DNA from: a plasmid | Length of the DNA stretch: 37,697 bases | Sequence record: NZ_CP016506.1 | Direction: 5' to 3' (one strand) | Shown here: positions 1-37,697 of the stretch, piece by piece | Layout: each line of letters begins with the position of its first letter | Position numbering within the stretch: position 1 is the first letter of the stretch | The notes under the pieces: model-generated | Told to the model about the DNA's origin: nothing | What the model saw: only the letters and a program-made list of their open reading frames with translations | Database searches by the model: none | Position numbers and translations under genes: made by a program

Positions 1-324
1 CAAGGCAAAAAAATAACTTTTGGCTCCGGCAGATGTTTATTACCAAAAACATCTGCCTAATTTCACACCATTTAATATTTTCTGATTGCCTATTAACCAA
101 TGGAAATTTGCACTTCGATAACAAGCCTAGTATATGTCTATTATTAATACGGAAATGCCACACGCAACCATCTTTTGGTAGATGGCTGAAGTCAAATTAG
201 AAAACTGATATCCAGTACGGATGTTGGATGCAGAGTTTCTTCTTCCGGTCAGAGCCACCAACTAAAGTGTATTAGTCGCGACTTGATCTGACACTGAGCC
301 TTGAAAGGTTGAGAGTTACCGGTT

Positions 325-717
325 TTGATATGGGTGTCGAATCCTTATACAAAACACGAGGTAACTCTCATGCTTCATACTACCAATCCCGTTATCAAAC
401 ACAAAGCCGGTTTGCTCAATCTGGCTGAAGAACTCAGCAACGTATCAAAAGCCTGTAAAATCATGGGCGTTTCGCGTGATACGTTTTATCGTTACCGCGA
501 ACTGGTCGATGAAGGCGGTGTGGATGCGCTGATTAATCGTAGTCGCCGCGCTCCTAACCTTAAGAACCGTACCGATGAGGCAACTGAACAGGCTGTTGTT
601 GATTACGCCGTCGCTTTCCCGGCACACGGTCAGCACCGGACCAGCAACGAGCTGCGTAAACAGGACGTTTTTATCTCCGGCAGTGGTGTCCGTTCTGTCT
701 GGTTGGTTACCCCATAA
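325..717 (+). pseudogene. transposase N-terminal (HTH) fragment, IS481 family
   Basis: 130-aa ORF with a helix-turn-helix transposase N-terminus and no DDE domain following in frame. Confidence 0.6.
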
Positions 718-764
718 CCTTGAGAATTTCAAAAAACGTCTGAAAGCACTGGAAGAAAAAGGCG

Positions 765-1013
765 ATGTCCCCGCAAACCAACGGCATCTGCGAGCGGTTC
801 CATAAAACAATCCTGAACGAATTTTATCAGGTAACGTTCCGTAAAAAACTGTACGGCGATCTTGATACATTACGGTCGGATCTTGATGAATGGCTGGCTC
901 ACTATAATAATGAGCGAACCCATCAGGAAAAAATGTGCAATGGGCGGACGCCAATGGAAACGTTACTTGATGGAAAGCGCATCTGGGCCGAGAAAAATTT
1001 AAGCCAGATGTAA
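765..1013 (+). pseudogene. transposase C-terminal fragment (integrase-core tail), IS481 family
   Basis: 82-aa ORF carrying the NGxxERFHKTxxxEf and YNxxRxHxxxxxxTP motifs typical of the rve-domain C-terminus. Confidence 0.55.
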
Positions 1014-1118
1014 TCTGACAGATACCTGTATAAATAACCGGTAACTGTCAGATCAGGTCTGAGCTAATACAACTAAAGGCAGGAGAACACAAAAATTCCG
1101 TTCTCCAAACAGCCCCAA

Positions 1119-1628
1119 TTATGCTAATGTTCTTGAAACATCGCCATACGTATCAACAAGATACTTTTCTGTTAAATGCAACCCGATACACTTACCAATT
1201 TGTATGGAGTGTTTCCAGACACATGCGGCGGCTTCTTTATCATACTCCCTGAGAGTCCACTTTGATACTTTTGATGCAGTATCATCCAACCCATGCTCAC
1301 TATGAAAACCAAATTCCATATCTATTTCCTTATCTGTGATTAGATCTTTTGACATAAAAATTGGAGCACAAGGAGGATCAATACCATGATTTGGATAACC
1401 TATAGCTACATCATAGATTTTCTCATCAATACAAACCCATGAGTGATCAAAATACGAACCTGTTGCAGGGTTACGAACTTCTCCAATAAGAAGTGTTGGT
1501 TCAAATCCAACTTCCTTTGCCAAAATGTAAAAAACAGCAGATATATCATGACAAGCGCCATACCATTTTTTCTCTTCAACAAGAGAGATTAGATTTTCAA
1601 ATATCTGTTTTAGTTTGGAATTATTCAT
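1119..1628 (-). CDS. hypothetical protein, possible transglutaminase-like Cys-His-Asp peptidase fold
   Basis: The ORF track gives 1119..1868, but that overlaps hns out of frame. The internal ATG at 1628 has an AGAGG RBS. The order GACHD ... DHSW ... CIDEKIYD suggests a Cys/His/Asp triad. Confidence 0.45.
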   Translation of the reverse strand: MNNSKLKQIFENLISLVEEKKWYGACHDISAVFYILAKEVGFEPTLLIGEVRNPATGSYFDHSWVCIDEKIYDVAIGYPNHGIDPPCAPIFMSKDLITDKEIDMEFGFHSEHGLDDTASKVSKWTLREYDKEAAACVWKHSIQIGKCIGLHLTEKYLVDTYGDVSRTLA

Positions 1629-1686
1629 AAAACCTCTAAGCTGATAATAGAAGATCAACCCCTCCCATGAAAGGAGGGCTGTAGAA

Positions 1687-2121
1687 TCACTTCTCGATGA
1701 GAAACTCATCAAGGGAGCGACCTCCTGCCAGTGCTTCTGCAATCGGTTTTGGCGCACGCCCACGACCAGACCAGTATTTCGTTTCGCCATTTTCTTCAAA
1801 TTGATATTTAGGCGGCGCTTTTGGTAACGTTTTTTTACGTGATTTTGGTGCTTCTTCGGACAGACCAAGCAGTTCTTCCGGTGAGAACCCCTCTCCGGCG
1901 ATTAACTGAAGCAGTTCCTGACGTTTCCGTTCACGCTCTGCTCGTTCAGCCGCTTCACGTTCAGCATCTTCACGACGTTCTTCAATAACAACGTTGAGCT
2001 TTTCCTGCATTTCGAGCAACTGCTCAAAATCAATCTCACGGGCAAACACACGCAATGAACGAATATTCATCATAGTCCGGCTGATAATGCCGTATTCATC
2101 TTCTTTAGTCAGTTCGCTCAT
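1687..2121 (-). CDS. hns: H-NS family nucleoid-associated protein (plasmid Sfh/H-NS-like)
   Basis: An N-terminal coiled-coil with an acidic/basic ER-rich linker, then a C-terminal YxxxNGETKxWxGxGRxP DNA-binding motif. An AAGAGGA RBS precedes the start. Confidence 0.88.
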   Translation of the reverse strand: MSELTKEDEYGIISRTMMNIRSLRVFAREIDFEQLLEMQEKLNVVIEERREDAEREAAERAERERKRQELLQLIAGEGFSPEELLGLSEEAPKSRKKTLPKAPPKYQFEENGETKYWSGRGRAPKPIAEALAGGRSLDEFLIEK

Positions 2122-2136
2122 AATTAATCCTCTTGT

Positions 2137-2343
2137 TTAGTGGACGTACTTCCAGACGCCGGAAGGAACCTTATCATAAAGTTTATTCATCACCAGTTCT
2201 GCGCGGCGATGGTCTGCGGCAGAATAAAATGCCTCTGATTCTGATAAAGGAAGCTTGTAACGGTTAATCTCAATAACTTTTTCAAGAGTATCTCTTGATG
2301 TACATTTTCTTAACTGAAAAAGCCATTCCTGCTTTGTTTTCAC
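2137..2343 (-). CDS. hha: Hha/YmoA family H-NS co-regulator
   Basis: Closely matches E. coli Hha (RLRRC..TLERVIE.N.Y.L...E...[23 protein letters not shown]). The GTG start overlaps the topB stop in a GTGA arrangement. Confidence 0.85.
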
Positions 2344-4493
2344 TTCTTAGCCCTTGCCGGAAAACCCAGCTTCCCTGTTTTCTTATCCTCAAGGACAAGA
2401 ACTGTATCATACGTTCCACCACTTTTCTTTTTAAATCCCTTAATCAAATCGGTTTTCCCTGATTTAACCAGTTTTTCGGCCTGTGCCTGGGTGATTTTCT
2501 TACCAGAAAACTCACTCCAGATTTTAAATTCACATCCGGTACAGAAATAACCTTTTGGCCTGATAACAATATGCTTACCACAGGAAGGGCAGGGAGAGTC
2601 CAGGCGTTGAAACTGCCCTGCTGGCGCAGCGGGTTCAATCTTCATCTCGTCCAGGTCAACATCAGAAATCATGCCTGTCAGTTCACTGTACAGCTCATTA
2701 ATAAACAGTTCCACCGTCAGGTCGCCATTTTCTATGGCAGCCTGCTTTTCAGACCATAATGCTGTCATATCAGGATTAACCGCTATACCAGGCAGGGCAT
2801 CAATAAGCGCATATCCGGTATCAGTAGGAATAAGTTTCCCTTTTTCCAGCGTGATATAGTTTCTTTTCTTCAGCGTTTCCAGAATGGCTGCGCGGGTAGC
2901 TGGTGTACCAATGCCACCATGTTCATCTTTTTTGTCTTTATCCTTATCCTTCAACAATTTTTTAATCGTTGGATCAGTGACAAAATCCGCGACACGAACA
3001 AGCGCAGCAAGCAAGGAGGCTTCGGTGAATAATGGCGGCGGTGTTGTTTTCTTCTCATTAACAACAACTTCTTTTGTCGTCAGTGTTTCTCCTGTGCGAA
3101 TTTTACAGAGCAGTTCAAAAGCGGAATCATCATTATCTTCTGATTCACCTTCGTCTGTGGTTTCCGCGCCAAGAAACGCCTCAAATCCGCTGTCAGTTGT
3201 TTTTCTGGCACGGGCATAGAACGACTCATCACCACACTGAATGGCAACCGATACTTCCTGGTATGCTTTTTCAGGCATAAACTGAACAAGATAGTGTTGT
3301 GCGATCGCCAGGTAAACATTACGCTCGTCGGTGCTGAGTGCGTTAACATCAGGCACACTGGCGGTCGGGATTATCGCAGTATGCGCAGTCACCTTTTCAC
3401 TGTTAAACGCTTTGCTTTTACGTGCAGAATCAATATCCAGCGACTGAGGAAAGACTGATTTCAGGGCATCGATAACCTGCGGCGCTTCGCTGAATTGTTC
3501 ATCAGAAAGATATGAGCAATCAGAGCGGTTATAAGTAATCGCTTTATATTTTTCACGTAATTGTTGCGTAATATCCAGCGTTTTTTGTGCCGTCATTTTG
3601 AACTTTTTGTTCATGTATTGCTGGAGTCTGACCAGGTTAAACGGCAACGGCGCAGCCGTTTTTTTATCATCAGTTGCTGCCGCTTCAACTGTAGCCGGTT
3701 TTCCTGCAAGGGATGCTGCCGTTCCGTCTGCCCACGCTTTATCAAGTAATTTACGGTCTGTCAGCGGAGCAAATTGCCCTGGCTTCCAGTTCGCCCTGAG
3801 AACATCAGCACCACGCTGAAAGACTCCGGTCATGGTGTAGTAAAAACTGGATTTATGGTTCTGGTTAGCACGGGTACGGTTCACAATCAGGCCAAGAACG
3901 GGAGTCTGGACGCGCCCGACAGACAGAACGCCCTGATATCCTCTGACTTTTGCAGGAATGGTGTAAGCACGCGTCATGGAGAAGCCATAGACGGCATCAG
4001 CAACTGAACGCGCCAGCGCCTTAAGGTAAAGCCCTTTGAAATCACGATTATCTTTAAGATTTGCCAGTGCCTTTTTCACTGCCGGAAGCGTGTTATCGTT
4101 AATCAGAACGCGCTTTACGGGTTTTGTGTTTCCTGCATATTCCAGGACTTCATCAACAAGTAGCTGTCCCTCATCATCAGGATCGCCAGCGTGAACAATT
4201 TCAGTCACGTCTCCACGTCTGATAAGTTCGAGAATCGTTTTAACCTGTTTTGCTGCACTTTCAACAGGCTGATACTTCACGGGATAAAGACGTAAAGGAA
4301 GCGTTTCAACCTTCCAGGCTTTGTATTCAGGATTATAGTTTTCCGGCGGCTGTGATTCGATAATATGACCAAAACAGTGAGTCACAATGGCGTTATCACT
4401 TTCAAACCAGCCATCATGGCGGGTAAAGTTGCCACCAAGTGCCTTAACAATATCATTTGCTACTGCGGGTTTTTCAGCGATAAAAAGTCTCAT
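2340..4493 (-). CDS. topB: DNA topoisomerase III with C-terminal zinc-ribbon
   Basis: Toprim N-terminus (MRLFIAEKP), type IA topoisomerase core, and a C-terminal CPSCGK...CTGCEF zinc finger. A GAGGTG RBS precedes the start. Confidence 0.9.
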
Positions 4494-4544
4494 TAATTAC
4501 ACCTCAATTCAGGTTATGTACTATTCTATTTTCTCTATGTGTAT

Positions 4545-4582
4545 CCCTGATACCCGTTGGTGCGGGTATCAGGTTTTAACTA
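4545..4582. terminator. 11-bp-stem hairpin (cctgatacccg/cgggtatcagg) between the T4SS operon end and topB
   Basis: A perfect inverted repeat with a 6-nt loop, followed by TTTT on the plus strand. Confidence 0.4.
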
Positions 4583-4882
4583 ACCTCTGACGCGACCAAA
4601 CTTACTCATGATCAGTAAGATTGCAGCCGAGTCTGCCGTTGAACACTGATTTAAAAAATTCTTACGGAGATTAAATGTTTTACTCCAGCGTATTTTTCCC
4701 TTTTTCTTTTCAATTTTGTTAAAAAAATCCTTTTCGGCACTACTGCACTCACTCCCTCCACTTCTACCTACAGCTTTACCATAAAGACAAAAAACAGATT
4801 TACAGGGATCAGCGGCATACGCTGGCGCTGTCAGCCAGGACACAGTAAAAATTACGATTAGACCTTTGCATATCCTTTTCAT
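4580..4882 (-). CDS. secreted cysteine-containing small protein of unknown function (T4SS-associated)
   Basis: Signal peptide ending AYA|AD. Four Cys residues. Sits last in the transfer operon. Confidence 0.55.
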   Translation of the reverse strand: MKRICKGLIVIFTVSWLTAPAYAADPCKSVFCLYGKAVGRSGGSECSSAEKDFFNKIEKKKGKIRWSKTFNLRKNFLNQCSTADSAAILLIMSKFGRVRG

Positions 4883-5292
4883 AGTAACCTCTGAATATTT
4901 ATTCTTGACAGATAAATTTCAACATAGTCATTATTCAACCATCTTTTTAGTGGCTGATATTCAATAACACCTGTTGCACCATTTTTTCTTAGCCAGTCTT
5001 TCGCTGACCAGTAACTATCAAAAGAAGATGTCCTTACAACTATTTCTTCAGAATGGGCAACGGCATAAAAAACAGAATCATCGTAAAGACGGTTTTCTGG
5101 TTTAAAATCAGGCAACACCTTACTCCATGAGGAAGTTATATTATCTGATTTAATAACACCGGATGTTGGTGTCCAGTTCATTATTTGTGTATTCATAACT
5201 TCAGGCCTTTTTTCCCATTCAACCTGTGGCGGTTCAGGTGGAGAGGAACAGGCTGTGAGGACAAGAATACTGATCATAAGTATTTTTTTCAT
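4879..5292 (-). CDS. lipoprotein of unknown function (T4SS-associated)
   Basis: Lipobox LTAC|S after a signal peptide. Its stop overlaps the start of the downstream gene. Confidence 0.6.
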   Translation of the reverse strand: MKKILMISILVLTACSSPPEPPQVEWEKRPEVMNTQIMNWTPTSGVIKSDNITSSWSKVLPDFKPENRLYDDSVFYAVAHSEEIVVRTSSFDSYWSAKDWLRKNGATGVIEYQPLKRWLNNDYVEIYLSRINIQRLL

Positions 5293-7130
5293 AGCAAAAC
5301 CTCAGACTCCAGCTCTCCTACGGAGAGCATTTTTTCTTTTGACGGATATTTAAGCCCTTTCACACCAAATATTTTTTTCGTCTTATTTAGTTTCATCGTC
5401 AATGATGCCAGTTTAGGACTGACCTTCATTAACCTGTCCATAAAATACGGATCAAGGTAATAAAGTGCCTTTTCTGCTTTAACAGGGTTCTCCCCCTTCA
5501 GGATGATAAACTCTTCTTTAAAGTCCAGCGTTCCCAGTTCCTGTGGAAGCACCAGTGCTCTTCGGGCTTCACTTTCTGATTCGCCCTGTGAAGTTGATCG
5601 TCCCCGGTTCTTGCTTGTGCTCTTTGATGTAGTGGTAATATACCCAAGTTTTTCTGATATCTTCGCGGCATCATCCTCTTCGCTGACAGCATAGATAATA
5701 CGGCAGGGATGAGCACTCATCAGTGTTTTGGCTCCCTCAATACCATAGATTTCATTTAGCTGACTGATATTCTGATAAATTGTCAGCAGTTTAAGTTTGA
5801 AACCTGCAATATACCCTGATCCCTTTTTAATAATTGGCATATAACCAATCGAAGGGAACTCATCAAGAAACATCAGGCAGTCATGTTTCAGGGTGGGATC
5901 AAAATCAGGATTTTCACGCAATGTCACTTCAACAACGAAGTTGAAAAACAGGTTCAGAAAATCGTAAGCCAGTGATATATCTTCCGCATTAACACCGACA
6001 TAAACAGTGATATCTTCCCGTCGCAACTGACGGAGATCGAAATCATTACCATCAGTACATTTACGAACGGTTGGGAGATAAAACAGGCTCATTTTCTTAC
6101 GGAAAGAACCATCAATGCTTGAACGCTGTTCATCTTCCGTTTCGTGATATTCCCTGATTTTGGTCAGGGCATCGCGCAAATGATACAACGCGTTTTCATC
6201 AAGCCCGTTTGTTCCCTCCAGTTCTTCCCGCTTACTGAGTATCAGTTCCCGGTCAATATTGCTGTACAAGTCGACGACAGAACCGATTGAGAAAACGGGT
6301 TTAAGCCCGAACTCATTAAGCCAGGACGGCTCATAGTTAATAAAGAAATGAAGCAACTTAGCCAGTCCTGTCCAGTATTGACCCGCAAGATTATTAAAGT
6401 GCGCTTCTGCCCCTGTCATGCCATAAGACGGAAACAGAATTTCAATCAGTTTAAGCAGATCCTTAGCCCCACTCTCCGCTTTTAAATCAATATAGAAAAG
6501 GGGATTAAACTGGTGTGTTTTACTGTTGAAAGGGTCGAGCAGATAAACTTTATTACCCAGCAGTATTTCACGCACCTTACTGGTGATTTTCCACAATTCC
6601 TGTTTTGGATCTAACGCAATCAGAGAGTGTTTTCTGACCAGAAGATTAGGGATACCAATGGCGGCACCTTTACCTGCGCGGGTTCCTGCGCCAAGTGATA
6701 CAAAATCTGGTGCGGTATACCACAGGTATTTACCTTTATATGCTCCGACGAGAATATCAGTATCGTTTTCTTTCTCCCATTTCAGAAGTTTCGATTTCCT
6801 TAAATCATTATCACTGGCAAACTTCGCGTCACCATAAAGAGCAACAGCCGTTTTATTCAGTTGCCAGATAATAAAAACAGGCACGATGAGAGACGAAACC
6901 ATACCTGATAAAAGAGAGGGGATAGCGGTCAACCTGATATCTGTCCGTATATTACTCTCTGTTATTATTCGCCACAGGAGCATGGAATCAAAATTTTTCC
7001 ATATATAAAGCGGCGTTTTTCCGTTCAGGAAGTAAACAGCAACAGAACCAGTATAATATGTCACGAGACACATAACCAGACCGATAAAAGCCCACTGGCC
7101 TTTATCTGGGAGTTTTAAAGACATAATCAC
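5289..7130 (-). CDS. taxB: type IV coupling protein VirD4/TraG family
   Basis: N-terminal TM helices, Walker A GAGTRAGKG, and a TraG/VirD4 core. Confidence 0.9.
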   Translation of the reverse strand: MIMSLKLPDKGQWAFIGLVMCLVTYYTGSVAVYFLNGKTPLYIWKNFDSMLLWRIITESNIRTDIRLTAIPSLLSGMVSSLIVPVFIIWQLNKTAVALYGDAKFASDNDLRKSKLLKWEKENDTDILVGAYKGKYLWYTAPDFVSLGAGTRAGKGAAIGIPNLLVRKHSLIALDPKQELWKITSKVREILLGNKVYLLDPFNSKTHQFNPLFYIDLKAESGAKDLLKLIEILFPSYGMTGAEAHFNNLAGQYWTGLAKLLHFFINYEPSWLNEFGLKPVFSIGSVVDLYSNIDRELILSKREELEGTNGLDENALYHLRDALTKIREYHETEDEQRSSIDGSFRKKMSLFYLPTVRKCTDGNDFDLRQLRREDITVYVGVNAEDISLAYDFLNLFFNFVVEVTLRENPDFDPTLKHDCLMFLDEFPSIGYMPIIKKGSGYIAGFKLKLLTIYQNISQLNEIYGIEGAKTLMSAHPCRIIYAVSEEDDAAKISEKLGYITTTSKSTSKNRGRSTSQGESESEARRALVLPQELGTLDFKEEFIILKGENPVKAEKALYYLDPYFMDRLMKVSPKLASLTMKLNKTKKIFGVKGLKYPSKEKMLSVGELESEVLL

Positions 7131-8158
7131 TCCTTCAGTTTTCTGAAATAGTCATCAAAATGAAGTTGTTTGTAGTAAATACCGGAAGCGAAACGAAAAT
7201 CTTCATCATCAAGGTATTTAATACTCATGATAATATCAATATTACTCAGTACACGTCTTAAAATGACATTGAATGGTAGATTCTGACATTCAGGATTCAT
7301 ATAACATCGCTGGACAATCCCAAGCACAGCATATTCAGGACTACTTTCGTGAACGGTGGTAATGTTTCCTGCATGGCCTGAACTCGATGCTTTCAGAAAA
7401 TCCCATGCCTCAGCCCCCCTGATTTCTGTCATCAGAATCCTGTCCGGATTCATACGAAAACAGGAACGCAGAAGACTCGCTGAGGTAATAACCTTACTCT
7501 CACCCTCTGCCGGATAGTAAAGTTTTACATGGTTTTTATGGAATCTGAATTTTGCCTCATCAGTATCTTCAATAGAAATACACCGCAGATGATGCGGTAT
7601 ATATTCCAGACAGGCATTTGCAAAGGTAGTTTTACCTGAACCCGTCCCACCACAGAAAACTATCGTTTTCCCCTGACGCAGTGATTCAGGTATAACCCGA
7701 TCAAAATATCCGGAAGTGATTAAAGCAGAAATATTATCTTCCATAACCGAGTCACCACTTAAACCACTGACGCGTGAATAAAATCCCTGTTTTATAAATT
7801 TGTCATGACTGATAAAAATACCTGACGGCTTACGGATTGTTATAGAAACAGTATCTTTTTCAGTTGCCGGTGGGATCACAACCTGAACACGTTCTCCACC
7901 CGGAAGCGTGGCAGAACGCAGGGGATATTCAGGAGTCACAGAACCGCCGTCATGAAAATCGGCCAGTGTGGATGCAAAAGAAAGACAATCACTGTAACTC
8001 ATCTTTTGTTCATACCATTGCCATTTTCCCCTGACCTTTATAAATATTTCTCCTGGTCGGTTAACAGCAATTTCCGTGACACCCTCAATCTCATTCAGCC
8101 AGTGATAAAAATAATCGTTGACCACATCATAAATCAGATGTCTGTTTTCGTTATTCAC
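7127..8158 (-). CDS. pilX11: VirB11-family traffic ATPase
   Basis: Walker A GGTGSGKTT and the conserved His box. Confidence 0.9.
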   Translation of the reverse strand: MNNENRHLIYDVVNDYFYHWLNEIEGVTEIAVNRPGEIFIKVRGKWQWYEQKMSYSDCLSFASTLADFHDGGSVTPEYPLRSATLPGGERVQVVIPPATEKDTVSITIRKPSGIFISHDKFIKQGFYSRVSGLSGDSVMEDNISALITSGYFDRVIPESLRQGKTIVFCGGTGSGKTTFANACLEYIPHHLRCISIEDTDEAKFRFHKNHVKLYYPAEGESKVITSASLLRSCFRMNPDRILMTEIRGAEAWDFLKASSSGHAGNITTVHESSPEYAVLGIVQRCYMNPECQNLPFNVILRRVLSNIDIIMSIKYLDDEDFRFASGIYYKQLHFDDYFRKLKE

Positions 8159-8159
8159 A

Positions 8160-9365
8160 TTAACCCCCTTTCATTTTCAGTTTATAAATGCCTGAAAAAT
8201 CCAGATCCTGACCGACAATCAGAGTAATAATTTCGCCCTGATTTTTATAAAGCGTTGGCGGAATATTCACACTATTAGAAAATGCTTCGCGTGCTATATC
8301 AGCAAAAGCCTGGCGACTGTTTGCCGTATAGTCGGTCTGGCTGTCCCTGTTGTTCTGTGCAATACCACTGGCGGCCTGACTTAAATCCGGTATCATCCCG
8401 ACCATCATTGCACCAAGAAAACGTTCACTGAAATGAGTGTCAATCCAACCAGAAACACCGGCTTCGCCTAACGCGCCAGCCGCCTGTGAGTCAACCAGGG
8501 GAATATCAATAAAAGGCTTACTGCGAGTACGTAGCTTGTAAGCCATAACAAACACACGCCCTTGTCCATGATTTAAAGACCCGGCCTTATACATCAGTTT
8601 TGCGGCGGTTCCTCTTTCGATAAGTTTTACATTACCGCTGGCGCTGTATATATCGCTGTTGACCGTACATTCCAGTTTCCCCGCCAGGTCAGAAACAAAA
8701 CGCCTGTCCAGTGAACAGGGAATTGATGTCCCTTCCGGGATAAACAAATTTGGGTCATATGGAAGTTTCGTTATTTTCGCCAGTGGCGCAGATTCTGTAG
8801 CCTGTGCGGTTGCTTTTGCTTCATCCTTTTTATCGCTTTCTGGCTCACTGGCCGCAGTATGTAAAACTGACGTTCCCGCTGAACTGCTGCTGTTTCCTGC
8901 CTGGCTGCCATCAAGAGAAACATCAAGTGCACGGCTGAAGCTCTGCTGTTTATTTTCCGGCGGTTCAGTCTTTTCAGAAGAAATGACTTTTTCTTCCTCT
9001 GGTTTCTCTGTTTTTTTCTGTGCGGTATTAAAAGGATCGATATCTTCGCTCAGTCCGGTCTGACGTTTAGCCGCTCCGGTTGCAAGCGGCTGACTTGCGG
9101 GTTTCTCATCCCCTGACGACACAGAACGGATAATGGACGGGATATAATAAACAGAAACACCGGCAGCAAGCAGAAGAAAACCCACGACGAGGATAATCAT
9201 CCCTTTACGTGACTTTTTAAGTTTTTCAATACCAAGCTGCAATGCTGGCTTGCCAGGCTCTTCTTCCGGAGTCTTCCCGGCCTGTTCCAGTTCTTTCTGT
9301 CTGCGTTCCCGTAGCTGCTGTTCAATTTCGGTTGCAGTCGGGATTTTATTTTCCTGTTCAGTCAC
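8160..9365 (-). CDS. pilX10: VirB10-family T4SS protein
   Basis: N-terminal TM segment, a Pro/Glu-rich linker, and a C-terminal beta-barrel domain. Confidence 0.88.
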   Translation of the reverse strand: MTEQENKIPTATEIEQQLRERRQKELEQAGKTPEEEPGKPALQLGIEKLKKSRKGMIILVVGFLLLAAGVSVYYIPSIIRSVSSGDEKPASQPLATGAAKRQTGLSEDIDPFNTAQKKTEKPEEEKVISSEKTEPPENKQQSFSRALDVSLDGSQAGNSSSSAGTSVLHTAASEPESDKKDEAKATAQATESAPLAKITKLPYDPNLFIPEGTSIPCSLDRRFVSDLAGKLECTVNSDIYSASGNVKLIERGTAAKLMYKAGSLNHGQGRVFVMAYKLRTRSKPFIDIPLVDSQAAGALGEAGVSGWIDTHFSERFLGAMMVGMIPDLSQAASGIAQNNRDSQTDYTANSRQAFADIAREAFSNSVNIPPTLYKNQGEIITLIVGQDLDFSGIYKLKMKGG

Positions 9366-10291
9366 TGGATCACCTCTTTCTTAACATCCGGGGATACCGT
9401 ATCTCCGGCTGGTAAACGTACTTTTCCGAAGCCCAGGTTCTCAATCCCCACCACCTGCTCACCAAGACGTAAAACAAAACGCTTATCAACCGGTACGCCA
9501 ACAGCCGTAAAACTCCCGCTCTGTTTAATCACAGGATTGGTAAGAGTCTCCTGCATACCGTTCATCACAAAGACGCTGGGAATTTTCTTTAACGGACTGA
9601 AGCCGAACCAGGTATAACGACCATCGTCATATGCATAATCAGGGCTGATATCCTGGCTGCCTTCAGCAACCCGCTTCCAGTACTGCCAGTTACGGGGCGA
9701 TTTCGCATTTTCCAGGGAACGGTTGATTGCCTGTTCCTCCAGGCGTCTGGCAAGAGCCTCTGTGCGTTTCTTCTCAATTTCGGCCTGTTCCTTCCGGCGT
9801 TCCTGCGGATACTGGTAATTCACCACAAACGCAATTTTCTCCGGCTGTCGGAACGTTCTGGCGTTCAGCTCCATGCTGTAATTACGTTTCGTGGTGCGAA
9901 CAAACAGATTCGTTCGCCAGCGTTCAAGCTCATTTTCCGGGTCAAGAGCAACACTGACGGATTCAGAAGAGGTGTTACCGTTTGCATCCGTATTATTTTT
10001 CTGAACAGTTTGTTTAACAGGACGAACTTCCAGGTATACCAGGTTATCTTCTTTATTAACCGCCCATCCCTGCGGAAAACCGGTTCTGGCACTGATAACT
10101 GTTTCATCTTCATCAAATACCAGTGTGGTGGTGTATCCAACGGCACTGTTAATTATGGTGGTATTATTGGGGTTATAACTGACTATCTGATTGCGTGGGT
10201 CAAAGCGACTGCCTGAAGGAAGAACAGCAGCATTACAGACGTGCGCCGCCATCAGAAGCGCCATAATTAACGCTCCTTTATTCATTTTCAT
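9362..10291 (-). CDS. pilX9: VirB9-family T4SS protein
   Basis: Signal peptide with VirB9/CagX-like domains. Sits between the VirB8 and VirB10 genes. Confidence 0.85.
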   Translation of the reverse strand: MKMNKGALIMALLMAAHVCNAAVLPSGSRFDPRNQIVSYNPNNTTIINSAVGYTTTLVFDEDETVISARTGFPQGWAVNKEDNLVYLEVRPVKQTVQKNNTDANGNTSSESVSVALDPENELERWRTNLFVRTTKRNYSMELNARTFRQPEKIAFVVNYQYPQERRKEQAEIEKKRTEALARRLEEQAINRSLENAKSPRNWQYWKRVAEGSQDISPDYAYDDGRYTWFGFSPLKKIPSVFVMNGMQETLTNPVIKQSGSFTAVGVPVDKRFVLRLGEQVVGIENLGFGKVRLPAGDTVSPDVKKEVIQ

Positions 10292-10295
10292 ATTA

Positions 10296-11009
10296 TTAAC
10301 CTCTGGCTTCTTTATCGCGAACGTAGCTTGTTACAACGAACTTAAGAGGATTGTTATTACGTTCCCCTGACACCATTTCAACCTGCGGTTCGATACGATA
10401 AGTCAGGCGAACATTCCAGAACTCCTGGCGGGTTTGTCCGGTAGCAACATCCCTGATGGTCAGACGAAAACGAATATACGCACCGATATCTTTATCATCC
10501 GTCCGTGACGAAGGTGAAATTATGACAGATGGATTATCCTGAACCATTGCCGTTTTTTCTGCTTTGTTATAAACAAGTTTTGGTGCCTGTTCACTGTTAA
10601 ATAATGCGTTATAATCTGCCGCGACATTCTCCGCGCTGTAAGCCATTACATAATCATAATCATGCTGGAGACTGAAAAAATTATAACCTTCACGATGTTT
10701 TATATACTGGGTGATAAAATATCGGGCAATGGCTTCGTTTTCAGAAAGATTTTCTTTTTTAACAGAAGTCAGACGTTCAGCCACACCTGTAACCTTATCG
10801 ATAAGGTAGGCATCAACAACTGTTGTTTTCAGTGGTAATGCTGCATTTAATGCAAGTAAAGACAGCCCACCAATTAACATGCCTCCGATACCACCGAATT
10901 TATAAATACGATTCATTCTCTCCTGTAGTGCAATGTTTTTTTCTTCAAACGAAACTGATGAGTCAGTAACGTCTTTTTTATTTTTAAATCCGGGAAGTTT
11001 AAATTCCAT
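10296..11009 (-). CDS. pilX8: VirB8-family T4SS protein
   Basis: Bitopic, with a single TM segment and an NTF2-like periplasmic domain. Confidence 0.85.
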   Translation of the reverse strand: MEFKLPGFKNKKDVTDSSVSFEEKNIALQERMNRIYKFGGIGGMLIGGLSLLALNAALPLKTTVVDAYLIDKVTGVAERLTSVKKENLSENEAIARYFITQYIKHREGYNFFSLQHDYDYVMAYSAENVAADYNALFNSEQAPKLVYNKAEKTAMVQDNPSVIISPSSRTDDKDIGAYIRFRLTIRDVATGQTRQEFWNVRLTYRIEPQVEMVSGERNNNPLKFVVTSYVRDKEARG

Positions 11010-11127
11010 TTTGCATTACCTCAGCAGAATTAACAGGTTCGCTTTTCCCGGAAACGGGCGGTAGTTTATGTGACGCCTGACAACCAGCGAGACAAAGCGT
11101 CACGAAAGCCACAATAAGTAGTTTCAT
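10999..11127 (-). CDS. pilX7: VirB7-like lipoprotein (42 aa), not in ORF track
   Basis: Translates as MKLLIVAFVTLCLAGC... with lipobox LAGC|Q. Its stop overlaps the VirB8 start (ATGGAATTTAA). The position between virB6 and virB8 is canonical. Confidence 0.7.
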   Translation of the reverse strand: MKLLIVAFVTLCLAGCQASHKLPPVSGKSEPVNSAEVMQNGI

Positions 11128-11253
11128 AATATGAACACCTGTATAACAGATTAATATTTACAGAAGACTCAGTCTGAACAAAGAAAATAGATCGTGACAA
11201 GCCCGTTAATTATGAAAAGAACATTTAAAATGGTATCAACACTCATAATTAAA

Positions 11254-12315
11254 TCACCCTCCATACATTTTCTTTGCCCTCTCAATAGCTGCCTGACGAA
11301 GCTTTTTGGCACCAATATTAACGCCCTGTCCGGCCAGGTTAGCGGTCTTACCCGTTATTCCCGGAGACTGACCAAACCCGCCTTCCTGACGACGCAGACC
11401 TTTCCATGCACCAATACCGGCATTTCTGCCCATACCAAGTGCGCCACGCGCCATACGGGATGCACCGAAAACGCCAGCACCAATCCCCATAGCGGCTGCG
11501 CCCTGCATGGCACCTTCAACACCCACACCTGCAATCTGTGAAGCATAACTTTTCGCCTGCCAGATAATCCAGGCCATGAAAATGCCAGCAACAGCCGCAG
11601 TAGCGCCAATCTTAATTAGATTACGATTGTCTACCGTATCTATTGCCAGAGATAAAACTATATTGAGAAATGATGTTCCGGCTCTTAAAGCTAATGAACC
11701 GAACATAAATATCAAGCATGAACTGAAAATAAGCTGCAACCAGCTATTAAACATTTGTCTCAAAAAACCAAACATCAGGCAAAAGATAAAAACAGGTGCA
11801 GTGACAGTCAATAATTTCAGGGTTACTTCCGCAGCAAGAAAAACTATAGCACATGCAACTAATGCTAATATTCCACCAAAATAAGTAAAAAGAGCAGCTA
11901 TAGCGCCATCTGTTTTTACATAAGTTGAAGTATCCTTAGACATAACATGCGCAGCAACCTGTTGTACTTTCGTCCATAACTGATCTAACCATAACCAAGC
12001 ATCATTATTACCAGATAACGAATCCTTTAAACCATCTATTGCTACCAGGGAAGTATTTAGCCACCCACCTGCATTTTGTACAAATATTAAAATTATAGAA
12101 AACCTGCACAAGTTCCAGATAAAATCAGGCACAGGTGTTTGCTGTTTTCTAGCCAGAACAGTAAAAGCATACCATAACACATAGATGGACACCCCGTAGC
12201 GTCCTAGGGTGCCTGCTATATTACTTAAACTTGTTAACTGACCAGAAACCGAAGCATCGAGAACCGAGAGGATCTCTTCTTTTGCTGTGACAAAAAAATT
12301 ACTTGCTTCAGCCAT
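11254..12315 (-). CDS. pilX6: VirB6-family polytopic inner-membrane T4SS protein
   Basis: Multiple TM helices and a Gly-rich C-terminus. Confidence 0.85.
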   Translation of the reverse strand: MAEASNFFVTAKEEILSVLDASVSGQLTSLSNIAGTLGRYGVSIYVLWYAFTVLARKQQTPVPDFIWNLCRFSIILIFVQNAGGWLNTSLVAIDGLKDSLSGNNDAWLWLDQLWTKVQQVAAHVMSKDTSTYVKTDGAIAALFTYFGGILALVACAIVFLAAEVTLKLLTVTAPVFIFCLMFGFLRQMFNSWLQLIFSSCLIFMFGSLALRAGTSFLNIVLSLAIDTVDNRNLIKIGATAAVAGIFMAWIIWQAKSYASQIAGVGVEGAMQGAAAMGIGAGVFGASRMARGALGMGRNAGIGAWKGLRRQEGGFGQSPGITGKTANLAGQGVNIGAKKLRQAAIERAKKMYGG

Positions 12316-12326
12316 CTCTTGTTTCC

Positions 12327-12611
12327 TTATTTTTTAGGCACATCACCTTTTTCTTCATGATTAGAAGCATCTTTATATTTTTTAAAATACTCTTTAAAAT
12401 TTGGTTCTTTGGCATGAAGTTGTTGATAACGGAAATTAGCTTCTTTTACATTTCGACAATTCTGGCTGTCACTTCCGGTTTTCTTACACTCAGCTTCTTT
12501 TTTCAATGATTCTTCATGATGCTCCAACCACCAATCAACAGATTTGGTTTCCTCACATCCAACAAGGGAAAAAATACTGAGTGCACCAATCAAAACAAAA
12601 GACTTTTTCAT
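12327..12611 (-). CDS. eex: entry-exclusion lipoprotein
   Basis: Lipobox LVGC|E. Its position between virB5 and virB6 matches pKM101 and IncX eex. Confidence 0.65.
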   Translation of the reverse strand: MKKSFVLIGALSIFSLVGCEETKSVDWWLEHHEESLKKEAECKKTGSDSQNCRNVKEANFRYQQLHAKEPNFKEYFKKYKDASNHEEKGDVPKK

Positions 12612-12625
12612 AAGACAACCTCTCT

Positions 12626-13375
12626 TCAGTTTAAAGTGTATCTTCTCGCTGCATCCTTAAATGAAGGTTCTTCAGCCTCTAGTTGTTGTTTTCTGAAAGC
12701 AGCCTGAGCCATCTTCTCTTTATATTCTGCAAGATCTCGTTGCTTATCGCGATACATTTGATACTGAAATTTGAGCTTCTCGAACTTCAGTTGTTCAAGT
12801 GCAACAGCGTTTGTTGCATCCTGCGTGGCCTTCGTATCCTTCGCATTTTTGACTTGATCAATAAGGCCTTTCATCGTCTGGTTGTCCTGACGAAGCTTGC
12901 TCTCCAGCTTGTTACCGTATTCCACGCTTGCCAGTTGAGAAAGGAACGTCGCTTCACATCCCCGTACCAGGTCGCCGGAATATCCCAGGTTCTGGCAGGT
13001 ATCCGTTACTTTGTAATCTGACAATAACGATTTGGCCTGTTCCGATAACGCCCCTTCAGGATTTTTAATGTAATCGTCAATAAAAGCATTCCCCTGATCA
13101 TAAATCTGCATCAGTTCCTGACTCACTGACTGTGCGGACTGCACCAGTCCCTGCACATCACGGATACCCGTTTTTGACAGCAGCTCCTGTTTGTACGCAT
13201 TTATCTGATTTTCGTAATGTTTTACCGTTTCCGCCCATTGCTTAAGGCGTTCTGTCCATCGTCCGGCTTCAATCGCCCATTCAGGGTTGGCGTTGATGGC
13301 AACAGGTATCCCTGCCTGAGCGCCGGAAATAACAATCAGTGAAGCGACGAATGCCGCCATAATTTGCTTTTTCAT
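12626..13375 (-). CDS. pilX5: VirB5-family minor pilin/adhesin
   Basis: Signal peptide and a helical VirB5-like protein. Confidence 0.8.
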   Translation of the reverse strand: MKKQIMAAFVASLIVISGAQAGIPVAINANPEWAIEAGRWTERLKQWAETVKHYENQINAYKQELLSKTGIRDVQGLVQSAQSVSQELMQIYDQGNAFIDDYIKNPEGALSEQAKSLLSDYKVTDTCQNLGYSGDLVRGCEATFLSQLASVEYGNKLESKLRQDNQTMKGLIDQVKNAKDTKATQDATNAVALEQLKFEKLKFQYQMYRDKQRDLAEYKEKMAQAAFRKQQLEAEEPSFKDAARRYTLN

Positions 13376-13385
13376 TGGTGATTCC

Positions 13386-16139
13386 TCAAATCAGGTTCGC
13401 CTGTTCCAGATAGGTATCAAGCCACTCTTCCGGCTTCATTCCTTCTTTCCAGATTTCATCGAACAGTTCTAACTGGGGTTTTGATGCACTGAGAACCGGT
13501 AAGTAATACGCTGCTTTTCCCAGCTCCAGTCTGGCAAAAGCAGCAAAATCATCACTTTCACCTTTCCTCTGTGGGTTCTTAACAACAAGGAACTGGCGGG
13601 ACAGCGGATCGATAGCTTTAATTTTGTCAAAATAAAGCTCCCTGACCTGCAAACCATCAACATATTCACTACGTTTGGCTTTCGGGTTTGCCAGATAGAT
13701 ATGAGTGGCGCATTGCTCACGAACCGCTGCCGCAATGGGTGATTTAATCAGTTCATCCGGTGACTGTGTGGCTACTACAAGCACCATATCGAGTTTACGT
13801 CCGGTTTTCAGCTTGTTGTAAACAAAGTCCCTGAACGCTTCGTTATTGATCCATTGCCAGAACTCATCCATGTAGATAAGAAGCCTGCGACCATCGGCCA
13901 GCATAGTGACCCGATAGATGAGATAGAATGAAGCAGCACTGGCCAGCACCTTATTATCCAGGAATTCCGTTCCATCAATACCGAAAACATCCAGGTTATC
14001 GACATCAAACGTGTCTTCCCGATTGTCGAACACCCAGCCAAACTCTTCCCCCTGCGTCCACGGCTTAAGACGGGCTTTAAGTCCATGACGTTTGGTTTCA
14101 GTATCATCCGGCTCCTGGATAAGAGGCCGTAGTTTACTGATAGGATAAGAGCGATCTGACCGTTGCATAAGACGTTCAACCGCATCTGAAATCAGGCTGT
14201 TCTGGTAATCATCGAGCGGCTCACTGTTGAGAGTACAAAGCAGCCTCACCAGGTCCTTCATAAAAGCGATATTACGTTTTGTTGGCGGCAGTGCGGCGGG
14301 ATTCCAGCCTGTCGGCTCTCCCTCCTTCACCCGGTAATAAGATCCCCCCATTGCCCGTATACCGACTTCACCTGCCCGGTCTTTATCGAAAAAAACCGTG
14401 GTCAGTTTTTTCAGTTTTCTGTTTGCAGGGAATGATTCCGGCGTACCGAACTGCTGGGCGGCAAATGCTTTTGTCATCAGTAATACGGTTTTACCCACGT
14501 TAGACGTACCGAGAATTTCGGTATGCCCCAGCGTCGGGTTCTTACCGAAGAAATTCTGATGTTCAGTCGTCATATGGTAATTCAGATGGTAGATATCATT
14601 ACCTGACCCCCGAAGAGTAATCAGTTTTTCCCCCCAGGTATTTCCTTTTTCTTTTCCTGAAAAGAAATTATGAAAACTTTCCATTTCAGCAAAATTAAGA
14701 CTACTGAGGATACTCAGACGAGGGCGAAGCGTATAATTTCCTGGTAGCTGAGCAAAATAAGCTGCGCCAAGACTCAGTGTTGAATAAGTGACAATCAGCC
14801 CCAAATCTTCCAGAGTGGAAGTCACGATATTGGTGTCTTTCACCAGACGCTCCGGTGAATCCGCAAAGACAACCAGGGTCTGATGCGATTTCCCGAAAGA
14901 AATATATCCACTGGAAACCATATCCAGTCCGACTTTCAGATCTGCCAGCAAAGATTTGGCAGCATCATCTGTCATTTCCAGCTTATCGATCTGATCATCC
15001 AGCGCCTTAATCGCTGACTGCTTATCCATCGCAGTAAAGGACGATGTCACGACATACTCAACGGGGAGATACATCAGAGCATCCAGAATACCGGCATCCG
15101 TCTCCTGAAAATAATCCTTAATCTCTATGCAACGAAAATACCGGGCATGGTCTGACGCGGTAATTTGTCCGGCATCATTACCAAAGAACAGGTCTTTTCC
15201 TCCCAGATATGTATAAAACGGACTACTGCTAACCCTGACCTTTTGCCATCGACCAGAAAGCAGATACTGGAACAGAGATAACTGATCTGAATAAACAACC
15301 CCATGATCTTCATAAAGTCCAAGACGTCGGGAATGAAAACGGGACAGATAGGTATTCAACCTGTCGCAAATTTCATTCATTTCATTAACAGGCTCTTTAA
15401 AGATATCTTTTTGTTTTTTACTGCGTGAAAAGAAATGTGTTACTTTATCTTCCGTAGTAAAAGGTTTAAAACAAATCGTCAGAAATAATTTATTCTCGAA
15501 AAATTCAGACTGAGGGAATGACTCGTAATAATCATTCATTACTCTGTTCACAAAAGGAATTTTACTGTTAAATACTGGTCTGACGTCCTTTTTACACCTG
15601 ATACGATGAGGATAAAGCGTAACAGATTTCCCTTCAAAGCTACGTATAAGCGTATTAAGCTGATCTGTCAGAATTGACAAATCTTCAGAATCAACACACT
15701 CAAAGTAAGCACCGTCTATCTGCCAGGTTGCCAGCAAATCCCGGTTTTTTGTAACGATAATATTATCAGTGATATGTGAAGAGTACGGAATTAACTCTTC
15801 AACAGAAGACTGGTCTTTCAGCTTCATAAAGTTATCCACTTTTGAAATATCAACTTCGTCGTACTGGCTCCCCGCATAATGGACTGCGCTGAATCGCTTG
15901 TTTGATAAAGGATGCCCTTTGACAAGAGTTCTCAGATACAGAAGGTCAAAAAAGCGTTCATCAAACTGTGTTACACGCCTGATGGCATACCAGCCAGGAA
16001 GAATAAGGGCATACATAGCCTCATGAATCCAGACACCAAGCAGAACACAAATAATGCACATTCCAAGAAAGGGGTAGAGCGGAACGCCCAGCCCCCTTAT
16101 TAAAGCAGGGCGCGTAAGACCTTTAAAAAGAGTACTCAT
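13386..16139 (-). CDS. pilX3-4: VirB3-VirB4 fusion ATPase
   Basis: An N-terminal VirB3-like TM segment of about 95 aa fused to a VirB4 ATPase (Walker A GTSNVGKT). Confidence 0.9.
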   Translation of the reverse strand: MSTLFKGLTRPALIRGLGVPLYPFLGMCIICVLLGVWIHEAMYALILPGWYAIRRVTQFDERFFDLLYLRTLVKGHPLSNKRFSAVHYAGSQYDEVDISKVDNFMKLKDQSSVEELIPYSSHITDNIIVTKNRDLLATWQIDGAYFECVDSEDLSILTDQLNTLIRSFEGKSVTLYPHRIRCKKDVRPVFNSKIPFVNRVMNDYYESFPQSEFFENKLFLTICFKPFTTEDKVTHFFSRSKKQKDIFKEPVNEMNEICDRLNTYLSRFHSRRLGLYEDHGVVYSDQLSLFQYLLSGRWQKVRVSSSPFYTYLGGKDLFFGNDAGQITASDHARYFRCIEIKDYFQETDAGILDALMYLPVEYVVTSSFTAMDKQSAIKALDDQIDKLEMTDDAAKSLLADLKVGLDMVSSGYISFGKSHQTLVVFADSPERLVKDTNIVTSTLEDLGLIVTYSTLSLGAAYFAQLPGNYTLRPRLSILSSLNFAEMESFHNFFSGKEKGNTWGEKLITLRGSGNDIYHLNYHMTTEHQNFFGKNPTLGHTEILGTSNVGKTVLLMTKAFAAQQFGTPESFPANRKLKKLTTVFFDKDRAGEVGIRAMGGSYYRVKEGEPTGWNPAALPPTKRNIAFMKDLVRLLCTLNSEPLDDYQNSLISDAVERLMQRSDRSYPISKLRPLIQEPDDTETKRHGLKARLKPWTQGEEFGWVFDNREDTFDVDNLDVFGIDGTEFLDNKVLASAASFYLIYRVTMLADGRRLLIYMDEFWQWINNEAFRDFVYNKLKTGRKLDMVLVVATQSPDELIKSPIAAAVREQCATHIYLANPKAKRSEYVDGLQVRELYFDKIKAIDPLSRQFLVVKNPQRKGESDDFAAFARLELGKAAYYLPVLSASKPQLELFDEIWKEGMKPEEWLDTYLEQANLI

Positions 16140-16157
16140 AATGCGCCCATCCTTTAA

Positions 16158-16487
16158 TTACGCAAGCCAGTCAGGAATATATGGTGCAACAATAAAGATG
16201 ATAATTCCGATAACAAGTGGGACTATCCATGAGGTATGTTGACGAGAAAATATCGCAATATACCCAATAACAAGAGCAATAATTGTAATTGCAGGCTTAC
16301 GAATATCCGTTAAAAAATCAATTATTTTCTGTAAAAAACCAGTTGTCTTCGTAGACACATCATCCGCAAAAGCAGGTTCTGCAACACAAAGCATCAACGC
16401 AGCCATAAATAGAGAAAGCGTTAAATAACGTTTATTCAGATTTAATTTCAACATCTTTTGTTTCCTTTTCATTTGATACAGTGCCAC
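16158..16487 (-). CDS. pilX2: VirB2-family pilin precursor
   Basis: A long signal peptide followed by two hydrophobic helices. The true start is probably the internal Met at 16454. Confidence 0.8.
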   Translation of the reverse strand: MALYQMKRKQKMLKLNLNKRYLTLSLFMAALMLCVAEPAFADDVSTKTTGFLQKIIDFLTDIRKPAITIIALVIGYIAIFSRQHTSWIVPLVIGIIIFIVAPYIPDWLA

Positions 16488-17115
16488 GCATGGCGTATTG
16501 AGGATATATAATGATTTCTTCAGGTGTGATAGTCGTCTTACTCTCCTTTTTAATCATTTCCTTTACAGAGGGAACAATAAAACTTTTTTTATTATCAGGA
16601 GGGCTAAATCCTATACGTTGTACATAACTTGTATTATTAAATTCAGGTTCTGGCTTTACTCCTGTTTCTGGATTGCCGGAATAATAGCAACTCAGCCCAC
16701 GCACTAAGTCGCCACCTCGTTTATAACAGTCAACCAGTATTTTTTCTGATACCTTAAGATTTTCGCATGGATCAAACATTTTCTCTGCTGTTGTACCAAA
16801 CTTTGCAAAATTGGTACTCGTTATTTGCATAAGTCCTACAGAGTAACGATGATTCCGTAATTCAATGTTTTTAACGATCTTAAGTGCTGCCTCCTTTGAT
16901 TCAGGAAAGTAAGATACTACGCCTTTATCACCAGGTTTGCGTTTAACCTTTGGTATTATTTCCGCAATCGCATATGGGTTAAAACCTGATTCAACCCTGG
17001 CGACTTCGTGCGTTGTATCGGGATGAACGCTGGCAGCGCATTGCATGGCAAGCGCAAGAAAAGTAGAAGTAGATAACATAAATATTCCACATTCAGAACA
17101 CCGGGGCGCTATCAC
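16432..17115 (-). CDS. pilX1: VirB1-family lytic transglycosylase
   Basis: SLT domain with GLMQI and the catalytic E. The GTG start overlaps the upstream stop as GTGA. Confidence 0.85.
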   Translation of the reverse strand: MIAPRCSECGIFMLSTSTFLALAMQCAASVHPDTTHEVARVESGFNPYAIAEIIPKVKRKPGDKGVVSYFPESKEAALKIVKNIELRNHRYSVGLMQITSTNFAKFGTTAEKMFDPCENLKVSEKILVDCYKRGGDLVRGLSCYYSGNPETGVKPEPEFNNTSYVQRIGFSPPDNKKSFIVPSVKEMIKKESKTTITPEEIIIYPQYAMRGTVSNEKETKDVEIKSE

Positions 17116-17324
17116 TCGTCAGGAATATCAGCCCCATGAATAAGTTCTTTCATCGCCTGAGATTTGTATTTTTTAATAAGATACTGAACAAAACCAGAAT
17201 CAGAGATACGTCTCCCCCTCTTGAAACTTATTTCAATTGCAATTTTTTCAACTTCAACACGAACTTCTGTAGGAAGGTAGAGTACATTGCGTTGCGGTTT
17301 CCGCTTTCCTTTTATAGCTGTCAT
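17112..17324 (-). CDS. small basic DNA-binding-like protein (possible RHH) between actX and pilX1
   Basis: A basic N-terminus followed by a beta-strand-helix pattern. Translationally coupled to pilX1. Confidence 0.5.
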   Translation of the reverse strand: MTAIKGKRKPQRNVLYLPTEVRVEVEKIAIEISFKRGRRISDSGFVQYLIKKYKSQAMKELIHGADIPDE

Positions 17325-17772
17325 TTTTTAACCTGTCATATTTTCTGTTACACACATAGTCGGCAAAGACTTGTCCACGCTTTGAAGCGTCTGCAAGGAG
17401 AAGTATTTTTGCCAGACAGGAGTTATTCATCAGGCTTAAATTCATCGAAAAAATCTTCTCCTGCTCTTTTACTTCATTTATGACACTTAGAGGAACTTCA
17501 GCAGGATATTCACCAAAACTGACCAGTCCATAAACATTTTTCATCCGGGTAAAGCAGGATGGATGTACAACCTCAAAATCCAGAAGAACGAATACATAAC
17601 CGGGAAACATTGGCATGATTTGTCCCCTGTATGCACTACAGTCACGCCTCTTATAGAAAGTGCGTATAACTGGATTGTAGTAAGCGATACCGCTCCGGGA
17701 TAACTGCAACAGAACCGACTGATGAAAATGCGGAGAACACTGAAGCAGGTAAAACTGTTTCTGTCCTTTCAT
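17254..17772 (-). CDS. actX: NusG/RfaH-family transcription antiterminator
   Basis: The NGN domain matches RfaH: KQFYLLQC....LLQLSRSGIAYYNP ... MPMFPGYVFVLLDFEV. The start is ambiguous between 17772 and 17808. Confidence 0.8.
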   Translation of the reverse strand: MKGQKQFYLLQCSPHFHQSVLLQLSRSGIAYYNPVIRTFYKRRDCSAYRGQIMPMFPGYVFVLLDFEVVHPSCFTRMKNVYGLVSFGEYPAEVPLSVINEVKEQEKIFSMNLSLMNNSCLAKILLLADASKRGQVFADYVCNRKYDRLKNDSYKRKAETATQCTLPSYRSSC

Positions 17773-18124
17773 ACTCAATCCCCGATATACAGATGTGACA
17801 AAACACAAGCCAACCGTGGTTGCTTGTGAGAAATCACGCCCCTATGAAGAGAGACTTTTTACTATTGCGCGAAGTTTATACTACAAGTGGCTTATGCTAA
17901 GTTCAACACATAAAACAGATCTTTCGATCTTGATAAATCAATTTTTCTTTCACTTATTCCATGCAAACAATGAAACACAGAATATTCATCTTTTGCAGAT
18001 CTGTTTTTTAGATCGATAGATCGAATGATAGCTAAAACGCAGAATTTCGATCTGTTTTTAAGGCGAAAAGATGAGCAAGCGAACTAGAATAAATATTTTT
18101 CTCGCATAATCAATACATTAAATC

Positions 18125-19291
18125 TTATAAGCCCAAAAACTTAATCCCTGTTTTCAGCTTCTGTTCTGACTGTAACGTGGATGCTTTCTGCTGCGTAAAC
18201 TGCGCCATTCGCTGTTGTTGCTTCAACAGCATATCAGGGCTGTTCAGTACCAGCTCTTTGCTGGCTGAAGGTGTTCTGTCTACGCCCTTAACCCCCAGAT
18301 TTTCTAACTGCCACTCATTTCTGTGAACCGTTTTCCAGCCATGCTGAACACCGTTTTTATCGAGCGCCGGGATTTTTACTTCTTTCTGACCAAGTTTCTT
18401 CAGTCTGACAAGATCACCTGCTTTAACGCTTTCCCGCGAACATAAGCCCCCAAAATCAGCCCCCCAGTATGTTTTCTCAACCCCCTTGTTAAGAGTCTTT
18501 AGCTTTATAAAATGTTGCTTAGACTTTGTTTTATCGTTCTGATAATGGTCATAGCCAATATCAACAACCTCATAAACACCTTTCTGTCTTTTTGGTGCTG
18601 TATTATGTGCATCTTTAACAGACTGATTAAGTCCATGCTGTTGCTTATGGGTCGCTTTAACGTCATAACCTTTTAACTTCAACTCTTCACAAAAACCTGT
18701 ACGAATTTCCCGTAAATCTTTTTTCCTGATATCAGCGCGTTTACCGTCATTATCTCGGATACGAAAAACAACATGAACGTGAGGATGTTCTTTCTTGTCA
18801 CAGTGGTATCCAAGAACAAAACGGTGATTAGGATATTTTTTCTGCATCGTTTTCCTGACAGACTCCAGCAAATCTTCAGGCTTTACTTTCGCTGAAACTG
18901 GAGGCGAGAAGACAATATTCTGTGTGATTTTTTTATTTTCTTTACCTTTATCATTCATCACATGCTGAGGATCATTAGCACGATCTATCATGTGCTCTTT
19001 AGCTTCCAGAATTTCGTCACCCGTCCATACCCGACCGCTTTCACTCATCACTGGTAGCTCTGACTCACGGCTCATATAATCAATACTGTTCCGAATCCCC
19101 TGACGAGTAACAGCACCTCCAGATATTTTGACAACAACCTCCTTACTGGCACCCTTGCGGTTGATACGTTCCTGAACATTGCGGCTATAGTTCTTTCCAC
19201 CATTTTTGACTTTGTGAGCGAAAGCTGACTTACGACCATTTTCTGATGACTTTCGTTTAACACGATGTTCTTTATCAACGTAAACGCCCAT
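18125..19291 (-). CDS. taxC: MOBP-family relaxase
   Basis: A VirD2-like N-terminus with the HPHVHVV histidine triad and a Tyr-containing N-terminal region. An ATG at 19291 follows a GGAG RBS. Confidence 0.85.
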   Translation of the reverse strand: MGVYVDKEHRVKRKSSENGRKSAFAHKVKNGGKNYSRNVQERINRKGASKEVVVKISGGAVTRQGIRNSIDYMSRESELPVMSESGRVWTGDEILEAKEHMIDRANDPQHVMNDKGKENKKITQNIVFSPPVSAKVKPEDLLESVRKTMQKKYPNHRFVLGYHCDKKEHPHVHVVFRIRDNDGKRADIRKKDLREIRTGFCEELKLKGYDVKATHKQQHGLNQSVKDAHNTAPKRQKGVYEVVDIGYDHYQNDKTKSKQHFIKLKTLNKGVEKTYWGADFGGLCSRESVKAGDLVRLKKLGQKEVKIPALDKNGVQHGWKTVHRNEWQLENLGVKGVDRTPSASKELVLNSPDMLLKQQQRMAQFTQQKASTLQSEQKLKTGIKFLGL

Positions 19292-19293
19292 AA

Positions 19294-19839
19294 TCACATC
19301 TCCACTTTATTTGAAACAGTTCTCCCTTTACATAACATAATGTAATTCTCAAACTGATTCTTAAGATTAAAAATTTCTGTTGTAAGACGCTCCGCATCCT
19401 GATAGAAACCATCTTTATCAAGAACCCTGGTCTGATCATTAACAATGATATAATGGAAATTACGACCGATCTTATCAATTGAATTACGGCAACGATTCAT
19501 CATCAGCAGTTCCTGGTCAAAGAAATCCAGTTCATTTTCAAGTGTCGTCTGTATGCGGTAACGACATTCTCGTGATAACGTCCATCCGTGACGATTAGCA
19601 GCTCTTTCAATATCAGCCCTTTGTTTACCTGTTAAGTACATCGTTGTTTTGATAAAATCATTATTATCAAAAAACGTATTTATATCCTTACTGACAGCTT
19701 TACTTTTTAATAAAGCATTTGCTAAAAGTTTCATGCCTTTAGCTACTGTTAAAGCTGGTTCATCCGGATAAAGAGTTTTAAGGCAATCCAGCAAATCATC
19801 ATGCTGATTTTCATCAATTCTGAATTGAACTTTTTTCAT
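19294..19839 (-). CDS. taxA: relaxosome accessory protein
   Basis: Immediately upstream of the relaxase. The start at MKKVQF has a GGAG RBS. The 23 residues before it in the ORF track are translated from oriT repeat sequence. Confidence 0.7.
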   Translation of the reverse strand: MKKVQFRIDENQHDDLLDCLKTLYPDEPALTVAKGMKLLANALLKSKAVSKDINTFFDNNDFIKTTMYLTGKQRADIERAANRHGWTLSRECRYRIQTTLENELDFFDQELLMMNRCRNSIDKIGRNFHYIIVNDQTRVLDKDGFYQDAERLTTEIFNLKNQFENYIMLCKGRTVSNKVEM

Positions 19840-19940
19840 AAAATTCTCCAACAAGAACCGACTGTAGGTCACCGGGCAAATGTTGCGGAATGGCGTCAGA
19901 GACGTCATTTTGCGGCGTTTGCCCTATCCTGCATCGCAGT
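19840..19940. repeat. oriT: oriT-like element, left copy of a roughly 100-bp inverted repeat; contains MOBP nic motif TATCCTG|CATC and GC-rich hairpin
   Basis: Its reverse complement at 25390-25491 is about 97% identical. It carries the YATCCTG|Y nic consensus of RP4-type oriTs. It lies directly upstream of taxA. Confidence 0.6.
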
Positions 19941-20164
19941 GAATCTGGCGCCGCTCATAAATTGTGCTTGAGCATCAACAAAAATGCAAAAAGGCTGATG
20001 TTGTCATGGCTGAACATACGTACGTCTGCGACCGGAAACCCGATCAATGCGGTAAGGACAGTGCCGTCAGGTTCGCTCCGCGAACGGTCTGGCAGGAAGC
20101 GCAAGCGCAGTCCCGCGCAATATATCAGAAAGCACCTCCCGAAATACGGGAGGGCTTCGGCTAT

Positions 20165-20437
20165 TCAGCTAAGGTTGCTCTGTTCAGGTTGCTGAGTGTA
20201 GCCTTCCATGCCCTGACGGGCATCAAAAAGCCAGCGCCGGAAGTTACTCATTCTTTCAAGGTTAGCTTTGCTTGGTTTTTTGCCACGATTACCACTTAAT
20301 ATCCGCCAGACTCGTATTCCTGCTTTATTAGTCCAGTGCAGAACAATTTCTCCTTTGCTGTTAAAAGCAAGAGAAAAGCGTACAGCGCCTTGCCGCAATT
20401 CTCCACTGACAAAGGACACAAAATCATGTTTTGTCAT
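20165..20437 (-). CDS. hypothetical protein (90 aa), leading-region
   Basis: A strong GGAGG RBS. Preferred over the antisense ORF 19964..20299. Confidence 0.55.
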   Translation of the reverse strand: MTKHDFVSFVSGELRQGAVRFSLAFNSKGEIVLHWTNKAGIRVWRILSGNRGKKPSKANLERMSNFRRWLFDARQGMEGYTQQPEQSNLS

Positions 20438-20449
20438 AAAGCCTCCGGT

Positions 20450-20599
20450 TTATTTATCTGTTCTCTTTTGTGTCTTTTTTTCCAGTGCTTTTCTGAGTAA
20501 TGCCATATACTCAGGAAAGACATGGAATGGCATCAAAGGGAAAACCGGACGCCCACCCTTTTCAACGTCATTTATTGCTGATAATATGCGTTCCGACAT
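20450..20599 (-). CDS. hypothetical small protein (49 aa from internal Met)
   Basis: GAGG RBS before the second Met. Only 13 nt separate it from the downstream gene. Confidence 0.4.
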   Translation of the reverse strand: MSERILSAINDVEKGGRPVFPLMPFHVFPEYMALLRKALEKKTQKRTDK

Positions 20600-20668
20600 T
20601 TTATTCCTCGCAATAGAATCAGGTGTCACGGTATCAGGTTGCCCCACAACCTGATACCATCTTTATCT

Positions 20669-20848
20669 TTACTTTATTAACTTCTCAATTGCTTCTTTTT
20701 TTGCTTTCTCCTGTTCTGATGGTGGGTATGCAAGGTCATACCAGTTATCAATACAATGAATAACTCTTTCTTTAGATAATCCACATTGCTCAAACCAAAA
20801 TTTTATATTTCGGTTTAATGATGCTTTTGCGCTAAACTCTCTTTCCAT
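20669..20848 (-). CDS. hypothetical small protein (59 aa), not in ORF track
   Basis: ATG at 20848 with an AAAGG RBS. Follows the GGGGG/CCCCC terminator hairpin at 20862-20886. Confidence 0.35.
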   Translation of the reverse strand: MEREFSAKASLNRNIKFWFEQCGLSKERVIHCIDNWYDLAYPPSEQEKAKKEAIEKLIK

Positions 20849-20890
20849 TTTCAGACCTTTACTAAAAGGGGGAATATCCCCCCTGATTAA

Positions 20891-21220
20891 TTAGTAGTAA
20901 GAAGAAAATCGATGTTTTTCTTCCGGTAGAGTTTTATACGCAGTTTCAAAATCTTCGATTTTGATTGCCAGCTCATCACCAAAATCTTTTATCTGACGCT
21001 TAAAACATTCACCAGTAAAATCATTTAAAACGGGAGTTTTAAAGCCGACCATTGAATCGGTATATTCTGAATTGGCGCGAATCTCGCGAACGGTGACGGT
21101 TTTTTTACCGTGAACAGAAAGAACCTGGTAGAAGGTTACATTGGTTTGCTCATAGCCCCATGATGATACAAAGATATCACCAACAGAGATAGTATCATTT
21201 TTAAAAGTTAATACTTTCAT
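20891..21220 (-). CDS. hypothetical protein (109 aa) driven by 85-bp promoter cassette
   Basis: GGGAG RBS. The conserved promoter repeat sits immediately upstream. Confidence 0.6.
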   Translation of the reverse strand: MKVLTFKNDTISVGDIFVSSWGYEQTNVTFYQVLSVHGKKTVTVREIRANSEYTDSMVGFKTPVLNDFTGECFKRQIKDFGDELAIKIEDFETAYKTLPEEKHRFSSYY

Positions 21221-21231
21221 TTTTAGCTCCC

Positions 21232-21316
21232 GCCCAGCTTGGGCTCTGGATGAAAGAGAACCTGTTTCCCTTTCCTGTGTTTTATTATACCTGCATTTGC
21301 AGGTATGGCAAGCTAT
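21232..21316 (-). promoter_or_regulatory. 85-bp promoter/operator cassette copy 1: -35 TTGCCA, 16-nt spacer containing palindrome CCTGCAAATGCAGG, -10 TATAAT, conserved 60-nt leader
   Basis: Near-identical to 22141-22225. The -10 hexamer is perfect. A palindrome overlaps the spacer. Confidence 0.65.
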
Positions 21317-21534
21317 TTTTTTACCAGCCTGTAAGACGGATGCATATTTGCTAATAACAATAAATACTGATATTCACCAATAGATAAAGAACGACTGGCC
21401 TTACCTGCACTTTCTTTCATCTGCCAGGAATTCAGTTGATAACCAAAAATATCAGCAGCTTCTTTAAGAGTAAGACCTGCCGCAACCCGCGCATTCTTTA
21501 CTTCTTCAGGTGTAGGTTTATTCTGCATTTTCAT
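21313..21534 (-). CDS. XRE/Cro-like helix-turn-helix protein (73 aa)
   Basis: The AAGLTLKEAADIFGYQLNSWQMKESAGK stretch fits an HTH_XRE pattern. Confidence 0.65.
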   Translation of the reverse strand: MKMQNKPTPEEVKNARVAAGLTLKEAADIFGYQLNSWQMKESAGKASRSLSIGEYQYLLLLANMHPSYRLVKK

Positions 21535-21763
21535 TCCCTTTTGTCAGACAATCACACAAAACCCCATTATCCAGAAGCATCAATGATGCCAGGTTGAGTT
21601 TTTCGTCCATTATCAATTTTCTTACTGTTTTCCTGCTTTTAGTTTTATCAATCGTCTTAACATATTTTAAGACGTGAAAAACCGTATCCCCATCTTCATC
21701 CATCGTTCTGATTACATAGGAGTAATTACCTCTGTTTTTCTTAATTATCTTATCTTTATCCAT
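21518..21763 (-). CDS. hypothetical protein (81 aa from Met5), overlaps HTH gene by 17 nt
   Basis: GAGG RBS before the MDKDK start. Coupled to the downstream HTH gene. Confidence 0.5.
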   Translation of the reverse strand: MDKDKIIKKNRGNYSYVIRTMDEDGDTVFHVLKYVKTIDKTKSRKTVRKLIMDEKLNLASLMLLDNGVLCDCLTKGNENAE

Positions 21764-21780
21764 ATTATTCCTCATAACTA

Positions 21781-21807
21781 AAAAAGGGGCTTAATGCCCC
21801 TTTTTAT
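21781..21807. terminator. bidirectional Rho-independent terminator (aaaaaggggcttaatgcccctttttat)
   Basis: A GC stem flanked by A and T runs on both sides. Confidence 0.7.
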
Positions 21808-22131
21808 CTATAACACGGTATGTAACCCTGTTTCCTGTGTAAATAAACGCGCTAACTGATCACAATAGATATTATCGAATCTTGAAATATCTTTAACTTC
21901 AGCACCACGTACACGAGAAAATTTCACCTGGTACGTATCAGTAAAATCCAGTTTAATTTTTACTAAGTTGATGCCTTTCATTGCAAAATTTGACGGCAAA
22001 CGGAAAGTTAACCCACACTCACCGTTTTCATCAAAGTAAGAAAAACTTTTAGCACCAGTCATAACAATAAAACGATTACCACCAAGTTGACGTAAAATCT
22101 CTGTGGCTACAGATTTAGCGTAGTTTTGCAT
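21808..22131 (-). CDS. hypothetical protein (107 aa) driven by 85-bp promoter cassette
   Basis: ATG at 22131 with a GGGAGG RBS. The ORF track extends it with a GTG into the repeat. Confidence 0.6.
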   Translation of the reverse strand: MQNYAKSVATEILRQLGGNRFIVMTGAKSFSYFDENGECGLTFRLPSNFAMKGINLVKIKLDFTDTYQVKFSRVRGAEVKDISRFDNIYCDQLARLFTQETGLHTVL

Positions 22132-22140
22132 TTTTAACCT

Positions 22141-22225
22141 CCCGCCCACTTTGGGCTCTGGATGAAAGAGAACCTGTTTCCCTTTCTTGTGTTTTATTAT
22201 ACCTGCATTTGCAGGTATTGCAAAT
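22141..22225 (-). promoter_or_regulatory. 85-bp promoter/operator cassette copy 2 (-35 TTGCAA, palindrome CCTGCAAATGCAGG, -10 TATAAT)
   Basis: Direct repeat of 21232-21316. Confidence 0.65.
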
Positions 22226-22276
22226 TTTTAATGCTCTCGCTCTGACTGTAAACAGTCAATCATTTGATGATTAATC

Positions 22277-22558
22277 TTAGCGCAAATCTGCGATCTGATA
22301 GACTTCGCTGCTTTCCCTTCTTCCAACGGCAATAACGAGTAAAACGACTTTCTCATCAATGACTTGGTATACAAGTCTGTAGCCAGATGCACGAAGTTTG
22401 ATTTTATAGCGATCAGCATGACCATGTAACCGGGCTGCGGGTACGCGTGGATTTTCCAGCCGTTCTGCCAGTTTCTTTTTGAATTGTTCACGGATGGTGT
22501 GGCCGAGTTTCTGCCATTCCTTCAGTGCTCTACGGTCAAAAGCCAGTTCATAGGTCAT
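22277..22558 (-). CDS. stbE: RelE/ParE-family toxin
   Basis: A 93-aa basic protein with a RelE-like C-terminus (RLVYQVIDEKVVLLVIAVGRRE). Overlaps the upstream antitoxin gene. Confidence 0.85.
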   Translation of the reverse strand: MTYELAFDRRALKEWQKLGHTIREQFKKKLAERLENPRVPAARLHGHADRYKIKLRASGYRLVYQVIDEKVVLLVIAVGRRESSEVYQIADLR

Positions 22559-22799
22559 CCAGGTTAACCTTCACAATTTCCGGGTTTTTCATGCGCTCAT
22601 CAGCAACAGCGTTTAACTCAGCATCTTCAGCGAGTTCCCGATAGTAGGCGTAAAGTTTTGGTGGAACGCAATAGAACGCCGGTTCGTTTCGGTTCAGGAT
22701 CGCAACAGCGTCCCCTTCACCTTCAGCTACGGTTCCCATAGGATTTTTTTTCAGGTCAGTAATACTGGCCGCTGTGGTTGTCAGAATTTGATAGCTCAT
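22548..22799 (-). CDS. stbD: Phd/YefM/RelB-family antitoxin
   Basis: An 83-aa acidic protein with a typical Phd/YefM N-terminus. It precedes the toxin and overlaps it by 11 nt. Confidence 0.85.
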   Translation of the reverse strand: MSYQILTTTAASITDLKKNPMGTVAEGEGDAVAILNRNEPAFYCVPPKLYAYYRELAEDAELNAVADERMKNPEIVKVNLDDL

Positions 22800-23271
22800 A
22801 AGCCCTCCGCTTGTCTCATTGGCATAATAGCATCTTTAAAAGCACTCTTAAAAGTGCTTATGTTGAGAAAAACATCAGAACAGGTGAGATATGGCTCTTT
22901 CCGACATCGCCTTAAAACGCTCTGTAACGCGTTCTGAGCGTTTTTCCCGTTTCGTTGTAGTTCAGCTACGGTTTAACGGTTTTTAACGCCGCTCAACGCT
23001 TTTTAGCGGCCTTGTTGCTGTGATCTGTTGCCATGATCCGGATAGGAGTTCAATCTTGATCAAAATTTCCTCAAGGCAACGACTGTTTTGTAAATACCCT
23101 CTAAAACGCGCTGTATCGCATTCTGAGCGATTTTTTCGATTTCGCATGGTTTCACCATGGTTGTATCGAACGAAGCGGCAGAAAGCGATTCAGGGCTTCT
23201 CAGTGAAAGATCCAAAAAGGATCAATCAACGGATCGTATGAGCTGAACTCTTCTGGTTTTGAGAAAGGAGA

Positions 23272-23335
23272 CACCGCTCGCCGCAGCCGAACGACCGAGC
23301 GTAGCGAGTTAGTGAGCGAGGAAGCGGAATAGCAC
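23272..23335. other. segment nearly identical to the pMB1/ColE1 region just downstream of ori (ccgctcgccgcagccgaacgaccgagcg.agcgagt.agtgagcgaggaagcggaa); candidate PriA-type primosome assembly / ssi site
   Basis: Recognised from memory of pBR322 and pUC sequence. About 55 of 58 nt match. Confidence 0.45.
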
Positions 23336-23441
23336 AGGGATTACATTAGGCACTTACGCACAGTGGTTAAAAAATGAGCATATTGTTTTTATGTGTGGTT
23401 GTCTTGGTTCAGAGTGATCTGTCCTCCGGGTTTACGCAAAG

Positions 23442-23489
23442 TTATCCACAGGCGCTGTGAATTTTTTGTTTTGAGCAGAGTTATCCACA
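23442..23489 (+). promoter_or_regulatory. two consensus DnaA boxes TTATCCACA (23442-23450, 23481-23489)
   Basis: Exact matches to the TTATNCACA consensus, 30 bp apart, upstream of an AT-rich GATC-rich stretch. Confidence 0.8.
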
Positions 23490-23499
23490 GATTTTTTGT

Positions 23500-23600
23500 G
23501 TTTTTTTGCTTATTAAACTTCTTGTTTTTAAGATCTTAAATGTAGATCGGTAGATCTACTTTAAGATCTTTAACTTACTTTAACTTATTCTGCAAACATT
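23500..23600. other. oriV: AT-rich DNA-unwinding-like region with 5 GATC sites (origin of replication, gamma-type)
   Basis: AT-rich, with tightly clustered agatct and gatc motifs between the DnaA boxes and the iterons. Confidence 0.7.
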
Positions 23601-23660
23601 GTGCCAGCTTTTTTATCAATAATTTCATTAAGATAGGTGTTGTTTTTTGTCGCCTCAAAA

Positions 23661-23781
23661 TGAAAGGTGGATGGGTACGCACTGAAAGGTGGATAGGTAC
23701 GCACTGTAATTTTCATGAAAGGTGGATGGCTGCGCACTGAAAGGTGGATGGGTACGCACTGAAAGGTGGATGGGTACGCAT
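23661..23781 (+). repeat. five 22-bp iterons TGAAAGGTGGATGGGTACGCAC (four contiguous pairs, one 11-bp spacer) - Rep/pi binding sites of oriV
   Basis: Directly visible tandem repeats. Two further single copies at 23865-23886 and 23950-23968 lie in the pir promoter region. Confidence 0.9.
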
Positions 23782-23864
23782 TTTTCTGTTTTTATTCAGA
23801 TATTCGTATCTTTGTATCTTCATTTCTTTAGTTCTTTATAGTGCTCTAATTTAACGTATGACGT

Positions 23865-23968
23865 TAAAAGGTGGATACCTGCGCATTTCTATCATATTGA
23901 ATATAAATGATAAAAATTCTTTCATGTGATCCGTGTTTTGGTGGAAATACATAAGGTGGATAAACCAC
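23865..23968 (+). promoter_or_regulatory. two isolated degenerate iterons (AAAGGTGGATACCTGCGCAT; ATAAGGTGGATAAACCAC) in the pir promoter - autoregulation operator
   Basis: Sequence matches the iteron core AAGGTGGAT. Confidence 0.6.
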
Positions 23969-24032
23969 TTTACATATTTCCGCCTTTGTGGTTATGATTT
24001 CACCATCAGAACTTAAAAACCACAGGTAATGT

Positions 24033-24869
24033 ATGAACTTACTGAGCGTTACAAAGAAAACAAAAATTCGCCACAGAAATGAAATTAACAGCACATTCTC
24101 ATCGTTGCCTTTGTCTGCCAGAAGAATTTTGTTTATGGCTATGGCGCAGATTGATTCACGTGAAGAGTTATCTGAGGGGGCAACCTTTCGTATTACGGCT
24201 CGGGAATATGCATTTATCGCTGATATTGATGTAACAGGTGCTTACCGGCAGTTGAAAGAGGGGGCAGAAGAACTTCAGGCCAGTGTTATTCGCATTCCTC
24301 GAAATCAACTTCTCACACCTCAGGGCAATCAAAGCTCTGGACATACGAAGAAGAGAGGTAAATTACCTTCTGATGCAGTCAGGCTTATGAACCTGACTGC
24401 GTTTTGTGATTATGTTGAAAGTGAAGGATATATTGATATTGCTTTTTCACATGTCATTGAGCCATATATCACGATGTTAAAGGATTCTTACACTACTCAG
24501 GTTTTGATATCGTCTGTAAGACTCGCTGATCAAAATTCAAATATGCTTTATCAGTTTATCAGGAAACAATACAGCAGTGGTAAAAAGACATTTTTCGACA
24601 TTGAAGTAGATGTATTAAAGGATGAACTTGAATTATTCAGAATAGATAATGGCGAAAAAGTTTACCTTTATCAGAATTTTAAGGATTTTAATAAGGTTTT
24701 TCTGCAAAAAAATATTGAAAAAATAAATCAATATACAGAGATTAATCATCTCGAAGTTAAAATCGTTGAGAGAGTCGCAAGAAGAGCATCAAAGCTAAGG
24801 TTTTCTTATAAAATAGATAAAGAAAGTGAGGGCTTAGATATCAGAATACCATACGGTTTCAGAGGATAA
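24033..24869 (+). CDS. pir: Rep_3-family replication initiator (pi protein)
   Basis: N-terminal KKTKIRHRNE and LAYRQLKEG-like motifs shared with R6K pi. Iterons lie upstream. Confidence 0.9.
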   Translation: MNLLSVTKKTKIRHRNEINSTFSSLPLSARRILFMAMAQIDSREELSEGATFRITAREYAFIADIDVTGAYRQLKEGAEELQASVIRIPRNQLLTPQGNQSSGHTKKRGKLPSDAVRLMNLTAFCDYVESEGYIDIAFSHVIEPYITMLKDSYTTQVLISSVRLADQNSNMLYQFIRKQYSSGKKTFFDIEVDVLKDELELFRIDNGEKVYLYQNFKDFNKVFLQKNIEKINQYTEINHLEVKIVERVARRASKLRFSYKIDKESEGLDIRIPYGFRG

Positions 24870-24908
24870 TTGCATAAACTTCGTTTTGAGATCGAAATGA
24901 GGTAGCTC

Positions 24909-25355
24909 ATGGCTAAAATCTATCAATTCCCTCAGGGGGAAGAACGTGCTAAATTCAGGAAAGAAATTGCCAGGGAGCGTAAGAAACGTTTTGCAGTGAA
25001 AACAGGGAGCACTTTTGTTAAGTGGCTTGGCTGGGGATGGTTTTATCTTCGTCTTCTTGTCGCGAGTGTTTTACATTTTATCTTTGTTTTTGTGTTAGCC
25101 ATTCTTGGTGCGTTTAAATGGGCTGTATTCTGGCTGGGTGGTATTTTGTGTGTCATCACTTGGTATCATCTCGATCACCAGTTATGGACGCCACAAAATC
25201 TGACTATACCGGTGATTACGGCAACCTGGATTTTGGGACTGCTGGCTGAGCCTCTGATGGAGCTGCTCAACAAAACTATGCCTTGGCACAAGTTACTTGT
25301 TCCCGAACCTGCGGACGAAAGCACCGAGAACAGTAGCGAGATAAGCCAGCAATGA
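24909..25355 (+). CDS. bis: Bis-like membrane protein following pir
   Basis: 148 aa with two TM helices. Position and size match R6K bis. Confidence 0.6.
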   Translation: MAKIYQFPQGEERAKFRKEIARERKKRFAVKTGSTFVKWLGWGWFYLRLLVASVLHFIFVFVLAILGAFKWAVFWLGGILCVITWYHLDHQLWTPQNLTIPVITATWILGLLAEPLMELLNKTMPWHKLLVPEPADESTENSSEISQQ

Positions 25356-25389
25356 TGCTACTCAGCAGTTATGCCAGTCCCTGCCTTTT

Positions 25390-25491
25390 CACTGCGATGC
25401 AGGATAGGGCAAACGCCGCAAAATGACGTCTCTGACGCCATTCTGCAACGTTTGCCCGGTGACCTACAGTCGGTTCTTGTCGGAGAATTTT
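25390..25491. repeat. oriT: oriT-like element, right copy (inverted) of the roughly 100-bp repeat; nic motif on minus strand
   Basis: Reverse complement of 19840-19940 with 2-3 mismatches. Extends to the RBS of the flanking gene. Confidence 0.6.
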
Positions 25492-25848
25492 ATGGAATAT
25501 CAGGTGAGAGAGTTTATTAACGAAAAATATACTAAGGCTGTTAATATTTTAAAGGATAACCTTAAAGAAAACTACCATGTTTTTTATGGTGTGAGATTAA
25601 GTGAGATTCTTTTTCCAGCCAGTGAGTATGGCACTGATGCTTTCTTTAAAGAGTTTGAATTAATTAACAGTGTAATACTTCCACTGGTAATCTTTGATTT
25701 AACACAACGCAAGCCAATGATGATTATCAGCTTCGATAAGATACTTGATGCCAGTTTGTTGGAAGGAACAAATATTGTGGTTCTTGAATGTATTACCCTC
25801 GCTGATCTTCTGACAAATGATAACATTGATTTTTTATATAAAAGCTAA
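25492..25848 (+). CDS. hypothetical protein (118 aa)
   Basis: GGAG RBS shared with the oriT repeat. The ORF track start at 25423 lies inside the repeat. Confidence 0.55.
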   Translation: MEYQVREFINEKYTKAVNILKDNLKENYHVFYGVRLSEILFPASEYGTDAFFKEFELINSVILPLVIFDLTQRKPMMIISFDKILDASLLEGTNIVVLECITLADLLTNDNIDFLYKS

Positions 25849-26822
25849 GAGTCTCCTTTCAGTTTAAATTTTCTGCTTGGGTCGCCAAGTGTTATTGAGT
25901 CTACTTCATGTGAGTAATGAAGTGTATGATAATGTGCTGGATTTTTCAGATAATCAGGGAGTGATATTATTTTTCCGCAGCTAATTGCAGAATGAAACCA
26001 GTTGCGGAATGTCTCGCTATTTGTTTTTAATGCATCTTTTGGAATAAATACTAATTTTATGTTGGAAACGTAATTAACAGGTTTAAGTATGGTATGTCTG
26101 TTTTGTCCAAAGTCTTTTAAAGCATCTGTAAACTCGTATTCAGATGTATAAATTCTAGTTTCTTTATTAAGGGTTTTGATCTGGAATATGAATGAATAGT
26201 AATTCTTATCAAGTATTTCAACAGTGCCTGGGTCTATACTCAGTTGTTTAATAACAGCTTCTCTTTTATACTCTAACCCGTCTCTGACTGATTGATATAC
26301 AACCATTGCTGCATGATGTGAACCACCACTGTTTGAAGCTACATATCGGTCAAACCAAGAATAATATTTAACATTAATAGGGTTGCGTGGGGGGAAACCT
26401 TCATGCTCAATGTGCCATATATTATCTTTCCAGTCTAAAATATTTTCAGCTTTCAGATTTTCGGCAGGATACATCCCCTCTCCCCAAGAATAAAGATCTT
26501 TGAACCAACTACCATTTATTACCTTGCTCCATCCACAACCGAAACTTTTCGAGTCAGTCAGAGATTGTATTTTGTTAAAATCGAAGTCCAGAGAGTGTTT
26601 CTTATCTGTAGTTATTAAGTTGCTCAGAATTTCAGCCAGATCCTTGTCAATATATCTCAGTGAGTATTCGCTAAATATATTTTCAAGCTGCAATATGGTG
26701 TCTGCATCTGCTGTAGGTTTAAATAACTTAATATCAGCAAGATTTTTAAACGTTGCTGTGGTCAGTTTATGGTGATCTGTCAACCTGTAGAGGTCACAGA
26801 TCAATTCGGTTAAATATCTCAT
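25845..26822 (-). CDS. hypothetical protein (325 aa), distal gene of par operon
   Basis: A long ORF with no recognisable motifs, co-oriented with parA/parG. Confidence 0.6.
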   Translation of the reverse strand: MRYLTELICDLYRLTDHHKLTTATFKNLADIKLFKPTADADTILQLENIFSEYSLRYIDKDLAEILSNLITTDKKHSLDFDFNKIQSLTDSKSFGCGWSKVINGSWFKDLYSWGEGMYPAENLKAENILDWKDNIWHIEHEGFPPRNPINVKYYSWFDRYVASNSGGSHHAAMVVYQSVRDGLEYKREAVIKQLSIDPGTVEILDKNYYSFIFQIKTLNKETRIYTSEYEFTDALKDFGQNRHTILKPVNYVSNIKLVFIPKDALKTNSETFRNWFHSAISCGKIISLPDYLKNPAHYHTLHYSHEVDSITLGDPSRKFKLKGDS

Positions 26823-26846
26823 AGATTTTCATCCATGCTTCTATGG

Positions 26847-27128
26847 TTAGAATTTTGCAGACTCAAGCAACCAGTGATTCTTTATGTTTTCATCCTGGCT
26901 GTTGTACATCGCCAGCGCCGCTTTGAGAACGGTTGTTTTGCTCTGCCCTGTTCTGATAGCTTCAGCTTCCAGTATGTCCTCAAAATGGGCTGAAAGTCTG
27001 AAGTTCATCAACTTTGGTTTACCCACTACAGGCGCTCTGGTAGCGCCGGAGATAAAACGCGCGGTTTCTGCGTTTGTTGCTGGTTGCTGAGATTCATCGA
27101 TGTTCGGACGGTTTAGTTTTAAAGCCAT
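26847..27128 (-). CDS. parG: ParG/RHH-type centromere-binding protein
   Basis: The start at MALKLNRPN has a GGGGA RBS. A flexible N-terminus is followed by a C-terminal ribbon-helix-helix (KTTVLKAALAMY). Confidence 0.65.
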   Translation of the reverse strand: MALKLNRPNIDESQQPATNAETARFISGATRAPVVGKPKLMNFRLSAHFEDILEAEAIRTGQSKTTVLKAALAMYNSQDENIKNHWLLESAKF

Positions 27129-27225
27129 GACAATTTCCCCTTGTACGGTATGCATTAATAGTAAATATCATACTATCTTTATATTATCTTTACAATGTAA
27201 AGGTTTATAGATGGTATTGATATTA

Positions 27226-27888
27226 CTATAAAATTCCAATTTCCTGCGCCACTAGTTCAATCTGTGCTTTCGCTGTTGAAAGGCTTGATGCCCGGCTAAC
27301 GTCATGTACCCCTGCCCCTTCATTACAGGCGCTTTCATACACATCCAGCTCGGATATCCGGGTTTTAAGAGGTTGAATCCAGATGTTGTCCGAACGCAGT
27401 AATTTATCCAGATCAATGGCCGCTTTTCTGTGGCGGGGTTTCGCTGAGTTGATTCTGGTGAACAGCACCCACGGTTCCAGGGCTGCGTTAGCTTTCTGAG
27501 CGGTGCGGATTTTCTCTGTAACACTGGTCAGAGTTTCGCTTTCGAAATCAGAGGACGGCTTAACCAGTGTTACCACGATATCTGATACTGTCAGGGCGCT
27601 ACGGAACTCCTGGCTGTCGTGGCCGGGGCAATCGACAATGAGGACTTCACACAGCTTACTAAGTCGCTTAATTTCATTGCTGACGTTTCCGTAAGCTGCG
27701 TGAACCGGGATAGTGAGTAAGCCGTTATCTGTCCGCTTTTCGTTCCAGCTCAACAGATCGTGGTTTTTATCTGTCTTGAGGATAATTACCGACTTACCTT
27801 TATTGACCAGCATTGAGCCTGTGTTAGCCACGTAGGTGCTTTTGCCTACACCACCCTTATCTGATACGACAAGCAAGATTTTACCCAT
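27226..27888 (-). CDS. parA: ParA/ParF-type small Walker partition ATPase
   Basis: Deviant Walker A KGGVGKST. 220 aa. Confidence 0.85.
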   Translation of the reverse strand: MGKILLVVSDKGGVGKSTYVANTGSMLVNKGKSVIILKTDKNHDLLSWNEKRTDNGLLTIPVHAAYGNVSNEIKRLSKLCEVLIVDCPGHDSQEFRSALTVSDIVVTLVKPSSDFESETLTSVTEKIRTAQKANAALEPWVLFTRINSAKPRHRKAAIDLDKLLRSDNIWIQPLKTRISELDVYESACNEGAGVHDVSRASSLSTAKAQIELVAQEIGIL

Positions 27889-27889
27889 T

Positions 27890-28140
27890 TCAGAATTCCT
27901 CTCTTTATGACGTAAAGATTATGTAAAGACTGTCTTATCTTTACATTGTGTGTTGTTCGTAAAGATTATTTTGTCTTTACAGTGTCTTTATATTACAAAT
28001 GATTTACCATGTAAAGCACAAATAAAGATAAGCTTGTATTTATGTTATCTTTATTGTGTAAAGATTTGTGTGTATTTATAGTGGCTTTACGTGGTAAAGC
28101 TGAGACTGTCTTTACATCATCTTTATGTTGTAAATTTCTG
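27890..28140. repeat. parC: centromere/operator region: about 10 heptad repeats GTAAAGA / TCTTTAC in both orientations between divergent parA and resolvase
   Basis: Visible reiteration of cgtaaagat, tgtaaagac, tctttacat and similar heptads. Confidence 0.65.
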
Positions 28141-28268
28141 TGTGACATTGTCACTTTATGGTCGGAGGTCTGTTTTCTGGTTCTTTTTGAGTGTGCCTTT
28201 CCTGTCGATCTACTTTCTGGTGCATTTTGGGTATAGTGGTGTAACCTTATGTGAACCGGTTCTGTAAT

Positions 28269-28913
28269 ATGACTTCAAATGTACCAACAAGCTTTGTCCG
28301 CGCTTATCTGAGAGCTTCAACAGCAGAACAGGATGCTTCGCGTGCCCTGGAAACTATCGAGGCTTTTGCCAGGGAAAGAGGCCTGATCATTTGCAGCTAC
28401 TATATTGAGAATGAATCCGGCACCCGTCTTGAGCGCCCGGAACTTTTTCGTCTTCTGAGAGATTGCCAACAAAATGACATTTTGCTTATCGAGGATGTGG
28501 ACAGACTTTCCCGCCTGTCAGGGGAAGACTGGAATACGTTGAAGAAAATGATCCGGCAGAAAGACATCCGGGTTATGGCGGTGAATGTGCCGACGACATG
28601 GATTAATTCTGGTATGAGTGAGTTTGACAGCCGGTTGTTTGCAGCCATTAACGATATGCTGCTGGATATGCTGGCCGCAGTTGCCAGAAGGGACTATGAA
28701 CAACGTCGGGAACGCCAGAAACAAGGGATAGAGAAAGCAAAGAAAGACGGCAAATATAAAGGGCGTAAACCTAATCAAGCCAGACATGATGCAATTATCA
28801 GGTTGATAGAAAGCGGTAGCTCCTGGACACAGGTACAGAAAGTGCTAGGGTGCAGCCGTGGCACAATCAGTAATGCGCTAAAACGTAAAACCGGGCAGAA
28901 ATCCAGTAAGTAG
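28269..28913 (+). CDS. serine recombinase (resolvase/invertase family), multimer resolution
   Basis: N-terminal catalytic motif YLRASTAEQ and a C-terminal HTH (GSSWTQVQKVLGCSRGTI). Confidence 0.85.
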   Translation: MTSNVPTSFVRAYLRASTAEQDASRALETIEAFARERGLIICSYYIENESGTRLERPELFRLLRDCQQNDILLIEDVDRLSRLSGEDWNTLKKMIRQKDIRVMAVNVPTTWINSGMSEFDSRLFAAINDMLLDMLAAVARRDYEQRRERQKQGIEKAKKDGKYKGRKPNQARHDAIIRLIESGSSWTQVQKVLGCSRGTISNALKRKTGQKSSK

Positions 28914-29023
28914 AGGAGTAGGGGGCTAATATACCTGCAAGGCAGGATATTAACTCAGGAGATTGGGGGTGTGGTGTTTAGTCAATGCATTTGAATATTG
29001 TAACTAAAATATGTTTTTATTAA

Positions 29024-29050
29024 AGGCCGGAGGTGGTTAGCCCCCGGCCT
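29024..29050. other. GC-rich stem-loop (aggccggaggtggttagcccccggcct) at 3' end of toxin gene; conserved in second toxin locus
   Basis: Inverted repeat with no U-tract. Followed in both loci by the conserved tagttacgtttccgc. Confidence 0.5.
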
Positions 29051-29067
29051 TAGTTACGTTTCCGCCA

Positions 29068-29151
29068 TCAGCCCATCAACTGGAGAAGGTAGCGAATCAG
29101 TTCAAGAAGTGAGATTAGTGCCCCCAGAACGATGATTGCTTTATCAATCAT
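29068..29151 (-). CDS. dinQ: DinQ-like type I toxin peptide (27 aa, MIDKAIIVLGALISLLELIRYLLQLMG), not in ORF track
   Basis: 22 of 27 residues match E. coli DinQ. GGAG RBS 7 nt upstream. A single TM helix. Confidence 0.7.
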   Translation of the reverse strand: MIDKAIIVLGALISLLELIRYLLQLMG

Positions 29152-29253
29152 CCGTTTACTCCATTATATGGAGCAGACTCCCGATACTTACTCTTACACT
29201 GCCTGTCATATCGGTTGTTCTTCGGTGTTGGTTGAAGACAGTTCCACTCCAGC

Positions 29254-29374
29254 CAGAGCCACCAACTCAGGGCTGGAAAACACAAAAAAGCCCGATTACC
29301 CGTCGGGTTTTTTTGTGCCTGTCGTTTGGCTGTACTTCCGTTTTTTCCCCTTCATTTGAGGGATTTTTCTTTCA
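29254..29374 (+). ncRNA. 120-bp repeat A: candidate agrB-like antitoxin sRNA gene (hairpin ccagcc..ggctgg then bidirectional terminator aaaaaagcccgattacccgtcgggttttttt)
   Basis: 96% identical to 34924-35043. Contains a tgcctgtcg stretch resembling tgcctgtca in the toxin leader. Confidence 0.4.
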
Positions 29375-29835
29375 TTTTTTGTTGCAGCCAATACCGCTGA
29401 TCGCGTTGGCCAACAGAACGATGCCGTTACCGGCATTATCATGAATCCCATTTTTTCAGTAAGTTGCAGCATACAAAGTAATTAAAAAAACGTCATTTTT
29501 TGTTGATGGATGCAGTAGCGGTGGTGTGCTACGTGAAATCTGGGAAATGCTGGCGGGTAAGTGACTCAATTTTTTAATCTCCGCACCTGTTTTTTTGGAC
29601 GTGCCAGCAATTATGACCTGAAGCAGAGGTGCGTCCGACAACAAAAATTCCGATCACCAGAAAAAATTTTGGACATTTTTTCCGATAATGCATTTTTGTC
29701 CAGGGGGATATGAACTACAGGGCAGGGCGAAAAGGAAGCGGTTATCTTGAATATCCATAGGATATGGGCTCATATGCCGGAATAGGGCACCAGATAAAGG
29801 AAATGAATTCAGTGTATGTTGTAACTAATAGGATC

Positions 29836-29859
29836 TGGACAGAATCACCTGAACGTCCA
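29836..29859. promoter_or_regulatory. operator-like palindrome TGGACA-N12-cGTCCA (copy 1)
   Basis: One of four near-identical sites, found only in the island. Confidence 0.45.
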
Positions 29860-29961
29860 GTCGGGCGCTAATCTATAATAAATGACCGTAGAAGGGCCAT
29901 TTCTACGGCAAAGTTCTGGAGATGATAAAATAAGAGCCTTAAACAATAAAAGGATTTGCTT

Positions 29962-30069
29962 ATGACACTGGACCAACTGCTTGAAATCCACGACCGCGCT
30001 GGGCTGAGCACCTATGAACAGGAAACAATTATATCTTTCATTAACCAGCGGCGAGGTGACTTGGTGTAA
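29962..30069 (+). CDS. hypothetical 35-aa protein, not in ORF track
   Basis: AAGGA RBS. 6 nt upstream of the next ORF. Confidence 0.3.
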   Translation: MTLDQLLEIHDRAGLSTYEQETIISFINQRRGDLV

Positions 30070-30074
30070 AAGCG

Positions 30075-30362
30075 TTGCCGGAAATTATGCCTCCAGTATC
30101 TTGCGGCTGGATCTCCAGAAGAATAAAACAGCGTTCTCAGGAGCAGGCAGACGAAAATAGCTGGAATTATTATAAACAGAAGATTCAGGAATGGATAACG
30201 CTAATCGAATTGCATGAGGCATCACTTACCAGGGGGGAAAAGCTAACGCACTTTGTGGGAAAGCATAAATGGTGGTTAGGAGGCACTTGCGCAGTTATCG
30301 CATCAATTACAAGCACTGTGATAGCTAGCTGGATTCTTTCGTTATGGACTTGGGCTAACTGA
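30075..30362 (+). CDS. hypothetical C-terminally membrane-anchored protein (95 aa)
   Basis: C-terminal hydrophobic helix (GGTCAVIASITSTVIASWILSLW). Confidence 0.45.
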   Translation: MPEIMPPVSCGWISRRIKQRSQEQADENSWNYYKQKIQEWITLIELHEASLTRGEKLTHFVGKHKWWLGGTCAVIASITSTVIASWILSLWTWAN

Positions 30363-30677
30363 CGTGACAGAAGCTGCGTTACGTCCAAGTTGATAAAAAG
30401 TTGTTATCCACAGAGAACAGGGCGGTCATCCGGCGGGTTCAATAATATGGTATTATTACAGCACCTTAAAAAATAAGGATTGCGGACGGATGATATATTG
30501 ATAAAGGATACTCATGCGTGTAAAACGCAAAATACCCTGAGTAATCAGGGTATTAAACGCGGAAAAGTAAAGGTTGAGCGCTTTACATTTTCCATTCACA
30601 CCAGAGGCGTGACTAAATCTAAAATTGATTCTACGGCAACGTTCAATCTACGTCAAATCGCCAATGGTTTTCCTGTT

Positions 30678-30809
30678 ATGAAAATTACCGGAGGCTTCAT
30701 GTTGTTAACCATCATCGACACCTATCTTCATGCTTCATTACTGACACAGATACTGGTAATCCCGTTTATCTGTGCGGTGGTGTGGGCGGTAAAGAAAATC
30801 CGGGTATAA
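30678..30809 (+). CDS. small hydrophobic peptide (43 aa; or 36 aa from ATG 30699 after GGAGG)
   Basis: A single TM helix with a KKIRV tail. A strong terminator lies downstream. The ORF track's 109-aa version lacks an RBS. Confidence 0.4.
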   Translation: MKITGGFMLLTIIDTYLHASLLTQILVIPFICAVVWAVKKIRV

Positions 30810-30813
30810 CTTA

Positions 30814-30860
30814 AACATGGCTGGCTGAGAGGCCAGCCATGTTCAGTGAGTTTTGTTTCG
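30814..30860 (+). terminator. Rho-independent terminator (aacatggctggc..gccagccatgtt + T-rich)
   Basis: 12-bp perfect stem followed by gttttgttt. Confidence 0.7.
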
Positions 30861-30862
30861 AA

Positions 30863-30886
30863 TGGACAGAATTACCTGAGTGTCCA
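30863..30886. promoter_or_regulatory. operator-like palindrome TGGACA-N12-TGTCCA (copy 2)
   Basis: Upstream of the 116-aa gene. Confidence 0.45.
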
Positions 30887-30959
30887 ACCCATTGCGGCGC
30901 AGGGATAAAGCTGTAAACTTTTACTGATGAACAAAGTAGCCCGTTGGGCATAAGACAAC

Positions 30960-31310
30960 ATGGAGCAAACCTTGGCTAAGGTAACCAGAATTCAGGCCGG
31001 AAGATACGCAGTCGATGATGGGCGTTGCATTATAAAAAATAACTCTGGGTGGCTTATTGTCGATGCTAATGGCGCTCATGATTTTGGACCTGTCCCCACA
31101 TTAGCAGCAGCTAAGGAATATGTTGAGTCTGGTACTGTTCCGCTAAGGCAGCACAATTTTTCTACATCTCATGGTCGAAGACAAAGTAAAAAAGAATTTA
31201 ATGCGTATTTGGCATCTGAAGCTAAAAATGGCAATCCAATGCCAGCCATTCTTTGGATAATTGTCCTTTGCATCATCTGCGGCATTGTAGTTGCAGTTCG
31301 AGGTTATTAA
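30960..31310 (+). CDS. hypothetical C-terminally membrane-anchored protein (116 aa)
   Basis: Soluble N-terminal domain and a C-terminal TM helix (ILWIIVLCIICGIVVAV). Confidence 0.5.
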   Translation: MEQTLAKVTRIQAGRYAVDDGRCIIKNNSGWLIVDANGAHDFGPVPTLAAAKEYVESGTVPLRQHNFSTSHGRRQSKKEFNAYLASEAKNGNPMPAILWIIVLCIICGIVVAVRGY

Positions 31311-31313
31311 TCT

Positions 31314-31337
31314 TGGACAGAAAATGCTGTATGTCCA
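31314..31337. promoter_or_regulatory. operator-like palindrome TGGACA-N12-TGTCCA (copy 3)
   Basis: Upstream of the 169-aa gene and the OLD gene. Confidence 0.45.
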
Positions 31338-31393
31338 GTCAGCCGGAGAATTATACTAGCGACCATGATCATCACAGGAAGAACGCGTAACAG

Positions 31394-31903
31394 ATGGCAA
31401 CTGAGTGGGTAGATGTGGCTGATAATGCCGTTAAAATTGGGCTGGGTGCATTAATCACCATTGTTGGTGGCTGGATTACACTGAAATTAACACACTGCCA
31501 CGAAATAAGAAAAGATGCAATAGCTCAGCGACTGCGGGATATAGATAAAAAAACTGACCGCTATATAGATTTTCTTTCTTCATCGCAAACGCTAATGCAG
31601 AAATATCTTTATGAATCATGTGATCCAGGTAGCGAGGACTACACCAATTATATGCGGTTGCATAATATTGTAAGCCTGACATCCTCCCCTGAATTGCGAA
31701 TCTATGCTTTTGATACTCAGTCCAAAGTATCGCAATTTATCCTGCTCAGAAAGCCCAACGAACCAGAGGTTATTGATTCCTGTCGCAATGCCGCGAGAAA
31801 CGCCGTTTCTGTGCTTCAGGGGGCAGTGAGTGCTGAATTGCTTCAGGATAAAGCAGCACTTCAGGACAAACAACATGCATGGTGGGCTTTCTGGCGAAAA
31901 TAA
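31394..31903 (+). CDS. hypothetical N-terminally membrane-anchored protein (169 aa)
   Basis: AGGAAG RBS. N-terminal TM helix. Confidence 0.55.
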   Translation: MATEWVDVADNAVKIGLGALITIVGGWITLKLTHCHEIRKDAIAQRLRDIDKKTDRYIDFLSSSQTLMQKYLYESCDPGSEDYTNYMRLHNIVSLTSSPELRIYAFDTQSKVSQFILLRKPNEPEVIDSCRNAARNAVSVLQGAVSAELLQDKAALQDKQHAWWAFWRK

Positions 31904-32008
31904 AGCAGAACAGTGGAGGAAGAGCCATTTATCCAAGTAGCGAAAGACAGTTAAAGCCTTGGGAAAAAATGTCGATAATCCGAGCAATATTCTATCGTAG
32001 GAAGAAAA

Positions 32009-33910
32009 ATGGAAATAGTATCATTTAAAGTTTCTCAGTATAGGTCTATTTCAGGGGAGATATCCTCTGATAACTTTAATGGATTAACCATTGTTGGGCA
32101 AAACAACAGTGGTAAAACAAACCTATTAAAAGCTATGAGGGTTTTTTTTGAAGGAAAATTTAATCCTGACTTATATGACTATGAAAAAGATAAGCCACAT
32201 GGTGTTAAGCAAGGACAAACTAGTTTTGCTGTAAGATTTACTTTTTCTGAAAGTGAGCTAGATGATGTCTCTGAGGATTTGAGCCAAGACGATGATGATG
32301 ACGATGATGACTCGATTATTGAACTTGGTGTTTTAGGGGAGCAAGAAGAACCTAGTAATTCTATTTCATTTGATGATGGCAGCTCTAAACAACAAGAATC
32401 AAAACCAACTCAATCAAGAGGCAGAAAGCTAAGTTTGAGAGATAGATATTTGCAGCTGTTTAACATGATTGATGACTCCAGGTTAAATTCACCTCAAAAC
32501 GAAGTGACCGTACATCTGACAATATCTAATAAAAACAATTACTTTTACACTGTCTTTAAAGGTTACAAGAGGAAACCTGAAGTAACTTCCTCCATGTATA
32601 CATCTGTTGAAAGAAGGTTCATAGAAAAAATACTTTCTAGTTTTGAGTGTGTGTATATACCATCGTCAAAAAGTATTGATGATATATATCATAATCTATT
32701 AGTTCCATATGTTAGGAGTGAAGTAGCTTCAGCCATGAAAACATCGGTTCAAGTGATTCATGATAAACTGTTGGAAGTGTCTGAAAAGATAACAAATGAA
32801 ATGATTCTAAGCGGTATAGATGACTGTAGCTTTATGATTAAAGCTCCGCCATCTCTTGATGAGTTATTTGGTCGCTTTGAGGTTTCAATAAAAGATACTA
32901 TTGAGAATGTGATATCGAGTAAAGGTATGGGGCTACAATGCTTATCTTTATTTTCTTCATTTAAATCTATTTCAGAGAGAAAACTTACTCTAGGTAAGAA
33001 AACGATTTGGATGGTTGAGGAGCCTGAGTCTTTCTTGCATCCCTCATTAGGCCGGTCATGTAATCACATTTTCAAATCACTGATGGATGTTGCTTATGTT
33101 CTTATTACAACTCATTCCTTATCATTTGTCAGTGATGAGCCAAGTAAGATCATTGAGTTATATAAAGATGACGCCGGTGTTACAAAAGATAAAAAGCATG
33201 AAAAAAGATTTAATGCAGTTGCAAGCATAAGAGAAAATCTTGGGGTCAGATTTTCTGATTTCTTTAACATATCAAGTAGTGCAGTTTTCGTTGAAGGTAT
33301 CACCGACAAACAATATATAGAATCAATATTGAAATTGACATCTGAACATGATGAGTTTAAGAACAGATGGCCTTTTCTGAGGAGTGCTAAAGTTGATGAG
33401 TTTGGTGGAGTCAGTCAACTTGGGGGATTCTTGAAAGGGTGCTACGAGTTTATTTCTAAAGATGTCCCCGTAATATCTGTTTTTGACGGTGATGAAGCTG
33501 GGGTCAAAGAAAGAACCAGATTACAAAGCTACTTTGGTAAAAAACAAATTAGATTTGAGTCAAATAAAGACTATATTTCTGTAAGAAGTGGTTTTGCTAT
33601 TGAAGGCCTCTTCCCTGACGATTTCATTTCTGACGCAATGGAAACCCATCCGTCGTGGTTTATCGGAGGAAAATCTGTTGATGCCGATGATGTAATTGAA
33701 CCATTCAAAGTGCAAGATAATAAAAAAACTAACTTATTAAATTTCTTCCTGGAAAAATGTCGTGTTCAACCTATATGCGGTTGGATTTCTCGGTGGGAAA
33801 AGGTGTTTAACGTCATAGACTCAGCCTTGCGAGATAAAAGTGAATCCATCACAAACAAAAAACGAACCGAAGATACTTCCGGTAACACTTCAGCTCATCA
33901 AGCTGCATAA
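32009..33910 (+). CDS. OLD-family ATP-dependent nuclease (ABC-type ATPase + C-terminal Toprim)
   Basis: Walker A GQNNSGKTNLLKA. The OLD signature Walker B VEEPESFLHP. H-loop ITTHS. Toprim motifs VFVEGITD and FDGDEAG. AGGAAG RBS. Confidence 0.85.
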   Translation: MEIVSFKVSQYRSISGEISSDNFNGLTIVGQNNSGKTNLLKAMRVFFEGKFNPDLYDYEKDKPHGVKQGQTSFAVRFTFSESELDDVSEDLSQDDDDDDDDSIIELGVLGEQEEPSNSISFDDGSSKQQESKPTQSRGRKLSLRDRYLQLFNMIDDSRLNSPQNEVTVHLTISNKNNYFYTVFKGYKRKPEVTSSMYTSVERRFIEKILSSFECVYIPSSKSIDDIYHNLLVPYVRSEVASAMKTSVQVIHDKLLEVSEKITNEMILSGIDDCSFMIKAPPSLDELFGRFEVSIKDTIENVISSKGMGLQCLSLFSSFKSISERKLTLGKKTIWMVEEPESFLHPSLGRSCNHIFKSLMDVAYVLITTHSLSFVSDEPSKIIELYKDDAGVTKDKKHEKRFNAVASIRENLGVRFSDFFNISSSAVFVEGITDKQYIESILKLTSEHDEFKNRWPFLRSAKVDEFGGVSQLGGFLKGCYEFISKDVPVISVFDGDEAGVKERTRLQSYFGKKQIRFESNKDYISVRSGFAIEGLFPDDFISDAMETHPSWFIGGKSVDADDVIEPFKVQDNKKTNLLNFFLEKCRVQPICGWISRWEKVFNVIDSALRDKSESITNKKRTEDTSGNTSAHQAA

Positions 33911-33984
33911 TCGATTGTGTGCACCAAGGTTGCACATACACCTGATTAATCAAGAGTGAGACCATAACAAGCCTATATCAGATA

Positions 33985-34016
33985 ACAGCCCTCTTCATAA
34001 GAGGGCTGTCTTTTTC
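33985..34016 (+). terminator. Rho-independent terminator (acagccctcttcataagagggctgt + TTTTT)
   Basis: 10-bp stem and a T-run. Confidence 0.75.
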
Positions 34017-34239
34017 GCGGGCATCGTACTTGGAAAATGGAAAACATCCTACGCTAAGAGCGTTTTTTAAACAACCGGCTTGTTGGTTTTTACGAGATAC
34101 TGTGCAGTTGAAGGAACAAGATAAAGGAATTAAAGACCCTTTAGTACCATACTTTCATGAAATTTTCCCATATTTTCTTTTAGATCGTGCAACAGCGAAA
34201 AGACGTAGGAATTGGCTTGATTAGCCGCAATACTATTTC

Positions 34240-34262
34240 TGGACAGAATGAGTGTATGTCCA
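34240..34262. promoter_or_regulatory. operator-like palindrome TGGACA-N11-TGTCCA (copy 4)
   Basis: Downstream of the OLD gene and upstream of the toxin-2 locus. Confidence 0.45.
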
Positions 34263-34441
34263 AGTCGGGCGAGGAATTAAACGAGGGGCGTAAAAAAGGC
34301 CGCTTACGCGACCTCAGCCTTTTGCGGTTTTGGCTTGGTGATATACCACGATAGACAACCGACAAACATCGCAACAGGGAAAGGAAGAAGTAAACAGCGC
34401 CCCAAAATGCTCATAAAATCCATAAATCCTCCTTTGTTAAA

Positions 34442-34470
34442 GGGCAGGAAGCGGTTCACTTCCTGCCCTT
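34442..34470. other. GC-rich stem-loop (gggcaggaagcggttcacttcctgccc) at 3' end of second toxin gene
   Basis: Counterpart of 29024-29050, followed by the same tagttacgtttccgc. Confidence 0.5.
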
Positions 34471-34489
34471 AGTTACGTTTCCGCTGTCA

Positions 34490-34585
34490 TCAGTCGATGA
34501 ACTGGCGAATCAGTTCCAGAATTGCAATCAGCGCGTTTGCAACGGCGACCACAGCCCTGAGAACGATGATTAACAAATTAATCAT
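34490..34585 (-). CDS. DinQ-family-like type I toxin peptide 2 (31 aa, MINLLIIVLRAVVAVANALIAILELIRQFID), not in ORF track
   Basis: Same architecture as 29068-29151, with GGAG-aaacgg-ATG, a shared ELIR motif, and the same flanking sequences. Confidence 0.6.
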   Translation of the reverse strand: MINLLIIVLRAVVAVANALIAILELIRQFID

Positions 34586-34923
34586 CCGTTTCTCCAGTAA
34601 AACTGGAGGAAATCACCGTTGCTTACTCATACACTGCCTGTCACAACGGCTCTCTCGCATTGTTAGGTGTAGAGTGACCTCCTCCTGCCAGAGCACCGAA
34701 TACAGCACCACCTGTTTATCCAGCCAGGACTTTAAAATCGTTCATACCCGCAGATACGGGAAGGGCAGGATTGCAAGTCAACTACATGACTAACTGACTG
34801 ATTATACGCTACACAAAACACCCGTTACACCACTAAATGTGGTTCCTTAACCACATTTAGTTGCTTTACAGCACCATAGTGAATAAAATGTAAACGTTAG
34901 GTGTAGAGTAACCTTCTCCAGTC

Positions 34924-35043
34924 AGAGCCACCAACTCAGGGCTGGAAAACACAAAAAAGCCCGATTACCAGTCGGGTTTTTTTGTGCCTGTCGTTCGGCT
35001 GTACTTCCGTTTTTCCCCCTTCATTTGAGGGATTTTTCTTTCA
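34924..35043 (+). ncRNA. 120-bp repeat B: second copy of candidate agrB-like sRNA gene with bidirectional terminator
   Basis: 96% identical to 29254-29374. Confidence 0.4.
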
Positions 35044-35181
35044 GTTTTTTATCGGTGACTGTTTCATGGCTGGATTAATGTGGGGGTAAGGTATAGAGCA
35101 TTGCCTAACCTGCAAACTTTCAATACATTAGTAAGATTAGGATTTTTACTTACTCATCCAAACGAAAAAATGGAATGAAAA

Positions 35182-37697
35182 ATGATTGATTTCACAAATA
35201 AACTCAAGAAAAAAGAACTCCCAAAGAGAATCAACCCAGTTGAAATATATGAGTCATTAGATAGACGTAGCGAAGCTGGTCCATTACGGCCTTCCCAAAA
35301 AACCATTCTAGAACAATGGTTTAACAGTAGACGTAACGAAAGGGATAATATAATTAAACTACACACCGGGGAAGGTAAAACATTAATTGGGTTGCTAATT
35401 TTGCAGTCTAAAATCAATGAGACCAATAGCCCTTGTTTATATGTTTGTCCTAATATTTACTTGGCAAAGCAAGCTGTCAAAGATGCAGAGAAATTTGGCA
35501 TCCCTTATTGTATAATCGATCATAGTAAAATGATACCGGATGATTTCCTTTCAGGAAGAAAAATACTAATCACTCACGTCCAAAAATTATTCAATGGGAA
35601 AACTGCTTTTGGCTTGGGCAGTAAGTCAATTCATGTTAATTCAATTATTTTAGATGACTCACAAGCATGCATTGACTCAATTAAGAACAGCTTTACTATT
35701 AAAGTAGATAATGAAAGCGATCTTTACAAATCAATATTAAATATTTTTTCTGATGAACTACGTGAACAAGGTGAAGGTAGTTACTTAGAAATACAAAATG
35801 GAGTTGGAAATAATACATTACTTCCAATACCATATTGGTCATGGATTGATAAAAAAGAGTTGGTAGCGCAAGAATTACTTAAAAATATTGAAGATAAAAG
35901 AGTGTCTTTCATTTGGCCTTTGATAAAAAATGAAATACACAACTGCCAAGCATTTCTATCTGGTGAATATTTGGAGATTTCACCAATTTTTTCACTAATA
36001 GATTCCTTTGGTAGCTTCAGTAAGGCTAACCATCGTTTTCTAATGTCTGCAACTACACAAGATGATTCATTTTTTATCAAAGGATTAGGCTTTGACGTCG
36101 AAGCGATTAAAAAACCTTTGGTGAATCCTGATCTTGTTTGGTCAGGAGAAAAAATGATTCTAATACCATCATTAATTGATGAGACATTAGACCGTGAAAA
36201 GATCATAAACTGGTTGCTTCGTCCAAATGATAAACGAACATTTGGAACAGTATGTTTAGCACCTAGCTTTGCTAATATAAAACAATTCCAGCGAATTGGG
36301 GCTATTGTAGCAACTACAGAGACAATTTACGACTGCATTGAAAAGTTAAAAAGAGGTGAATTTTCCAATTCAATGGTCTTTGCAAACCGCTACGATGGCA
36401 TTGATTTACCTGATAATTCATGTCGTATTTTAATTATTGACTCTAAGCCATACTCTGAAACTTTAACAGATAGATATGAAGAGGAATGCAGGCCAAGCAG
36501 TGATATCATTAATGTAAAGACAGCCCAGCGTGTGGAACAAGGGTTAGGTCGGAGCGTGAGGGGCGAAAAAGATTATAGCGTAATTATAATCACCGGTGGT
36601 GATCTTGTTCAATTTTTAAAAAGCCCATTAACTACAAAATATTTCTCTCCTCAAACCAGAATGCAAATTGAAATAGGAGGTCAAATTGTAGGTTTTGCTA
36701 AAGATGAAATTGATGAAGGTGCAGAGGCTGATAAATTATTCGTCGGATTAATTAATAAATCTTTGCAACGTGATGAAGGTTGGAAAGAGTATTATGTTGA
36801 AAGCATGAATGAAATTGACATTAGAGATAGAAAAGATAATCTTTATGATCTAATTTCACTAGAATACAAAGCTGAAAAATTATTTATCAAAGGTGATTTA
36901 GACAAAGCATGTGATGTATTGCAAGATATTTGTGATAGATATATTGAGGATGAAATGGAGAAAGGATGGTATCTTCAACTTCAAGCGAGGTACAAATATA
37001 GTATAAGTAAAATTGAATCTAATAAAATTCAAAAATCAGCGTTCCAGCGAAACTGCAATCTACTCAAACCTAAAGATGGTGTTATATATAAAAAAATTGA
37101 CAACATCAATGCTACCAGGGCAAATAGAATAAATAAATGGGTTAGCGCACATACTGATTATCAATCTCTTATGATTTCCGTTGATAGCATCTTGCAAAAT
37201 ATTTCCTTTGGCATTCAATCTGATAAATTTGAAGATGCTTTGCATAACTTAGGTGTTTCTATTGGATTTGTTTGCCAACGACCTGATAAGGAAATCAAAA
37301 AAGGACCTGATAATCTATGGGGGGATGTAGATGGACAGTACTTCCTCTTTGAGTGCAAAAATGAAGTTGATGAAAACCGTTCTGAAATTAATAAAATAGA
37401 AGCAGGTCAGATGAATAACCACTGTGGCTGGTTCGCAGATGAATACGGTAATGCAAAGTGCAAAAAAATCATAATAATAAACACAAGAACACTTTCATAT
37501 CATGGAGATTTCAATGATGAAATATTTGTTATGCGGAAATCAAAGCTTAAACTATTAAAGGATAATGTAAGATCTTTTTTCAAAGAGTTCAAAAATTATG
37601 ACTTGCAATCATTGGATGAGACCATTATCCACAAGTTTATTAAGCCACATAATTTAGATATTGAAAGTCTAACTTCCATTTACACTGAATCAATAAT
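35182..37697 (+). CDS. SF2 helicase (motif I HTGEGKT, motif III SAT, DinG/Rad3-like motif VI QGLGRSVRGEKD) fused to C-terminal PD-(D/E)xK-type nuclease motif (D..VDG..FLFECK); 3' end beyond window
   Basis: An uninterrupted frame of at least 838 codons, translated by hand. Absent from the ORF track because there is no stop inside the window. Very AT-rich. Confidence 0.75.
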   Translation, partial: MIDFTNKLKKKELPKRINPVEIYESLDRRSEAGPLRPSQKTILEQWFNSRRNERDNIIKLHTGEGKTLIGLLILQSKINETNSPCLYVCPNIYLAKQAVKDAEKFGIPYCIIDHSKMIPDDFLSGRKILITHVQKLFNGKTAFGLGSKSIHVNSIILDDSQACIDSIKNSFTIKVDNESDLYKSILNIFSDELREQGEGSYLEIQNGVGNNTLLPIPYWSWIDKKELVAQELLKNIEDKRVSFIWPLIKNEIHNCQAFLSGEYLEISPIFSLIDSFGSFSKANHRFLMSATTQDDSFFIKGLGFDVEAIKKPLVNPDLVWSGEKMILIPSLIDETLDREKIINWLLRPNDKRTFGTVCLAPSFANIKQFQRIGAIVATTETIYDCIEKLKRGEFSNSMVFANRYDGIDLPDNSCRILIIDSKPYSETLTDRYEEECRPSSDIINVKTAQRVEQGLGRSVRGEKDYSVIIITGGDLVQFLKSPLTTKYFSPQTRMQIEIGGQIVGFAKDEIDEGAEADKLFVGLINKSLQRDEGWKEYYVESMNEIDIRDRKDNLYDLISLEYKAEKLFIKGDLDKACDVLQDICDRYIEDEMEKGWYLQLQARYKYSISKIESNKIQKSAFQRNCNLLKPKDGVIYKKIDNINATRANRINKWVSAHTDYQSLMISVDSILQNISFGIQSDKFEDALHNLGVSIGFVCQRPDKEIKKGPDNLWGDVDGQYFLFECKNEVDENRSEINKIEAGQMNNHCGWFADEYGNAKCKKIIIINTRTLSYHGDFNDEIFVMRKSKLKLLKDNVRSFFKEFKNYDLQSLDETIIHKFIKPHNLDIESLTSIYTESI

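Follow-up and report, generated by a model that had tools for sequence, protein, structure and literature searches.

Sequence record NZ_CP016506.1, a plasmid of 37,697 nucleotides that was analysed over its whole length (the window), carries one sequence twice, in opposite orientation, around its replication and stability genes, which raises the question of what function this pair of repeats serves. The window comprises an entire conjugative plasmid of type IncX1, its relaxosome and T4SS both complete, and a near-identical record is typed as conjugative, MOBP and MPF_T. The repeats are very probably the long inverted repeat (LIR) pair carrying oriT-alpha and oriT-beta of this plasmid, each arm comprising a complete MOBP-type oriT, and by homology both copies would be active here. 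An earlier inspection of the letters alone (the sequence-only reading) had drawn the comparison with R6K, which is an IncX2 plasmid; the present plasmid is typed IncX1.

Repeat arms, flanking genes and the bracketed segment

A repeat search returned one inverted pair in the window, 19834-19943 and 25388-25497, with arms of 110 nt that are 96% complementary and a spacer of 5,444 nt. Upon direct comparison the arms were the same at 106 of 110 nt and their similarity broke off sharply at both ends; a repeat so long and so similar cannot have originated by chance. The inverted repeat proposed earlier is real, and the limits then given (19840-25491, copies of "100 bp") miss a few bases on either outer side. 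GGAG-N7-ATG was found in both arms, each of which includes the SD and the ATG of the outward-facing gene, taxA/ddp1 on the left (ATG, complement of 19837-19839) and ddp3/taxD on the right (ATG, 25492-25494). The repeat extends 3 nt beyond each of these ATGs, so that the statement that both copies end exactly at a GGAG-ATG was essentially right. The genes and arms considered in this study are as follows.

5289-17115, minus strand: coupling protein (5289-7130) and VirB-type T4SS (VirB11, B10, B9, B8, B6, B3/4, B1), by Pfam
18125-19297 (ORF extent), minus strand: taxC/ddp2, MobP1-family relaxase (NCBIfam MobP1, 2.5e-129; Pfam Relaxase, PF03432)
19294-19839, minus strand: taxA/ddp1, relaxosome accessory protein of 181 aa (NCBIfam DDP1 equivalog, 2.1e-70; annotation of the near-identical record)
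19834-19943, plus strand: left arm, probable oriT-alpha equivalent, homologous to the R6K arm adjoining ddp1; predicted nicked and transferred strand plus
20165-22149, minus strand: seven small ORFs, all transcribed toward oriT-alpha; the T strand would be their template strand
22277-22799, minus strand: stbDE-type toxin-antitoxin pair (ParE/RelE toxin, Phd/YefM-like antitoxin)
23663-23888, plus strand: gamma-origin iterons of 22 bp, five at 23663-23783 and a sixth at 23867-23888
24033-24869, plus strand: pir/repX, Rep3-type initiator (Pfam Rep3_N, Rep3_C), transcribed toward oriT-beta
24909-25355, plus strand: bis (annotation in the near-identical record), transcribed toward oriT-beta
25388-25497, minus strand: right arm, probable oriT-beta equivalent; predicted transferred strand minus
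25492-25848, plus strand: ddp3/taxD, 118 aa (NCBIfam DDP3 equivalog NF041452, 1.2e-51; annotation of the near-identical record)

The NCBIfam matches to DDP1, MobP1 and DDP3 all exceed the curated cut-offs, and the naming of ddp1 as taxA follows PMC3332091. Pfam searches of TaxA, Ddp3 and Bis gave no match; TaxA and Ddp3 were identified by NCBIfam. The 118-aa ORF of the sequence-only reading is thus present, and it is the known gene ddp3/taxD rather than an anonymous one. Between the arms lie the stbDE-like genes, gamma iterons, pir and bis that had been listed. The seven small ORFs, absent from that list, showed no Pfam or NCBIfam match. Apart from small ORFs, the interior of the segment holds only genes for replication and stability. 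A composite transposon bounded by terminal inverted repeats was considered and rejected, as no transposase is encoded there and the repeats end, on their outer sides, within two gene starts.

A scan with the sigma-70 consensus gave no promoter-like match in either arm. Weak promoter candidates can be picked out in the arms by eye, e.g. TTGCCC-17-TCTTGT. As ddp3 follows pir-bis on one and the same strand, read-through from these genes could reach it. The proposal of the sequence-only reading that taxA and the 118-aa ORF are both under relaxosome-controlled promoters is therefore a conjecture, neither borne out nor refuted by the scan. An upstream in-frame ATG inside both hairpin loops (ORFs of 204 and 141 aa) was set aside, since it simply reflects the shared sequence; a run of 23 codons without a stop upstream of both ATGs is not unusual.

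The nick motif and hairpin of each arm

The MOBP nick consensus is (C/T)ATCCTG(C/T), with an inverted repeat 5' of it (PMC3772185). Both arms carry TATCCTGC, at 19925-19932 on the plus strand and 25406-25399 on the minus strand, directly 3' of a 24-bp hairpin, in agreement with the earlier claim that nick consensus and hairpin occur in both copies, and the cognate MOBP relaxase (MobP1-family, 2.5e-129; PF03432) is encoded adjacent to the pair. The elements are listed below.

19874-19924, plus strand: oriT-alpha hairpin, imperfect, 24 bp with a 3-nt loop (18 Watson-Crick and 6 G.T pairs)
19925-19932, plus strand: nick motif TATCCTG|C of oriT-alpha, nick predicted between 19931 and 19932
25399-25406, minus strand: nick motif TATCCTG|C of oriT-beta, nick predicted between 25400 and 25399
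25407-25457, minus strand: oriT-beta hairpin, imperfect, 24 bp (20 Watson-Crick and 4 G.T pairs on the minus strand)

The 8-mer TATCCTGC by itself is weak evidence, because it occurs six times in the window; the hairpin is present only at the two arm copies. A palindromic operator pattern across the nick region matched the two arms themselves and nothing else, and so gave no information. Both hairpins stop exactly at the T of TATCCTG. That of oriT-alpha is fully paired on the plus strand only (-17.2 kcal/mol for the T strand versus -10.4 for its complement), and that of oriT-beta gives -21.4 versus -16.4 kcal/mol; in 9 of 9 hairpin types examined, the hairpin of the nicked strand was more stable than its complement. 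Read 5' to 3' on the transferred strand, each arm consists of a block of about 35 nt, the 24-bp hairpin and TATCCTG|CATCGCAG. The ~35-nt block is identical among the IncX1, X2, X3 and X5 representatives compared and is possibly a site for an accessory protein.

This layout was compared with that of known systems. R6K (NZ_LT827129.1, IncX2) likewise has two inverted arms of ~110 nt, 5.2-5.4 kb apart in a matching gene order, which flank small ORFs, the gamma origin, pir and bis and adjoin ddp1(taxA)-ddp2(taxC) and ddp3. In the window, too, the two inverted copies flank gamma origin, pir and bis, with taxA(ddp1)-taxC(ddp2) next to one arm and ddp3(taxD) next to the other. The arms are 85-86% identical to those of R6K over 110 nt, and the 40-nt nick block GACGTCATTTTGCGGCGTTTGCCCTATCCTGCATCGCAGT is identical; they are orthologous to both R6K oriTs, which upholds the suggestion that an R6K-like oriT pair brackets the replication/stability segment. 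R6K differs in the 5' half and loop of the hairpin, in two stem mismatches where this plasmid has G.T pairs, in its IncX2 rather than IncX1 replicon and in a Pir of only 42% identity. The LIRs of the IncX1 plasmids pOLA52, pLN126_33, R485 and pECTm80 are the same feature on the same backbone, with no substantive difference, and pOLA52 (NC_010378) is 99.3% identical in the 90% of the 7.5-kb region that it matches. As here, the relaxase operon of RP4-type systems sits on the side of the hairpin and is read in the direction leading away from oriT. The oriT of RP4/IncP (MOBP11) and the T-DNA borders (MOBP2) share the ATCCTG core of (C/T)ATCCTG(C/T) and an inverted repeat close by on its 5' side (PMC3772185), whereas RP4 has a single oriT, and the present hairpin is longer (24 bp), follows straight onto the motif and is accompanied by a relaxase of a different MOBP subfamily (MobP1). 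ICEclc and pAD1, listed with R6K in PMC5587640, resemble this plasmid by description only, each having more than one functional transfer origin with unrelated sequences and relaxases.

Two oriTs in long inverted repeats are described in the literature as a hallmark of conjugative IncX plasmids. Both R6K oriTs were reported functional by Avila et al. (1996), going by the title as cited in PMC5587640, and the dual-oriT LIR arrangement has been published for IncX1 plasmids (PMC3402527, PMC3332091), with one oriT placed near taxC and the other near repX/ddp3.

Competing explanations and conservation

The LIRs have also been assigned to the alpha and beta origins of replication (PMC3332091), so transfer need not be their sole role. 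It is highly improbable that they are chiefly such origins, with DNA distorted by Ddp proteins and a secondary resemblance to oriT. From the iterons it is ~3.7 kb to one arm and ~1.6 kb to the other, distances that resemble those of R6K alpha and beta and fit that explanation. Against it, Ddp1, Ddp2 and Ddp3 are the relaxosome proteins TaxA, TaxC and TaxD, so that relaxosome action is the simplest reading of the "distortion", and both the MOBP nick motif and the hairpin with its strand bias belong to transfer. Furthermore, no iteron with up to 3 mismatches was found close to either arm or anywhere outside the gamma cluster, in a search that possible half-iterons of the R6K alpha/beta type would escape. 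The replication and transfer roles are not mutually exclusive.

The sequence-only reading had also raised inversion of the segment, in which the repeats would be recombination sites of an invertible 5.4-kb segment with two isomers. Homologous recombination could invert a segment between repeats of 110 bp and 96% identity. Both inverted-isomer junctions were built and one of them (taxA-arm-bis) was searched at a threshold of at least 80% coverage, with a native control of identical design: the inverted junction was found in 0 of 2,077 matching plasmid records, as opposed to 1,396 for the native junction, and among these records only one orientation was seen. Gene order was constant in the IncX1, X2, X3, X4 and X5 representatives examined, and the segment encodes no invertase. 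As far as assembled plasmids go, inversion was thus rejected; an isomer present in a small minority could exist, and as an explanation of the repeats inversion has next to no credibility.

Conservation bears on a third explanation, in which the copy next to taxA is the sole working oriT and the one next to ddp3 is kept mainly as a duplicated 5'UTR/regulatory cassette, or as a site for relaxosome proteins, through which ddp3 is co-regulated with taxA. In IncX1, X2, X3 and X5 the repeat includes SD and ATG of both genes, as such a cassette would have it, and a Morganella relative, in which ddp1, relaxase and ddp3 form one operon with a single oriT, suggests that the second copy arose upon separation of ddp3 from the operon. 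However, both arms were retained in all IncX1, X2, X3, X4 and X5 representatives compared, and in every lineage examined the beta arm keeps nick motif and hairpin, which reach beyond a 5'UTR. In IncX4 the repeat ends more than 30 nt short of both start codons and lacks both SDs, yet hairpin and nick are identical (the two arms agree at 70/70 nt), with an unrelated stem sequence in the same hairpin-TATCCTGCAT layout. A complete oriT of the same type persists in non-conjugative IncX derivatives and in a 1.7-kb ColpVC plasmid. Together with the reported function of both R6K oriTs, these observations make a mainly regulatory beta copy very improbable, and two transfer origins are the preferred explanation.

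Further comparisons concern the arms themselves. The arm sequence was found at 3,938 places in 2,429 plasmid records, roughly as expected if ~1,520 conjugative records have two copies each and the others one. Between IncX1 and IncX3 the arm is 98% identical, compared with just 84.5-85% for TaxA. In IncX4 and the Morganella relative the stem sequence is wholly different and the structure preserved. A lineage-specific hairpin is usually common to both arms of one plasmid, which suggests arm-to-arm conversion.

Proposed course of transfer and mosaic boundaries

On the dual-oriT explanation, TaxC (Ddp2), assisted by TaxA (Ddp1) and probably by Ddp3/TaxD, would nick after the G of the motif, at the predicted position, and stay joined to the 5' end, and the coupling protein and VirB-type T4SS would lead the nicked strand into the recipient. 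The hairpin would arrive last, to be used for recognition and for rejoining the strand when transfer ends. With the arms in inverted orientation, the predicted nicked strands are opposite (plus at alpha, minus at beta), in keeping with the earlier proposal that transfer could start in either direction, and for the same reason the 5.4-kb replicon/stability segment would enter first from both origins, with each origin's own flanking relaxosome gene last. The first DNA to reach the recipient would be the seven small ORFs from oriT-alpha and pir/repX with bis from oriT-beta. A strand started at one origin would carry the other as complement only, so that the second origin should cause no premature termination or deletion; this may be the rationale for the inverted arrangement of the arms.

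Paired oriT-alpha/oriT-beta are already known, being textbook for R6K since 1996 and described for IncX1 backbones, and their confirmation here therefore adds no new biology. What is added is the strand-biased G.T hairpin on the nicked strand, the absence of inverted isomers against ~1,400 plasmids with the native junction, the replacement of the stem sequence with its structure kept (IncX4, Morganella), the lineage-specific hairpin usually common to both arms, the likely entry of the replicon segment first from both origins, a single-oriT relative hinting at the origin of the pair, and the finding that boundaries in mosaics fall at the nick block. IncX plasmids rank among the main vehicles of blaNDM, mcr-1, tet(X4) and qnrS, and their paired origins would set which DNA enters the recipient first and which small plasmids hitch a ride. 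These additions could help to explain the mosaicism of IncX subgroups and guide oriT-based prediction of mobility.

Two mosaics were examined, and both have a boundary at the nick block. The hybrid L006 and at least 127 plasmids (junction at least 99% identical) have a 100% R6K-type sequence as far as the nick, which gives way to a 100% IncX1-type sequence from +6 on, and L002 carries a foreign patch of ~180 nt that ends at the nick block. These boundaries prompt the tentative and rather doubtful notion that the oriT arms, especially the 40-nt nick block, are preferred crossover points for the exchange of replicon and transfer modules among IncX plasmids. Crossover could occur by relaxase-catalysed strand joining at nic or by short-homology recombination; if the notion is true, the two inverted oriTs make the replicon segment a swappable cassette. 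The hybrid L006 has two different hairpin types, so that identical arms are not required, and one of them could be idle there.

Structure of the arms and their genetic setting

A repeat search across 19000-26500 revealed one long inverted pair, 19834-19943 and 25388-25497 (110 nt, 96% complementary), whose arms are spaced 5,444 nt apart. When the arms were aligned in register, 106 of the 110 positions agreed, and the similarity ended sharply past the outer and inner boundaries alike. The two inverted copies with nick motif and hairpin that the sequence-only reading had described are thus real; its description was accurate, and only its coordinates and its length of 100 bp fell a few bases short.

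Parts of both arms, listed 5' to 3' along whichever strand bears TATCCTGC
Part 1: complement of ATG and complement of GGAG, in both arms
Part 2: block CAACAAGAACCGACTGTAGGTCACC, identical in the aligned IncX1, X2, X3 and X5 sequences
Part 3: 24-bp hairpin with a 3-nt loop, in both arms
Part 4: TATCCTGCATCGCAGTGAA, directly 3' of the hairpin, in both arms

The 8-mer TATCCTGC was found six times in the window and is accompanied by the hairpin at only the two arm copies; taken alone, it is weak evidence for an oriT. The motif in the arms fits the MOBP consensus (C/T)ATCCTG(C/T), which is preceded by an inverted repeat (PMC3772185), as it is here.

From end to end, the 7.5-kb region was 99.7-99.8% identical to IncX1 plasmids such as NZ_CP146677.1 (37.6 kb; assigned to IncX1, MOBP and MPF_T), and pOLA52 covered 90% of it at 99.3%. 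The gene content was as follows.

Genes and repeats around the arms
Left of the left arm: ddp1/taxA (NCBIfam DDP1 equivalog, 2.1e-70)
Left of the left arm: ddp2/taxC, MobP1-family relaxase (NCBIfam, 2.5e-129)
Between the arms: ParE/Phd pair, Rep3-type initiator and bis
Between the arms: 22-bp iterons, five plus one more
Right of the right arm: ddp3/taxD, initially noted as a 118-aa ORF (NCBIfam DDP3 equivalog, 1.2e-51)
Remainder of the window: coupling protein and homologues of VirB1, B3/4, B6, B8, B9, B10 and B11
19840-19908 (-): upstream in-frame extension of taxA (longer ORF, 204 aa)
25423-25491 (+): upstream in-frame extension of ddp3 (longer ORF, 141 aa)

Since the iterons, the Rep3-type initiator, bis and the ParE/Phd pair are all interior, the arms do bracket a replication/stability segment, as initially proposed; family searches with seven further small interior ORFs gave no match. 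That the arms serve purely as the alpha and beta replication origins is a reading weakened by the Ddp proteins being relaxosome proteins and by the lack of any iteron match within 3 mismatches near the arms; replicative and transfer roles are in any case mutually compatible.

R6K (NZ_LT827129.1), an IncX2 plasmid, has the same gene order and an inverted repeat of about 111 nt, which is broken by a 1-nt indel and has its arms 5.2-5.3 kb apart. The arms of the window are 85-86% identical to those of R6K, and the two plasmids agree at every position of a 40-nt block, GACGTCATTTTGCGGCGTTTGCCCTATCCTGCATCGCAGT, which spans the nick motif together with the hairpin's 3' half. Functional demonstration of the R6K oriTs is reportedly the work of Avila et al. 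in 1996. In an IncX1 plasmid, oriT-alpha and oriT-beta have been placed within the alpha and beta LIRs, and ddp1, ddp2 and ddp3 were equated with taxA, taxC and taxD (PMC3332091). With R6K-homologous arms, a MOBP motif with hairpin and oriTs published in IncX1, the core reading of two oriTs is right; as the literature already describes the feature, the paired oriT is known, and the finding amounts to its correct recognition in another IncX1 backbone.

For taxA as for ddp3, another ATG lies in frame 23 codons ahead of the start, within the hairpin loop (MTSLTPF...), and the ddp3 coordinates in one published annotation (3-425) approximate the length of the 141-aa form. These upstream ATGs probably follow merely from the repeat being common to both genes.

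Conservation and mosaicism of the arms

Arm matches were found at 3,938 places in 2,429 plasmid records, which by our own arithmetic corresponds to about 1,520 conjugative records with about two copies each, the remaining records having one. Two arms are present in IncX1, X2, X3, X4 and X5 representatives alike. Between IncX1 and IncX3 the arm is 98% identical, compared with 84.5-85% for TaxA and 39% for Pir, and the beta-side arm forms a conservation island, identity falling sharply just beyond the nick. Such comparisons indicate that both oriT copies are under selection. One working oriT plus a regulatory duplicate is disfavoured, because nick and hairpin are kept in every beta arm examined. 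As to regulation, where relaxosome-controlled promoters had been suggested, the IncX1 arms have the 5'UTR, SD and ATG in common, a scan for a consensus sigma-70 promoter within both arms found none, the IncX4 repeat ends more than 30 nt short of both start codons, and ddp3 and pir-bis are transcribed in one direction.

The arms of one plasmid usually carry the same lineage-specific hairpin, with arm-to-arm identities of 98/99 in L002 (CP088488.1), 93/93 in the IncX5 plasmid L005 and 70/70 in the IncX4 plasmid L009 (NZ_OZ040269.1), a likeness that fits either conversion between the arms or a single relaxosome selecting both jointly. The repeat of L009 is 70 nt long and 100% identical, leaves both start codons outside and has its own small palindrome, GCCTGCGGCAGGC; beside its oriT-beta, the position of ddp3 is occupied by a 175-aa DUF2726-domain protein (4485-5012) that shares only 21-28% identity with Ddp3 proteins.

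Overall, the segment is strongly mosaic. L006 (NZ_CP110124.1, 11780-12080) matches the R6K type at 100% across taxC, taxA and the first (5') half of the oriT-alpha hairpin; starting 6 nt past the motif start it is 100% IncX1-type, which places the crossover within the 40-nt identical block with the nick site; at least 127 records matched the junction query at no less than 99% identity. In L002, around 16805, a patch of about 180 nt comprises the 5' end of taxA and the arm, with the nick block at its right edge; its flanks are 96-100% IncX1-like, and the patch itself differs, bearing a short IncX5-type hairpin identical to that of L002's own beta arm, which suggests arm-to-arm conversion. Compared with the window, Pir of L002 is only 39% identical and Bis 96%. 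The boundaries in L006 and L002 fit short-homology recombination and relaxase-mediated joining alike.

Strand bias, transfer and orientation of the segment

Full pairing of the hairpin is restricted to the T strand (the nicked, transferred strand), which is + in the left arm and - in the right. The left hairpin has 18 Watson-Crick pairs plus 6 of the G.T type, the right one 20 plus 4; the complement has A.C mismatches where the T strand has G.T pairs. Stability was -17.2 (T strand) versus -10.4 kcal/mol (complement) in the left arm and -21.4 versus -16.4 kcal/mol in the right. The T strand was the more stable in 9/9 hairpin types (IncX1-X5 and a Morganella relative), by a margin that is small for some types (0.4 kcal/mol in Morganella). 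The IncX4 and Morganella stems are unrelated in sequence to the IncX1 stem, yet form a 17-bp stem ending exactly at TATCCTGCAT; structure kept despite unrelated sequence supports selection for the hairpin as a single-strand structure.

By analogy with RP4-type systems, TaxC would cut after the G and remain on the 5' end, so that DNA 3' of the nick would enter the recipient first. The predicted cut, TATCCTG|C, falls at 19931/19932 on the + strand and at 25400/25399 on the - strand. From either origin the interior replicon segment would then lead, and the flanking gene of that origin (taxA-taxC or ddp3) would be delivered last. The template strand of each interior gene is the T strand of the nearest oriT. 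A strand begun at one oriT would meet the other solely as its complement, and thus neither premature termination nor deletion would be expected.

The suggested inversion of the segment found no support: the junction predicted for the inverted isomer (taxA-arm-bis) was built and searched in plasmid records, and 0 of 2,077 matching records covered it, versus at least 80% coverage in 1,396 records for a native junction query of the same design. Orientation is fixed in assemblies, which is still compatible with a rare inverted subpopulation. A transposon reading was rejected since transposase is absent.

Single-oriT relatives and other elements

In the IncX-like Morganella morganii plasmid pMM2467-2 (NZ_CP149993.1), ddp1, the relaxase gene and ddp3 form one operon, and the whole plasmid holds only one hairpin-TATCCTGCAT site, i.e. 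a single oriT; this layout may be the ancestral state. MOB-suite typed it as 'non-mobilizable', though relaxase and T4SS are present. A complete IncX-type oriT (hairpin and TATCCTGCATCGCAGTG) was also found at 468-556 of a 1,749-bp ColpVC plasmid (NZ_CP075736.1) and in further very small plasmids coding only for a Rep protein. These tiny Rep-only plasmids, typed non-mobilisable, probably hitch-hike on IncX relaxosomes.

The accessory part of the window codes for a 633-aa AAA_15/AAA_21 ATPase (32009-33910, +), possibly cargo of a defence or abortive-infection type. Two direct copies of a 92-nt sequence (21220-21311 and 22132-22223, read on the - strand; 93% identity) lie upstream of two small ORFs, at 20891-21220 and 21808-22149. 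In both copies a promoter-like TTGCCA-16 nt-TATAAT overlaps ATACCTGCAAATGCAGGTAT, which is a perfect palindrome, and GGGAG and ATG come next. Across the window the half-site TACCTGCA was counted 6 times, where 0.72 would be expected; one of these sites belongs to a similar palindrome (28931-28950) that follows closely downstream of the resolvase gene. The palindromes may be a shared operator for a repressor.

Follow-up and report, generated by a model that had tools for sequence, protein, structure and literature searches.

The window, a plasmid sequence of 37,697 nucleotides (NZ_CP016506.1), contains an accessory region of type I toxin cassettes, small ORFs and nuclease genes (Table 1). In database comparison, this island is 100% identical to NC_017624.1 (pB182_37), a small conjugative plasmid of S. 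Heidelberg (IncX1/MOBP/MPF_T). A preliminary description of the sequence had assumed that the plasmid closes across the window ends, and this holds: the circle was opened within the final five codons of the helicase gene, whose reading frame, starting at 35182, passes the window end and terminates in bases 1-16 (843 aa, ending in ESIIKAKK), and in NC_017624.1 window positions 1-187 directly follow the copy of the window's last base. The accessory region also runs past the window end, from position 1 to about 1670-1733, with backbone homology restarting at hns.

Table 1. Features of the accessory region, in window positions.
Feature	Position	Strand	Description
dinQ	29068..29151	-	27-aa hydrophobic type I toxin MIDKAIIVLGALISLLELIRYLLQLMG; dinQ in RefSeq
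AgrB sRNA copy 1	29228..29315	+	antisense, opposite dinQ strand over presumed dinQ 5' UTR
Direct repeat copy 1	29247..29380	+	~135 bp; AgrB 3' part and ~65 nt downstream
ORF A	29962..30362	+	133-aa protein with C-terminal TM helix, frameshifted here
ORF B	30480..30809	+	up to 109 aa, C-terminal TM helix (ORF list, hydropathy)
ORF C	30960..31310	+	116-aa predicted tail-anchored membrane protein
ORF D	31394..31903	+	169 aa, N-terminal TM helix and helical bundle
OLD-family nuclease	32009..33910	+	633 aa; N-terminal ABC ATPase, C-terminal predicted Toprim; single-gene (Class 1) architecture
Terminator-like hairpin	33985..34009	+	followed by T-run, downstream of OLD gene
ORF E	34304..34459	-	51-aa hydrophobic peptide, downstream of dqlB
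dqlB	34490..34585	-	31-aa DinQ-like type I toxin MINLLIIVLRAVVAVANALIAILELIRQFID
Degenerate AgrB-like repeat	34660..34705	+	within presumed dqlB 5' UTR, without terminator
AgrB sRNA copy 2	34897..34984	+	antisense
hna	35182..37697, continued 1..16	+	843 aa, helicase-nuclease abortive-infection defence family
hna end	1..16	+	last five codons and stop, across circular junction
Insertion sequence	268..1071		~800 bp, internally deleted; 26-nt terminal inverted repeats, transposase-frame fragments
196-aa gene	1119..1709	-	annotated N-acetyltransferase; abuts hns

Toxin cassettes and small ORFs

Two loci had been recognized as DinQ-like, and their toxins and AgrB RNAs all score above curated cut-offs: dinQ matches NCBIfam NF041472 (toxin_DinQ) with 55.5 bits (cut-off 30) and dqlB matches NF041473 (DinQ_rel) with 72.4 bits (cut-off 35), while the first and second AgrB copies reach 69.6 and 62.8 bits, respectively, against Rfam RF02891 (gathering score 40). 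AgrB copy 1 closes with an intrinsic terminator (29281-29317), and the direct repeat that includes its 3' part recurs at 34916-35050 with 95.6% identity. In an alignment of both loci, we found the degenerate AgrB-like repeat upstream of dqlB, which is the likely pairing target of AgrB copy 2. The arrangement is that of the E. coli dinQ-agrAB type I locus, with the AgrB sRNA on the opposite strand and with repeats that provide a pairing site in the 5' UTR of the toxin. The 27-residue toxin is presumably very similar to chromosomal E. coli DinQ, the family score being the tested evidence. The window version differs from the chromosomal locus in being plasmid-borne and in two copies, dinQ and the 31-residue dqlB variant. 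It also differs in regulatory sequence, since we found no convincing LexA box near either dinQ-type locus; regulation of the cassettes may thus differ from that of chromosomal dinQ. Sister plasmids carry up to three dinQ-type cassettes in tandem. By analogy, the AgrB antisense RNA of each cassette would repress a membrane-depolarising peptide, and the cassettes would probably help to retain the plasmid together with its load. The two cassettes had been described as bracketing the island; they do bracket the OLD block but leave out Hna, which is to the right of the second one.

The preliminary description also listed four small membrane-anchored proteins. There are indeed four plus-strand ORFs with one predicted TM helix each, but ORF A is broken: alignment to the intact gene of the sister plasmid pPNCS009991_S1 reveals a 1-nt deletion, which leaves a 35-residue stub and an out-of-frame C-terminal portion (30075-30362), and a second plasmid is frameshifted as well. 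ORF A belongs to phrog_34759 (E 3.9e-22), a family of unknown function. ORF B, whose start is uncertain and whose coding status is doubtful, had no match in Pfam, PADLOC or NCBIfam and just two weak ones in PHROGs (E about 0.006); it is annotated in GenBank CP082416 and absent from RefSeq. ORF C had no match in PADLOC, PHROGs or NCBIfam, just one sub-threshold match in Pfam, and no phage match. ORF D matches 599 plasmid records, among them IncX4 and IncFIB plasmids without OLD, and has an 81% identical homologue between portal and gpA in Serratia P2-like prophages. Its AF2 model (pLDDT 83.9) is all-helical, with no significant match among PDB folds; older annotations name it 'peptidase M14'. 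ORF E had no family match, and sister plasmids annotate a 59-residue hypothetical protein at its position.

The OLD-family protein and the Hna orthologue

For the 633-residue protein, the earlier assignment as an OLD-family ATPase-Toprim nuclease is borne out by the agreement of profile searches, PADLOC, conserved residues and Foldseek. PADLOC matched it to Old (4.6e-19), as well as to AriA and, weakly, to GajA, and Pfam to AAA_15. A search with the single sequence against PDB found no OLD protein, whereas a family profile had the Class 1 Ts OLD (6P74) as best match (E 6.6e-18), followed by GajA and the retron Eco8 OLD. Foldseek searches with the AF2 model (pLDDT 83.5) returned GajA, Ts OLD and the retron Eco8 OLD on top, all as full-length matches. 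Pfam Toprim models did not match the C-terminus; the Toprim domain is assigned from invariant motifs, from the profile alignment, which extends only to the start of the domain, and from the structure model. Across 43 homologues, the Walker A, Walker B, H-loop and Toprim acidic residues are all invariant (G30, K36, E337/E338/E340, H369, E429, D433, D493, D495, E532).

At about residues 94-135 the protein has an insert, some 40 residues long, that is acidic and predicted to be disordered; it includes a run of eight aspartates, and the clade with this insert has no characterised member. Closer relatives are 614-671 residues long, more distant OLD proteins about 555-600. To the Class 1 OLD nucleases (phage P2 Old, Thermus scotoductus OLD 6P74, Vibrio cholerae Vc OLD), of which Ts OLD matches best among solved structures, sequence similarity is only distant. 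As for phage P2 old, prophage accessory positions are where homologues of the window gene occur: the closest relatives are stand-alone genes in such positions or beside a restriction-modification system. Of the solitary homologues, one lies in a lambdoid prophage, between N and cI, one in another prophage and one as a lone chromosomal gene; a further one adjoins a type II restriction-modification system and a TIR-domain gene. None of the contexts we examined had an adjacent helicase. By analogy with its characterised relatives, the protein, as a Toprim nuclease or nickase dependent on ATP, would act alone in blocking phage DNA replication. For one archaeal OLD class at least, an antiviral role is reported to be lacking (PMC12796447).

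The large helicase with a C-terminal PD-(D/E)xK motif, also seen before, is of the SF2 type. It contains the Pfam domains ResIII, DEAD and Helicase_C_2 and matches PADLOC PDC-S28 with 1052 bits; phmmer aligns it across residues 1-835 to S. meliloti Hna (PDB 10uj/9yhn/9ykj, E 7.9e-235). By sequence, we identify it as an Hna orthologue of full length; Hna is a validated anti-phage system that consists of one protein and acts by abortive infection. The pSymA-encoded Hna of S. meliloti, likewise a single, plasmid-borne gene, has a similar length (845 residues) and the same domain order, with two SF2 helicase lobes followed by the C-terminal PD-(D/E)xK domain. The window gene differs in being a low-GC allele in a Salmonella/E. 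coli IncX1 replicon, and in motif II, which reads DDSQ instead of DDAH. In S. meliloti Hna, R36/Q39 are required for ATPase and K729 for nuclease activity; the window protein retains both R36/Q39 and the PD...ECK726 motif, K726 being the counterpart of K729. A hairpin at about 29-58 resembles a terminator of hna. Characterised relatives suggest that Hna would be an ATP-autoinhibited dimeric 3'-5' ssDNA exonuclease, which a phage protein binding single-stranded DNA (an SSB) would free from autoinhibition, so that the infection is aborted.

Close Hna homologues (65-89% identity) reside in three integrative elements or genomic islands, each a different one. These three contexts share no evident common neighbour and have no adjacent OLD, and two of the downstream neighbours, compared directly with the 196-residue gene of the window, showed no similarity to it. 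Homologues are frequent on plasmids (211 records, 9 of them with at least 95% identity), and near-identical genes occur on only a handful; among 5426 E. coli genomes, 2 have one, both times on plasmids of ~35 kb.

With an orthologue of a validated anti-phage system and an OLD-family protein, the gene content is of the defence type, as had been proposed. The region is a real defence-type island built from known kinds of parts, every identifiable component falling in an already described family; a defence function of its genes is what we infer from this.

Two layers in the accessory region

The accessory region is not one island but consists of two layers, a widely shared OLD block and a rare Hna cargo. 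The first layer, of ~6 kb and with 98-99% identity among many IncX1-derived plasmids, comprises, in order from the resolvase, dinQ/AgrB, the four small ORFs, OLD with its terminator, the hydrophobic ORF and dqlB/AgrB. The second is a variable slot from the end of the second AgrB repeat (35050) to hns, with the backbone resuming at 1670-1733. The present plasmid has hna there, along with a small enzyme-like gene and an insertion sequence that is dead; sister IncX1 plasmids have further genes of a defence-like kind (NTase+SLATT, two HEPN proteins), fimbrial operons or a microcin C-like cluster. The enzyme-like gene, of 196 codons, matches Pfam Acetyltransf_2 below threshold and has distant homologues whose annotation is lasso-peptide biosynthesis or SEC-C domain protein. 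At 99% identity or more it occurs in only 6 plasmid records, the three listed ones all being Hna plasmids, and it shares the rare cargo with hna.

The earlier placement of the island between resolvase and hns, the cargo site of IncX plasmids, is supported computationally, and sister plasmids vary there. The position is identical to that of the 'genetic load' region in pOLA52 and the pX1.0 design; other plasmids hold mrk fimbriae and other load in this slot, whereas the present one holds defence-type genes, without resistance or adhesion genes. The pX1.0 paper gives a consensus IncX1 backbone of 30.2 kb (synthetic plasmid pX1.0) and treats such DNA as load outside it. That the region is nevertheless ordinary backbone, with housekeeping or transfer functions, could be argued from the identity of 98-99% over 28920-35050 in many IncX1 plasmids and from the 475 records with the resolvase-adjacent dinQ/AgrB cassette. 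Yet the OLD gene is found in only 148 plasmid records, as opposed to 649 with this IncX1 rep gene, fimbrial cargo follows straight after dinQ/AgrB in some IncX1 plasmids, the region falls outside the consensus backbone, and no ORF has a transfer or replication family match in Pfam or NCBIfam. The backbone reading is largely refuted, and we give it hardly any credence.

Equally hard to credit is a single two-gene system of nuclease and helicase, made up of OLD and the helicase in the manner of Gabija (GajA-GajB), a pairing contradicted by gene distribution. The two genes lie on one strand within 1.3 kb, GajA models match the OLD protein weakly, and GajA, a Class 2 OLD, has an OLD-type ATPase-Toprim fold like the window protein. 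However, GajB is a UvrD-like SF1 helicase, and no such gene adjoins OLD here; the helicase in the vicinity is an Hna orthologue of SF2 type, unlinked to OLD and of a kind that works alone. OLD and hna are separated by a terminator, a small ORF and the convergent dqlB/AgrB cassette, the same OLD gene occurs in 148 records but Hna at 95% identity or more in 9, and in the contexts examined elsewhere each occurs without the other type of gene adjacent. A new multi-gene, membrane-linked system of OLD and ORFs A-D is very unlikely, if somewhat less so: the genes share one strand with little space between them, and the IncX1 plasmids examined conserve them together at about 99%, but this identity is due to recent common descent and not to selection for linkage. 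OLD homologues with 62-90% identity lack all of these ORFs, hundreds of plasmids, as well as prophages, carry ORF D without OLD, and ORF A is frameshifted in two plasmids. The most plausible of these alternatives, though still improbable, is that the nucleases have a role in conflict between plasmids or in plasmid maintenance instead of in phage defence; they might attack incoming competitor plasmids that express SSBs from their leading regions, or kill cells that have lost the plasmid. Their location on a conjugative plasmid beside addiction modules, the frequency of Hna homologues on plasmids and the triggering of Hna by phage SSB fit this view, and many conjugative plasmids encode SSBs. Against it, every Hna or Class 1 OLD protein that has been characterised shows an anti-phage phenotype, OLD relatives occupy prophage accessory positions and sites beside restriction-modification systems, and no sequence feature indicates plasmid targets.

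We favour OLD and Hna as separate, unlinked systems, acquired independently. That 28920-37697 together with 1 to about 1700 forms, in two layers, the accessory region, or genetic load, of a conjugative IncX1 plasmid appears highly probable, an estimate that covers jointly the two-layer load region, its mechanism as drawn from characterised relatives, and the independence of OLD and Hna.

Within this two-layered region, base composition is uneven. The island had been portrayed as much more AT-rich than the backbone, which is true of the OLD gene (35.5% GC) and hna (33.2%) only; the rest, at about 43% (43.3-43.4% for 28920-32008 and 33911-35181), is backbone-like. The entire island has 38.7% GC and the backbone 41.9%, itself dipping to 34-37% in places. 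The AT-rich genes adjoin the plasmid's own hns/hha and could be subject to silencing.

Gene content of the island and closure of the plasmid

The gene items listed for the island (28920-37697) in the preliminary description were all found there with Pfam, PADLOC, NCBIfam, Rfam and transmembrane-helix prediction: an ABC-ATPase/Toprim protein (OLD), a helicase-nuclease (Hna), four small membrane proteins (ORFs A-D, upstream of OLD, of which ORF A is broken here) and two DinQ-like toxin loci, dinQ and dqlB, both scoring above the NCBIfam equivalog cut-offs. PADLOC matched OLD with its Old, AriA and GajA models and the helicase with PDC-S28. A permissive Rfam scan of the island returned no RNA family besides two copies of AgrB, and a promoter consensus scan showed no enrichment relative to shuffled sequences.

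Features of the island and of the adjoining load region, with the family matches that define them
Feature	Position	Strand	Description
dinQ	29068-29151	-	NF041472, 55.5 bits (cut-off 30)
AgrB copy 1	29228-29315	+	RF02891, 69.6 bits (gathering score 40)
ORF A	29962-30362	+	one predicted membrane helix
ORF B	30480-30809	+	one predicted membrane helix
ORF C	30960-31310	+	one predicted membrane helix
ORF D	31394-31903	+	one predicted membrane helix
OLD	32009-33910	+	633 aa; Pfam AAA_15; PADLOC Old, AriA, GajA
ORF E	34304-34459	-	hydrophobic, after dqlB
dqlB	34490-34585	-	NF041473, 72.4 bits (cut-off 35)
AgrB copy 2	34897-34984	+	RF02891, 62.8 bits (gathering score 40)
hna	35182-37697 + 1-16	+	843 aa; Pfam ResIII, DEAD, Helicase_C_2
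Insertion sequence	268-1071		about 800 bp, internally deleted, 26-nt inverted repeats

Two further claims about the island held in part. The toxin cassettes, described as its brackets, enclose the small ORFs and OLD, but Hna lies outside both. The window as a whole has a GC content of 41.2%; the backbone (1687-28913) has 41.9%, with local dips to 34-37%, and the island 38.7%. Inside the island, the OLD gene (35.5%) and hna (33.2%) are AT-rich as claimed, but the remaining segments, 28920-32008 and 33911-35181, are not (43.3-43.4%). The earlier observation is thus partly confirmed, and its interpretation as a defence island is supported. All identifiable components are of described families, namely Hna, a Class 1-type OLD, DinQ/AgrB and the IncX1 load region, and none of our findings overturns current understanding. 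The local findings are an OLD clade without a characterised member, an OLD block shared by IncX1 plasmids beside a slot in which defence and other cargo replace each other, and two nucleases hidden by their generic public annotation.

Plasmid pB182_37 of Salmonella Heidelberg B182 (NC_017624.1) matches the island with 100% identity; PLSDB types this plasmid as IncX1, MOBP, MPF_T and conjugative. The preliminary description had assumed that the two ends of the window are joined in the plasmid. This is correct, since the helicase ORF, stop-free from 35182 to the window end, is completed by window positions 1-16 (C-terminus IYTESIIKAKK, then a stop codon) to a protein of 843 aa, the length of the RefSeq protein, and since in NC_017624.1 the last base of the window is immediately followed by the sequence of window 1-187.

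NC_017624.1 has no mismatches to the window but 253 gap events, nearly all of which are one to four bases absent from the record; they cluster in the rep/bis and parA-like regions (window 24024-25760 and 27245-28250), where NC_017624.1 has no annotated CDS and the window ORFs are intact (24033-24869, 27226-27888). The public sequence appears to be the same plasmid in an assembly of lower quality. Inside the island, the window and RefSeq differ only by two single-base length changes, at 29308 and 34959, one in each AgrB copy. Outside the island, the interval from ddp3 to the parA-like gene encodes a 325-aa DUF6685 protein (25845-26822, minus strand) and a 102-aa protein (26847-27155, minus strand); both also occur in sister IncX1 plasmids and have no PADLOC match.

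Two nucleases and their possible partners

By sequence profile and structural model, the 633-aa ATPase is a predicted OLD-family nuclease of the single-gene type. Pfam AAA_15 matches it with 69.6 bits (cut-off 32.1). A search of PDB with the single sequence returned no OLD-family structure, only one weak unrelated match (E 0.79), and a family profile was therefore needed. Built from 43 homologues, it had the Class 1 OLD of Thermus scotoductus (Ts OLD, 6P74) as best PDB match (E 6.6e-18), followed by GajA and the OLD effector of retron Eco8. The same three proteins, GajA, Ts OLD and Eco8 OLD, were the top full-length Foldseek matches of an AlphaFold model with a mean pLDDT of 83.5; in this model residues 94-135 form an acidic, low-confidence insert with a run of eight aspartates. 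Invariant in all 43 homologues are G30 and K36 of Walker A, E337, E338 and E340 of Walker B, and H369, as well as the acidic residues of the Toprim domain (E429-G430-x-x-D433, D493-x-D495 and E532), whose VEGxxD motif aligns with LLVEGYGD of Ts OLD in the profile alignment; the Toprim assignment carries the caveat that the Pfam Toprim models do not match the C-terminus of the protein.

OLD proteins have been divided into lone ATPase-Toprim genes (Class 1), genes accompanied by a UvrD-like gajB (Class 2), retron-linked genes (Class 3) and split AriA/AriB pairs (Class 4) (Patel and Seed, NAR 2025, PMC12392090). The window protein combines an ABC ATPase with the acidic Toprim ligands in a single-gene setting, as in Class 1; neither in the window nor in four unrelated contexts did we find a UvrD-like helicase, a reverse transcriptase/ncRNA or a split AriA/AriB adjacent to OLD. 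One of these homologues (71% identity) lies between N and cI of an Edwardsiella lambdoid prophage, another near the RusA gene of a second prophage, a third as a lone gene amid housekeeping operons of Serratia, and the fourth on plasmid pAPP1L5, beside a type II restriction-modification system and a TIR-domain gene. Such surroundings are in keeping with a candidate defence gene that acts alone. In plasmid pEsST410_NW_4, the OLD gene (excerpt 13090-14993) is annotated as two CDSs, an AAA ATPase and a hypothetical protein, and seems to have been split by a mutation; plasmids thus do not always retain an intact copy.

The second nuclease is assigned to Hna by sequence homology over its full length. 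In PDB, its residues 1-835 align with residues 1-838 of 10uj, 9yhn and 9ykj (E 7.9e-235, 785 bits), and PDC-S28 matches it over the full length with 1052 bits. Entries 9yhn and 9ykj are cited in the cryo-EM paper on Sinorhizobium meliloti Hna (bioRxiv 10.1101/2025.11.12.688083; Nat Commun 2026, PMC13381803), an 845-aa single-effector abortive-infection system with two SF2 helicase lobes followed by a PD-(D/E)xK domain at the C-terminus, which acts as a 3'-5' ssDNA exonuclease without unwinding and whose autoinhibited, ATP-bound dimer is released by phage SSB (PMC13381803). Mutations in that protein addressed R36 and Q39 for the ATPase and K729 for the nuclease (PMC13381803). These align with R36, Q39 and K726 of the window protein, which shares the helicase motifs (window/S. 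meliloti: Q-motif LRPSQ/LRPAQ, Walker A HTGEGKT/HTGQGKT, motif II DDSQ/DDAH) and the nuclease core with its lysine (GPDNLW...LFECK726, aligned with GPDNLW...LFECK729). It also resembles Hna in having no conserved partner: in Pantoea, Klebsiella and Pectobacterium, close homologues (65-89% identity) reside in integrative elements or islands, and these three contexts had no neighbor gene evidently in common. We found no paper tying PDC-S28 to IncX1. An E. coli homologue of Hna is said also to protect against phage, in work by Sather et al. of 2023 in Cell Host Microbe. The homologue in Pantoea sp. S61 (89% identity; excerpt 1-3494) adjoins a gene pair for an AAA ATPase and an S8 peptidase as well as the conjugative-element genes TraF and TraI, which is probably another defence neighborhood on an integrative conjugative element.

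An OLD gene followed by a helicase, with GajA among its closest structural matches, might be read as a Gabija-like pair. This would place a UvrD/PcrA/Rep-like gajB immediately downstream of OLD. The nearest helicase, however, is Hna, 1.27 kb away and of superfamily SF2, whereas GajB is a UvrD-like SF1 helicase; membership in Gabija fails because its defining feature, the adjacent UvrD-like gajB, is absent. Further, a terminator-like hairpin (33985-34009), ORF E (a 51-aa peptide) and the convergent dqlB/AgrB cassette separate the two genes. Their distributions also differ: among plasmid records, 148 have the OLD gene and nine have Hna at ≥95% identity, and Hna is absent from most plasmids that carry the window's OLD gene; among complete E. 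coli genomes Hna was found in 2 of 5426, both times on plasmids of about 35 kb. On the grounds of distribution, of the terminator and cassette in between and of helicase superfamily, a pairing of OLD with Hna is rejected. A 196-aa gene annotated as N-acetyltransferase, which shares the load with hna, is rejected as a partner of Hna: among the plasmid records listed it travels only with this particular hna cargo, and it is unrelated to the downstream neighbors of two close Hna homologues. For OLD, an obligatory operon with the upstream membrane proteins is rejected because OLD and ORF D are each found without the other.

Small membrane proteins and type I toxin cassettes

ORF A, which is intact in pPNCS009991_S1 and there encodes 133 aa, has lost one nucleotide of a T-run in the window (GACTTTGG to GACTTGG). 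It matches a PHROG of unknown function and, among sequenced phages, a single record, a 120-kb Klebsiella phage; ORFs C and D had no match to sequenced phages. The ORF A deletion is also present in a plasmid of E. coli MS 69-1.

ORF D (169 aa) belongs to a family restricted to Enterobacterales and occurs in 599 plasmid records. Without OLD, it is found on the IncX4 plasmid pCROD2, in the same res–hns region, on p1658/97, in a RepFIB neighborhood, and on other IncX plasmids. Its predicted model is all-helical, with an N-terminal membrane helix and a helical bundle; a structure search of PDB gave no significant match, the best being sensor four-helix bundles with an E-value of 0.03. An older label as peptidase M14 is rejected, given this fold and the lack of a Pfam match. 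A homologue with 81% identity sits in Serratia P2-like prophages, in the portal–gpA interval beside DUF4145 and HicAB (excerpt 6001-6504). We take this interval of P2 to be the old/tin hotspot, with overwhelmingly antiviral cargo, and the location thus gives a lead, though only a lead, to a role of ORF D in defence or exclusion; that it is a third, unrecognised stand-alone phage-exclusion gene of the island seems rather unlikely.

Both toxin loci combine a family toxin ORF, predicted to form one transmembrane helix, with an opposite-strand AgrB complementary to the predicted 5' region of the toxin. The first locus is compact, consisting of a terminator, the 27-aa DinQ ORF and AgrB over the expected dinQ 5' UTR. 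In the second, the 31-aa DqlB ORF is accompanied by a degenerate AgrB-like repeat without terminator (34660-34705), which is a copy of AgrB-2 sequence inside the expected dqlB 5' UTR (both UTRs being predicted), and by the complete AgrB at a distance of some 190 nt. By analogy to chromosomal dinQ-agrB, AgrB would repress a membrane-depolarising peptide, and loss of the plasmid would release this peptide if the cassettes act like hok/sok-type plasmid addiction. The promoter of chromosomal dinQ is under LexA (SOS) control. In the window, we found no LexA box beyond what chance would give: a perfect CTGT-N8-ACAG is absent, and a site with one mismatch (34712-34727) lies upstream of dqlB, but the 17 such sites of the whole window do not exceed chance (mean 11.8, largest 18). 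No paper linking IncX1 with DinQ was found.

Layers of the load and the variable slot

Backbone comparison, which had been proposed as a way to define the insertion boundaries, revealed two layers. Sister IncX1 plasmids are about 99% identical to the window from the resolvase to 34365 and 81-94% identical in the dqlB/AgrB region; homology stops at 35050 and restarts at hns, at 1670-1733. The variable slot therefore extends from 35051 to about 1670. A direct repeat of about 135 bp (29247-29380 and 34916-35050, 95.6% identical) lies on either side of the segment with the small ORFs, OLD and dqlB, and its right copy ends exactly at the start of the slot. Such AgrB-containing repeats may be recurrent junctions of load exchange in IncX1 plasmids.

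In the window, the slot holds hna, the deleted insertion sequence and the 196-aa gene. The corresponding cargo of pPNCS009991_S1 (excerpt 12657-16942) encodes a nucleotidyltransferase, a SLATT protein and two HEPN proteins and follows an additional dqlB cassette; here the slot seems to be occupied by another load of defence type. The cargo of pB16EC1113-2 (excerpt 9372-15355) comprises an LD-carboxypeptidase, a GNAT acetyltransferase, a SAM methyltransferase, an MFS transporter and a ThiF-family adenylyltransferase, a set that resembles the microcin C (mcc) operon. pEsST410_NW_4 carries the mrk type 3 fimbriae in this place, and E. coli MS 69-1 unnamed2 and pEA24_4 carry an HTH regulator and an EAL protein. 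Since Hna, NTase-SLATT/HEPN, microcin C-like genes and fimbriae replace one another there, the res–hns slot lends itself, as a natural system, to the study of cargo turnover.

The near-identity of the OLD block among sister plasmids could suggest that it is part of the IncX1 core. Yet the rep gene of IncX1 occurs in 649 records and the OLD gene in 148, which marks the block as load itself. It is absent from some IncX1 plasmids; pW1316-2 departs from the window sequence at 29750 and continues with F18 fimbrial genes. Some of the records with OLD are large IncHI2 plasmids, with a captured fragment between IS26 copies. Further, the block lies outside the 30.2-kb consensus IncX1 backbone of the pX1.0 design paper, which counts the remainder as load (PMC3097218). 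Its assignment to the core backbone is therefore rejected.

In public annotation, Hna is a "DEAD/DEAH box helicase family protein" and OLD an "AAA family ATPase", generic names behind which the defence content is easily missed. In food animals, resistance genes pass between Salmonella and E. coli on IncX1 plasmids. If part of the load of these plasmids consists of anti-phage nucleases stabilised by type I toxin cassettes, plasmid carriage could alter the phage sensitivity of the host, which would bear on phage therapy and on biocontrol in poultry and cattle, as well as on the persistence of otherwise cryptic plasmids.

Within the shared block, window positions 29747-29860 are a recurrent breakpoint. 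Besides the end of pW1316-2 homology at 29750, homology of pF18S033 with the window starts at 29747, with an IS91 transposase gene just upstream, and pEA24_4 has an insertion of about 1.8 kb at 29836-29860.

Follow-up and report, generated by a model that had tools for sequence, protein, structure and literature searches.

The dinQ locus of the analyzed plasmid is probably a disarmed, silent remnant of a plasmid-borne DinQ/AgrB type I toxin–antitoxin module, as judged by comparison with related loci. The analyzed DNA, referred to as the window, comprises 37,697 nt of record NZ_CP016506.1. Alignment with intact relatives showed that the locus lacks 187 bp, evidently lost when a crossover took place inside the direct repeat GCTCTGGCTGGAG. 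Alignments and junction-specific searches demonstrated this deletion and its junction, the recurrence on other plasmids and the loss of promoter sequences. We infer that neither RNA would be made in meaningful amounts, so that the locus would no longer act as an addiction module.

Plasmid-borne toxins of the DinQ family with AgrB-type antitoxins are already known, have been validated experimentally and are routinely annotated. In E. coli K-12, dinQ occurs together with agrA and agrB (Weel-Sneve 2013, PMC3567139), and a 2016 report described dinQ-like genes from natural plasmids (Kristiansen, PMC5066626). DqlB-AgrB of pOXA-48 was described in 2025 as a plasmid addiction module with a toxic peptide that is neutralised by base pairing (PMC12365149), and the same demonstration, including post-segregational killing, was given in 2025 for DqlB-AgrB of the IncX3 plasmid pOXA-484 (PMC12317039). 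Toxicity, neutralisation and stabilisation assays concern only the DqlB-AgrB modules of these two plasmids (PMC12365149, PMC12317039). DqlB-AgrB homologs were found on 3310 of 15775 typed plasmids and on 53.3% of IncX plasmids (PMC12365149). No paper in the literature searched pairs IncX1 with dinQ. The original prediction had regarded the family as new to conjugative plasmids. This novelty is lost to the publications of 2016 and 2025 and to RefSeq and Rfam, which name both parts.

The dinQ Gene and Its Leader

The 27-codon minus-strand ORF at the center of the original prediction is real. It spans positions 29068-29151, starts with ATG and encodes 27 amino acids followed by a stop codon (MIDKAIIVLGALISLLELIRYLLQLMG). 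The short, hydrophobic, single-helix peptide scored 55.5 bits with the NCBIfam model NF041472 (toxin_DinQ; cut-off 30) and only 14.3 bits with the DqlB model (cut-off 35). The supposed likeness to DinQ was borne out, with 23 of 27 residues identical to K-12 DinQ. The GGAG Shine-Dalgarno (SD) sequence at 29159-29162, 7 nt before the ATG, and the 3' stem-loop, a terminator hairpin at 29023-29051, were likewise present as described. The ORF had been called unannotated; in fact, hundreds of plasmids carry it under the label "dinQ: damage-inducible type I toxin DinQ" (WP_000565612.1), assigned by the RefSeq annotation pipeline PGAP.

The window is an IncX1 conjugative plasmid. The 801 bp around the locus (28900-29700) are 99.9% identical to pB182_37, an IncX1 conjugative plasmid of Salmonella Heidelberg, and match 792 PLSDB records. 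Upstream of the dinQ remnant, at about 29529-29642 on the minus strand, lies a short fragment of a tyrosine recombinase gene, which a near-identical RefSeq plasmid (L007) lists as a pseudogene. The annotation of pB182_37 shows no intact gene from dinQ to the point equivalent to about 30970 in the window.

Of the toxin leader, the 3' portion that begins with the target repeat and runs up to the start codon has been kept (29152-29259, minus strand), as delimited by alignments with K-12, the plasmids pR17.1476_24k (pR17) and pJARS35, and the dqlB locus located elsewhere in the window. Alignments, including one with mafft, showed that the 5' UTR blocks next to the ORF are present, namely the SD stem-loop, the GACAGGCAGUG block and the sRNA target site; the family-invariant block GACAGGCAGTG lies within the retained leader at 29197-29207. 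The SD-sequestering hairpin CUCCAU-AUA-AUGGAG (29159-29173, minus strand) aligned with the homologous K-12 hairpin. It was paired in every predicted fold of the hypothetical transcripts, by minimum free energy and by partition function, and alike in an intact '+44-like' construct, so that the predictions did not discriminate between open and closed states. A lone TATAAT is found in the loop of this hairpin. The sigma-70 promoter of the toxin gene and the full 5' UTR typical of the dinQ/dql family, with inhibitory element and processing region (+1 to about +90), are missing from the locus, as they fall into the 187-bp deletion. In K-12, the region corresponding to the deleted leader of about 90 nt harbours the inhibitory 5' end and the +44 processing site.

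With K-12 dinQ-agrA/agrB (PMC3567139, PMC5066626), the window locus shares the GACAGGCAGTG leader block, the SD hairpin, a similar 3' end, and an sRNA stem-loop 1 and terminator of the same Rfam family; the intact plasmid relatives additionally share the divergent genes and the seed/target repeat of ~31-35 nt. In contrast, the K-12 locus is chromosomal, with a GTG start, a LexA operator and two sRNAs, whereas the window locus is plasmid-borne, with an ATG start, no LexA operator and one sRNA. A chance ORF with chance hairpins unrelated to DinQ/AgrB is extremely improbable. Although the ORF has only 27 codons and six-frame listings hold many ORFs of that size, the HMM and covariance scores lie well above the curated thresholds, and homology to K-12 runs base by base through leader, SD hairpin, ORF and 3' end; this explanation was therefore ruled out.

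The AgrB-Family RNA Element

On the opposite strand, an element with two hairpins and a bidirectional terminator had been predicted about 100 bp upstream of the toxin gene. An element with a stem-loop and a bidirectional terminator was found, starting 77 nt from the ATG. Stem-loop 1 and terminator together form an AgrB-family RNA element at 29228-29315 (plus strand), which matched the full Rfam model RF02891 with 69.6 bits (gathering score 40). The proposed family assignment, a DinQ-type toxin beside an AgrB-family RNA element on a conjugative plasmid, thus stands. The bidirectional intrinsic terminator (29281-29317) ends the sRNA on the plus strand. On the minus strand it occupies 29307-29291, directly upstream of what is left of the toxin leader, and would prevent read-through into it.

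The RNA element is chimeric, its 5' 'seed' being the antisense of the toxin leader itself. In K-12, pR17 and the dqlB locus, a promoter of the type TTGCxx-17-TAxxAT sits 7 nt upstream of the sRNA start. The element at 29228-29315 has no promoter of its own that would set the start at the 5' end of the seed; this DNA is deleted, and toxin-leader antisense has taken its place. Comparison with the two-copy locus of pR17 revealed a single merged sRNA-seed/mRNA-target repeat at 29225-29259. The deletion junction lies inside GCTCTGGCTGGAG at 29247-29259, and the variable part that was kept, TGGAACTG, is of the leader type. Two seed/target copies, by comparison, are present in each of pR17, pJARS35, K-12 and the dqlB locus of the window; separate, near-complementary copies of ~31-35 nt were not found at the window dinQ locus. 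Judged from these alignments, seed and leader target are one and the same DNA there, and an AgrB-type interaction has no separate partner at this locus. The pairing of an agrB-like repeat with the leader, as in the chromosome, was hence not supported, since seed and target coincide and the sRNA promoter is gone.

The stretches containing tgcctgtc, which had been proposed to be shared by RNA element and toxin leader, come down to one direct repeat of 8 nt, with copies at 29200-29207 and 29316-29323. The latter copy is located just past the sRNA terminator and thus outside the sRNA, and it does not represent AgrB-type pairing. Repeated 8-mers are common in this locus, with six observed against 1.8 ± 1.8 in shuffled sequences, and complementarity through this one 8-mer was judged to be at chance level.

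The sequence 3' of the sRNA element is conserved as well. The two loci and pJARS35 have about 65 nt downstream of the sRNA element in common (29316-29380 on the plus strand, and 34985-35050 in the dqlB locus). This flank contains a second plus-strand terminator-like hairpin, CCCTTCATTTGAGGG with a T-run, at 29348-29362, with a counterpart at 35017-35031; tandem terminators thus follow the sRNA genes. The segment 29247-29331 is 96% identical to the dqlB-locus sRNA gene with its 3' flank.

The Rfam score was considered as a test of expressed copies versus remnants and was dropped. Besides that of the window element, remnants scored 60.2 and 68.5 bits, and the intact loci scored 63.4 (pR17), 74.3 (pJARS35) and 62.8 bits (dqlB-locus sRNA). 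The values are similar in both groups and do not depend on the promoter.

Comparison with Intact Relatives

In an alignment with K-12 and the dqlB locus of the window, about 235 aligned columns were absent from the window dinQ locus, all between the sRNA stem-loop and the leader target site. A distant BLAST match, the IncX1 plasmid pR17.1476_24k (NZ_CP100726.1), covered the full 381-bp query over 568 bp of its record. It encodes an identical DinQ protein between the same flanks and carries an additional 187 bp, bounded by two copies of GCTCTGGCTGGAG. This segment holds the sRNA's own seed copy GGAGAAGAACTCTCTTCAACCAACA, the sRNA promoter TTGCAT-17-TATTAT located 7 nt before the sRNA start, the toxin promoter ATGCAA-17-TATAAT, and some 90 nt of 5' leader, in which the conserved TTTTAAGTCCTGGCTG...GGTGGTGCTG block lies. 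The IncX7 plasmid pJARS35 of Yersinia pestis (NC_015054.1) shows the intact layout as well, with a perfect seed/target repeat. DinQ is identical to that of the window in pR17 and differs by one residue in pJARS35, and in both a resolvase lies on one side and the conserved sRNA 3' flank on the other, as in the window. They differ from the window in keeping the 187 bp (more in pJARS35) with promoters, sRNA seed copy and 5' leader. The two-copy layout is common to K-12, the dqlB locus, pR17 and pJARS35, which makes the single-copy state the derived condition.

These comparisons suggest the following course of events. In the intact form, represented by pR17, pJARS35 and, in outline, K-12, toxin mRNA and AgrB-type sRNA would be transcribed divergently from back-to-back promoters, and the 5' ~35 nt of the sRNA would pair with the toxin leader, in which the same sequence recurs. 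The repeats are direct in the DNA because the two genes point away from each other and the seed has to complement the mRNA. A crossover inside GCTCTGGCTGGAG took out the sRNA promoter, the toxin promoter and the ~90 nt at the 5' end of the leader, and joined the sRNA stem-loop and terminator to the toxin leader from the target site onwards, followed by the intact SD hairpin, ORF and terminator. Such a deletion may have been tolerated because expression of toxin and antitoxin was removed in one step. An assembly artefact was rejected as the cause of the one-copy state, since the repeat measures only 13-35 bp and the collapsed form recurs both in metagenome assemblies obtained independently and in 195 records of complete plasmids.

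Recurrence and Decay across Plasmids

A search of PLSDB with the 47-mer spanning the junction returned 169 records with the window-type junction. A junction-specific search for a second type returned 26 records, and the intact 187-bp segment was present in 90. Collapsed alleles thus make up 195 of 285 IncX1-type dinQ loci in PLSDB, about two thirds. The second collapse was found in the IncX1 plasmids L005 and L006 and in the metagenome contigs L010, L011, L014, L016 and L020. Its hybrid repeat combines the sRNA-type AAG..CTC left part GGAGAAGAACTC with the leader-type right flank; as this crossover took place in TCTTCAACCAACAT and not in GCTCTGGCTGGAG, it represents an independent event.

Scanning with the leader block yielded 16 metagenome contigs, which were used in the comparison, and no match among genome contigs. 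All three states were present in the 16 metagenome contigs, along with another kind of truncation in L015 (contig OQVL01020624). There, promoter loss is of a third kind: unrelated sequence abuts the leader at GAAGAACAACCGATAT, and target site, sRNA element and promoters are gone, with the dinQ ORF intact.

Damage to the ORF or to the RNA stem was found in collapsed copies only. A frameshift in L005 and L006 gives MIDKAIIVLGR*, a transposon end follows codon 5 of the dinQ ORF in L011, and in L026 the ORF is lost to an IS26 truncation. A change of CCAGCCC to CCAGTCC, present in 100 of the 169 window-type records, disrupts stem 1 of the RNA element and is not compensated; in the intact pJARS35 sRNA, stem 1 is kept by compensatory paired changes. 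ORF damage amounted to at least three events among 15 collapsed loci, including the window, versus none among seven intact loci, a difference that is not statistically significant. The confinement of damage to collapsed copies is suggestive of decay but does not prove it, given the small numbers and the near-clonal window-type clade. Because 222 PLSDB records are at least 99% identical, a selection test has no power.

A rival view is that the locus is a working type I toxin–antitoxin module: the toxin would be made by read-through or from a promoter that escapes recognition, the chimeric RNA would act as a perfectly complementary cis-antisense antitoxin, and the pair would serve in addiction or stress response. 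We regard this as unlikely. The presence of the window-type allele in 169 PLSDB records, the intact ORF, SD, SD hairpin and both terminators, and an Rfam score that is still above threshold speak for it. Of these points, the Rfam score is independent of promoter presence, and the uncompensated stem break and the broken ORFs of other collapsed copies argue against a working module. It is a point against the preferred reading as a silent remnant that the window and most window-type copies still have an undamaged ORF, SD hairpin and terminator, which could reflect retained function or just a recent event.

Promoter Sequences and LexA Control

A strict promoter scan returned nothing in either the dinQ or the dqlB locus; with mapped K-12 PagrA/PagrB matching at 8/12, it would also miss these promoters. 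A relaxed scan with positive controls and a shuffle baseline was used instead. It recovered K-12 PagrA/PagrB, the promoter pair of pR17 and that of dqlB, and no promoter emerged from the equivalent position of the collapsed dinQ locus in the window. Elsewhere in the collapsed locus, two marginal 8/12 promoter-like matches were observed, fewer than the 3.7 ± 2.3 expected from shuffles. The first, TTGGCT-17-AAAAAT (29391-29363, minus strand), is located upstream of the terminator. The second, GTGAGA-16-GATGAT (29109-29136, plus strand), is antisense to the dinQ ORF and, with 8/12, at chance level; this promoter-like site is created by a synonymous TCG to TCA change in the window allele and is absent from pR17.

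The existence of these weak matches and of the lone TATAAT in the SD hairpin loop, and the possibility of read-through past the terminator, count against the remnant reading. For a working module, the site at 29109-29136 could yield an antisense RNA that ends at the AgrB terminator. Against a working module stand the position of the homologous promoters of both genes within the deleted 187 bp, promoter-like matches at or below chance, the terminator just upstream of the leader on the toxin strand, and the missing LexA box.

The LexA box CTG-N10-CAG was absent from the window dinQ locus, pR17 and pJARS35, and the K-12 control was found (15/20 match). The plasmid copies can therefore not be called 'SOS-induced' by analogy with K-12, and SOS control of plasmid dinQ was rejected for the plasmid loci examined. 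The proposed working addiction or stress-triggered module could thus not be upheld: the locus has lost its toxin promoter together with the initial ~90 nt of leader and lacks a LexA box, and collapsed relatives carry frameshift, transposon and IS26 damage.

The Apparently Complete dqlB/AgrB Module of the Same Plasmid

A second module of the family lies at 34490-34984. The gene dqlB (34490-34585, minus strand) encodes 31 amino acids (MINLLIIVLRAVVAVANALIAILELIRQFID) and scored 72.4 bits with the NCBIfam model NF041473 (DqlB; cut-off 35); in pB182_37 it is also annotated, 5.4 kb from dinQ. Relaxed scan and alignment placed the dqlB promoter GTGTAA-18-TATAAT (-10 at 34801-34806) and 5' leader at 34661-34830 on the minus strand, with the target repeat aligned at 34661-34694. 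The AgrB-family sRNA gene of this module (34861-34984, plus strand) comprises the promoter TTGCTT-17-TAAAAT at 34861-34889 and the sRNA at 34897-34984, which exceeded the Rfam gathering score of 40. HMM match, covariance-model match, both promoters and separate seed and target are thus all present. By these features, the complete dqlB/AgrB pair is likelier than the dinQ locus to be the working DinQ-family addiction system of the plasmid. The modules of pOXA-48 (IncL) and pOXA-484 (IncX3) resemble the window dinQ locus as plasmid DinQ-family toxins with a divergent AgrB-type sRNA pairing with the 5' UTR, but belong to the DqlB subfamily and are intact and functional; their true counterpart in the window is the 34490-34984 locus, not the dinQ locus.

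The only CTG-N10-CAG in either locus, TCCTGGCTGGATAAACAGGT, is found at about 34708-34727, in the transcribed conserved GUCCUGGCUG...ACAGGUGG block of the dqlB leader. The equivalent dqlB site on pTF2 was scored as a LexA box (PMC12211044). In the dqlB leader of the window, this motif may belong to an RNA structure instead of being an operator.

In L020 (contig UOZF01000058), a third, partial AgrB-type sRNA gene with flank was observed at 9277-9471. It measures 197 nt, is 92% identical to the dqlB-locus copy and lies about 1.2 kb from the dqlB module of L020, so that solo sRNA copies also exist on IncX-type DNA.

The presence of a second sRNA raises the alternative that dinQ is an orphan toxin checked in trans: low-level read-through dinQ RNA would be paired and destroyed by the dqlB-module sRNA, and toxin would be released if this sRNA falls. 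We consider this quite unlikely. Predicted cognate sRNA/leader duplexes ranged from -57 to -65 kcal/mol (K-12 -59.6, dqlB -56.9, pR17 -63.8, pJARS35 -64.9). The dqlB-locus sRNA was predicted to form a 23-bp duplex of -56.3 kcal/mol with the junction region of the collapsed dinQ leader, via the shared stem-loop sequence, versus -25.6 ± 3.7 kcal/mol in the one shuffle control, made for the dqlB sRNA seed against the window dinQ leader. The high identity of 29247-29331 to the dqlB sRNA gene and its flank fits such pairing, since read-through RNA would be complementary in sequence to the conserved AgrB stem-loop and terminator, and both the window and L020 pair a collapsed dinQ with an intact dqlB module. 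However, control in trans needs transcription through the bidirectional terminator with no evident promoter, and the variable seeds of the two modules mismatch, the dqlB sRNA reaching -35.8 kcal/mol on the intact pR17 leader versus -56.9 kcal/mol on its own target. Among the few loci with enough flank, collapsed dinQ was found with dqlB in the window and L020 and with a dqlB-like module (78% identity) in L011, and intact dinQ without dqlB in pR17.

Implications

Type I toxin loci that persist in an inactive state after insertions or rearrangements are known from hok/sok. Decayed chromosomal hok/sok copies in E. coli K-12 were reportedly described by Pedersen and Gerdes in 1999. The window dinQ locus differs from these in that its apparent inactivation came about by exact excision of the DNA separating the seed/target repeats of the module itself, with simultaneous loss of both promoters, and has recurred.

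For annotation, the finding calls for caution, as a PGAP DinQ label or an Rfam AgrB match says nothing on expression. Both labels sit on a locus with deleted promoters in 195 PLSDB records, and surveys by ORF or covariance-model matches would therefore overcount functional modules on IncX1 plasmids.

We hold it an evenly balanced proposition that the seed/target direct repeats constitute a built-in deletion hotspot, at which one short-homology crossover would strip both promoters and the module would be shed without killing the host, as would have happened at least two times in IncX1. If so, the DinQ module would be dispensable or costly beside other addiction systems, such as dqlB/AgrB and the RelE-type system annotated on related IncX1 plasmids. 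The repeats on which the pairing of toxin mRNA and antitoxin depends would then offer a one-step, non-lethal route of loss that has been used repeatedly, which bears on how plasmids may escape or trim redundant addiction systems.

Follow-up and report, generated by a model that had tools for sequence, protein, structure and literature searches.

What role is played by a short palindrome, TGGACA-N11/12-TGTCCA, that recurs within one region of NZ_CP016506.1, the window of 37,697 nt analysed here, which is a complete IncX1 plasmid? A preliminary description took the repeat for the operator of one regulator governing a whole island as a regulon. We find that a recombination junction describes its behaviour better than the operator of a single local regulator does: the repeats are best read as polar junction or recombination sites of a cassette array that is integron-like but is not an integron. 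The specific proposal, that TGGACAGAA-N9/10-GTCCA represents the polar junction element of a cassette-like accretion array found on many Enterobacterales plasmids, stands in our judgement at about an even chance.

The repetition itself is real. Exact matches lie at 30863-30886, 31314-31337 and 34240-34262 (the last being 23 bp long), where shuffled sequences lead one to expect 0.01, and a relaxed TGGACAGAA-N10-GTCCA pattern adds 29836-29859 (TGGACAGAATCACCTGAACGTCCA), whose right arm reads CGTCCA. These four strong copies, each on the + strand, account for every + strand occurrence of the 9-mer TGGACAGAA in the whole 37.7-kb plasmid. When up to two mismatches were allowed, the N10 search returned five matches at four distinct sites, 31314-31337 being matched on the - strand as well (0.30 expected; five reached in 0 of 100 shuffles), and uncovered a degenerate fifth copy, absent from the preliminary description, at 30364-30387 (GTGACAGAAGCTGCGTTACGTCCA, with arms GTGACAGAAG...CGTCCA); at the orthologous position (7127) of locus L004 the copy is nearly intact. 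All copies are asymmetric and co-oriented on the + strand, the decayed one included. The hairpins that they could form as single strands are weak (z of -0.4 to -1.1), which argues for binding sites recognized by protein on duplex DNA; the repeat holds up as a non-random, protein-site-like duplex element of intergenic DNA. A logo of 61 copies displays conserved arms, ACCTG in the loop, a GC-rich stretch from +1 to +11 and an AT-rich one from +12 to +18, with no conservation upstream; the arm conservation is partly circular, because the loci were chosen by an exact-pattern scan, that is, by the motif itself.

The sequence at 29670-29702 (+ strand; TGGACATTTTTTCCGATAATGCATTTTTGTCCA), previously listed as a longer-spaced variant, is indeed present and contains TGGACA-N21-TGTCCA, but it is a separate, strongly conserved 33-bp head rather than a variant. 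Each array has a single head, which invariably precedes the first 24-bp copy and keeps a constant orientation: it was found once in each of 11 loci (NZ_CP016506.1, L003, L004, L005, L010, L013, L015, L019, L024, L025 and L034), 67-133 bp ahead of the first palindrome, and its consensus, TGGACAyTTTTTCCGATAGTGCCGrAATGTCCA, is kept although these loci are otherwise unalignable. The flank preceding it (29646-29669, + strand; CGATCACCAGAAA...) is conserved in the alignment of the 11 heads from unrelated plasmids, with CGATC and neighbouring bases nearly invariant. At least six different first modules were found behind one IncX head/Ter flank.

Immediately beside 8-9 of the 11 heads lies a gene for a site-specific recombinase, either a ResD-like tyrosine enzyme or a serine resolvase. 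In the window, the head is adjoined by the 5'-end remnant of an IncX4-type (ResD-like) tyrosine recombinase gene (29528-29641, - strand), annotated as a pseudogene in NZ_CP146677 and represented at the same place in IncX4 by a full-length homologue of 274 aa; in pKpQIL and in a Hafnia plasmid, too, the gene immediately beside the head is a ResD gene. Upstream of the array lies a serine resolvase gene (28251-28913, + strand; Pfam Resolvase and HTH_7) of a family that adjoins arrays in eight loci; it is a candidate actor and a neighbour of the array. Among the loci compared, no recombinase recurs throughout.

Four modules follow the head in the window, all on the + strand. Module 1 (29860-30363) carries ORFs of 35 aa (29962-30069) and 95 aa (30075-30362), which in L004 are fused into a single CDS of 130 aa; module 2 (30388-30862) a 109-aa ORF (30480-30809) whose translation, inspected by eye, has a hydrophobic C-terminus; and module 3 (30887-31313) a 116-aa ORF (30960-31310). 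Module 4 (31338-34239) comprises a gene for a 169-aa protein with a hydrophobic N-terminus (31394-31903), of a family present in nine loci, and an OLD-family ATPase-Toprim-like gene (32009-33910; Pfam AAA_15; PADLOC matches to Old, AriA and GajA). The OLD-like gene, which had been thought to follow a copy directly, has none of its own: copy 31314 precedes the 169-aa gene, and the OLD-like gene comes after. More generally, each copy was said to stand ahead of a gene, which holds for four of the five, a + strand ORF starting ~60-150 nt further on. Copy 34240 departs from this; 3' of it come a GC-rich stretch, GGAATTAAAC and then a terminator, in reverse complement, that belongs to a convergent small minus-strand ORF, and the copy lies beyond that terminator. 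Across arrays, the cargo consists of small hydrophobic proteins, toxin-antitoxin pairs and OLD-, Abi- and FRG-type defence candidates, the median module length is ~0.5 kb, and some neighbouring copies, spaced 137-200 bp, enclose no gene at all.

The motif is by no means restricted to this island, as had been proposed: about 1000 plasmids with unrelated backbones, from about 20 Enterobacterales species, carry the unit in this oriented form, and chromosomes almost never do. The 65-bp unit at 34236-34300 has matches in 1002 of 72,556 plasmids (PLSDB) belonging to several Inc groups, and carriers of the oriented unit include IncX1, IncX4, IncFII, IncFIC and pKpQIL backbones. The 65-bp unit has 466 places in 5426 complete E. 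coli genomes, and all but seven of them (459) are on plasmids; a scan for the exact palindrome pattern gave 26 loci (~20 from different Enterobacterales) and no match on E. coli, Salmonella or Klebsiella chromosomes. Positions 30863-31312 turn up again in IncFII and Enterobacter plasmids as a self-contained block of 450 bp that is 97-98% identical, and the 61 unique copies stand in 42 unrelated downstream and 46 unrelated upstream contexts. The array is a swap-in, swap-out set of small accessory and phage-defence genes on ~1000 enterobacterial plasmids.

Copy orientation is constant along an array, while gene strand inside the modules is random. In 26 of the 29 loci with at least two copies, every copy is co-oriented (e.g. 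7/7, 6/6 or 5/5); relative to the copies, module genes run on the same strand in 28 cases and on the opposite one in 24, nine modules having no ORF. Breakpoints coincide with the copies as well. Of 543 BLAST homology ends, 88 fall within 15 bp of a copy (1.4% expected, a 12x enrichment), starts clustering at left-arm position -1/0 and ends at +8/+9 or directly past the palindrome; at copy 31314, homology begins in many plasmids. Comparison with IncX1 plasmids ~99% identical to NZ_CP016506.1 in the array region reveals recent events: L043 and L044 carry 1.83 kb more, made up of two modules placed exactly at copy 29836, L045 and L047 have a single unrelated module in place of 29836-30862, L008 has the head/Ter flank joined directly to the loop of copy 31314, and in L046 a truncated IS1 end abuts copy 30863, the junction lying 1 bp to its left.

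In outline, an array opens with a single conserved 33-bp head beside plasmid multimer-resolution or partition genes and continues as a string of short modules, each opening with one ~45-bp unit (the palindrome, ~11 GC-rich bases and an AT-rich box), the units being co-directional. According to the junction reading, modules would be gained, lost and exchanged through crossovers that fall within or at the left arm of 9-10 bp, and the loop, right arm and box would therefore move with the module on the right. Exchange would be performed by a putative protein that recognizes the sequence; in the simplest case, this would be a recombinase dimer, or else an asymmetric pair, seated on the two TGGACA arms. 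In some modules, those behind copies 29836 and 31314 among them, the AT-rich box is a proper -10.

Several observations stand against a junction recombinase. The adjoining recombinases belong to two unrelated classes, and the head is essentially unchanged beside either; the tyrosine enzyme is only a remnant here, and no serine recombinase was found in IncX4. The central regions differ between copies, and classical tyrosine or serine recombination does not tolerate such differences. The longest identical stretch, TGGACAGAAT (10 bp), is where the crossovers map, and short-homology or RecA-type exchange would likewise favour it, so the breakpoint data do not by themselves prove site-specific chemistry.

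This last point leads to an alternative that we consider unlikely: the ~45-bp unit would be a passive 'mobile promoter' or homology patch, an expression or boundary sequence reused without a dedicated protein, rare homologous or microhomology recombination between copies being followed by selection on the cargo, which fixes the rearrangements. Besides the position of the crossovers and the lack of a consistently present recombinase, it can draw on the 24 of 26 bp that palindromes within one plasmid have in common and on a rare variant, TGGGCAGAATTACCTGAGTGTCCA, which is identical in L003 and L007 but joined to different downstream modules, suggesting exchange on either side of the palindrome. 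However, stretches of 10-26 bp reach at most the lower limit for efficient RecA exchange, and indels nevertheless occur among plasmids ~99% identical to the window in this region; the L046 junction has no homology on the partner side; and strict polarity and a unique head are left unexplained. Moreover, the arms are intact across very divergent hosts whose flanks cannot be aligned, which calls for a sequence-specific function. In another alternative, a dimeric regulator would bind the TGGACA arms, overlapping the -35 with the -10 located 14 nt downstream, and would control an accessory-gene regulon, a possibility that we hold only tentatively, if slightly more readily than the passive patch. 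At copies 29836 and 31314, canonical -10 hexamers (TATAAT at 29874-29879 and TATACT at 31352-31357) begin exactly 14 nt past the palindrome, and neither copy has a usable -35, a combination that suggests factor dependence. Good -10 boxes at the fixed position (+15 to +20) are more frequent where a same-strand ORF follows (10/34 versus 3/37 otherwise, p=0.03), arms are conserved while loop and flanks diverge between NZ_CP016506.1 and L004 orthologues, the weak hairpins favour a duplex protein-binding site, and the CUP repeats bound by ArdK on IncN plasmids offer a precedent (PMC6289460). A protein-site-like repeat and the -10 enrichment hold up, but the single regulator of the original proposal does not emerge: no candidate gene for it was found, the array ORFs gave no Pfam match to a DNA-binding domain, no single gene family occurs at every locus, IncX1, IncX4 and pKpQIL have no evident shared regulator, and near-absence from chromosomes gives no sign of a host regulon. 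A good -10 is missing at the fixed position from 58 of 71 copies (13 have one), copies ignore gene strand, some have nothing between them, and they coincide with breakpoints of module gain, loss and swap. Arm spacing varies as well (11, 12 or 21 bp), which is unusual for a rigid helix-turn-helix dimer. Wide distribution, polarity, the missing regulator, the few -10s and the breakpoints therefore leave a single-regulator regulon short of being the best-supported reading. Under the junction reading, the unit at copies 29836 and 31314 probably also supplies the module promoter, a subset of junction copies doubling as promoters being the best reading of these features.

Membership of the repeats in an established site family (integron attC/attI, Xer sites such as dif, cer or pdif, ResD rfsF or serine-resolvase res subsites) is highly improbable, even though the geometry is integron-like (recombinase gene, single head, co-oriented repeats, short cassettes) and the variable half-site spacing (23, 24 and 33 bp) is reminiscent of res subsites. 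The logo lacks the RYYYAAC...GTTRRRY core, there is no stable single-strand fold, and with the integron-integrase model (cut-off 265) the tyrosine recombinases nearby reach 55-59 bits. The XerC/XerD arm consensus is absent and the sites are direct, not alternating; rfsF, the known ResD site (CATGTAGTGCC-N16-GGCACTATATG), differs in sequence and lies upstream of the resD operon; and the copies are spread over kilobases instead of being clustered within ~120 bp beside a resolvase gene.

Integron arrays (attI, attC and IntI) are nonetheless close in layout: a special head site beside a recombinase gene, short cassettes (~0.15-3 kb) each with one co-oriented imperfect palindromic junction repeat, crossover at the repeat edge with the repeat moving with one cassette, most variation next to the head, and toxin-antitoxin and phage-defence cargo. 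Unlike in integrons, no IntI, attC core or folded single-strand structure was found, the repeat measures 24 bp rather than 57-141 bp and sits on the opposite cassette side relative to the head, genes occupy both strands equally, and the adjacent recombinase is ResD-like, a serine resolvase or absent. The pdif (XerC/XerD) modules of Acinetobacter plasmids are likewise small accessory-gene units that are shuffled between unrelated plasmids; short recombination-type sites flank them, and the plasmids encode no recombinase dedicated to the task. Their sites are 28-bp XerC-spacer-XerD sequences in alternating orientation, whereas the repeats here are all direct and carry no Xer arm consensus. The rfsF/ResD sites of F, IncI1 and IncR plasmids share the plasmid neighbourhood and have been reported as switch points for accessory-segment exchange (PMC8004404, PMC9412624), but they form no arrays, occurring just once or twice. 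Finally, CUP/ArdK of IncN and the KorA/KorB/KorC operators of IncP-1 also place a short repeat, overlapping promoters, in front of several accessory or establishment genes of a conjugative plasmid; those systems encode the cognate regulator on the same plasmid, and their sites follow gene orientation, while here no regulator was found, the copies share one orientation throughout an array, a promoter is missing from most of them and the repeat is spread over many Inc groups. An aid to gene acquisition has been suggested for CUP repeats too, in a passage of PMC6289460 that cites Delver and Belogurov 1997.

Exact matches to the palindrome TGGACA-N11/12-TGTCCA lie at 30863, 31314 and 34240 of the window, against 0.01 expected, and the copy at 29836 is recovered by the pattern TGGACAGAA-N10-GTCCA. 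When mismatches are allowed, the latter pattern yields 5 matches compared with 0.30 expected, a count reached in none of 100 shuffles; these matches represent four distinct sites, positions 31314-31337 being matched on the minus strand too. A tolerance of two mismatches adds a decayed fifth copy at 30364, which was absent from the preliminary description. The copies are spread across 4.6 kb and are asymmetric: the conserved 9-mer forms the left arm and lies on the plus strand in every case. The 33-bp sequence TGGACA-N21-TGTCCA is indeed present at 29670-29702; however, rather than a long-spaced variant of the palindrome, it is a distinct element that occurs once per array and is hereafter called the head, an array being a head followed by a string of modules, each running from one copy to the next. 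The copies had also been described as preceding genes, which is true of those at 29836, 30364, 30863 and 31314, where a plus-strand ORF follows within approximately 60-150 nt, but not of 34240, behind which come GGAATTAAAC and, in reverse complement, the terminator of a small convergent ORF. The OLD-like gene, listed among the genes so preceded, has no copy of its own.

Nor is the motif private to this accessory region, as had been proposed: the same oriented unit is found in IncFII, IncFIC, IncX4, IncX1/FIB and pKpQIL (IncFIIK) plasmids. In PLSDB, the 65-bp unit around copy 34240 matches 1002 plasmids, and among 5426 complete E. coli genomes it is found in 466 places, 459 of them plasmid-borne. 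A scan of one genome per species with an exact pattern, which is narrow and includes ACCTG, retrieved 26 loci, all chosen by the motif itself; about 20 of these are from Hafnia, Dryocola, Serratia, Citrobacter, Erwinia, Pantoea, Izhakiella, Kosakonia, Enterobacter, Scandinavium and E. albertii. Among the viral contigs scanned, the palindrome was present in three loci and the head in none. In two Serratia species, single copies of the palindrome occupy an orthologous chromosomal locus (L026, 6540-6563; L030, 246-269) between the gene for a 227-aa protein with a hydrophobic N-terminus and an 839-aa helicase-like gene; the former also serves as a plasmid array module in locus L020. Full-text literature searches with the repeat sequences returned no relevant paper, and keyword searches on IncX operators or on plasmid defence hotspots with such repeats returned nothing specific.

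A logo built from 61 non-redundant copies gives TGGACAGAAT.ACCTGaATGTCCA, to the right of which come approximately 11 bases rich in GC and then, at +12 to +18, a box rich in AT, with no conservation upstream of the palindrome; the conservation of the arms is partly circular, since the copies were selected by them. All copies share one orientation in 26 of the 29 loci that contain at least two, including arrays of 7, 6, 5 and 5 copies, and the spacing between copies ranges from 137 to 2937 bp (median, ~520 bp). The strand of the palindrome does not predict that of the cargo: the longest ORF of a module shares the strand of the palindrome in 28 cases and runs against it in 24, and nine modules have no ORF. 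Unrelated contexts number 42 downstream and 46 upstream of the 61 copies.

The head has the consensus TGGACAyTTTTTCCGATAGTGCCGrAATGTCCA, is preceded by the conserved sequence CGATCACCAGAAA, and is located once per array, always in the orientation of the first 24-bp copy and 67-133 bp to its left. In an alignment of 11 loci, the head and the first palindrome are the only conserved parts, the flanks being otherwise unalignable. The right halves of the two elements are near-identical (CCGGAATGTCCA in the head vs CCTGAATGTCCA in the 24-mer). In the IncFII plasmid (locus L003), a diverged repeat of the ~110-bp sequence preceding the head is found on the far side of the array, immediately ahead of a sopA-like operator (3170-3280 and 6480-6600; see also 5760-5900 of the IncFIC locus L004), and the entire array looks as though it had been inserted between res and parA. 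IncF-type loci (L004, 5820-5850; also L003, L024 and L034) carry another, related and perfect palindrome, TGTTCAGAA-N5-TTCTGAACA, in the DNA that separates the head from the serine resolvase gene.

The copies coincide with ends of homology. An all-against-all BLAST comparison of the loci gave 543 distinct homology ends, 88 of which fall within 15 bp of a copy (1.4% expected), a result that does not separate site-specific recombination from short-homology exchange. Homology starts at position -1/0 of the left arm and ends at +8/+9 or right after the palindrome, so that crossovers are placed in the left arm, and the loop, right arm and box travel with the module to their right. Likewise, partial megablast matches in other plasmids begin or end at palindromes: query positions 1464-1913 correspond to 30863-31312 of the window, 437 to 29836, 460 to 29859, and 1917-1919 to 31316-31318. 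Within IncX1 plasmids that are ~99% identical to the window in the array region, two additional modules (1.83 kb) are present precisely at copy 29836 (L043 and L044), a single unrelated module takes the place of 29836-30862 (L045 and L047), a truncated IS1 end stops 1 bp short of copy 30863 on its left side (L046), and the loop of copy 31314 is joined straight to the flank containing the head and Ter site (L008). The constant IncX head flank has at least six different first modules behind it, and the 450-bp module at 30863-31312 is found with 97-98% identity, between unrelated flanks, in IncFII and Enterobacter plasmids.

We favour, at about an even chance, the reading that the arrays grow by cassette-like accretion and that the repeats are their polar junction or recombination elements, which optionally serve as promoters; the protein-binding, cleavage and transcriptional roles that this implies are what we infer from the sequence. 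The preliminary description instead saw in them the operator of a single regulator controlling an island-wide regulon. Such a model accounts reasonably well for the copies of the window, and parts of the promoter evidence can be read alongside it. A good -10 hexamer (at least 4/6 matches, including A2 and T6, at +13 to +22) follows 13 of 71 copies and is missing from the other 58; in the window it is TATAAT at 29836 and TATACT at 31314, each exactly 14 nt past the palindrome. It is enriched where a same-strand ORF follows (10/34 vs 3/37; Fisher p=0.03), suggesting that some modules, but not most, use the unit as a promoter. The operator model leaves unexplained, however, the array-wide polarity of the copies, their indifference to gene strand, the modules that contain no gene, and the breakpoint data. 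A regulator is also missing: the array ORFs encode no DNA-binding domain, and clustering of the ORFs around the arrays gave recombinases, ParA, UmuC, H-NS, IS elements and cargo families, with no protein family common to all loci and no shared regulator. Comparison of the full IncX1 and IncX4 annotations left H-NS and Hha as the sole shared candidates, and neither is annotated in the 24-kb pKpQIL stretch or the ~13-kb IncF stretches. We therefore consider the single-regulator model unlikely. Its nearest described regulatory analogue is CUP/ArdK of IncN plasmids (PMC6289460). The genes of one Dryocola array all run antisense to the copies, and at one copy a TATACT is found on the other strand, 15 nt beyond the left arm.

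A third view, that the copies are passive patches of homology at which exchange happens to occur, accounts for the position of the crossovers; it explains neither the conservation of the repeats, nor their polarity, nor the existence of the head, and seems to us rather improbable. Under the junction reading, the arrays resemble integrons in having co-oriented junction repeats around mobile cassettes and one distinct head site. We tentatively put forward, as a possibility we hold with less than even confidence, an undescribed integron-independent gene-cassette system of Enterobacterales plasmids, in which a 33-bp attI-like head, 24-bp attC-like junctions and a candidate non-IntI recombinase (ResD-like, resolvase-like or host-encoded) would take up small defence, toxin-antitoxin and membrane-protein cassettes and shuffle them among IncX, IncF and other backbones.

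As for the candidate enzymes, a site-specific recombinase gene lies immediately beside 8-9 of 11 heads. In IncX4, pKpQIL and a Hafnia plasmid the enzyme is a tyrosine recombinase that resembles ResD, and in IncFII, IncFIC and Izhakiella it is a serine resolvase from the same family as that of the window. The window also retains the 5' end of a ResD-like (IncX4-type) tyrosine recombinase gene (29528-29641, minus strand), suggesting that in IncX1 the recombinase was replaced by the serine resolvase while the upstream region with the head was kept. The head is essentially unchanged beside either class and does not co-vary with it. The closest solved relatives of the IncX4 and pKpQIL recombinases are weak matches to XerC-like proteins, IntI4 and XerD.

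The repeats fit none of the integron, Xer, res or rfsF families, their integron-like geometry notwithstanding. The neighbouring recombinases are not integron integrases (54.7 bits for IncX4 and 58.7 bits for pKpQIL vs the TIGR02249 cut-off of 265). The 61-copy logo contains no GTTRRRY of the attC core (RYYYAAC ... GTTRRRY), and single-stranded folding is not attC-like (-4 to -6.6 kcal/mol; z, -0.4 to -1.1). In Xer sites, a centre of 6-8 bp is flanked by an XerC and an XerD arm of 11 bp each (TTATGTTAAAT-like); direct reading against this consensus found no TTATG.TAAA arm in the copies or head, which likewise argues against the terminus/Xer link prompted by a KOPS-like octamer and a Ter site near copy 1. 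The res sites of serine resolvases comprise two or three subsites within ~120 bp beside the resolvase gene; here the copies are dispersed, the repeats upstream of the resolvase differ (TCTTTA/TAAAGA), and IncX4 plasmids bear arrays while having no serine recombinase on the plasmid. The ResD site rfsF (CATGTAGTGCC-N16-GGCACTATATG) differs from the head, shares with its centre only the octamer ATAGTGCC, and lies elsewhere: in F, R64 and pKpQIL it precedes the resD operon; it is the nearest described switch point in the same plasmid neighbourhood (PMC8004404, PMC9412624). A terminator scan gave no site at any copy, which together with the weak folds argues against intrinsic terminators or REP-like hairpins and makes a duplex protein-binding site the most plausible, albeit putative, physical form. 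As had been stated for LexA, CRP and Fur, no consensus compared by eye fits all copies, and this extends to sigma-54, sigma-28, sigma-E, IHF, Fis, ArgR and other E. coli factors; a sigma-28-like match of the IncX head is not kept in other heads.

If the repeats are true junctions, the clinically important IncX1, IncX4, IncF and pKpQIL plasmids would have one cassette platform in common, on which phage-defence and addiction genes would be traded without integrons, transposons or IS26. The recurrent variable region beside resolution and partition genes would thereby be explained, and the head and junction repeat would offer a simple sequence handle for finding new defence candidates. Were they operators instead, they would define a cross-plasmid regulon with a regulator probably supplied by the host.

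Positions 29400-34500 are 100% identical to pB182_37 (NC_017624.1), an IncX1 conjugative plasmid of Salmonella Heidelberg, essentially the whole of which is represented by the window. The "island" is an accessory region with the serine resolvase gene (28251-28913) on one side and the hns/hha/topB backbone on the other. The array is bracketed by a module of a dinQ-like type I toxin and AgrB antisense RNA, present as two direct copies that have diverged (29043-29380 and 34462-35049); the AgrB RNAs at 29228-29315 and 34897-34984 are the only Rfam matches, and a 134-nt repeat is 96% identical between the two modules. Dense TCTTTA-N5-TAAAGA type repeats at 27160-28144, present both between parA (27226-27888) and the divergently oriented resolvase gene and on the downstream side of parA, are probably a partition centromere and/or res site.

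A perfect Tus-type Ter core, GTATGTTGTAACTA, lies at 29814-29827, 8 bp to the left of copy 1 (29836); it is the sole one in the plasmid, and its position is conserved in the IncX4 locus L005. The KOPS-like octamer GGGCAGGG (29720-29727), between the head and the Ter site, is directed towards the array; with about four occurrences plasmid-wide, its placement may be due to chance. Dryocola loci L015 and L025 likewise have one or two KOPS-like octamers in the G-rich stretch that separates the head from the palindrome. At 30404-30412, the window contains a perfect DnaA box, TTATCCACA, just past the degenerate copy 30364 and far from the iteron origin (23431-23888), which holds two boxes of the same kind.

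Regarding the cargo, the two ORFs that follow copy 1 (35 aa and 95 aa; 29962-30362) correspond to a single 130-aa CDS in the IncFIC locus L004 (6723-7115), so the gene appears to be split by a frameshift or stop in the window. The OLD-like gene (Pfam AAA_15; PADLOC Old/AriA/GajA) encodes an ATPase with an acidic low-complexity insert (32270-32320, an Asp-codon run, LSQDDDDDDDDSI) after the Walker A region and before the remaining ATPase domain. Finally, a 59-aa hydrophobic ORF (34297-34476, minus strand; WP_000347021 in relatives) adjoins dqlB and converges on copy 34240, and similar small hydrophobic minus-strand ORFs, which may be further type I toxin-like genes, also lie between the copies of pKpQIL, IncFIC and IncX4 arrays.

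Follow-up and report, generated by a model that had tools for sequence, protein, structure and literature searches.

Described OLD Systems

Among solved structures, Ts OLD (PDB 6P74) is the best match, by profile and by Foldseek comparison, to the plasmid protein described here. It is encoded by a single gene with no helicase partner and joins an ABC ATPase, into whose fold a helical dimerization domain is inserted (PMC7049728), to a C-terminal Toprim domain. Class 1 OLDs are reported to be rare (0.45% of genomes). P2 Old, a single-gene OLD on a mobile element that excludes another phage, responds to inhibition of RecBCD and cleaves tRNAs in the anticodon stem. Vc OLD, a bacterial Class 1 OLD encoded by one gene on an MGE, is a DNA nickase; its abortive-infection-like defense needs Walker A, Walker B and DxD and is countered by the phage protein Oad1 (Patel and Seed 2025). 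In Escherichia coli YbjD, the Toprim domain is not needed for the phage phenotype. These three proteins are precedents for defense by a single OLD gene.

GajA of the Gabija system (Class 2) requires an adjoining UvrD-like gene product, GajB, and the two form a 4:4 complex. The retron-Eco8 OLD (Class 3) requires a reverse transcriptase and an ncRNA, and is autoinhibited by the polyanion msdDNA until phage SSB binds. IbfA, carried by a conjugative plasmid (IncI1 R64, pUA1135), is a single protein with ATPase and Toprim parts; it stops P22-like phages and others by abortive infection. The archaeal OLD Cran1 has a role in the cell cycle and not in defense.

The Plasmid Protein Is a Member of the OLD Family

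The window analyzed here is the whole stretch of 37,697 nucleotides in sequence record NZ_CP016506.1, a conjugative plasmid of type IncX1; the first-pass annotation had likewise called it conjugative. It encodes a protein that RefSeq labels only as "AAA family ATPase" (table 1). The protein belongs to the OLD family, with an ABC-type ATPase followed by a Toprim domain at the C terminus, and with significant homology to characterized members. In Pfam it matches AAA_15 (5e-19) and AAA_21 (4.8e-10). A family profile searched against PDB retrieves Ts OLD (3.8e-18), GajA (2.4e-13) and the retron-Eco8 OLD (1.4e-7); the family profile was needed to detect these structures, as a single-sequence phmmer search of PDB gave nothing useful. 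By hhalign, P2 Old aligns with a probability of 98.3% (E = 1.3e-14); the 177 aligned columns begin at the signature motif and end at the Toprim Glu. BLASTP against P2 Old gives 1e-8. The AF2 model (pLDDT 86) has an OLD-like fold, with Ts OLD (6p74, 1.2e-15), GajA (1.5e-15) and Eco8 OLD (2e-15) as the best Foldseek matches. In both profile and Foldseek comparisons the ATPase domain also resembles the heads of RecF, Rad50 and SMC proteins. The OLD homology first proposed from motifs is thus borne out by profile search and by structure prediction.

The open reading frame of 633 aa lies exactly where the first-pass annotation had placed it. The full OLD motif set listed there can be read within this frame, and its key residues are invariant in a family alignment of 99 sequences from several phyla (table 1; G430 is likewise invariant). 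Judged from these sequences, such invariance is far beyond what chance would be expected to give. In pairwise and profile alignments, the Walker B segment TIWMVEEPESFLHP pairs with IIEEPEMYLHP of Ts OLD and LIEEPEISLH of GajA, and the first Toprim strand AVFVEGITD pairs with LLVEGYGD of Ts OLD and LLVEGKTE of P2 Old. The E-x3-D spacing of E429 and D433 equals that of Ts OLD E377 and D381, ligands of metal A and metal B, and D493 and D495 are the counterparts of the metal A ligands D431 and D433. E532 is the proposed counterpart of Ts OLD E480, a metal B ligand. The Toprim catalytic residues, on whose presence the OLD assignment had been made to depend, are therefore all in place and invariant (E429, D433, D493, D495 and E532).

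Table 1. Features of the OLD Gene and Its Downstream Flank (positions in the window; residues of the OLD protein)
Feature	Positions	Strand	Residues	Remarks
CDS, OLD-family ABC-ATPase plus Toprim nuclease, 633 aa	32009..33910	+		RefSeq WP_000407092.1
Walker A (P-loop), GQNNSGKT	32096..32119	+	30-37	G30, N32, G35 and K36 invariant in 99 sequences
Predicted disordered insert, acidic block then basic patch RGRK	32261..32434	+	85-142	Clade-specific
Eight Asp codons (GAC/GAT)	32288..32311	+	94-101	Read from the sequence
Helical hairpin in the ATPase fold	32675..32809	+	223-267	AF2 helices 223-242 and 244-267
ABC signature-like motif, SKGMGLQ	32918..32938	+	304-310	G306, G308 and Q310 invariant
Walker B plus D-loop, TIWMVEEPESFLHP	33002..33043	+	332-345	W334, E337, E338, P339, E340 and P345 invariant
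H-loop, ITTHS	33104..33118	+	366-370	H369 invariant
Toprim strand 1, AVFVEGITD	33281..33307	+		Catalytic E429 and D433, both invariant
Toprim DxD, VFDGDEAG	33479..33502	+		D493, D495 and G498 invariant
Third acidic Toprim element, GFAIEGLFP	33590..33616	+		E532 invariant
Pair of helices at the C terminus, past the Toprim core	33716..33904	+	570-632	AF2 helices 570-586 and 594-632
Intrinsic-terminator-like hairpin, 11-bp stem plus T tract	33985..34009	+		75 nt past the OLD stop codon
DinG/XPD-like SF2 helicase, 843 aa	35182 to window end, wrapping to 1..16	+		ResIII plus Helicase_C_2

Ts OLD and the plasmid protein agree in domain order, in a helical insertion of the ATPase (predicted for the plasmid protein), in Walker B (EEPExxLHP) and in the metal ligands (E-x3-D, DxD and Glu). 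In structural alignments, however, no more than about 12-16% of residues are identical; the acidic insert is missing from Ts OLD, as are C-terminal helices, of which the plasmid protein has two, and the Ser metal B ligand of Ts OLD, two residues upstream of E480, is Ala in the plasmid protein. In the C-terminal helical pair, K573 is near-invariant and W592 invariant across the family alignment. The helical hairpin between the ATPase strands is a candidate dimerization domain, as suggested by its place in the AF2 model and by analogy with Ts OLD.

The class to which the sequence itself points is mixed: the family core without the insert is about 555 aa, a Class 1-like length, yet the two C-terminal helices trail the Toprim core, and the CTD aligns over 158 residues with the C-terminal region of the class 2 Bp OLD versus 136 with Ts OLD. 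The Toprim domain finds its best structural matches in one RNase (Eco2) and one DNase (Bp OLD), whose Z scores are almost the same, so that this comparison does not separate DNA from RNA as the substrate.

Several described families were considered and rejected. PADLOC Old is the best PADLOC model for the plasmid protein, at 66.6 bits with the best stretch at model positions 230-409 of 578, whereas P2 Old reaches 712 bits along its full length; the protein is not a P2 Old ortholog, and P2 Old also has no acidic insert. The Pfam OLD Toprim model stays below threshold even with the isolated CTD (14.2 vs. 23.2 bits), which, together with the partial PADLOC score, makes any transfer of function from characterized OLDs a long-range one. 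In NCBIfam there was no match near any cut-off, the Eco8 model reaching 28 bits against a cut-off of 250. For YbjD/OldB (DUF2813), the Pfam score of 19.9 bits lies below the cut-off of 21 and the hhalign probability with YbjD is 62%; YbjD itself matches the GajA model PDLC00094 with 267 bits. The residues reported for Vc OLD (K48, D313 and D468/D470, with Asp in Walker B) differ from those of the plasmid protein (K36, E337/E338 and D493/D495), and Vc OLD belongs to a different subfamily. A Vibrio cassette homolog (P0058) was likewise rejected as the published Vc OLD, its catalytic numbering and Walker B residue being different. IbfA, taken from R64 (NC_005014), is a functional precedent of 518 aa without the acidic insert and belongs to another PADLOC family, HEC-04. 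Its hhalign similarity to the family of the plasmid protein is limited to 46 columns at the P-loop, and HEC-04 is not among the top PADLOC matches of the plasmid protein (IbfA scores 141 bits). Literature searches on the RefSeq accessions, and on IncX1 together with OLD, returned no paper on the protein or its subfamily.

Genomic Context and the Downstream Helicase

The OLD gene lies in the plasmid's accessory or maintenance region, flanked by resolvase/ParA and TA modules; the window also encodes a ParA-type ATPase, a resolvase and Rep. By genomic context it is a Class 1 OLD. The first-pass annotation had called the gene stand-alone because it lacks the adjoining UvrD-type helicase of Gabija. 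This is correct as far as it goes, but a DinG-like helicase gene on the same strand, 1.27 kb downstream, had been overlooked. The OLD protein and this 843-aa DinG/XPD-type helicase could in principle form a two-gene, Gabija-like system in which the helicase replaces the UvrD-type GajB. The helicase gene keeps this position in the closest plasmid relatives, its product matches over its full length a candidate defense family (PADLOC PDC-S28, E = 0), and an OLD plus a helicase is the Gabija architecture. However, the two genes are not adjacent, as the terminator-like hairpin and a type I TA module in the opposite orientation (dqlB/AgrB) stand between them; AgrB was the only Rfam match at E ≤ 0.1 in positions 28000-37697. 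The helicase is found in 12 plasmid records versus 148 for the OLD gene, which occurs without an adjoining helicase on IncHI2 plasmids, on the ATCC 25922 plasmid and on 5.8-kb Klebsiella plasmids. Neither the divergent orthologs nor 70 diverse homologous loci have a recurrent helicase neighbor; in the latter, no neighbor family of any kind recurs in more than 4 of the 70. Moreover, the catalog entry for PDC-S28 is that of a single-gene candidate; in the literature, the name occurs in just one survey paper. These results make a helicase partnership extremely doubtful, and the stand-alone status of the OLD gene holds.

Other partners and systems fare no better. The upstream gene for a 169-aa membrane protein co-occurs with the OLD gene only in the same DNA segment of at least 99% identity, neither the Klebsiella plasmid nor the divergent ortholog loci have it, and its product has no significant Pfam or PADLOC match; it was rejected as a partner. 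Gabija membership is contradicted by the absence of an adjoining GajB-type gene, here and in the 70 related loci, that would make a two-gene operon with a UvrD-like helicase. GajA is homologous to the plasmid protein over its full length and shares its domain order and motifs, but the PADLOC GajA models reach only about 1e-14, in split alignments. Unlike in Class 4 (PARIS), ATPase and Toprim both lie within one 633-aa ORF, and DUF4435/AriB was not among the Pfam matches of the CTD at E ≤ 10. Although the fold is shared with the retron-Eco8 OLD, Pfam detects no reverse transcriptase in the two upstream genes or the downstream helicase, and Rfam gave no retron ncRNA in positions 28000-37697; the locus is neither PARIS nor a retron.

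An Acidic Insert Restricted to One Clade

The first-pass annotation had described an acidic insert of about 60 residues after the Walker A. The insert, with its run of eight Asp, is there, but it does not follow directly: it starts about 50 residues past the Walker A. Homologs without the insert have about 25 residues where the plasmid protein has 81, which leaves about 56-60 extra. The net charge of residues 85-142 is about -16, and that of the acidic part (residues 85-125) is -18. In the copy on small Klebsiella plasmids, the Asp run is four residues longer, DNDDDDDDDDDD (one Asn and eleven Asp). The AF2 pLDDT is 33-66 over residues 91-140, that is, the loop is predicted to be disordered, and the model consequently carries no docking information.

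The insert is restricted to a narrow Enterobacterales clade and absent from homologs outside it. Among 16 orthologs its net charge ranges from -12 to -19, so that charge is kept while the sequence drifts; dN/dS in the insert is 0.35 in the comparison with the Klebsiella copy. The folded core of the loop-bearing orthologs is about 9 charges more basic, a signal that comes from one clade and hence one evolutionary event. The insert is best regarded as a clade-specific regulatory add-on in lobe I of the ATPase, most plausibly an intramolecular mimic of nucleic acid: this polyanionic loop of 58 residues would keep the enzyme quiet until a trigger arrives. The inhibition of the retron-Eco8 OLD by a polyanion offers a possible analogy. 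A more specific version is that the loop would lie on the substrate surface and autoinhibit the nuclease in cis, taking the part that the separate msdDNA plays for the retron-Eco8 OLD, and would also serve as bait: once bound by a DNA- or RNA-binding protein of a phage, for example an SSB, a recombinase or an anti-restriction factor, it would let the nuclease go. We consider this combined scheme quite unlikely as it stands.

Distribution and Selection

The OLD gene is present in 148 PLSDB plasmid records, with IncX1 and IncHI2 among the carriers; of these copies, 139 share at least 99% identity; those listed are intact, and one copy (H30) appears frameshifted. Mobilizable 5.8-kb Klebsiella plasmids carry the ortholog with a RelE/ParE TA module as their sole other cargo, and the cluster of this Klebsiella protein has 1358 member sequences. 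In an Edwardsiella lambdoid prophage the ortholog sits between the N and cI-like genes, and in two other prophages it lies on the opposite strand, adjoining the RusA/DUF968/Q block. Orthologs also occur as single cassettes in a Vibrio integron-like cassette array, and in Prodigiosinella the ortholog adjoins HicAB. Across many phyla, homologs are found on chromosomes as dispersed single genes. The link to prophages is based on contig contexts and not on isolated phages; a tblastn search of 50,697 phage records gave just two weak matches, both in Vibrio elements. A small and rare OLD subfamily moves among gut bacteria of the Enterobacterales as one-gene cargo, on plasmids and also in lambdoid prophages, where it is a moron.

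The OLD gene is a working gene with purifying selection on both domains. Compared with the Klebsiella copy (dS 0.33), the whole gene has a dN/dS of about 0.06 (0.063); the ATPase part reaches 0.024 and the CTD 0.044. These values bear on the view that the protein acts through its ATPase only, with a catalytically irrelevant Toprim domain as in E. coli YbjD, or that the gene is a decaying passenger. In the case of YbjD, the anti-phage phenotype survives without the Toprim domain, so a nuclease-based defense is not guaranteed; the Toprim domain of the plasmid protein is too divergent for the Pfam model, and the apparent frameshift in H30 would fit decay. However, the five acidic Toprim ligands are invariant in 99 sequences from several phyla, the dN/dS of the CTD is low, most plasmid copies are nearly identical and those listed are intact, and the relation to YbjD is itself weak. 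We therefore regard ATPase-only action or decay as very unlikely.

Proposed Role

With a rough probability of 0.68, we infer that the plasmid protein is a self-sufficient Class 1 OLD ATPase-Toprim protein that protects its carrier element and host from phage by abortive infection or exclusion, and we infer likewise its trigger, substrate, dimerization and loop function, as follows. An infection cue would switch the ATPase, whose helical insertion is probably dimerizing; once ATP is bound or hydrolyzed, the Toprim site, presumably a two-metal nuclease, would be free to cut nucleic acid. The target could be DNA, nicked or degraded as by Vc OLD, Ts OLD, GajA and the retron-Eco8 OLD, or it could be tRNA or another RNA, an option modeled on P2 Old and the retron-Eco2 Toprim. 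Protection may also extend to other invading DNA. A role in defense or exclusion gains support from the orthologs, because these are inserted as lone genes in lambdoid prophages and an integron-like array.

The same distribution has to be weighed against the view that the protein serves its element in another way, through exclusion or degradation of competing plasmids, through post-segregational killing or stability, or through DNA processing of the RecF/SbcC kind. The resemblance of the ATPase to RecF, Rad50 and SMC heads, the position of the gene in the maintenance region and its status as almost the sole cargo of the small Klebsiella plasmids, with so large a protein cluster, could all be explained in this way. 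In addition, Toprim-plus-ABC systems such as Wadjet target plasmids, according to a review, and the archaeal OLD has a housekeeping function. However, single genes on chromosomes of many phyla, prophage morons and integron-like cassettes fit defense cargo better than plasmid maintenance. Partition and resolution are already covered by the ParA-type ATPase and the resolvase in the window, where Rep is encoded as well, and all single-gene OLDs of bacteria or phages tested to date have given an anti-phage phenotype. A role apart from phage is thus rather unlikely, and defense against phage is the reading that we prefer.

Implications for the OLD Family

Class 1 is the least understood OLD class, with phenotypes for P2 Old, Vc OLD and YbjD only, which differ in trigger and substrate. 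The protein described here adds a further OLD subfamily that is widespread on clinically relevant Enterobacterales plasmids and is also found in lambdoid prophages. The subfamily is probably undercounted in surveys, because its RefSeq label is generic, the Pfam OLD Toprim model stays below threshold and the PADLOC Old match is partial. Its acidic loop provides a handle on how a lone OLD stays silent; if the loop does act as an inhibitor and bait, a loop-bearing OLD would be a sensor and an effector in one polypeptide, and this would be a kind of activation logic new to Class 1 OLDs. Furthermore, if the protein does restrict phages, it would bear on phage therapy and on the success of its plasmids in phage-rich guts.

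The OLD gene encodes an intact ATPase-Toprim protein

The first-pass annotation placed an OLD-family nuclease gene at 32009-33910, and exactly this frame is in the ORF listing (+ strand, 633 aa). All the elements it named (Walker A, Walker B, H-loop, Toprim E and DxD) were found in the translated protein, together with an ABC signature-like motif and a further acidic Toprim element. Across 99 aligned homologues representing several phyla, G30, N32, G35, K36, Q310, E337-E340, H369, E429 and G430 are invariant, as are the Toprim positions D433, D493, D495, G498 and E532. In Thermus scotoductus OLD (Ts OLD; PDB 6P74), metal A is bound by E377/D431/D433 and metal B by D381/S478/E480 (PMC7049728). 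The counterparts here, at the same E-x3-D spacing, are E429/D493/D495 and D433/(A530)/E532, with Ala at the Ser position. At the level of sequence, an intact two-metal Toprim site fused to an OLD-type ABC ATPase is evident.

Motifs of the OLD protein (residues, read from the protein sequence) and neighbouring ORFs (nucleotides)
Feature	Motif	Position	Strand	Remark
Walker A	GQNNSGKT	30-37		
ABC signature-like motif	SKGMGLQ	304-310		
Walker B/D-loop	TIWMVEEPESFLHP	332-345		
H-loop	ITTHS	366-370		
Toprim strand	AVFVEGITD	E429, D433		
Toprim DxD	VFDGDEAG	D493, D495		
Further acidic Toprim element	GFAIEG	E532		
Small upstream ORF		30960-31310	+	116 aa; hydrophobic C-terminal stretch
Small upstream ORF		31394-31903	+	169 aa; hydrophobic N-terminal stretch
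DinG/XPD-like SF2 helicase		35182-37697, continuing to 1-16	+	843 aa; ResIII + Helicase_C_2

Every feature that could be tested places the protein in the OLD family. The family profile matches the solved OLD proteins Ts OLD (3.8e-18), GajA (2.4e-13) and retron-Eco8 OLD (1.4e-7) in alignments spanning the EEPE Walker B through the Toprim VEG strand, and P2 Old is matched at an hhalign probability of 98.3% (E 1.3e-14; BLASTP 1e-8). Moreover, an AlphaFold2 model built from the 99-sequence alignment (pLDDT 86, pTM 0.70) has Ts OLD, GajA and Eco8 OLD as its leading PDB matches in Foldseek (~1e-15). The best PADLOC model is Old (66.6 bits, partial coverage), followed by generic AriA/AAA_15-like and then GajA models. 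Pfam recognises the ATPase alone (AAA_15, 5e-19), an NCBIfam search returned nothing above cut-offs, and RefSeq names the protein "AAA family ATPase"; this bland annotation is explained by the Pfam OLD-like_TOPRIM model, which stays below threshold even with the isolated domain (14.2 bits vs 23.2).

The OLD gene stands alone

The first-pass annotation was right that no UvrD-type helicase is immediately adjacent, but it missed a DinG/XPD-like helicase 1.27 kb downstream, whose ORF escaped sequence-only reading since it runs off the window end. This helicase lies on the same strand and is a full-length match (E=0) to PDC-S28, which PADLOC lists as a candidate single-gene defence system, as would suit a two-gene system with the OLD protein; however, a terminator-like hairpin (11-bp stem) lies 75 nt past the OLD stop codon, and the spacer contains an opposite-strand dqlB toxin gene and an AgrB antisense RNA (Rfam 62.8 bits). 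Only 12 PLSDB records carry the helicase, as against 148 with the OLD gene, which occurs without it between IS26 copies on IncHI2 plasmids, on the 24-kb IncX1 plasmid of E. coli ATCC 25922 and on 5.8-kb mobilisable Klebsiella plasmids. In an all-against-all BLASTP of flanking ORFs, no neighbour family is found in more than 4 of 70 diverse loci. The two-gene system is therefore rejected, and the description of the OLD gene as stand-alone holds.

At 9363-13852 the ATCC 25922 plasmid (NZ_CP009074.1) has, in place of the helicase, genes for an S66 peptidase, a GNAT acetyltransferase, a SAM methyltransferase and an MFS transporter, a set that resembles a microcin C-type cluster. The only neighbour family in more than three loci (4/70) is a convergent protein of ~960-1100 aa just downstream of the OLD homologue (locus L055, 7882-10773, and three others).

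Pfam detected no reverse transcriptase in the two genes upstream of the OLD gene or in the helicase, and Rfam showed no retron ncRNA in 28000-37697, only AgrB. With no adjacent partner, no retron parts, and ATPase and Toprim domains in one polypeptide, the gene is Class 1 OLD by the context definition. Two predicted helices nevertheless follow the core of its C-terminal Toprim region (CTD), for which the class 2 C-terminal region gives a longer alignment than Ts OLD does, so context class and structural resemblance do not match neatly.

A small and divergent subfamily

Sequence comparisons indicate that the OLD protein is not orthologous to any characterised member. P2 Old itself reaches 712 bits with the PADLOC Old model, as against 66.6 bits here; YbjD is weakly related (hhalign 62%) and groups with a GajA-like model; IbfA/HEC-04 shares the P-loop alone; and Vc OLD differs in catalytic residue numbering and has a Walker B Asp. 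A search of 1.84 billion cluster representatives at 50% identity yielded no more than 61 proteins at E<=1e-30, many of which are fragmentary, and 254 at E<=1e-10, so the subfamily is small. Typical members have ~555 aa and occur in Gamma-, Beta- and Alphaproteobacteria, Actinomycetota, Bacteroidota, Cyanobacteria, Verrucomicrobiota and Campylobacterota (30-38% identity). It is a divergent, previously uncharacterised subfamily of Class 1 OLD.

Among characterised OLD-type Toprims, some cleave DNA (Ts OLD, Vc OLD, GajA, Eco8) and others RNA/tRNA (P2 Old, Eco2, PARIS AriB). The two best structural matches to the modelled CTD are one of each, which leaves both DNA and RNA as candidate substrates.

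A clade-specific acidic loop

The acidic insert described in the first pass lies at residues 85-142, with eight consecutive Asp at 94-101; its acidic part has a net charge of -18 and is followed by a basic RGRK patch. Among the homologues it is confined to a narrow Enterobacterales clade, and only about three clusters (50% identity) match across it. In the AlphaFold2 model it is disordered (pLDDT 33-66), lying between strand 71-78 and helix 143-152 in ATPase lobe I and outside the helical hairpin 223-267, which is probably the counterpart of the OLD dimerisation domain. Little of the insert's sequence is conserved among 16 orthologues, yet its net charge is held at -12 to -19 and a short basic patch is always at its end. 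Between the window and Klebsiella plasmid alleles, 16 of the 36 amino-acid differences fall in residues 51-150, in and around the insert, and the Asp run is longer by four residues in the Klebsiella allele.

Where the loop is present, the folded remainder is about nine charges more basic (-0.4 +/- 2.0 vs -9.5 +/- 5.0 in loop-less relatives), and the ATPase part carries +3.1 vs -3.0. This pattern is consistent with an intramolecular electrostatic partner but, coming from a single clade, amounts to a single observation. In proteins that bind nucleic acids, acidic D/E tracts are known to act as autoinhibitors (PMC10250230, PMC5606850), and retron-Eco8 OLD is held inactive by the bound polyanion msdDNA until phage SSB binds; there the polyanion is a separate molecule, whereas here it would be built in. 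From the conserved charge, the more basic core and these two precedents, we tentatively propose that the loop might be a cis-acting nucleic-acid mimic and regulator of the OLD protein.

The carrier plasmid, mobility and selection

Salmonella Heidelberg IncX1 plasmids pF18S033 and pB182_37 match the window at 99.9-100% identity. The window encodes VirB3/4, coupling protein, relaxase, TopB, Rep3 initiator and ParA, in agreement with the conjugative plasmid proposed earlier, and because its final ORF runs on into bases 1-16, it is a complete circular one. DinQ-like/AgrB type I toxin-antitoxin modules at 29092-29380 and 34505-35049 (Rfam AgrB matches at 29228-29315 and 34897-34984; toxin ORFs on the minus strand) flank a 5.4-kb block of four small ORFs and the OLD gene. 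A 134-nt direct repeat, 96% identical, is present in both modules (29247-29380 and 34916-35049) and could be a route for gain or loss of the block. The 116-aa and 169-aa ORFs lie directly upstream of the OLD gene on the same strand. The latter, wrongly labelled "peptidase M14" in some records, has no significant match in Pfam or PADLOC and adjoins the OLD gene only inside the same near-identical DNA segment.

Insert-bearing orthologues (43-71% identity) occupy classic cargo positions. In Edwardsiella piscicida (L097/L098, 4056-7531), a 71%-identical orthologue sits between the N-peptide gene and a cI-like repressor gene of a lambdoid prophage, convergent with the latter; phage lambda has rexAB in this slot. 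In two further lambdoid prophages the orthologue is the lone opposite-strand gene by a RusA/DUF968/antiterminator block; the Prodigiosinella orthologue adjoins HicAB, the Serratia one is a one-gene islet flanked by two regulators, and a Vibrio homologue without the insert makes up a cassette by itself in an integron-like array. The 5.8-kb MOBP-mobilisable Klebsiella pneumoniae plasmids (NZ_OW970448.1, 2819-5630) carry the OLD gene (92.7% nt identity) and a RelE/ParE-NadS pair as sole cargo; the start of the OLD gene lies 20 nt inside the end of rep, so the two are possibly co-transcribed. The protein cluster of this copy has 1358 member sequences. On an E. coli plasmid (NZ_CP031234.1, 22414-24317), a copy of 1904 nt instead of 1902, annotated as two CDS, suggests either a frameshift in this allele or an error in sequencing.

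Between the window and Klebsiella copies (dS 0.33, dN 0.021), omega is 0.063 overall, 0.024 in the ATPase, 0.044 in the Toprim region and 0.35 in the insert; the low values in the ATPase and Toprim region indicate that selection maintains both catalytic domains.

Probable role

These comparisons show, as far as sequences can, an OLD protein that acts without a conserved partner, is mobile and is under purifying selection. Exclusion of phages or other mobile elements by abortive infection is its most likely role, given the cargo-type contexts, the selection pattern and the precedents of P2 Old, Vc OLD, YbjD and plasmid-borne IbfA. We infer that the protein would dimerise, that ATP would license cleavage by the Toprim site, that the carrier would be protected via abortive infection, and that the loop may take part in regulation. 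The gene thus encodes a Class 1 OLD protein of an uncharacterised subfamily, bearing a disordered polyanionic loop specific to its clade.

Follow-up and report, generated by a model that had tools for sequence, protein, structure and literature searches.

A dqlB/agrB type I toxin-antitoxin locus and a probable deletion derivative of dinQ/agrB on an IncX1 plasmid

Results

Layout of the dqlB/agrB cassette

The window, by which we mean the whole 37,697-nucleotide stretch of plasmid DNA analyzed here (NZ_CP016506.1), is an IncX1 conjugative plasmid, and its bases 14000-37697 align end to end with Salmonella Heidelberg pB182_37 at 98.8%. A preliminary description, made from the letters of the sequence, had proposed that a second, divergent toxin cassette (cassette 2) with its own small RNA (sRNA) repeat is related to a first one (cassette 1). 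We found this to be correct, since both peptides pass NCBIfam cut-offs and both repeats are AgrB. The annotation of pB182_37 places dinQ where cassette 1 is and dqlB where cassette 2 is. Cassette 2 contains the following features:

34440-34470, minus strand: terminator stem-loop of the dqlB mRNA, with a 12-bp stem, kept in all aligned dinQ/dql loci
34490-34585, minus strand: dqlB coding sequence, a 31-aa hydrophobic type I toxin, MINLLIIVLRAVVAVANALIAILELIRQFID (from the open reading frame, NCBIfam, and RefSeq)
34586-34795, minus strand: dqlB 5' untranslated region (UTR) of ~210 nt, from colinearity with K-12 dinQ
34592-34609, minus strand: hairpin CCUCCAG-UUUUA-CUGGAG sequestering the Shine-Dalgarno sequence (SD), the SD GGAG lying 6 nt upstream of AUG
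34662-34694, minus strand: AgrB target site in the dqlB 5' UTR, the left direct-repeat copy, at ATG+78 (from repeat comparison)
34801-34829, minus strand: putative dqlB promoter, with -10 TATAAT (reverse complement of 34801-34806) and a weak -35 at 34824-34829, from alignment to the K-12 dinQ -10
34833-34860, no strand: perfect 12-bp palindrome with a 4-nt loop, CTAAATGTGGTT at 34833-34844 and AACCACATTTAG at 34849-34860
34861-34889, plus strand: predicted agrB promoter read from the sequence, TTGCTT-17 nt-TAAAAT, with a start ~7 nt downstream
34897-34984, plus strand: AgrB sRNA (Rfam RF02891), comprising the seed (34897-34929), a stem-loop, and an intrinsic terminator
34985-35049, plus strand: conserved 65-nt tail that follows agrB and includes another terminator-like hairpin (35017-35031); it forms the end of the right-hand long repeat and an IncX1 mosaic breakpoint

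The cassette 2 peptide scored 72.4 bits against the NCBIfam DqlB equivalog NF041473 (cut-off, 35), matching over residues 1-31 of 31, and only 25 bits against the DinQ family NF041472, which is under the cut-off of 30. It is identical to an IncX3 DqlB at 29 of 31 residues. Among complete E. coli genomes, 130 records carry at least 80% of window positions 34300-35100; the top-listed of these are ~99.5% identical to the window and are annotated as "DinQ-like type I toxin DqlB" on RefSeq plasmids. The flanks described as common to the two cassettes are indeed shared, with a 3' stem-loop followed on the plus strand by the conserved sequence TAGTTACGTTTCCGC (at 34470 and 29051) and with the leader motif ACTGCCTGTCA at 34633 in cassette 2 and 29198 in cassette 1.

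A small membrane protein-like open reading frame (ORF; 34304-34459, minus strand) lies directly downstream of dqlB and corresponds to a 60-aa hypothetical protein in related plasmids. In both the window and pB182_37, it has a 60-bp in-frame deletion at 34357/34358 flanked by the 10-bp direct repeat CAACCGACAA, and the ORF accompanies dqlB in pOU1114, pYU39_IncX, and others.

Alignment with the mapped start of K-12 dinQ puts the probable dqlB transcription start near 34795; we deduced the K-12 start from the A108/C112/A115 numbering in PMC3567139 and the K-12 sequence. An alignment with K-12 and eight plasmid loci, together with the predicted fold, places the SD hairpin, the ACTGCCTGTCA region, and the 5' locking stem within this 5' UTR. 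In the predicted dqlB mRNA fold, the SD is unpaired with a probability of at most 0.17 and the first ~34 nt pair with the target region. The SD-sequestering hairpin is also present in K-12 dinQ, where it has been described (PMC5066626), and the predicted fold agrees with the published model of a locked +1 dinQ transcript and a processed active form (PMC5066626). The minimum free energy fold of a dqlB mRNA truncated by 44 nt keeps the SD closed and so did not reproduce the SD-open form.

Terminators were found for both dqlB and agrB, the intrinsic terminator of AgrB reading as a terminator on both strands. A simple promoter scan of cassette 2 missed both putative sigma-70 promoters, that of dqlB and that of agrB, so the placement of both rests on homology; the agrB promoter shares its geometry and aligned columns with the agrA and agrB promoters of K-12, for which primer extension has located the start sites (PMC3567139). 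A LexA box (CTG-N10-CAG) is absent from the cassette 2 promoter, and the sole match to this pattern, at 34712, falls within the leader; the K-12 box is at L002:1983. Since the promoter has no LexA-type box, dqlB expression is probably constitutive and not under SOS control. Cassette 2 is also not DinQ proper, given both its NF041472 score below the cut-off and its promoter without a LexA box.

The hairpin with a 12-bp stem noted in the preliminary description is perfect, with a DNA dG of -12.2 kcal/mol (z = -7.6 compared to shuffles), and lies exactly in the gap separating the -35 element of dqlB from the divergent one of agrB. It is found only in the IncX1/IncX4 dqlB lineage and is absent from IncX3, IncI1, IncX1 dinQ, and K-12. 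This palindrome might bind a regulator or act as an insulator.

AgrB seed and target

The cassette 2 sRNA matches RF02891 at 62.8 bits (gathering score, 40) over model positions 1-84 of 84, and its predicted fold is the Rfam consensus (z = -5.9). The cassette 1 sRNA also matches full length, at 69.6 bits. With two full-length AgrB matches above the gathering score and both peptides over their cut-offs, the similarity between the cassettes goes beyond chance matches. They share a long repeat, R1 at 29247-29380 and R2 at 34916-35049, of 134 nt at 96% identity.

A second pair of repeats lies within cassette 2. The direct repeats reported to flank the segment between toxin and sRNA are present (34662-34705 and 34896-34939) but are imperfect, at 80% identity over 44 nt, and their start-to-start spacing is 234, not 244. 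The left copy, at 34662-34694, occupies the position at which the dinQ 5' UTR of K-12 has its "agrAB repeat", the sequence targeted by AgrB (PMC3567139). In each of the nine toxin/agr pairs from the eight aligned intact loci, the target is found at ATG+74 to +79. Compared as plus-strand copies, the seed and target of cassette 2 are identical at 28 of 33 positions, and the cognate duplex is predicted at -57 kcal/mol; the five differences comprise two true mismatches, two G-U wobbles, and the final position, at which the repeats cease to be homologous. These differences count against the pairing model, given that an engineered mismatch of 4 nt abolished repression in pOXA-48 (PMC12365149).

Across loci, cognate duplexes ranged from -50 to -64 kcal/mol compared to -28 to -47 kcal/mol for most non-cognate pairs, while pairs sharing nearly the same seed/target sequence scored like cognates. 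Thus, the cassette 2 target gave -33 to -42 kcal/mol with non-cognate AgrBs except for those of L012 (-57.4) and L010 dqlB-2 (-55.5), which have nearly the same seed. The K-12 AgrA duplex was -47 kcal/mol, and K-12 AgrA does not protect (PMC3567139). The first 15 to 25 nt of seed and target vary between loci and agree within each locus, so that the two co-vary. On the basis of this co-variation, the conserved target position, and colinearity with K-12, the direct repeats correspond to the antitoxin seed and its mRNA target.

Together, these features make it very probable that this IncX1 conjugative plasmid carries, at window positions 34440-35049, an intact type I toxin-antitoxin (plasmid addiction) module of the dqlB/agrB family and that cassette 1 is a dinQ/agrB deletion derivative. 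In the mechanism that we propose for cassette 2, the minus strand would give a ~355-nt mRNA that has a ~210-nt 5' UTR and encodes the membrane toxin DqlB, and the plus strand would give the ~88-nt sRNA AgrB from a divergent promoter. The 33-nt 5' seed of AgrB would be a diverged direct copy of a dqlB leader segment, so that AgrB would pair in trans with the mRNA at ATG+78, blocking translation and triggering cleavage by analogy with dinQ/agrB and pOXA-48 dqlB/agrB. The primary transcript would be inert, with the SD in a local hairpin and the 5' end paired with the target region, and would become active after 5' processing. Upon plasmid loss, AgrB would be depleted and DqlB would kill the segregant.

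An alternative is that cassette 2 is intact in sequence and does not work as an addiction module, being silenced (for example, by a plasmid H-NS) or decaying, and hitch-hikes on the plasmid. The plasmid also carries a RelE/ParE type II toxin-antitoxin system and partition genes, which could suffice for maintenance, and related cassettes collapse yet persist in many plasmids (see below). Nevertheless, the ORF, SD hairpin, target, seed, both predicted promoters, and both terminators are intact, these elements are ~99.5% conserved in more than 100 plasmids (the percentage being that of the top-listed records), and function has been demonstrated for close homologues (29/31 aa), so we consider a non-working cassette 2 unlikely.

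The AgrB body and the 65-nt tail (34985-35049 and 29316-29380) are 93 to 96% identical between the dinQ and dqlB cassettes, while the toxin halves are ~77 to 78% identical, which suggests that the sRNA scaffold may have been exchanged or gene-converted independently of seed and toxin. We also observed a third cassette type, at L010:14068-14562 and L016:33892-34428, which encodes a 27-aa DqlB variant (MMNLLIIVLRAVLAIANALIAIQKLIE) and follows directly on the first dqlB-agrB, ahead of an NTase/SLATT/HEPN block. For the AgrB seed of L010 dqlB-2, the predicted duplex with the window-type dqlB leader (-55.5 kcal/mol) is stronger than the one with its own leader (-50.2 kcal/mol), so cross-talk between cassettes is possible.

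Origin of the two cassette layouts

The long repeat starts 331 nt from the toxin ATG in cassette 2 and 96 nt from it in cassette 1, as the preliminary description had noticed in outline. The corresponding features of cassette 1, which spans about 29030-29380, are:

29068-29151, minus strand: plasmid dinQ, 27 aa, MIDKAIIVLGALISLLELIRYLLQLMG (ORF; NF041472 DinQ, 55.5 bits)
29227-29315, plus strand: hybrid in which the dinQ target repeat is fused to the AgrB body, from alignment with intact relatives

MAFFT alignments show that cassette 2 is colinear with K-12 dinQ-agrA across the whole of the supposed insert and with eight other loci, including IncX3, IncX4, and IncI1 dqlB. The distance from ATG to agr in intact loci (K-12 dinQ; IncX4, IncX3, and IncI1 dqlB; two more pYU39_IncX cassettes) is 262 to 324 nt. 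In the K-12 alignment, the target is followed in order by ~100 nt of remaining leader, the dqlB -10, the agr promoter, and the agr gene. By this homology, the segment between the repeats can be assigned as the rest of the dqlB leader plus two back-to-back promoters.

Intact IncX1 dinQ cassettes in pHNAH968-4 and p94EC-4 are 96 to 98% identical to cassette 1 and contain 187 bp more, located precisely between the target and the AgrB seed. This 187-bp segment is homologous to the leader/promoter region of cassette 2 and K-12 and holds both promoters. The deletion junction of cassette 1 lies within CTCCAGCCAGAGC (29247-29259), and we found no promoter-like site on either strand of 28950-29500; the AgrB terminator of cassette 1 reads as a terminator on both strands. 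The comparison indicates that cassette 1 lost 187 bp, both promoters included, by recombination of its target with its seed. Because both promoters are deleted, cassette 1 is probably silent, a DinQ-type peptide gene left without any promoter.

These results bear on the structural reading in the preliminary description, in which a duplication or mobile insert of ~234 to 244 bp separates toxin from sRNA in cassette 2 and the compact cassette 1 is ancestral. A segment bounded by imperfect direct repeats of 33 to 44 nt with a strong palindrome inside does look like an insert, and compact layouts occur elsewhere too (L011, L015, and L017). However, homology of the segment with the K-12 dinQ leader/promoter region and with every intact dql locus holds position by position, both genes have their -10 and -35 elements within it, near-identical versions of cassette 1 retain it, the compact loci are without promoter-like sites, and the repeats co-vary as seed and target. 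We therefore regard an insertion in cassette 2 as very unlikely; the alignments invert the earlier interpretation, with the supposed 244-bp insert matching the canonical leader/promoter region and the compact cassette 1 appearing as the deletion derivative that lost 187 bp. A reading of the left copy (34662-34705) as the 5' end of a degenerate agrA-like second sRNA gene, prompted by the K-12 agrA/agrB tandem whose genes are 231 bp apart, near the 234-bp spacing here, can be practically dismissed, since there is no AgrB-like match at 34662 even at an E value of 10, the sequence past 34694 aligns with the dinQ leader and not with an agr stem-loop or terminator, no plus-strand promoter lies upstream of 34662 because the copy is in the dqlB leader at the conserved ATG+78, and plasmid dqlB has agrB but no agrA beside it (PMC12317039).

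Thus, under the deletion reading, the window would carry one intact type I toxin-antitoxin system and one promoterless relic instead of two live cassettes, and RefSeq labels the relic "dinQ" without a hint of collapse. The collapsed form is widespread, as a 51-nt junction probe (at most 1 mismatch) matched 169 PLSDB plasmids, and all six of the loci inspected in full were collapsed (6/6); the inter-repeat segment is present in 90 PLSDB plasmids. A link between collapsed dinQ and the presence of the dqlB/OLD module was considered and found to be unsupported, as L007 to L009 are collapsed without an annotated dqlB.

Collapsed dqlB cassettes on other plasmids

Collapsed dqlB cassettes, in which the target is fused to the AgrB body, were found on the E. 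coli MS 69-1 IncX1 plasmid (L015:31904-31990), an IncX5/IncU Klebsiella plasmid (L011:953-1038), and IncK2 pDV45 (L017:572-660). The distance from ATG to agr in these three is 77 to 79 nt, and RefSeq still annotates their toxin genes as dinQ or dqlB. Since the toxin and AgrB sequences differ between the cassettes, the collapses are independent events, having arisen in at least three dqlB lineages or, with the IncX1 dinQ, in four dinQ/dqlB lineages. Junction probes of the L015 and L017 types discriminate poorly because their unique flanks are short, so the counts that can be claimed are three full-length records for the L015 type and at least eight for the L017 type.

We found no mention of a decay route by recombination between seed and target in the literature searched. 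As a tentative generalization, which may well not hold, the seed/target repeat of trans-acting type I systems could make them prone to a precise deletion in which both divergent promoters are lost in one step, a non-lethal exit from addiction repeated on enterobacterial plasmids; the AgrB body and tail may also serve as portable homology bordering exchangeable cargo or defense modules in IncX plasmids. Were such deletion a general phenomenon, it would account for how a plasmid can drop a type I addiction module and leave its host alive, and surveys of dinQ/dqlB gene presence would overcount functional systems. We view this recurrent repeat-mediated collapse as a modest new side observation that merits a systematic survey.

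Plasmid context

Alignments among relatives show that IncX1 plasmids are mosaic downstream of the resolvase gene. In many of them, similarity to the window extends as far as 35050, where R2 ends, and in others it stops at 28889, at 34294-34366, or directly past R1. Because similarity ends at or near both cassettes, these sit at breakpoints, which partly supports the module boundary suggested in the preliminary description. Its suggestion of recombination between the repeats fared less well, since we found no R1 x R2 recombination product among the compared plasmids and the breakpoints of pOU1114, which has neither dinQ nor the OLD-family ATPase, fall outside the repeats. The order in pOU1114 is res, a 60-aa ORF, dqlB-agrB, a second dqlB-agrB, and NTase/SLATT/HEPN; three cassettes follow one another in pYU39_IncX, and one E. 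coli plasmid with a near-identical dqlB has the same sequence 3' of both agrB copies (89% over 274 nt).

The block between the two cassettes of the window encodes an OLD/AriA/GajA-like ATPase:

32009-33910, plus strand: AAA_15 ATPase, 633 aa, with best PADLOC matches to Old, AriA, and GajA

This ATPase, which is probably a defense gene, contains an acidic low-complexity insert (DDDDDDDD), and the small ORFs ahead of its gene had no family matches. In the block before the ATPase gene, a 24-nt palindromic motif, TGGAC-N14-GTCCA (TGGACAGAA...GTCCA), occurs in three copies upstream of small ORFs (29836-29859, 30863-30886, and 31314-31337), which could be operator or terminator sites.

Discussion

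The value of this analysis is corrective, and cassette 2 itself adds nothing new. It belongs to a system that is already known, as the dql family was defined in 2016 (PMC5066626), was validated in 2025, and is annotated in RefSeq; the mechanism of dinQ/agrAB has also been described (PMC3567139). The DqlB of pOXA-48 is toxic, AgrB rescues from it, and the pair is an addiction module; a 4-nt engineered seed mismatch abolishes AgrB rescue, compensatory 5' UTR changes were tested, and dqlB occurs on 53% of IncX plasmids (PMC12365149). The IncX3 dqlB-agrB of pOXA-484 has been validated and stabilizes a test plasmid (PMC12317039).

The dqlB/agrB loci of pOXA-48 (IncL) and pOXA-484 (IncX3) resemble cassette 2 in their 31-aa DqlB, in a divergent trans-acting AgrB with a ~33- to 35-nt seed complementary to the dqlB 5' UTR, and in layout and spacing, with 308 to 312 nt from ATG to agrB. 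In contrast, the seed/target sequence of cassette 2 differs from theirs, so its specificity is probably different, and it has the extra 12-bp palindrome between the promoters that is common to IncX4 only. K-12 dinQ-agrA/agrB is colinear with cassette 2 over the terminator, coding sequence, SD hairpin, ACTGCCTGTCA, target, leader, divergent promoters, and agr gene, and K-12 AgrB likewise matches RF02891. Cassette 2 differs from K-12 in its toxin, a 31-aa peptide of the DqlB subtype into which 8 aa are inserted compared to DinQ, in having one agr gene compared to two, and in lacking the CTG-N10-CAG LexA box of the K-12 dinQ promoter.

Type I systems of E. coli with a similar divergent, trans-pairing design are tisB/istR-1, zorO/orzO, and shoB/ohsC, which are chromosomal and are not addiction modules. 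Like cassette 2, these systems combine a small hydrophobic toxin and a long structured 5' UTR with a neighboring divergent sRNA that pairs through a short repeat (PMC3567139 and established knowledge).

What the first reader, a model, noticed from the sequence alone, without database searches (positions are those of the whole stretch)
35182..37697. Large helicase-nuclease fusion missing from the ORF track (runs off window end)
Hand translation gives more than 838 codons with no stop. It carries SF2 motifs I (GEGKT), III (SAT), V and a DinG/Rad3-like motif VI (QGLGRSVRGEKD). Motif II is atypical (ILDDSQ rather than DEAH). Near the visible C-terminus there is a PD-(D/E)xK signature (GDVDGQYFLFECK). 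Helicase plus restriction-type nuclease fusions are the hallmark of Res, Nhi and Hachiman-like defence proteins. Here it is separated from the OLD gene by its own terminator and a toxin cassette, so it may be an independent system or a partner acting in trans.
Basis: partly seen in the sequence, partly recalled or inferred. Interest (0 to 1): 0.7.

Follow-up and report, generated by a model that had tools for sequence, protein, structure and literature searches.

The report
Plasmid-borne Hna anti-phage helicase-nuclease
The long open frame is a real, intact 843-residue gene that wraps around the origin of a circular IncX1 conjugative plasmid, and it is a clear member of the already described and structurally solved Hna family of single-protein anti-phage defence enzymes, so it is ordinary rather than new.

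Summary
Window 35182-37697 (+) is an 838-codon frame with no stop. It does not really run off the end. The window is a complete circular IncX1 conjugative plasmid, and the frame closes at window position 16, giving an 843-aa protein.

The protein matches Sinorhizobium meliloti Hna end to end: 43% identity, E = 4.6e-235 against PDB 10UJ/9YKJ/9YHN. An AlphaFold2 model (pLDDT 83.5) finds the Hna monomer as best structural match (E = 2.6e-77, TM 0.77). DinG and XPD helicases score about 65 orders of magnitude weaker. All residues shown by mutagenesis to matter in Hna are kept and are invariant in 32 homologues. PADLOC's candidate "PDC-S28" is the same family.

The gene is stand-alone. It occurs with or without the neighbouring OLD gene on sister plasmids. 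No methyltransferase or partner gene lies downstream. Distant homologues have unrelated neighbours.

The most likely mechanism is inferred from Hna. The protein would be an ATP-bound, auto-inhibited dimer. A phage single-stranded-DNA-binding protein would release it to act as a 3'-5' ssDNA exonuclease, causing abortive infection.

The families it named (Res, Nhi, Hachiman) and its choice of catalytic Asp do not. Novelty and interest are low.

The parts
35182..37697 (+). hna coding sequence, codons 1-838 plus 2 bases of codon 839
   Evidence: Open frame. Full-length match to S. meliloti Hna, PDB 10UJ/9YKJ/9YHN, E = 4.6e-235. PADLOC PDC-S28, 1052 bits. The start is supported by the homologues: the alignment to S. 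meliloti Hna begins at residue 1 of both proteins, and M1, D3 and F4 are nearly invariant.
1..16 (+). End of the hna coding sequence across the plasmid origin: rest of codon 839, codons 840-843, and stop TAA at 14-16
   Evidence: The window end and start are contiguous in NZ_CP059949.1. The joined frame gives 843 aa plus a stop, the same length as the annotated 843-aa CDS.
35269..35298 (+). Residues S30-Q39: HEL1 loop equivalent to the Hna dimer interface (T30/D31/P34 becomes S30/E31/P34) and the Q-motif R36/Q39 that coordinates ATP
   Evidence: Residue mapping from the alignment. Roles from the mutants in PMC13381803. S30, P34, R36 and Q39 are invariant, and E31 is present in 29 of 32.
35368..35382 (+). 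Motif I / Walker A, G63-E-G-K66-T67
   Evidence: Invariant in 32 homologues. Lies within the ResIII/DEAD Pfam match.
35653..35664 (+). Motif II / Walker B, D158-D159-S160-Q161
   Evidence: DDS is invariant. Position 161 is H in 23 and Q in 9 of 32. S. meliloti Hna has DDAH.
36046..36054 (+). Motif III, S289-A-T291
   Evidence: Invariant.
36538..36573 (+). Motif VI, Q453-GLGRSVRGEK-D464 (DinG/XPD type)
   Evidence: Q453, G454, G456, R457, S458, V459, R460 and G461 are invariant. Lies within the Helicase_C_2 Pfam match, residues 382-470.
37069..37110 (+). Residues 630-643: flexible linker between the helical part of HEL2 and the nuclease domain
   Evidence: pLDDT below 50 in the model. Corresponds to the 'long, unstructured linker' described for Hna.
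37117..37697 (+). C-terminal PD-(D/E)XK nuclease (NUC) domain, from about residue 646 to 843 (continues to window position 13)
   Evidence: [quoted passage not shown] It aligns with the NUC domain of 9YHN.
37306..37311 (+). Nuclease 'PD': P709-D710, equivalent to Hna P712/D713
   Evidence: Invariant. Part of the P712A/D713A/E727A triple mutant of Hna, whose ssDNA cleavage was markedly reduced.
37351..37359 (+). Nuclease 'ExK': E724-C725-K726, equivalent to Hna E727/K729
   Evidence: E724 and K726 are invariant. Hna K729A abolishes exonuclease activity.
28..57 (+). Perfect 11-bp inverted repeat (GGCAGATGTTT, 8-nt loop, AAACATCTGCC) 12 bases after the hna stop; possible terminator
   Evidence: Read directly from the sequence and conserved in NZ_CP059949.1. 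The terminator scan did not call it because no T-run follows.

Best explanation
The gene encodes an Hna-family protein (helicase-nuclease abortive infection). Hna is a stand-alone, single-protein anti-phage system. Here it is carried as low-GC cargo in the accessory region of an IncX1 conjugative plasmid.

Shown here:
- The gene is intact and 843 aa long.
- It is homologous over its full length to S. meliloti Hna and has the same fold.
- It has the HEL1-HEL2-NUC architecture, with every experimentally important residue conserved.
- It has no conserved partner gene.

Inferred from the biochemistry of S. meliloti Hna:
- In uninfected cells the protein binds ATP and sits as an auto-inhibited homodimer, held through the N-terminal HEL1 loop (S30/E31/P34 here).
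- The SF2 core acts as an ssDNA-stimulated ATPase and ssDNA binder, not as an unwinding helicase.
- The C-terminal PD-(D/E)XK domain (D710, E724, K726) then degrades ssDNA 3'-to-5' in a Mg2+/Mn2+-dependent way.
- The cell dies or arrests without releasing phage, which is abortive infection.
For: Sequence:
- phmmer against PDB chains gives one hit, 10UJ/9YKJ/9YHN (845 aa), E = 4.6e-235, query 1-837 against chain 1-840.
- 10UJ and 9YKJ are the Hna monomer and dimer.
- BLASTP gives 43.0% identity over 834 residues with 9 gaps.
- tblastn finds the founding locus on pSymA at 42.7% identity. SMa2245 is Hna.

Structure:
- The AF2 model has pLDDT 83.5.
- Foldseek's best hit is 9YHN 'Hna Monomer', E = 2.6e-77, TM 0.77/0.79, 824 aligned columns.
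- The next family (XPD, DinG, CasDinG) scores E of about 1e-12, TM of about 0.35.

Residues:
- Hna T30/D31/P34, R36/Q39 and P712/D713/E727/K729 map to S30/E31/P34, R36/Q39 and P709/D710/E724/K726.
- All of these except E31 (29 of 32) are invariant in 32 homologues of 57-89% identity.

Domains and profiles:
- Pfam gives ResIII plus Helicase_C_2, the pair listed for Hna in PMC11232893.
- PADLOC model PDLC04986 'PDC-S28' scores 1052 bits for this protein and 1018 bits for S. meliloti Hna.

Stand-alone status:
- Sister IncX1 plasmids carry hna without OLD or OLD without hna.
- Homologues in Proteus, Pseudomonas and Vibrio sit in prophage ends or islands with unrelated neighbours.
- hna alone restores resistance in S. 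meliloti.

Mechanism: PMC13381803.

Cargo status:
- GC is 33.1% against 42.5% for the backbone.
- It is present in only 2 of 5426 complete E. coli genomes.
- Homologues occur on 175 plasmids, 77 of them predicted conjugative.
Against: - Nothing here tests function. No phage challenge or biochemistry exists for this enterobacterial allele that I could find.
- At 43% identity the trigger could differ. The Hna authors themselves expect orthologues to differ in function and in which phage factors they recognise.
- Two of the three dimer-loop residues are conservative substitutions (T to S, D to E), not identities.
- Motif II ends in Q rather than the family's majority H. The effect is unknown.
- No promoter for the gene was identified. 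Consensus hits in the region are no more frequent than in shuffled sequence.
- The founding paper (Sather et al. 2023) was not available to read, so its family definition is taken second-hand.
Confidence: 0.9

Rival explanations
1. It is a housekeeping DinG/XPD/Rad3-type DNA-repair helicase that happens to be plasmid-borne.
For: The Helicase_C_2 Pfam domain and the DinG-type motif VI are present. DinG, XPD and CasDinG are the next structural neighbours after Hna. There is a weak PADLOC typeIV_DinG hit.
Against: - Those structural matches are about 65 orders of magnitude weaker than Hna, cover only the helicase part and share 10-15% identity.
- NCBIfam dinG_rel scores 28.7 bits against a cut-off of 547.7.
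- The motif I to motif II spacing is 92 residues, which leaves no room for the Fe-S insertion. Hna lacks the Fe-S cluster.
- The extra C-terminal PD-(D/E)XK domain is invariant.
- The gene is in only 2 of 5426 E. coli genomes, on mobile elements, with low GC.
Confidence: 0.01
2. It is the helicase partner of the upstream OLD-family ATPase-nuclease, forming a Gabija-like two-gene system or acting with it in trans.
For: An OLD/GajA-like gene lies 1.27 kb upstream on the same strand. Both genes are defence-type cargo in the same accessory region.
Against: - The genes assort independently. The OLD gene is on 148 plasmids, while this hna (89% identity or more) is on about 11.
- hna occurs without OLD in NZ_CP059949.1 and CP099185.1. 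OLD occurs without hna in NZ_CP146677.1.
- A strong terminator (33985-34009), reverse-strand type I toxin genes and an AgrB RNA lie between them.
- GajB is a UvrD-type SF1 helicase, not a DinG-like SF2.
- No distant homologue examined has an OLD neighbour.
- hna alone is sufficient in S. meliloti.
Confidence: 0.03
3. It is the restriction (Res) subunit of a Type III or Type I-like restriction-modification system, or of a Dnd-type restriction module.
For: Pfam ResIII matches at 1.5e-11. There is a weak NCBIfam dnd_restrict_1 match of 29 bits.
Against: - Both matches cover only residues 35-158, the first RecA lobe. The dnd model's cut-off is 600 bits.
- No methyltransferase or specificity gene lies anywhere near it on the circular plasmid.
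- The best matches by far are Hna.
Confidence: 0.01
4. It belongs to a different helicase-nuclease defence family: Nhi, Hachiman HamB(+HamA), or the anti-plasmid DdmD.
For: The general logic of helicase plus PD-(D/E)XK nuclease is shared. Several of these systems also respond to phage SSB.
Against: - No PADLOC hit to Nhi, HamA/HamB or DdmD reached E <= 0.01. Only PDC-S28, typeIV_DinG, PbeA, SngC and Cas3b appeared.
- Nhi has an N-terminal nuclease and an SF1 helicase, is about 610 aa, and so has the opposite domain order.
- Hachiman and DdmDE are two-gene systems, and no partner gene is present here.
Confidence: 0.01

Closest known systems
Hna (helicase-nuclease abortive infection) of Sinorhizobium meliloti, SMa2245; PDB 10UJ, 9YKJ, 9YHN
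   Same: - Similar length (843 against 845 aa).
- Colinear over the whole protein at 43% identity.
- Same HEL1-HEL2-NUC architecture and the same predicted fold (TM 0.77).
- The Walker A, DDxH/Q, SAT, motif VI, Q-motif R36/Q39, dimer-loop Pro and nuclease PD...ExK residues are all conserved.
- Both are single genes with no partner.
- Both are plasmid-borne: pSymA there, IncX1 here.
   Different: - 57% of residues differ.
- The S. meliloti protein has a 6-residue insert after residue 48.
- The dimer loop is S-E-x-x-P here, against T-D-x-x-P.
- Motif II is DDSQ here, against DDAH.
- The host is an enterobacterium and the carrier is a small conjugative plasmid.
- The phage range and the triggering protein are untested here.
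PADLOC candidate system PDC-S28
   Same: This protein and S. meliloti Hna both match model PDLC04986 end to end, at 1052 and 1018 bits. PDC-S28 is therefore the same family under a candidate name.
   Different: PDC-S28 is only a computational candidate label with no mechanism attached. The one paper that mentions it uses it in a census.
DinG / XPD / CasDinG helicases, including the 'ExoDinG' 3'-5' exonucleases
   Same: They share the SF2 DinG-type core (Helicase_C_2, motif VI) and are the nearest non-Hna structural neighbours. The Hna authors compare Hna with ExoDinG because both are 3'-5' ssDNA exonucleases.
   Different: - Only 10-15% identity, and the match covers the helicase part only.
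- No Fe-S domain here.
- The nuclease here is a C-terminal PD-(D/E)XK domain. From my own knowledge, not tested here, ExoDinG carries an N-terminal DnaQ-like exonuclease.
Other helicase-nuclease defence systems: Nhi, Hachiman (HamAB), Gabija (GajAB), DdmDE
   Same: They combine an ATPase or helicase sensor with a nuclease effector. Hachiman and Nhi are also activated by phage SSB, and Hachiman also acts by abortive infection.
   Different: They have different helicase superfamilies or domain order, or they are two-gene systems. No significant profile matches were found here.

Membership tests
Hna | Full-length sequence homology to the founding protein, S. meliloti SMa2245 | tested here: met
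   E = 4.6e-235, query 1-837 against chain 1-840 of 845. 43.0% identity with 9 gaps. tblastn hit to pSymA NC_003037.1 1257359-1259881.
Hna | Single polypeptide of about 840 aa with an N-terminal SF2 core (ResIII plus Helicase_C_2) and a C-terminal PD-(D/E)XK nuclease | tested here: met
   843 aa. Pfam ResIII 35-158 and Helicase_C_2 382-470. [quoted passage not shown] Description of Hna.
Hna | Same three-dimensional fold as the solved Hna structure | tested here: met
   Foldseek top hit 9YHN, E = 2.6e-77, TMq 0.77, TMt 0.79, 824 columns. 9YKJ chains come next. This is a predicted model, not an experimental structure.
Hna | Conservation of residues shown by mutagenesis to be required: nuclease K729, P712/D713/E727; ATP-site R36/Q39; dimer loop T30/D31/P34 | tested here: met
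   K726, P709/D710/E724 and R36/Q39 are identical and invariant. The dimer loop is S30/E31/P34, with conservative changes at two positions.
Hna | DinG/XPD-like core without the Fe-S cluster domain | tested here: inconclusive
   The motif I to motif II spacing of 92 residues leaves no room for an XPD-type insertion. The model superposes on Hna, which lacks the cluster. Metal content cannot be tested here. Cysteines 85, 89, 110 and 163 exist in lobe 1, and only C89 and C163 are invariant.
Hna | Acts alone, with no conserved partner gene, and is carried on mobile elements or defence islands | tested here: met
   Neighbours differ in the IncX1 sister plasmids and in Proteus, Pseudomonas and Vibrio. 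There is no downstream partner on the circle.
Hna | Confers phage resistance by abortive infection, triggered by a phage SSB | not testable with these tools
   Known only for S. meliloti Hna. No data were found for this allele.
Hna | 3'-5' ssDNA exonuclease inhibited by ATP-dependent dimerisation, with no unwinding activity | not testable with these tools
   Biochemistry of S. meliloti Hna. Inferred here from residue conservation.
DinG/XPD repair helicases | Score above the curated family threshold, an Fe-S domain, and chromosomal housekeeping distribution | tested here: not met
   NCBIfam dinG_rel scores 28.7 bits against a 547.7 cut-off. Structural E is about 1e-12 with 10-15% identity. Present in 2 of 5426 E. 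coli genomes, both on plasmids.
Gabija (GajA + GajB) | An OLD-family GajA with an adjacent, co-inherited UvrD-type SF1 helicase GajB | tested here: not met
   The helicase here is SF2 DinG-like. It lies 1.27 kb away, beyond a terminator and reverse-strand genes. The two genes assort independently.
Type III R-M Res subunit | A cognate Mod methyltransferase in the same operon | tested here: not met
   No methyltransferase appears in the annotated sister plasmids or in the window around the gene.

The most novel reading that the evidence does not exclude
Because this Hna sits on a self-transmissible IncX1 plasmid, its main selected role might be plasmid-against-plasmid competition rather than phage defence. 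Conjugative DNA enters cells as ssDNA, and from my own knowledge many conjugative plasmids express their own SSB early after entry. Such an SSB could trigger Hna's 3'-5' ssDNA exonuclease against incoming rival plasmids. The carrier plasmid would then also need some way of sparing its own transfer. Nothing here tests this. The Hna authors only speculate that plasmid DNA may be degraded.
Probability: 0.07. Interest if true: 0.5.

Novelty: already known. Interest (0 to 1): 0.12.

Why it matters
It matters little for discovery. The family, its structure and a detailed mechanism are already published. Three practical points remain.
1. RefSeq labels this protein only 'DEAD/DEAH box helicase family protein', and PADLOC-DB 2.0.0 labels it 'PDC-S28'. 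Both could be renamed Hna.
2. It shows that a linearised circular replicon can hide a complete gene from an ORF track.
3. It documents Hna as swappable cargo, next to an OLD-family system, in the accessory region of IncX1 plasmids that circulate in Salmonella and E. coli from livestock. This is relevant to phage therapy or biocontrol against such strains.

Tried and rejected
- The founding paper, Sather et al. 2023 (PubMed 36893733), is not in the library. Its claims are taken from papers that cite it.
- A literature search for 'PDC-S28' found only a Bacillus cereus census.
- Searches of the phage collection, by DNA and by protein, found a single record. It is a 501-kb Salmonella Infantis contig and not informative.
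- The promoter scan gave no more hits than shuffled sequence and none convincingly placed upstream of hna. The hairpin after the stop codon is not called as a terminator.
- I looked for a link between Hna and lactococcal Abi systems after the 51% hit on pMRC01. The review mentions Hna only for comparison.
- I considered and rejected these readings: housekeeping DinG, Type III Res, a Gabija-like partner of OLD, Nhi, Hachiman and DdmD. See the rival explanations.
- I did not use the large representative-protein search. Family size is already stated as about 2% of genomes, and 3227 homologues were found.
Full report
**Observation**

Translating window 35182-37697 on the + strand gives 838 codons with no stop. 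The other five frames of the same stretch contain 25-135 stops. At the gene's own base composition, the chance of 843 stop-free codons is about 7e-32. The frame is missing from the mechanical ORF list only because that tool omits ORFs that reach a window end.

**The ORF is complete**

A megablast of the region found two E. coli 'plasmids' of 35-38 kb. The annotated record NZ_CP059949.1 is a circular 37.7-kb replicon. It carries a VirB-type T4SS, a MobP1 relaxase, ddp1/ddp3, topoisomerase III, H-NS and Hha. The last 60 and first 120 bases of the window are contiguous in that record (97-98% identical). Joining the window's end to its start extends the frame by five codons (I-K-A-K-K) to a TAA at positions 14-16. 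This gives 843 aa, matching the annotated 843-aa CDS with two substitutions. The window is therefore a whole circular plasmid. Its closest relative is Salmonella Heidelberg pB182_37, typed IncX1, conjugative, MOBP, MPF_T. That plasmid has the same local gene order and a protein identical over 838 aa.

**What the protein is**

- Pfam finds ResIII/DEAD at residues 35-162 and Helicase_C_2 at 382-470. This is a DinG/XPD-type SF2 core.
- PADLOC gives an end-to-end match to the candidate single-gene system 'PDC-S28' (1052 bits, profile 1-826 of 831). It gives only marginal matches to anything else.
- A sequence search of all PDB chains returns a single hit. It is an 845-aa chain in 10UJ, 9YKJ and 9YHN, with E = 4.6e-235, colinear from residue 1 to 837.
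- 10UJ and 9YKJ are the cryo-EM structures of the Hna monomer and dimer from Sinorhizobium meliloti (Hooper et al., Nat Commun 2026, PMC13381803).
- Identity to S. meliloti Hna is 43.0% with nine gap positions. tblastn also finds the founding locus on pSymA. SMa2245 is Hna.
- Scanning S. meliloti Hna against PADLOC hits the same PDC-S28 model at 1018 bits. PDC-S28 and Hna are one family.

**Structure**

I built an AlphaFold2 model from an alignment of 32 family members. It has mean pLDDT 83.5 and pTM 0.69.
- The C-terminal part shows helix 680-693, strands 697-699, 711-716 and 719-725, helix 738-755 and strand 759-765. [quoted passage not shown]
- A low-confidence linker at 630-643 matches the flexible linker described for Hna.
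- Foldseek against the PDB ranks 9YHN 'Hna Monomer' first (E = 2.6e-77, TM 0.77/0.79, 824 columns). The two 9YKJ chains come next.
- XPD, DinG and CasDinG follow at E of about 1e-12 to 1e-10, TM of about 0.35 and 10-15% identity. They cover only the helicase part.

**Residues**

Using the ungapped stretches of the alignment, the residues mutated in the Hna study map as follows:
- Dimer loop T30/D31/P34 maps to S30/E31/P34.
- ATP-site R36/Q39 maps to R36/Q39.
- Nuclease P712/D713/E727/K729 maps to P709/D710/E724/K726.

In 32 homologues of 57-89% identity, these are invariant: S30, P34, R36, Q39, G63-E-G-K-T67, D158-D159-S160, S289-A-T291, the motif VI residues, P709, D710, E724 and K726.

Motif II is DD(S/A)(H/Q) across the family. 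The fourth position is H in 23 sequences and Q in 9, and S. meliloti has DDAH.

D715 is Gly in 24 of 32 homologues. D717 is Asp or Glu in 29 of 32. The invariant and experimentally tested Asp is D710 in GPDNLW.

**Stand-alone status and context**

- Relative to NZ_CP059949.1, window positions of about 29.65-34.29 kb are absent, while hna is retained. That segment holds the OLD-family ATPase-nuclease and the small ORFs upstream of it.
- NZ_CP146677.1 has the OLD segment but no hna. CP099185.1 has hna but no OLD.
- The OLD gene is on 148 plasmids. This hna allele is on about 11 enterobacterial plasmids.
- Between OLD and hna lie a strong terminator (33985-34009), a reverse-strand DinQ-like type I toxin gene (dqlB, 34490-34585) and an AgrB antisense RNA (34897-34984).
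- Downstream of hna on the circle there is a hairpin (28-57), an IS fragment (325-1013), then hns and hha on the other strand. No methyltransferase or partner gene is present.
- More distant homologues have unrelated neighbours. In Proteus mirabilis the gene is at the end of a lambda-like prophage. In Pseudomonas putida it is next to the portal gene of a P2-like prophage. In Vibrio parahaemolyticus it is in an island with HipA.
- hna alone restores phage resistance in S. meliloti.
- hna is 33.1% GC against 42.5% for the T4SS backbone. It occurs in only 2 of 5426 complete E. coli genomes. Homologues are on 175 plasmids, of which 77 are predicted conjugative.

**Mechanism**

The mechanism below is inferred by homology. 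It is not shown for this protein. For S. meliloti Hna the literature shows the following:
- It has Mg2+/Mn2+-dependent 3'-5' exonuclease activity on ssDNA and on 3' overhangs. K729A abolishes this activity.
- ATP binding inhibits the nuclease by stabilising a homodimer through the HEL1 loop. The dimer mutant cleaves ssDNA more than 10-fold faster than wild type.
- It shows no unwinding activity. It has ssDNA-stimulated ATPase activity, and the ATPase and nuclease sites compete. Nuclease-enhanced mutants are toxic.
- The gp2.5-like SSB of phage 5A dissolves the dimer and activates the nuclease. Escape mutants of the SSB do not.
- The outcome is abortive infection.

Every residue involved is conserved here, so I assign the same mechanism. 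Confidence is about 0.9 for family membership, and somewhat lower for the identity of the trigger in enterobacteria.

**Rivals**

The following readings each fail a tested defining feature: a housekeeping DinG/XPD helicase, a Type III Res subunit, a Gabija-like partner of OLD, and membership of Nhi, Hachiman or DdmD. Details are in the rival explanations and membership test.

**Verdict**

The protein is a stand-alone defence helicase-nuclease, but the family is Hna, which is already known, structurally solved and mechanistically described.
- Novelty is 'already known' and interest is low.
- The small added value is an annotation point (PDC-S28 and 'DEAD/DEAH box helicase family protein' are Hna). 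It also documents a swappable defence slot on IncX1 plasmids.

Noticed in passing
window 1-37697 (whole): The window is a complete circular IncX1 conjugative plasmid. It has a VirB-type T4SS, MobP1 relaxase, ddp1/ddp3, TopB, H-NS and Hha, and is nearly identical in layout to Salmonella Heidelberg pB182_37. Any feature touching either window end should be read across the junction.
   Followed up: yes
window 28914-37697 joined to 1-1686 (between the resolvase gene 28251-28913 and hns 1687-2121): This accessory region behaves as a variable defence-cargo slot among IncX1 plasmids. Relatives have OLD only (NZ_CP146677.1, with IS3, an HTH gene and an EAL gene in place of hna), hna only (CP099185.1, NZ_CP059949.1), or both (this window, pB182_37).
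   Followed up: partly
window 29247-29380 and 34916-35049: A 134-nt direct repeat, 96% identical and 5669 bases apart, brackets the OLD segment plus the dqlB cassette. It overlaps the two Rfam AgrB antisense-RNA matches (29228-29315 at 69.6 bits; 34897-34984 at 62.8 bits). Recombination between the copies could add or remove the OLD cargo. A third, more diverged partial copy lies at 34662-34705.
   Followed up: partly
window 29068-29151 (-) and 34490-34585 (-): Two DinQ-like type I toxin genes are present: MIDKAIIVLGALISLLELIRYLLQLMG (27 aa, dinQ) and MINLLIIVLRAVVAVANALIAILELIRQFID (31 aa, dqlB). Each lies next to an AgrB-like RNA. They are probably plasmid-stabilising modules flanking the defence cargo.
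   Followed up: partly
window 30960-33910 (+): The OLD-family ATPase-Toprim gene (32009-33910; PADLOC Old 4.6e-19, also AriA- and GajA-like) is always accompanied by two upstream ORFs of unknown function (30960-31310 and 31394-31903; no Pfam, PADLOC or NCBIfam hits). All three were present in both of the other OLD-bearing plasmids inspected. This may be a three-gene OLD system, and its class was not determined.
   Followed up: no
window 325-1013: Fragments of an IS transposase lie just downstream of hna: HTH_29 in ORF 325-717 and rve_3 in ORF 765-1013. Window 268-1732 has no counterpart in NZ_CP059949.1.
   Followed up: partly
plasmid record NC_001949.1 38022-40535 (hit H15, not fetched as a locus): The 60,232-bp Lactococcus lactis plasmid record NC_001949.1 (pMRC01, as I recall; the name was not returned by the search) encodes a 51%-identical full-length Hna homologue. 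From my own memory, that plasmid has a long-known abortive-infection phenotype. Whether this gene is responsible was not checked. The 2026 lactococcal Abi review does not make the link.
   Followed up: partly
plasmid record NZ_CP023476.1 7082-9592 (hit H13): In one Salmonella IncX-size plasmid the hna homologue (89% identity) is annotated as three separate CDS pieces. This suggests a disrupted copy.
   Followed up: no
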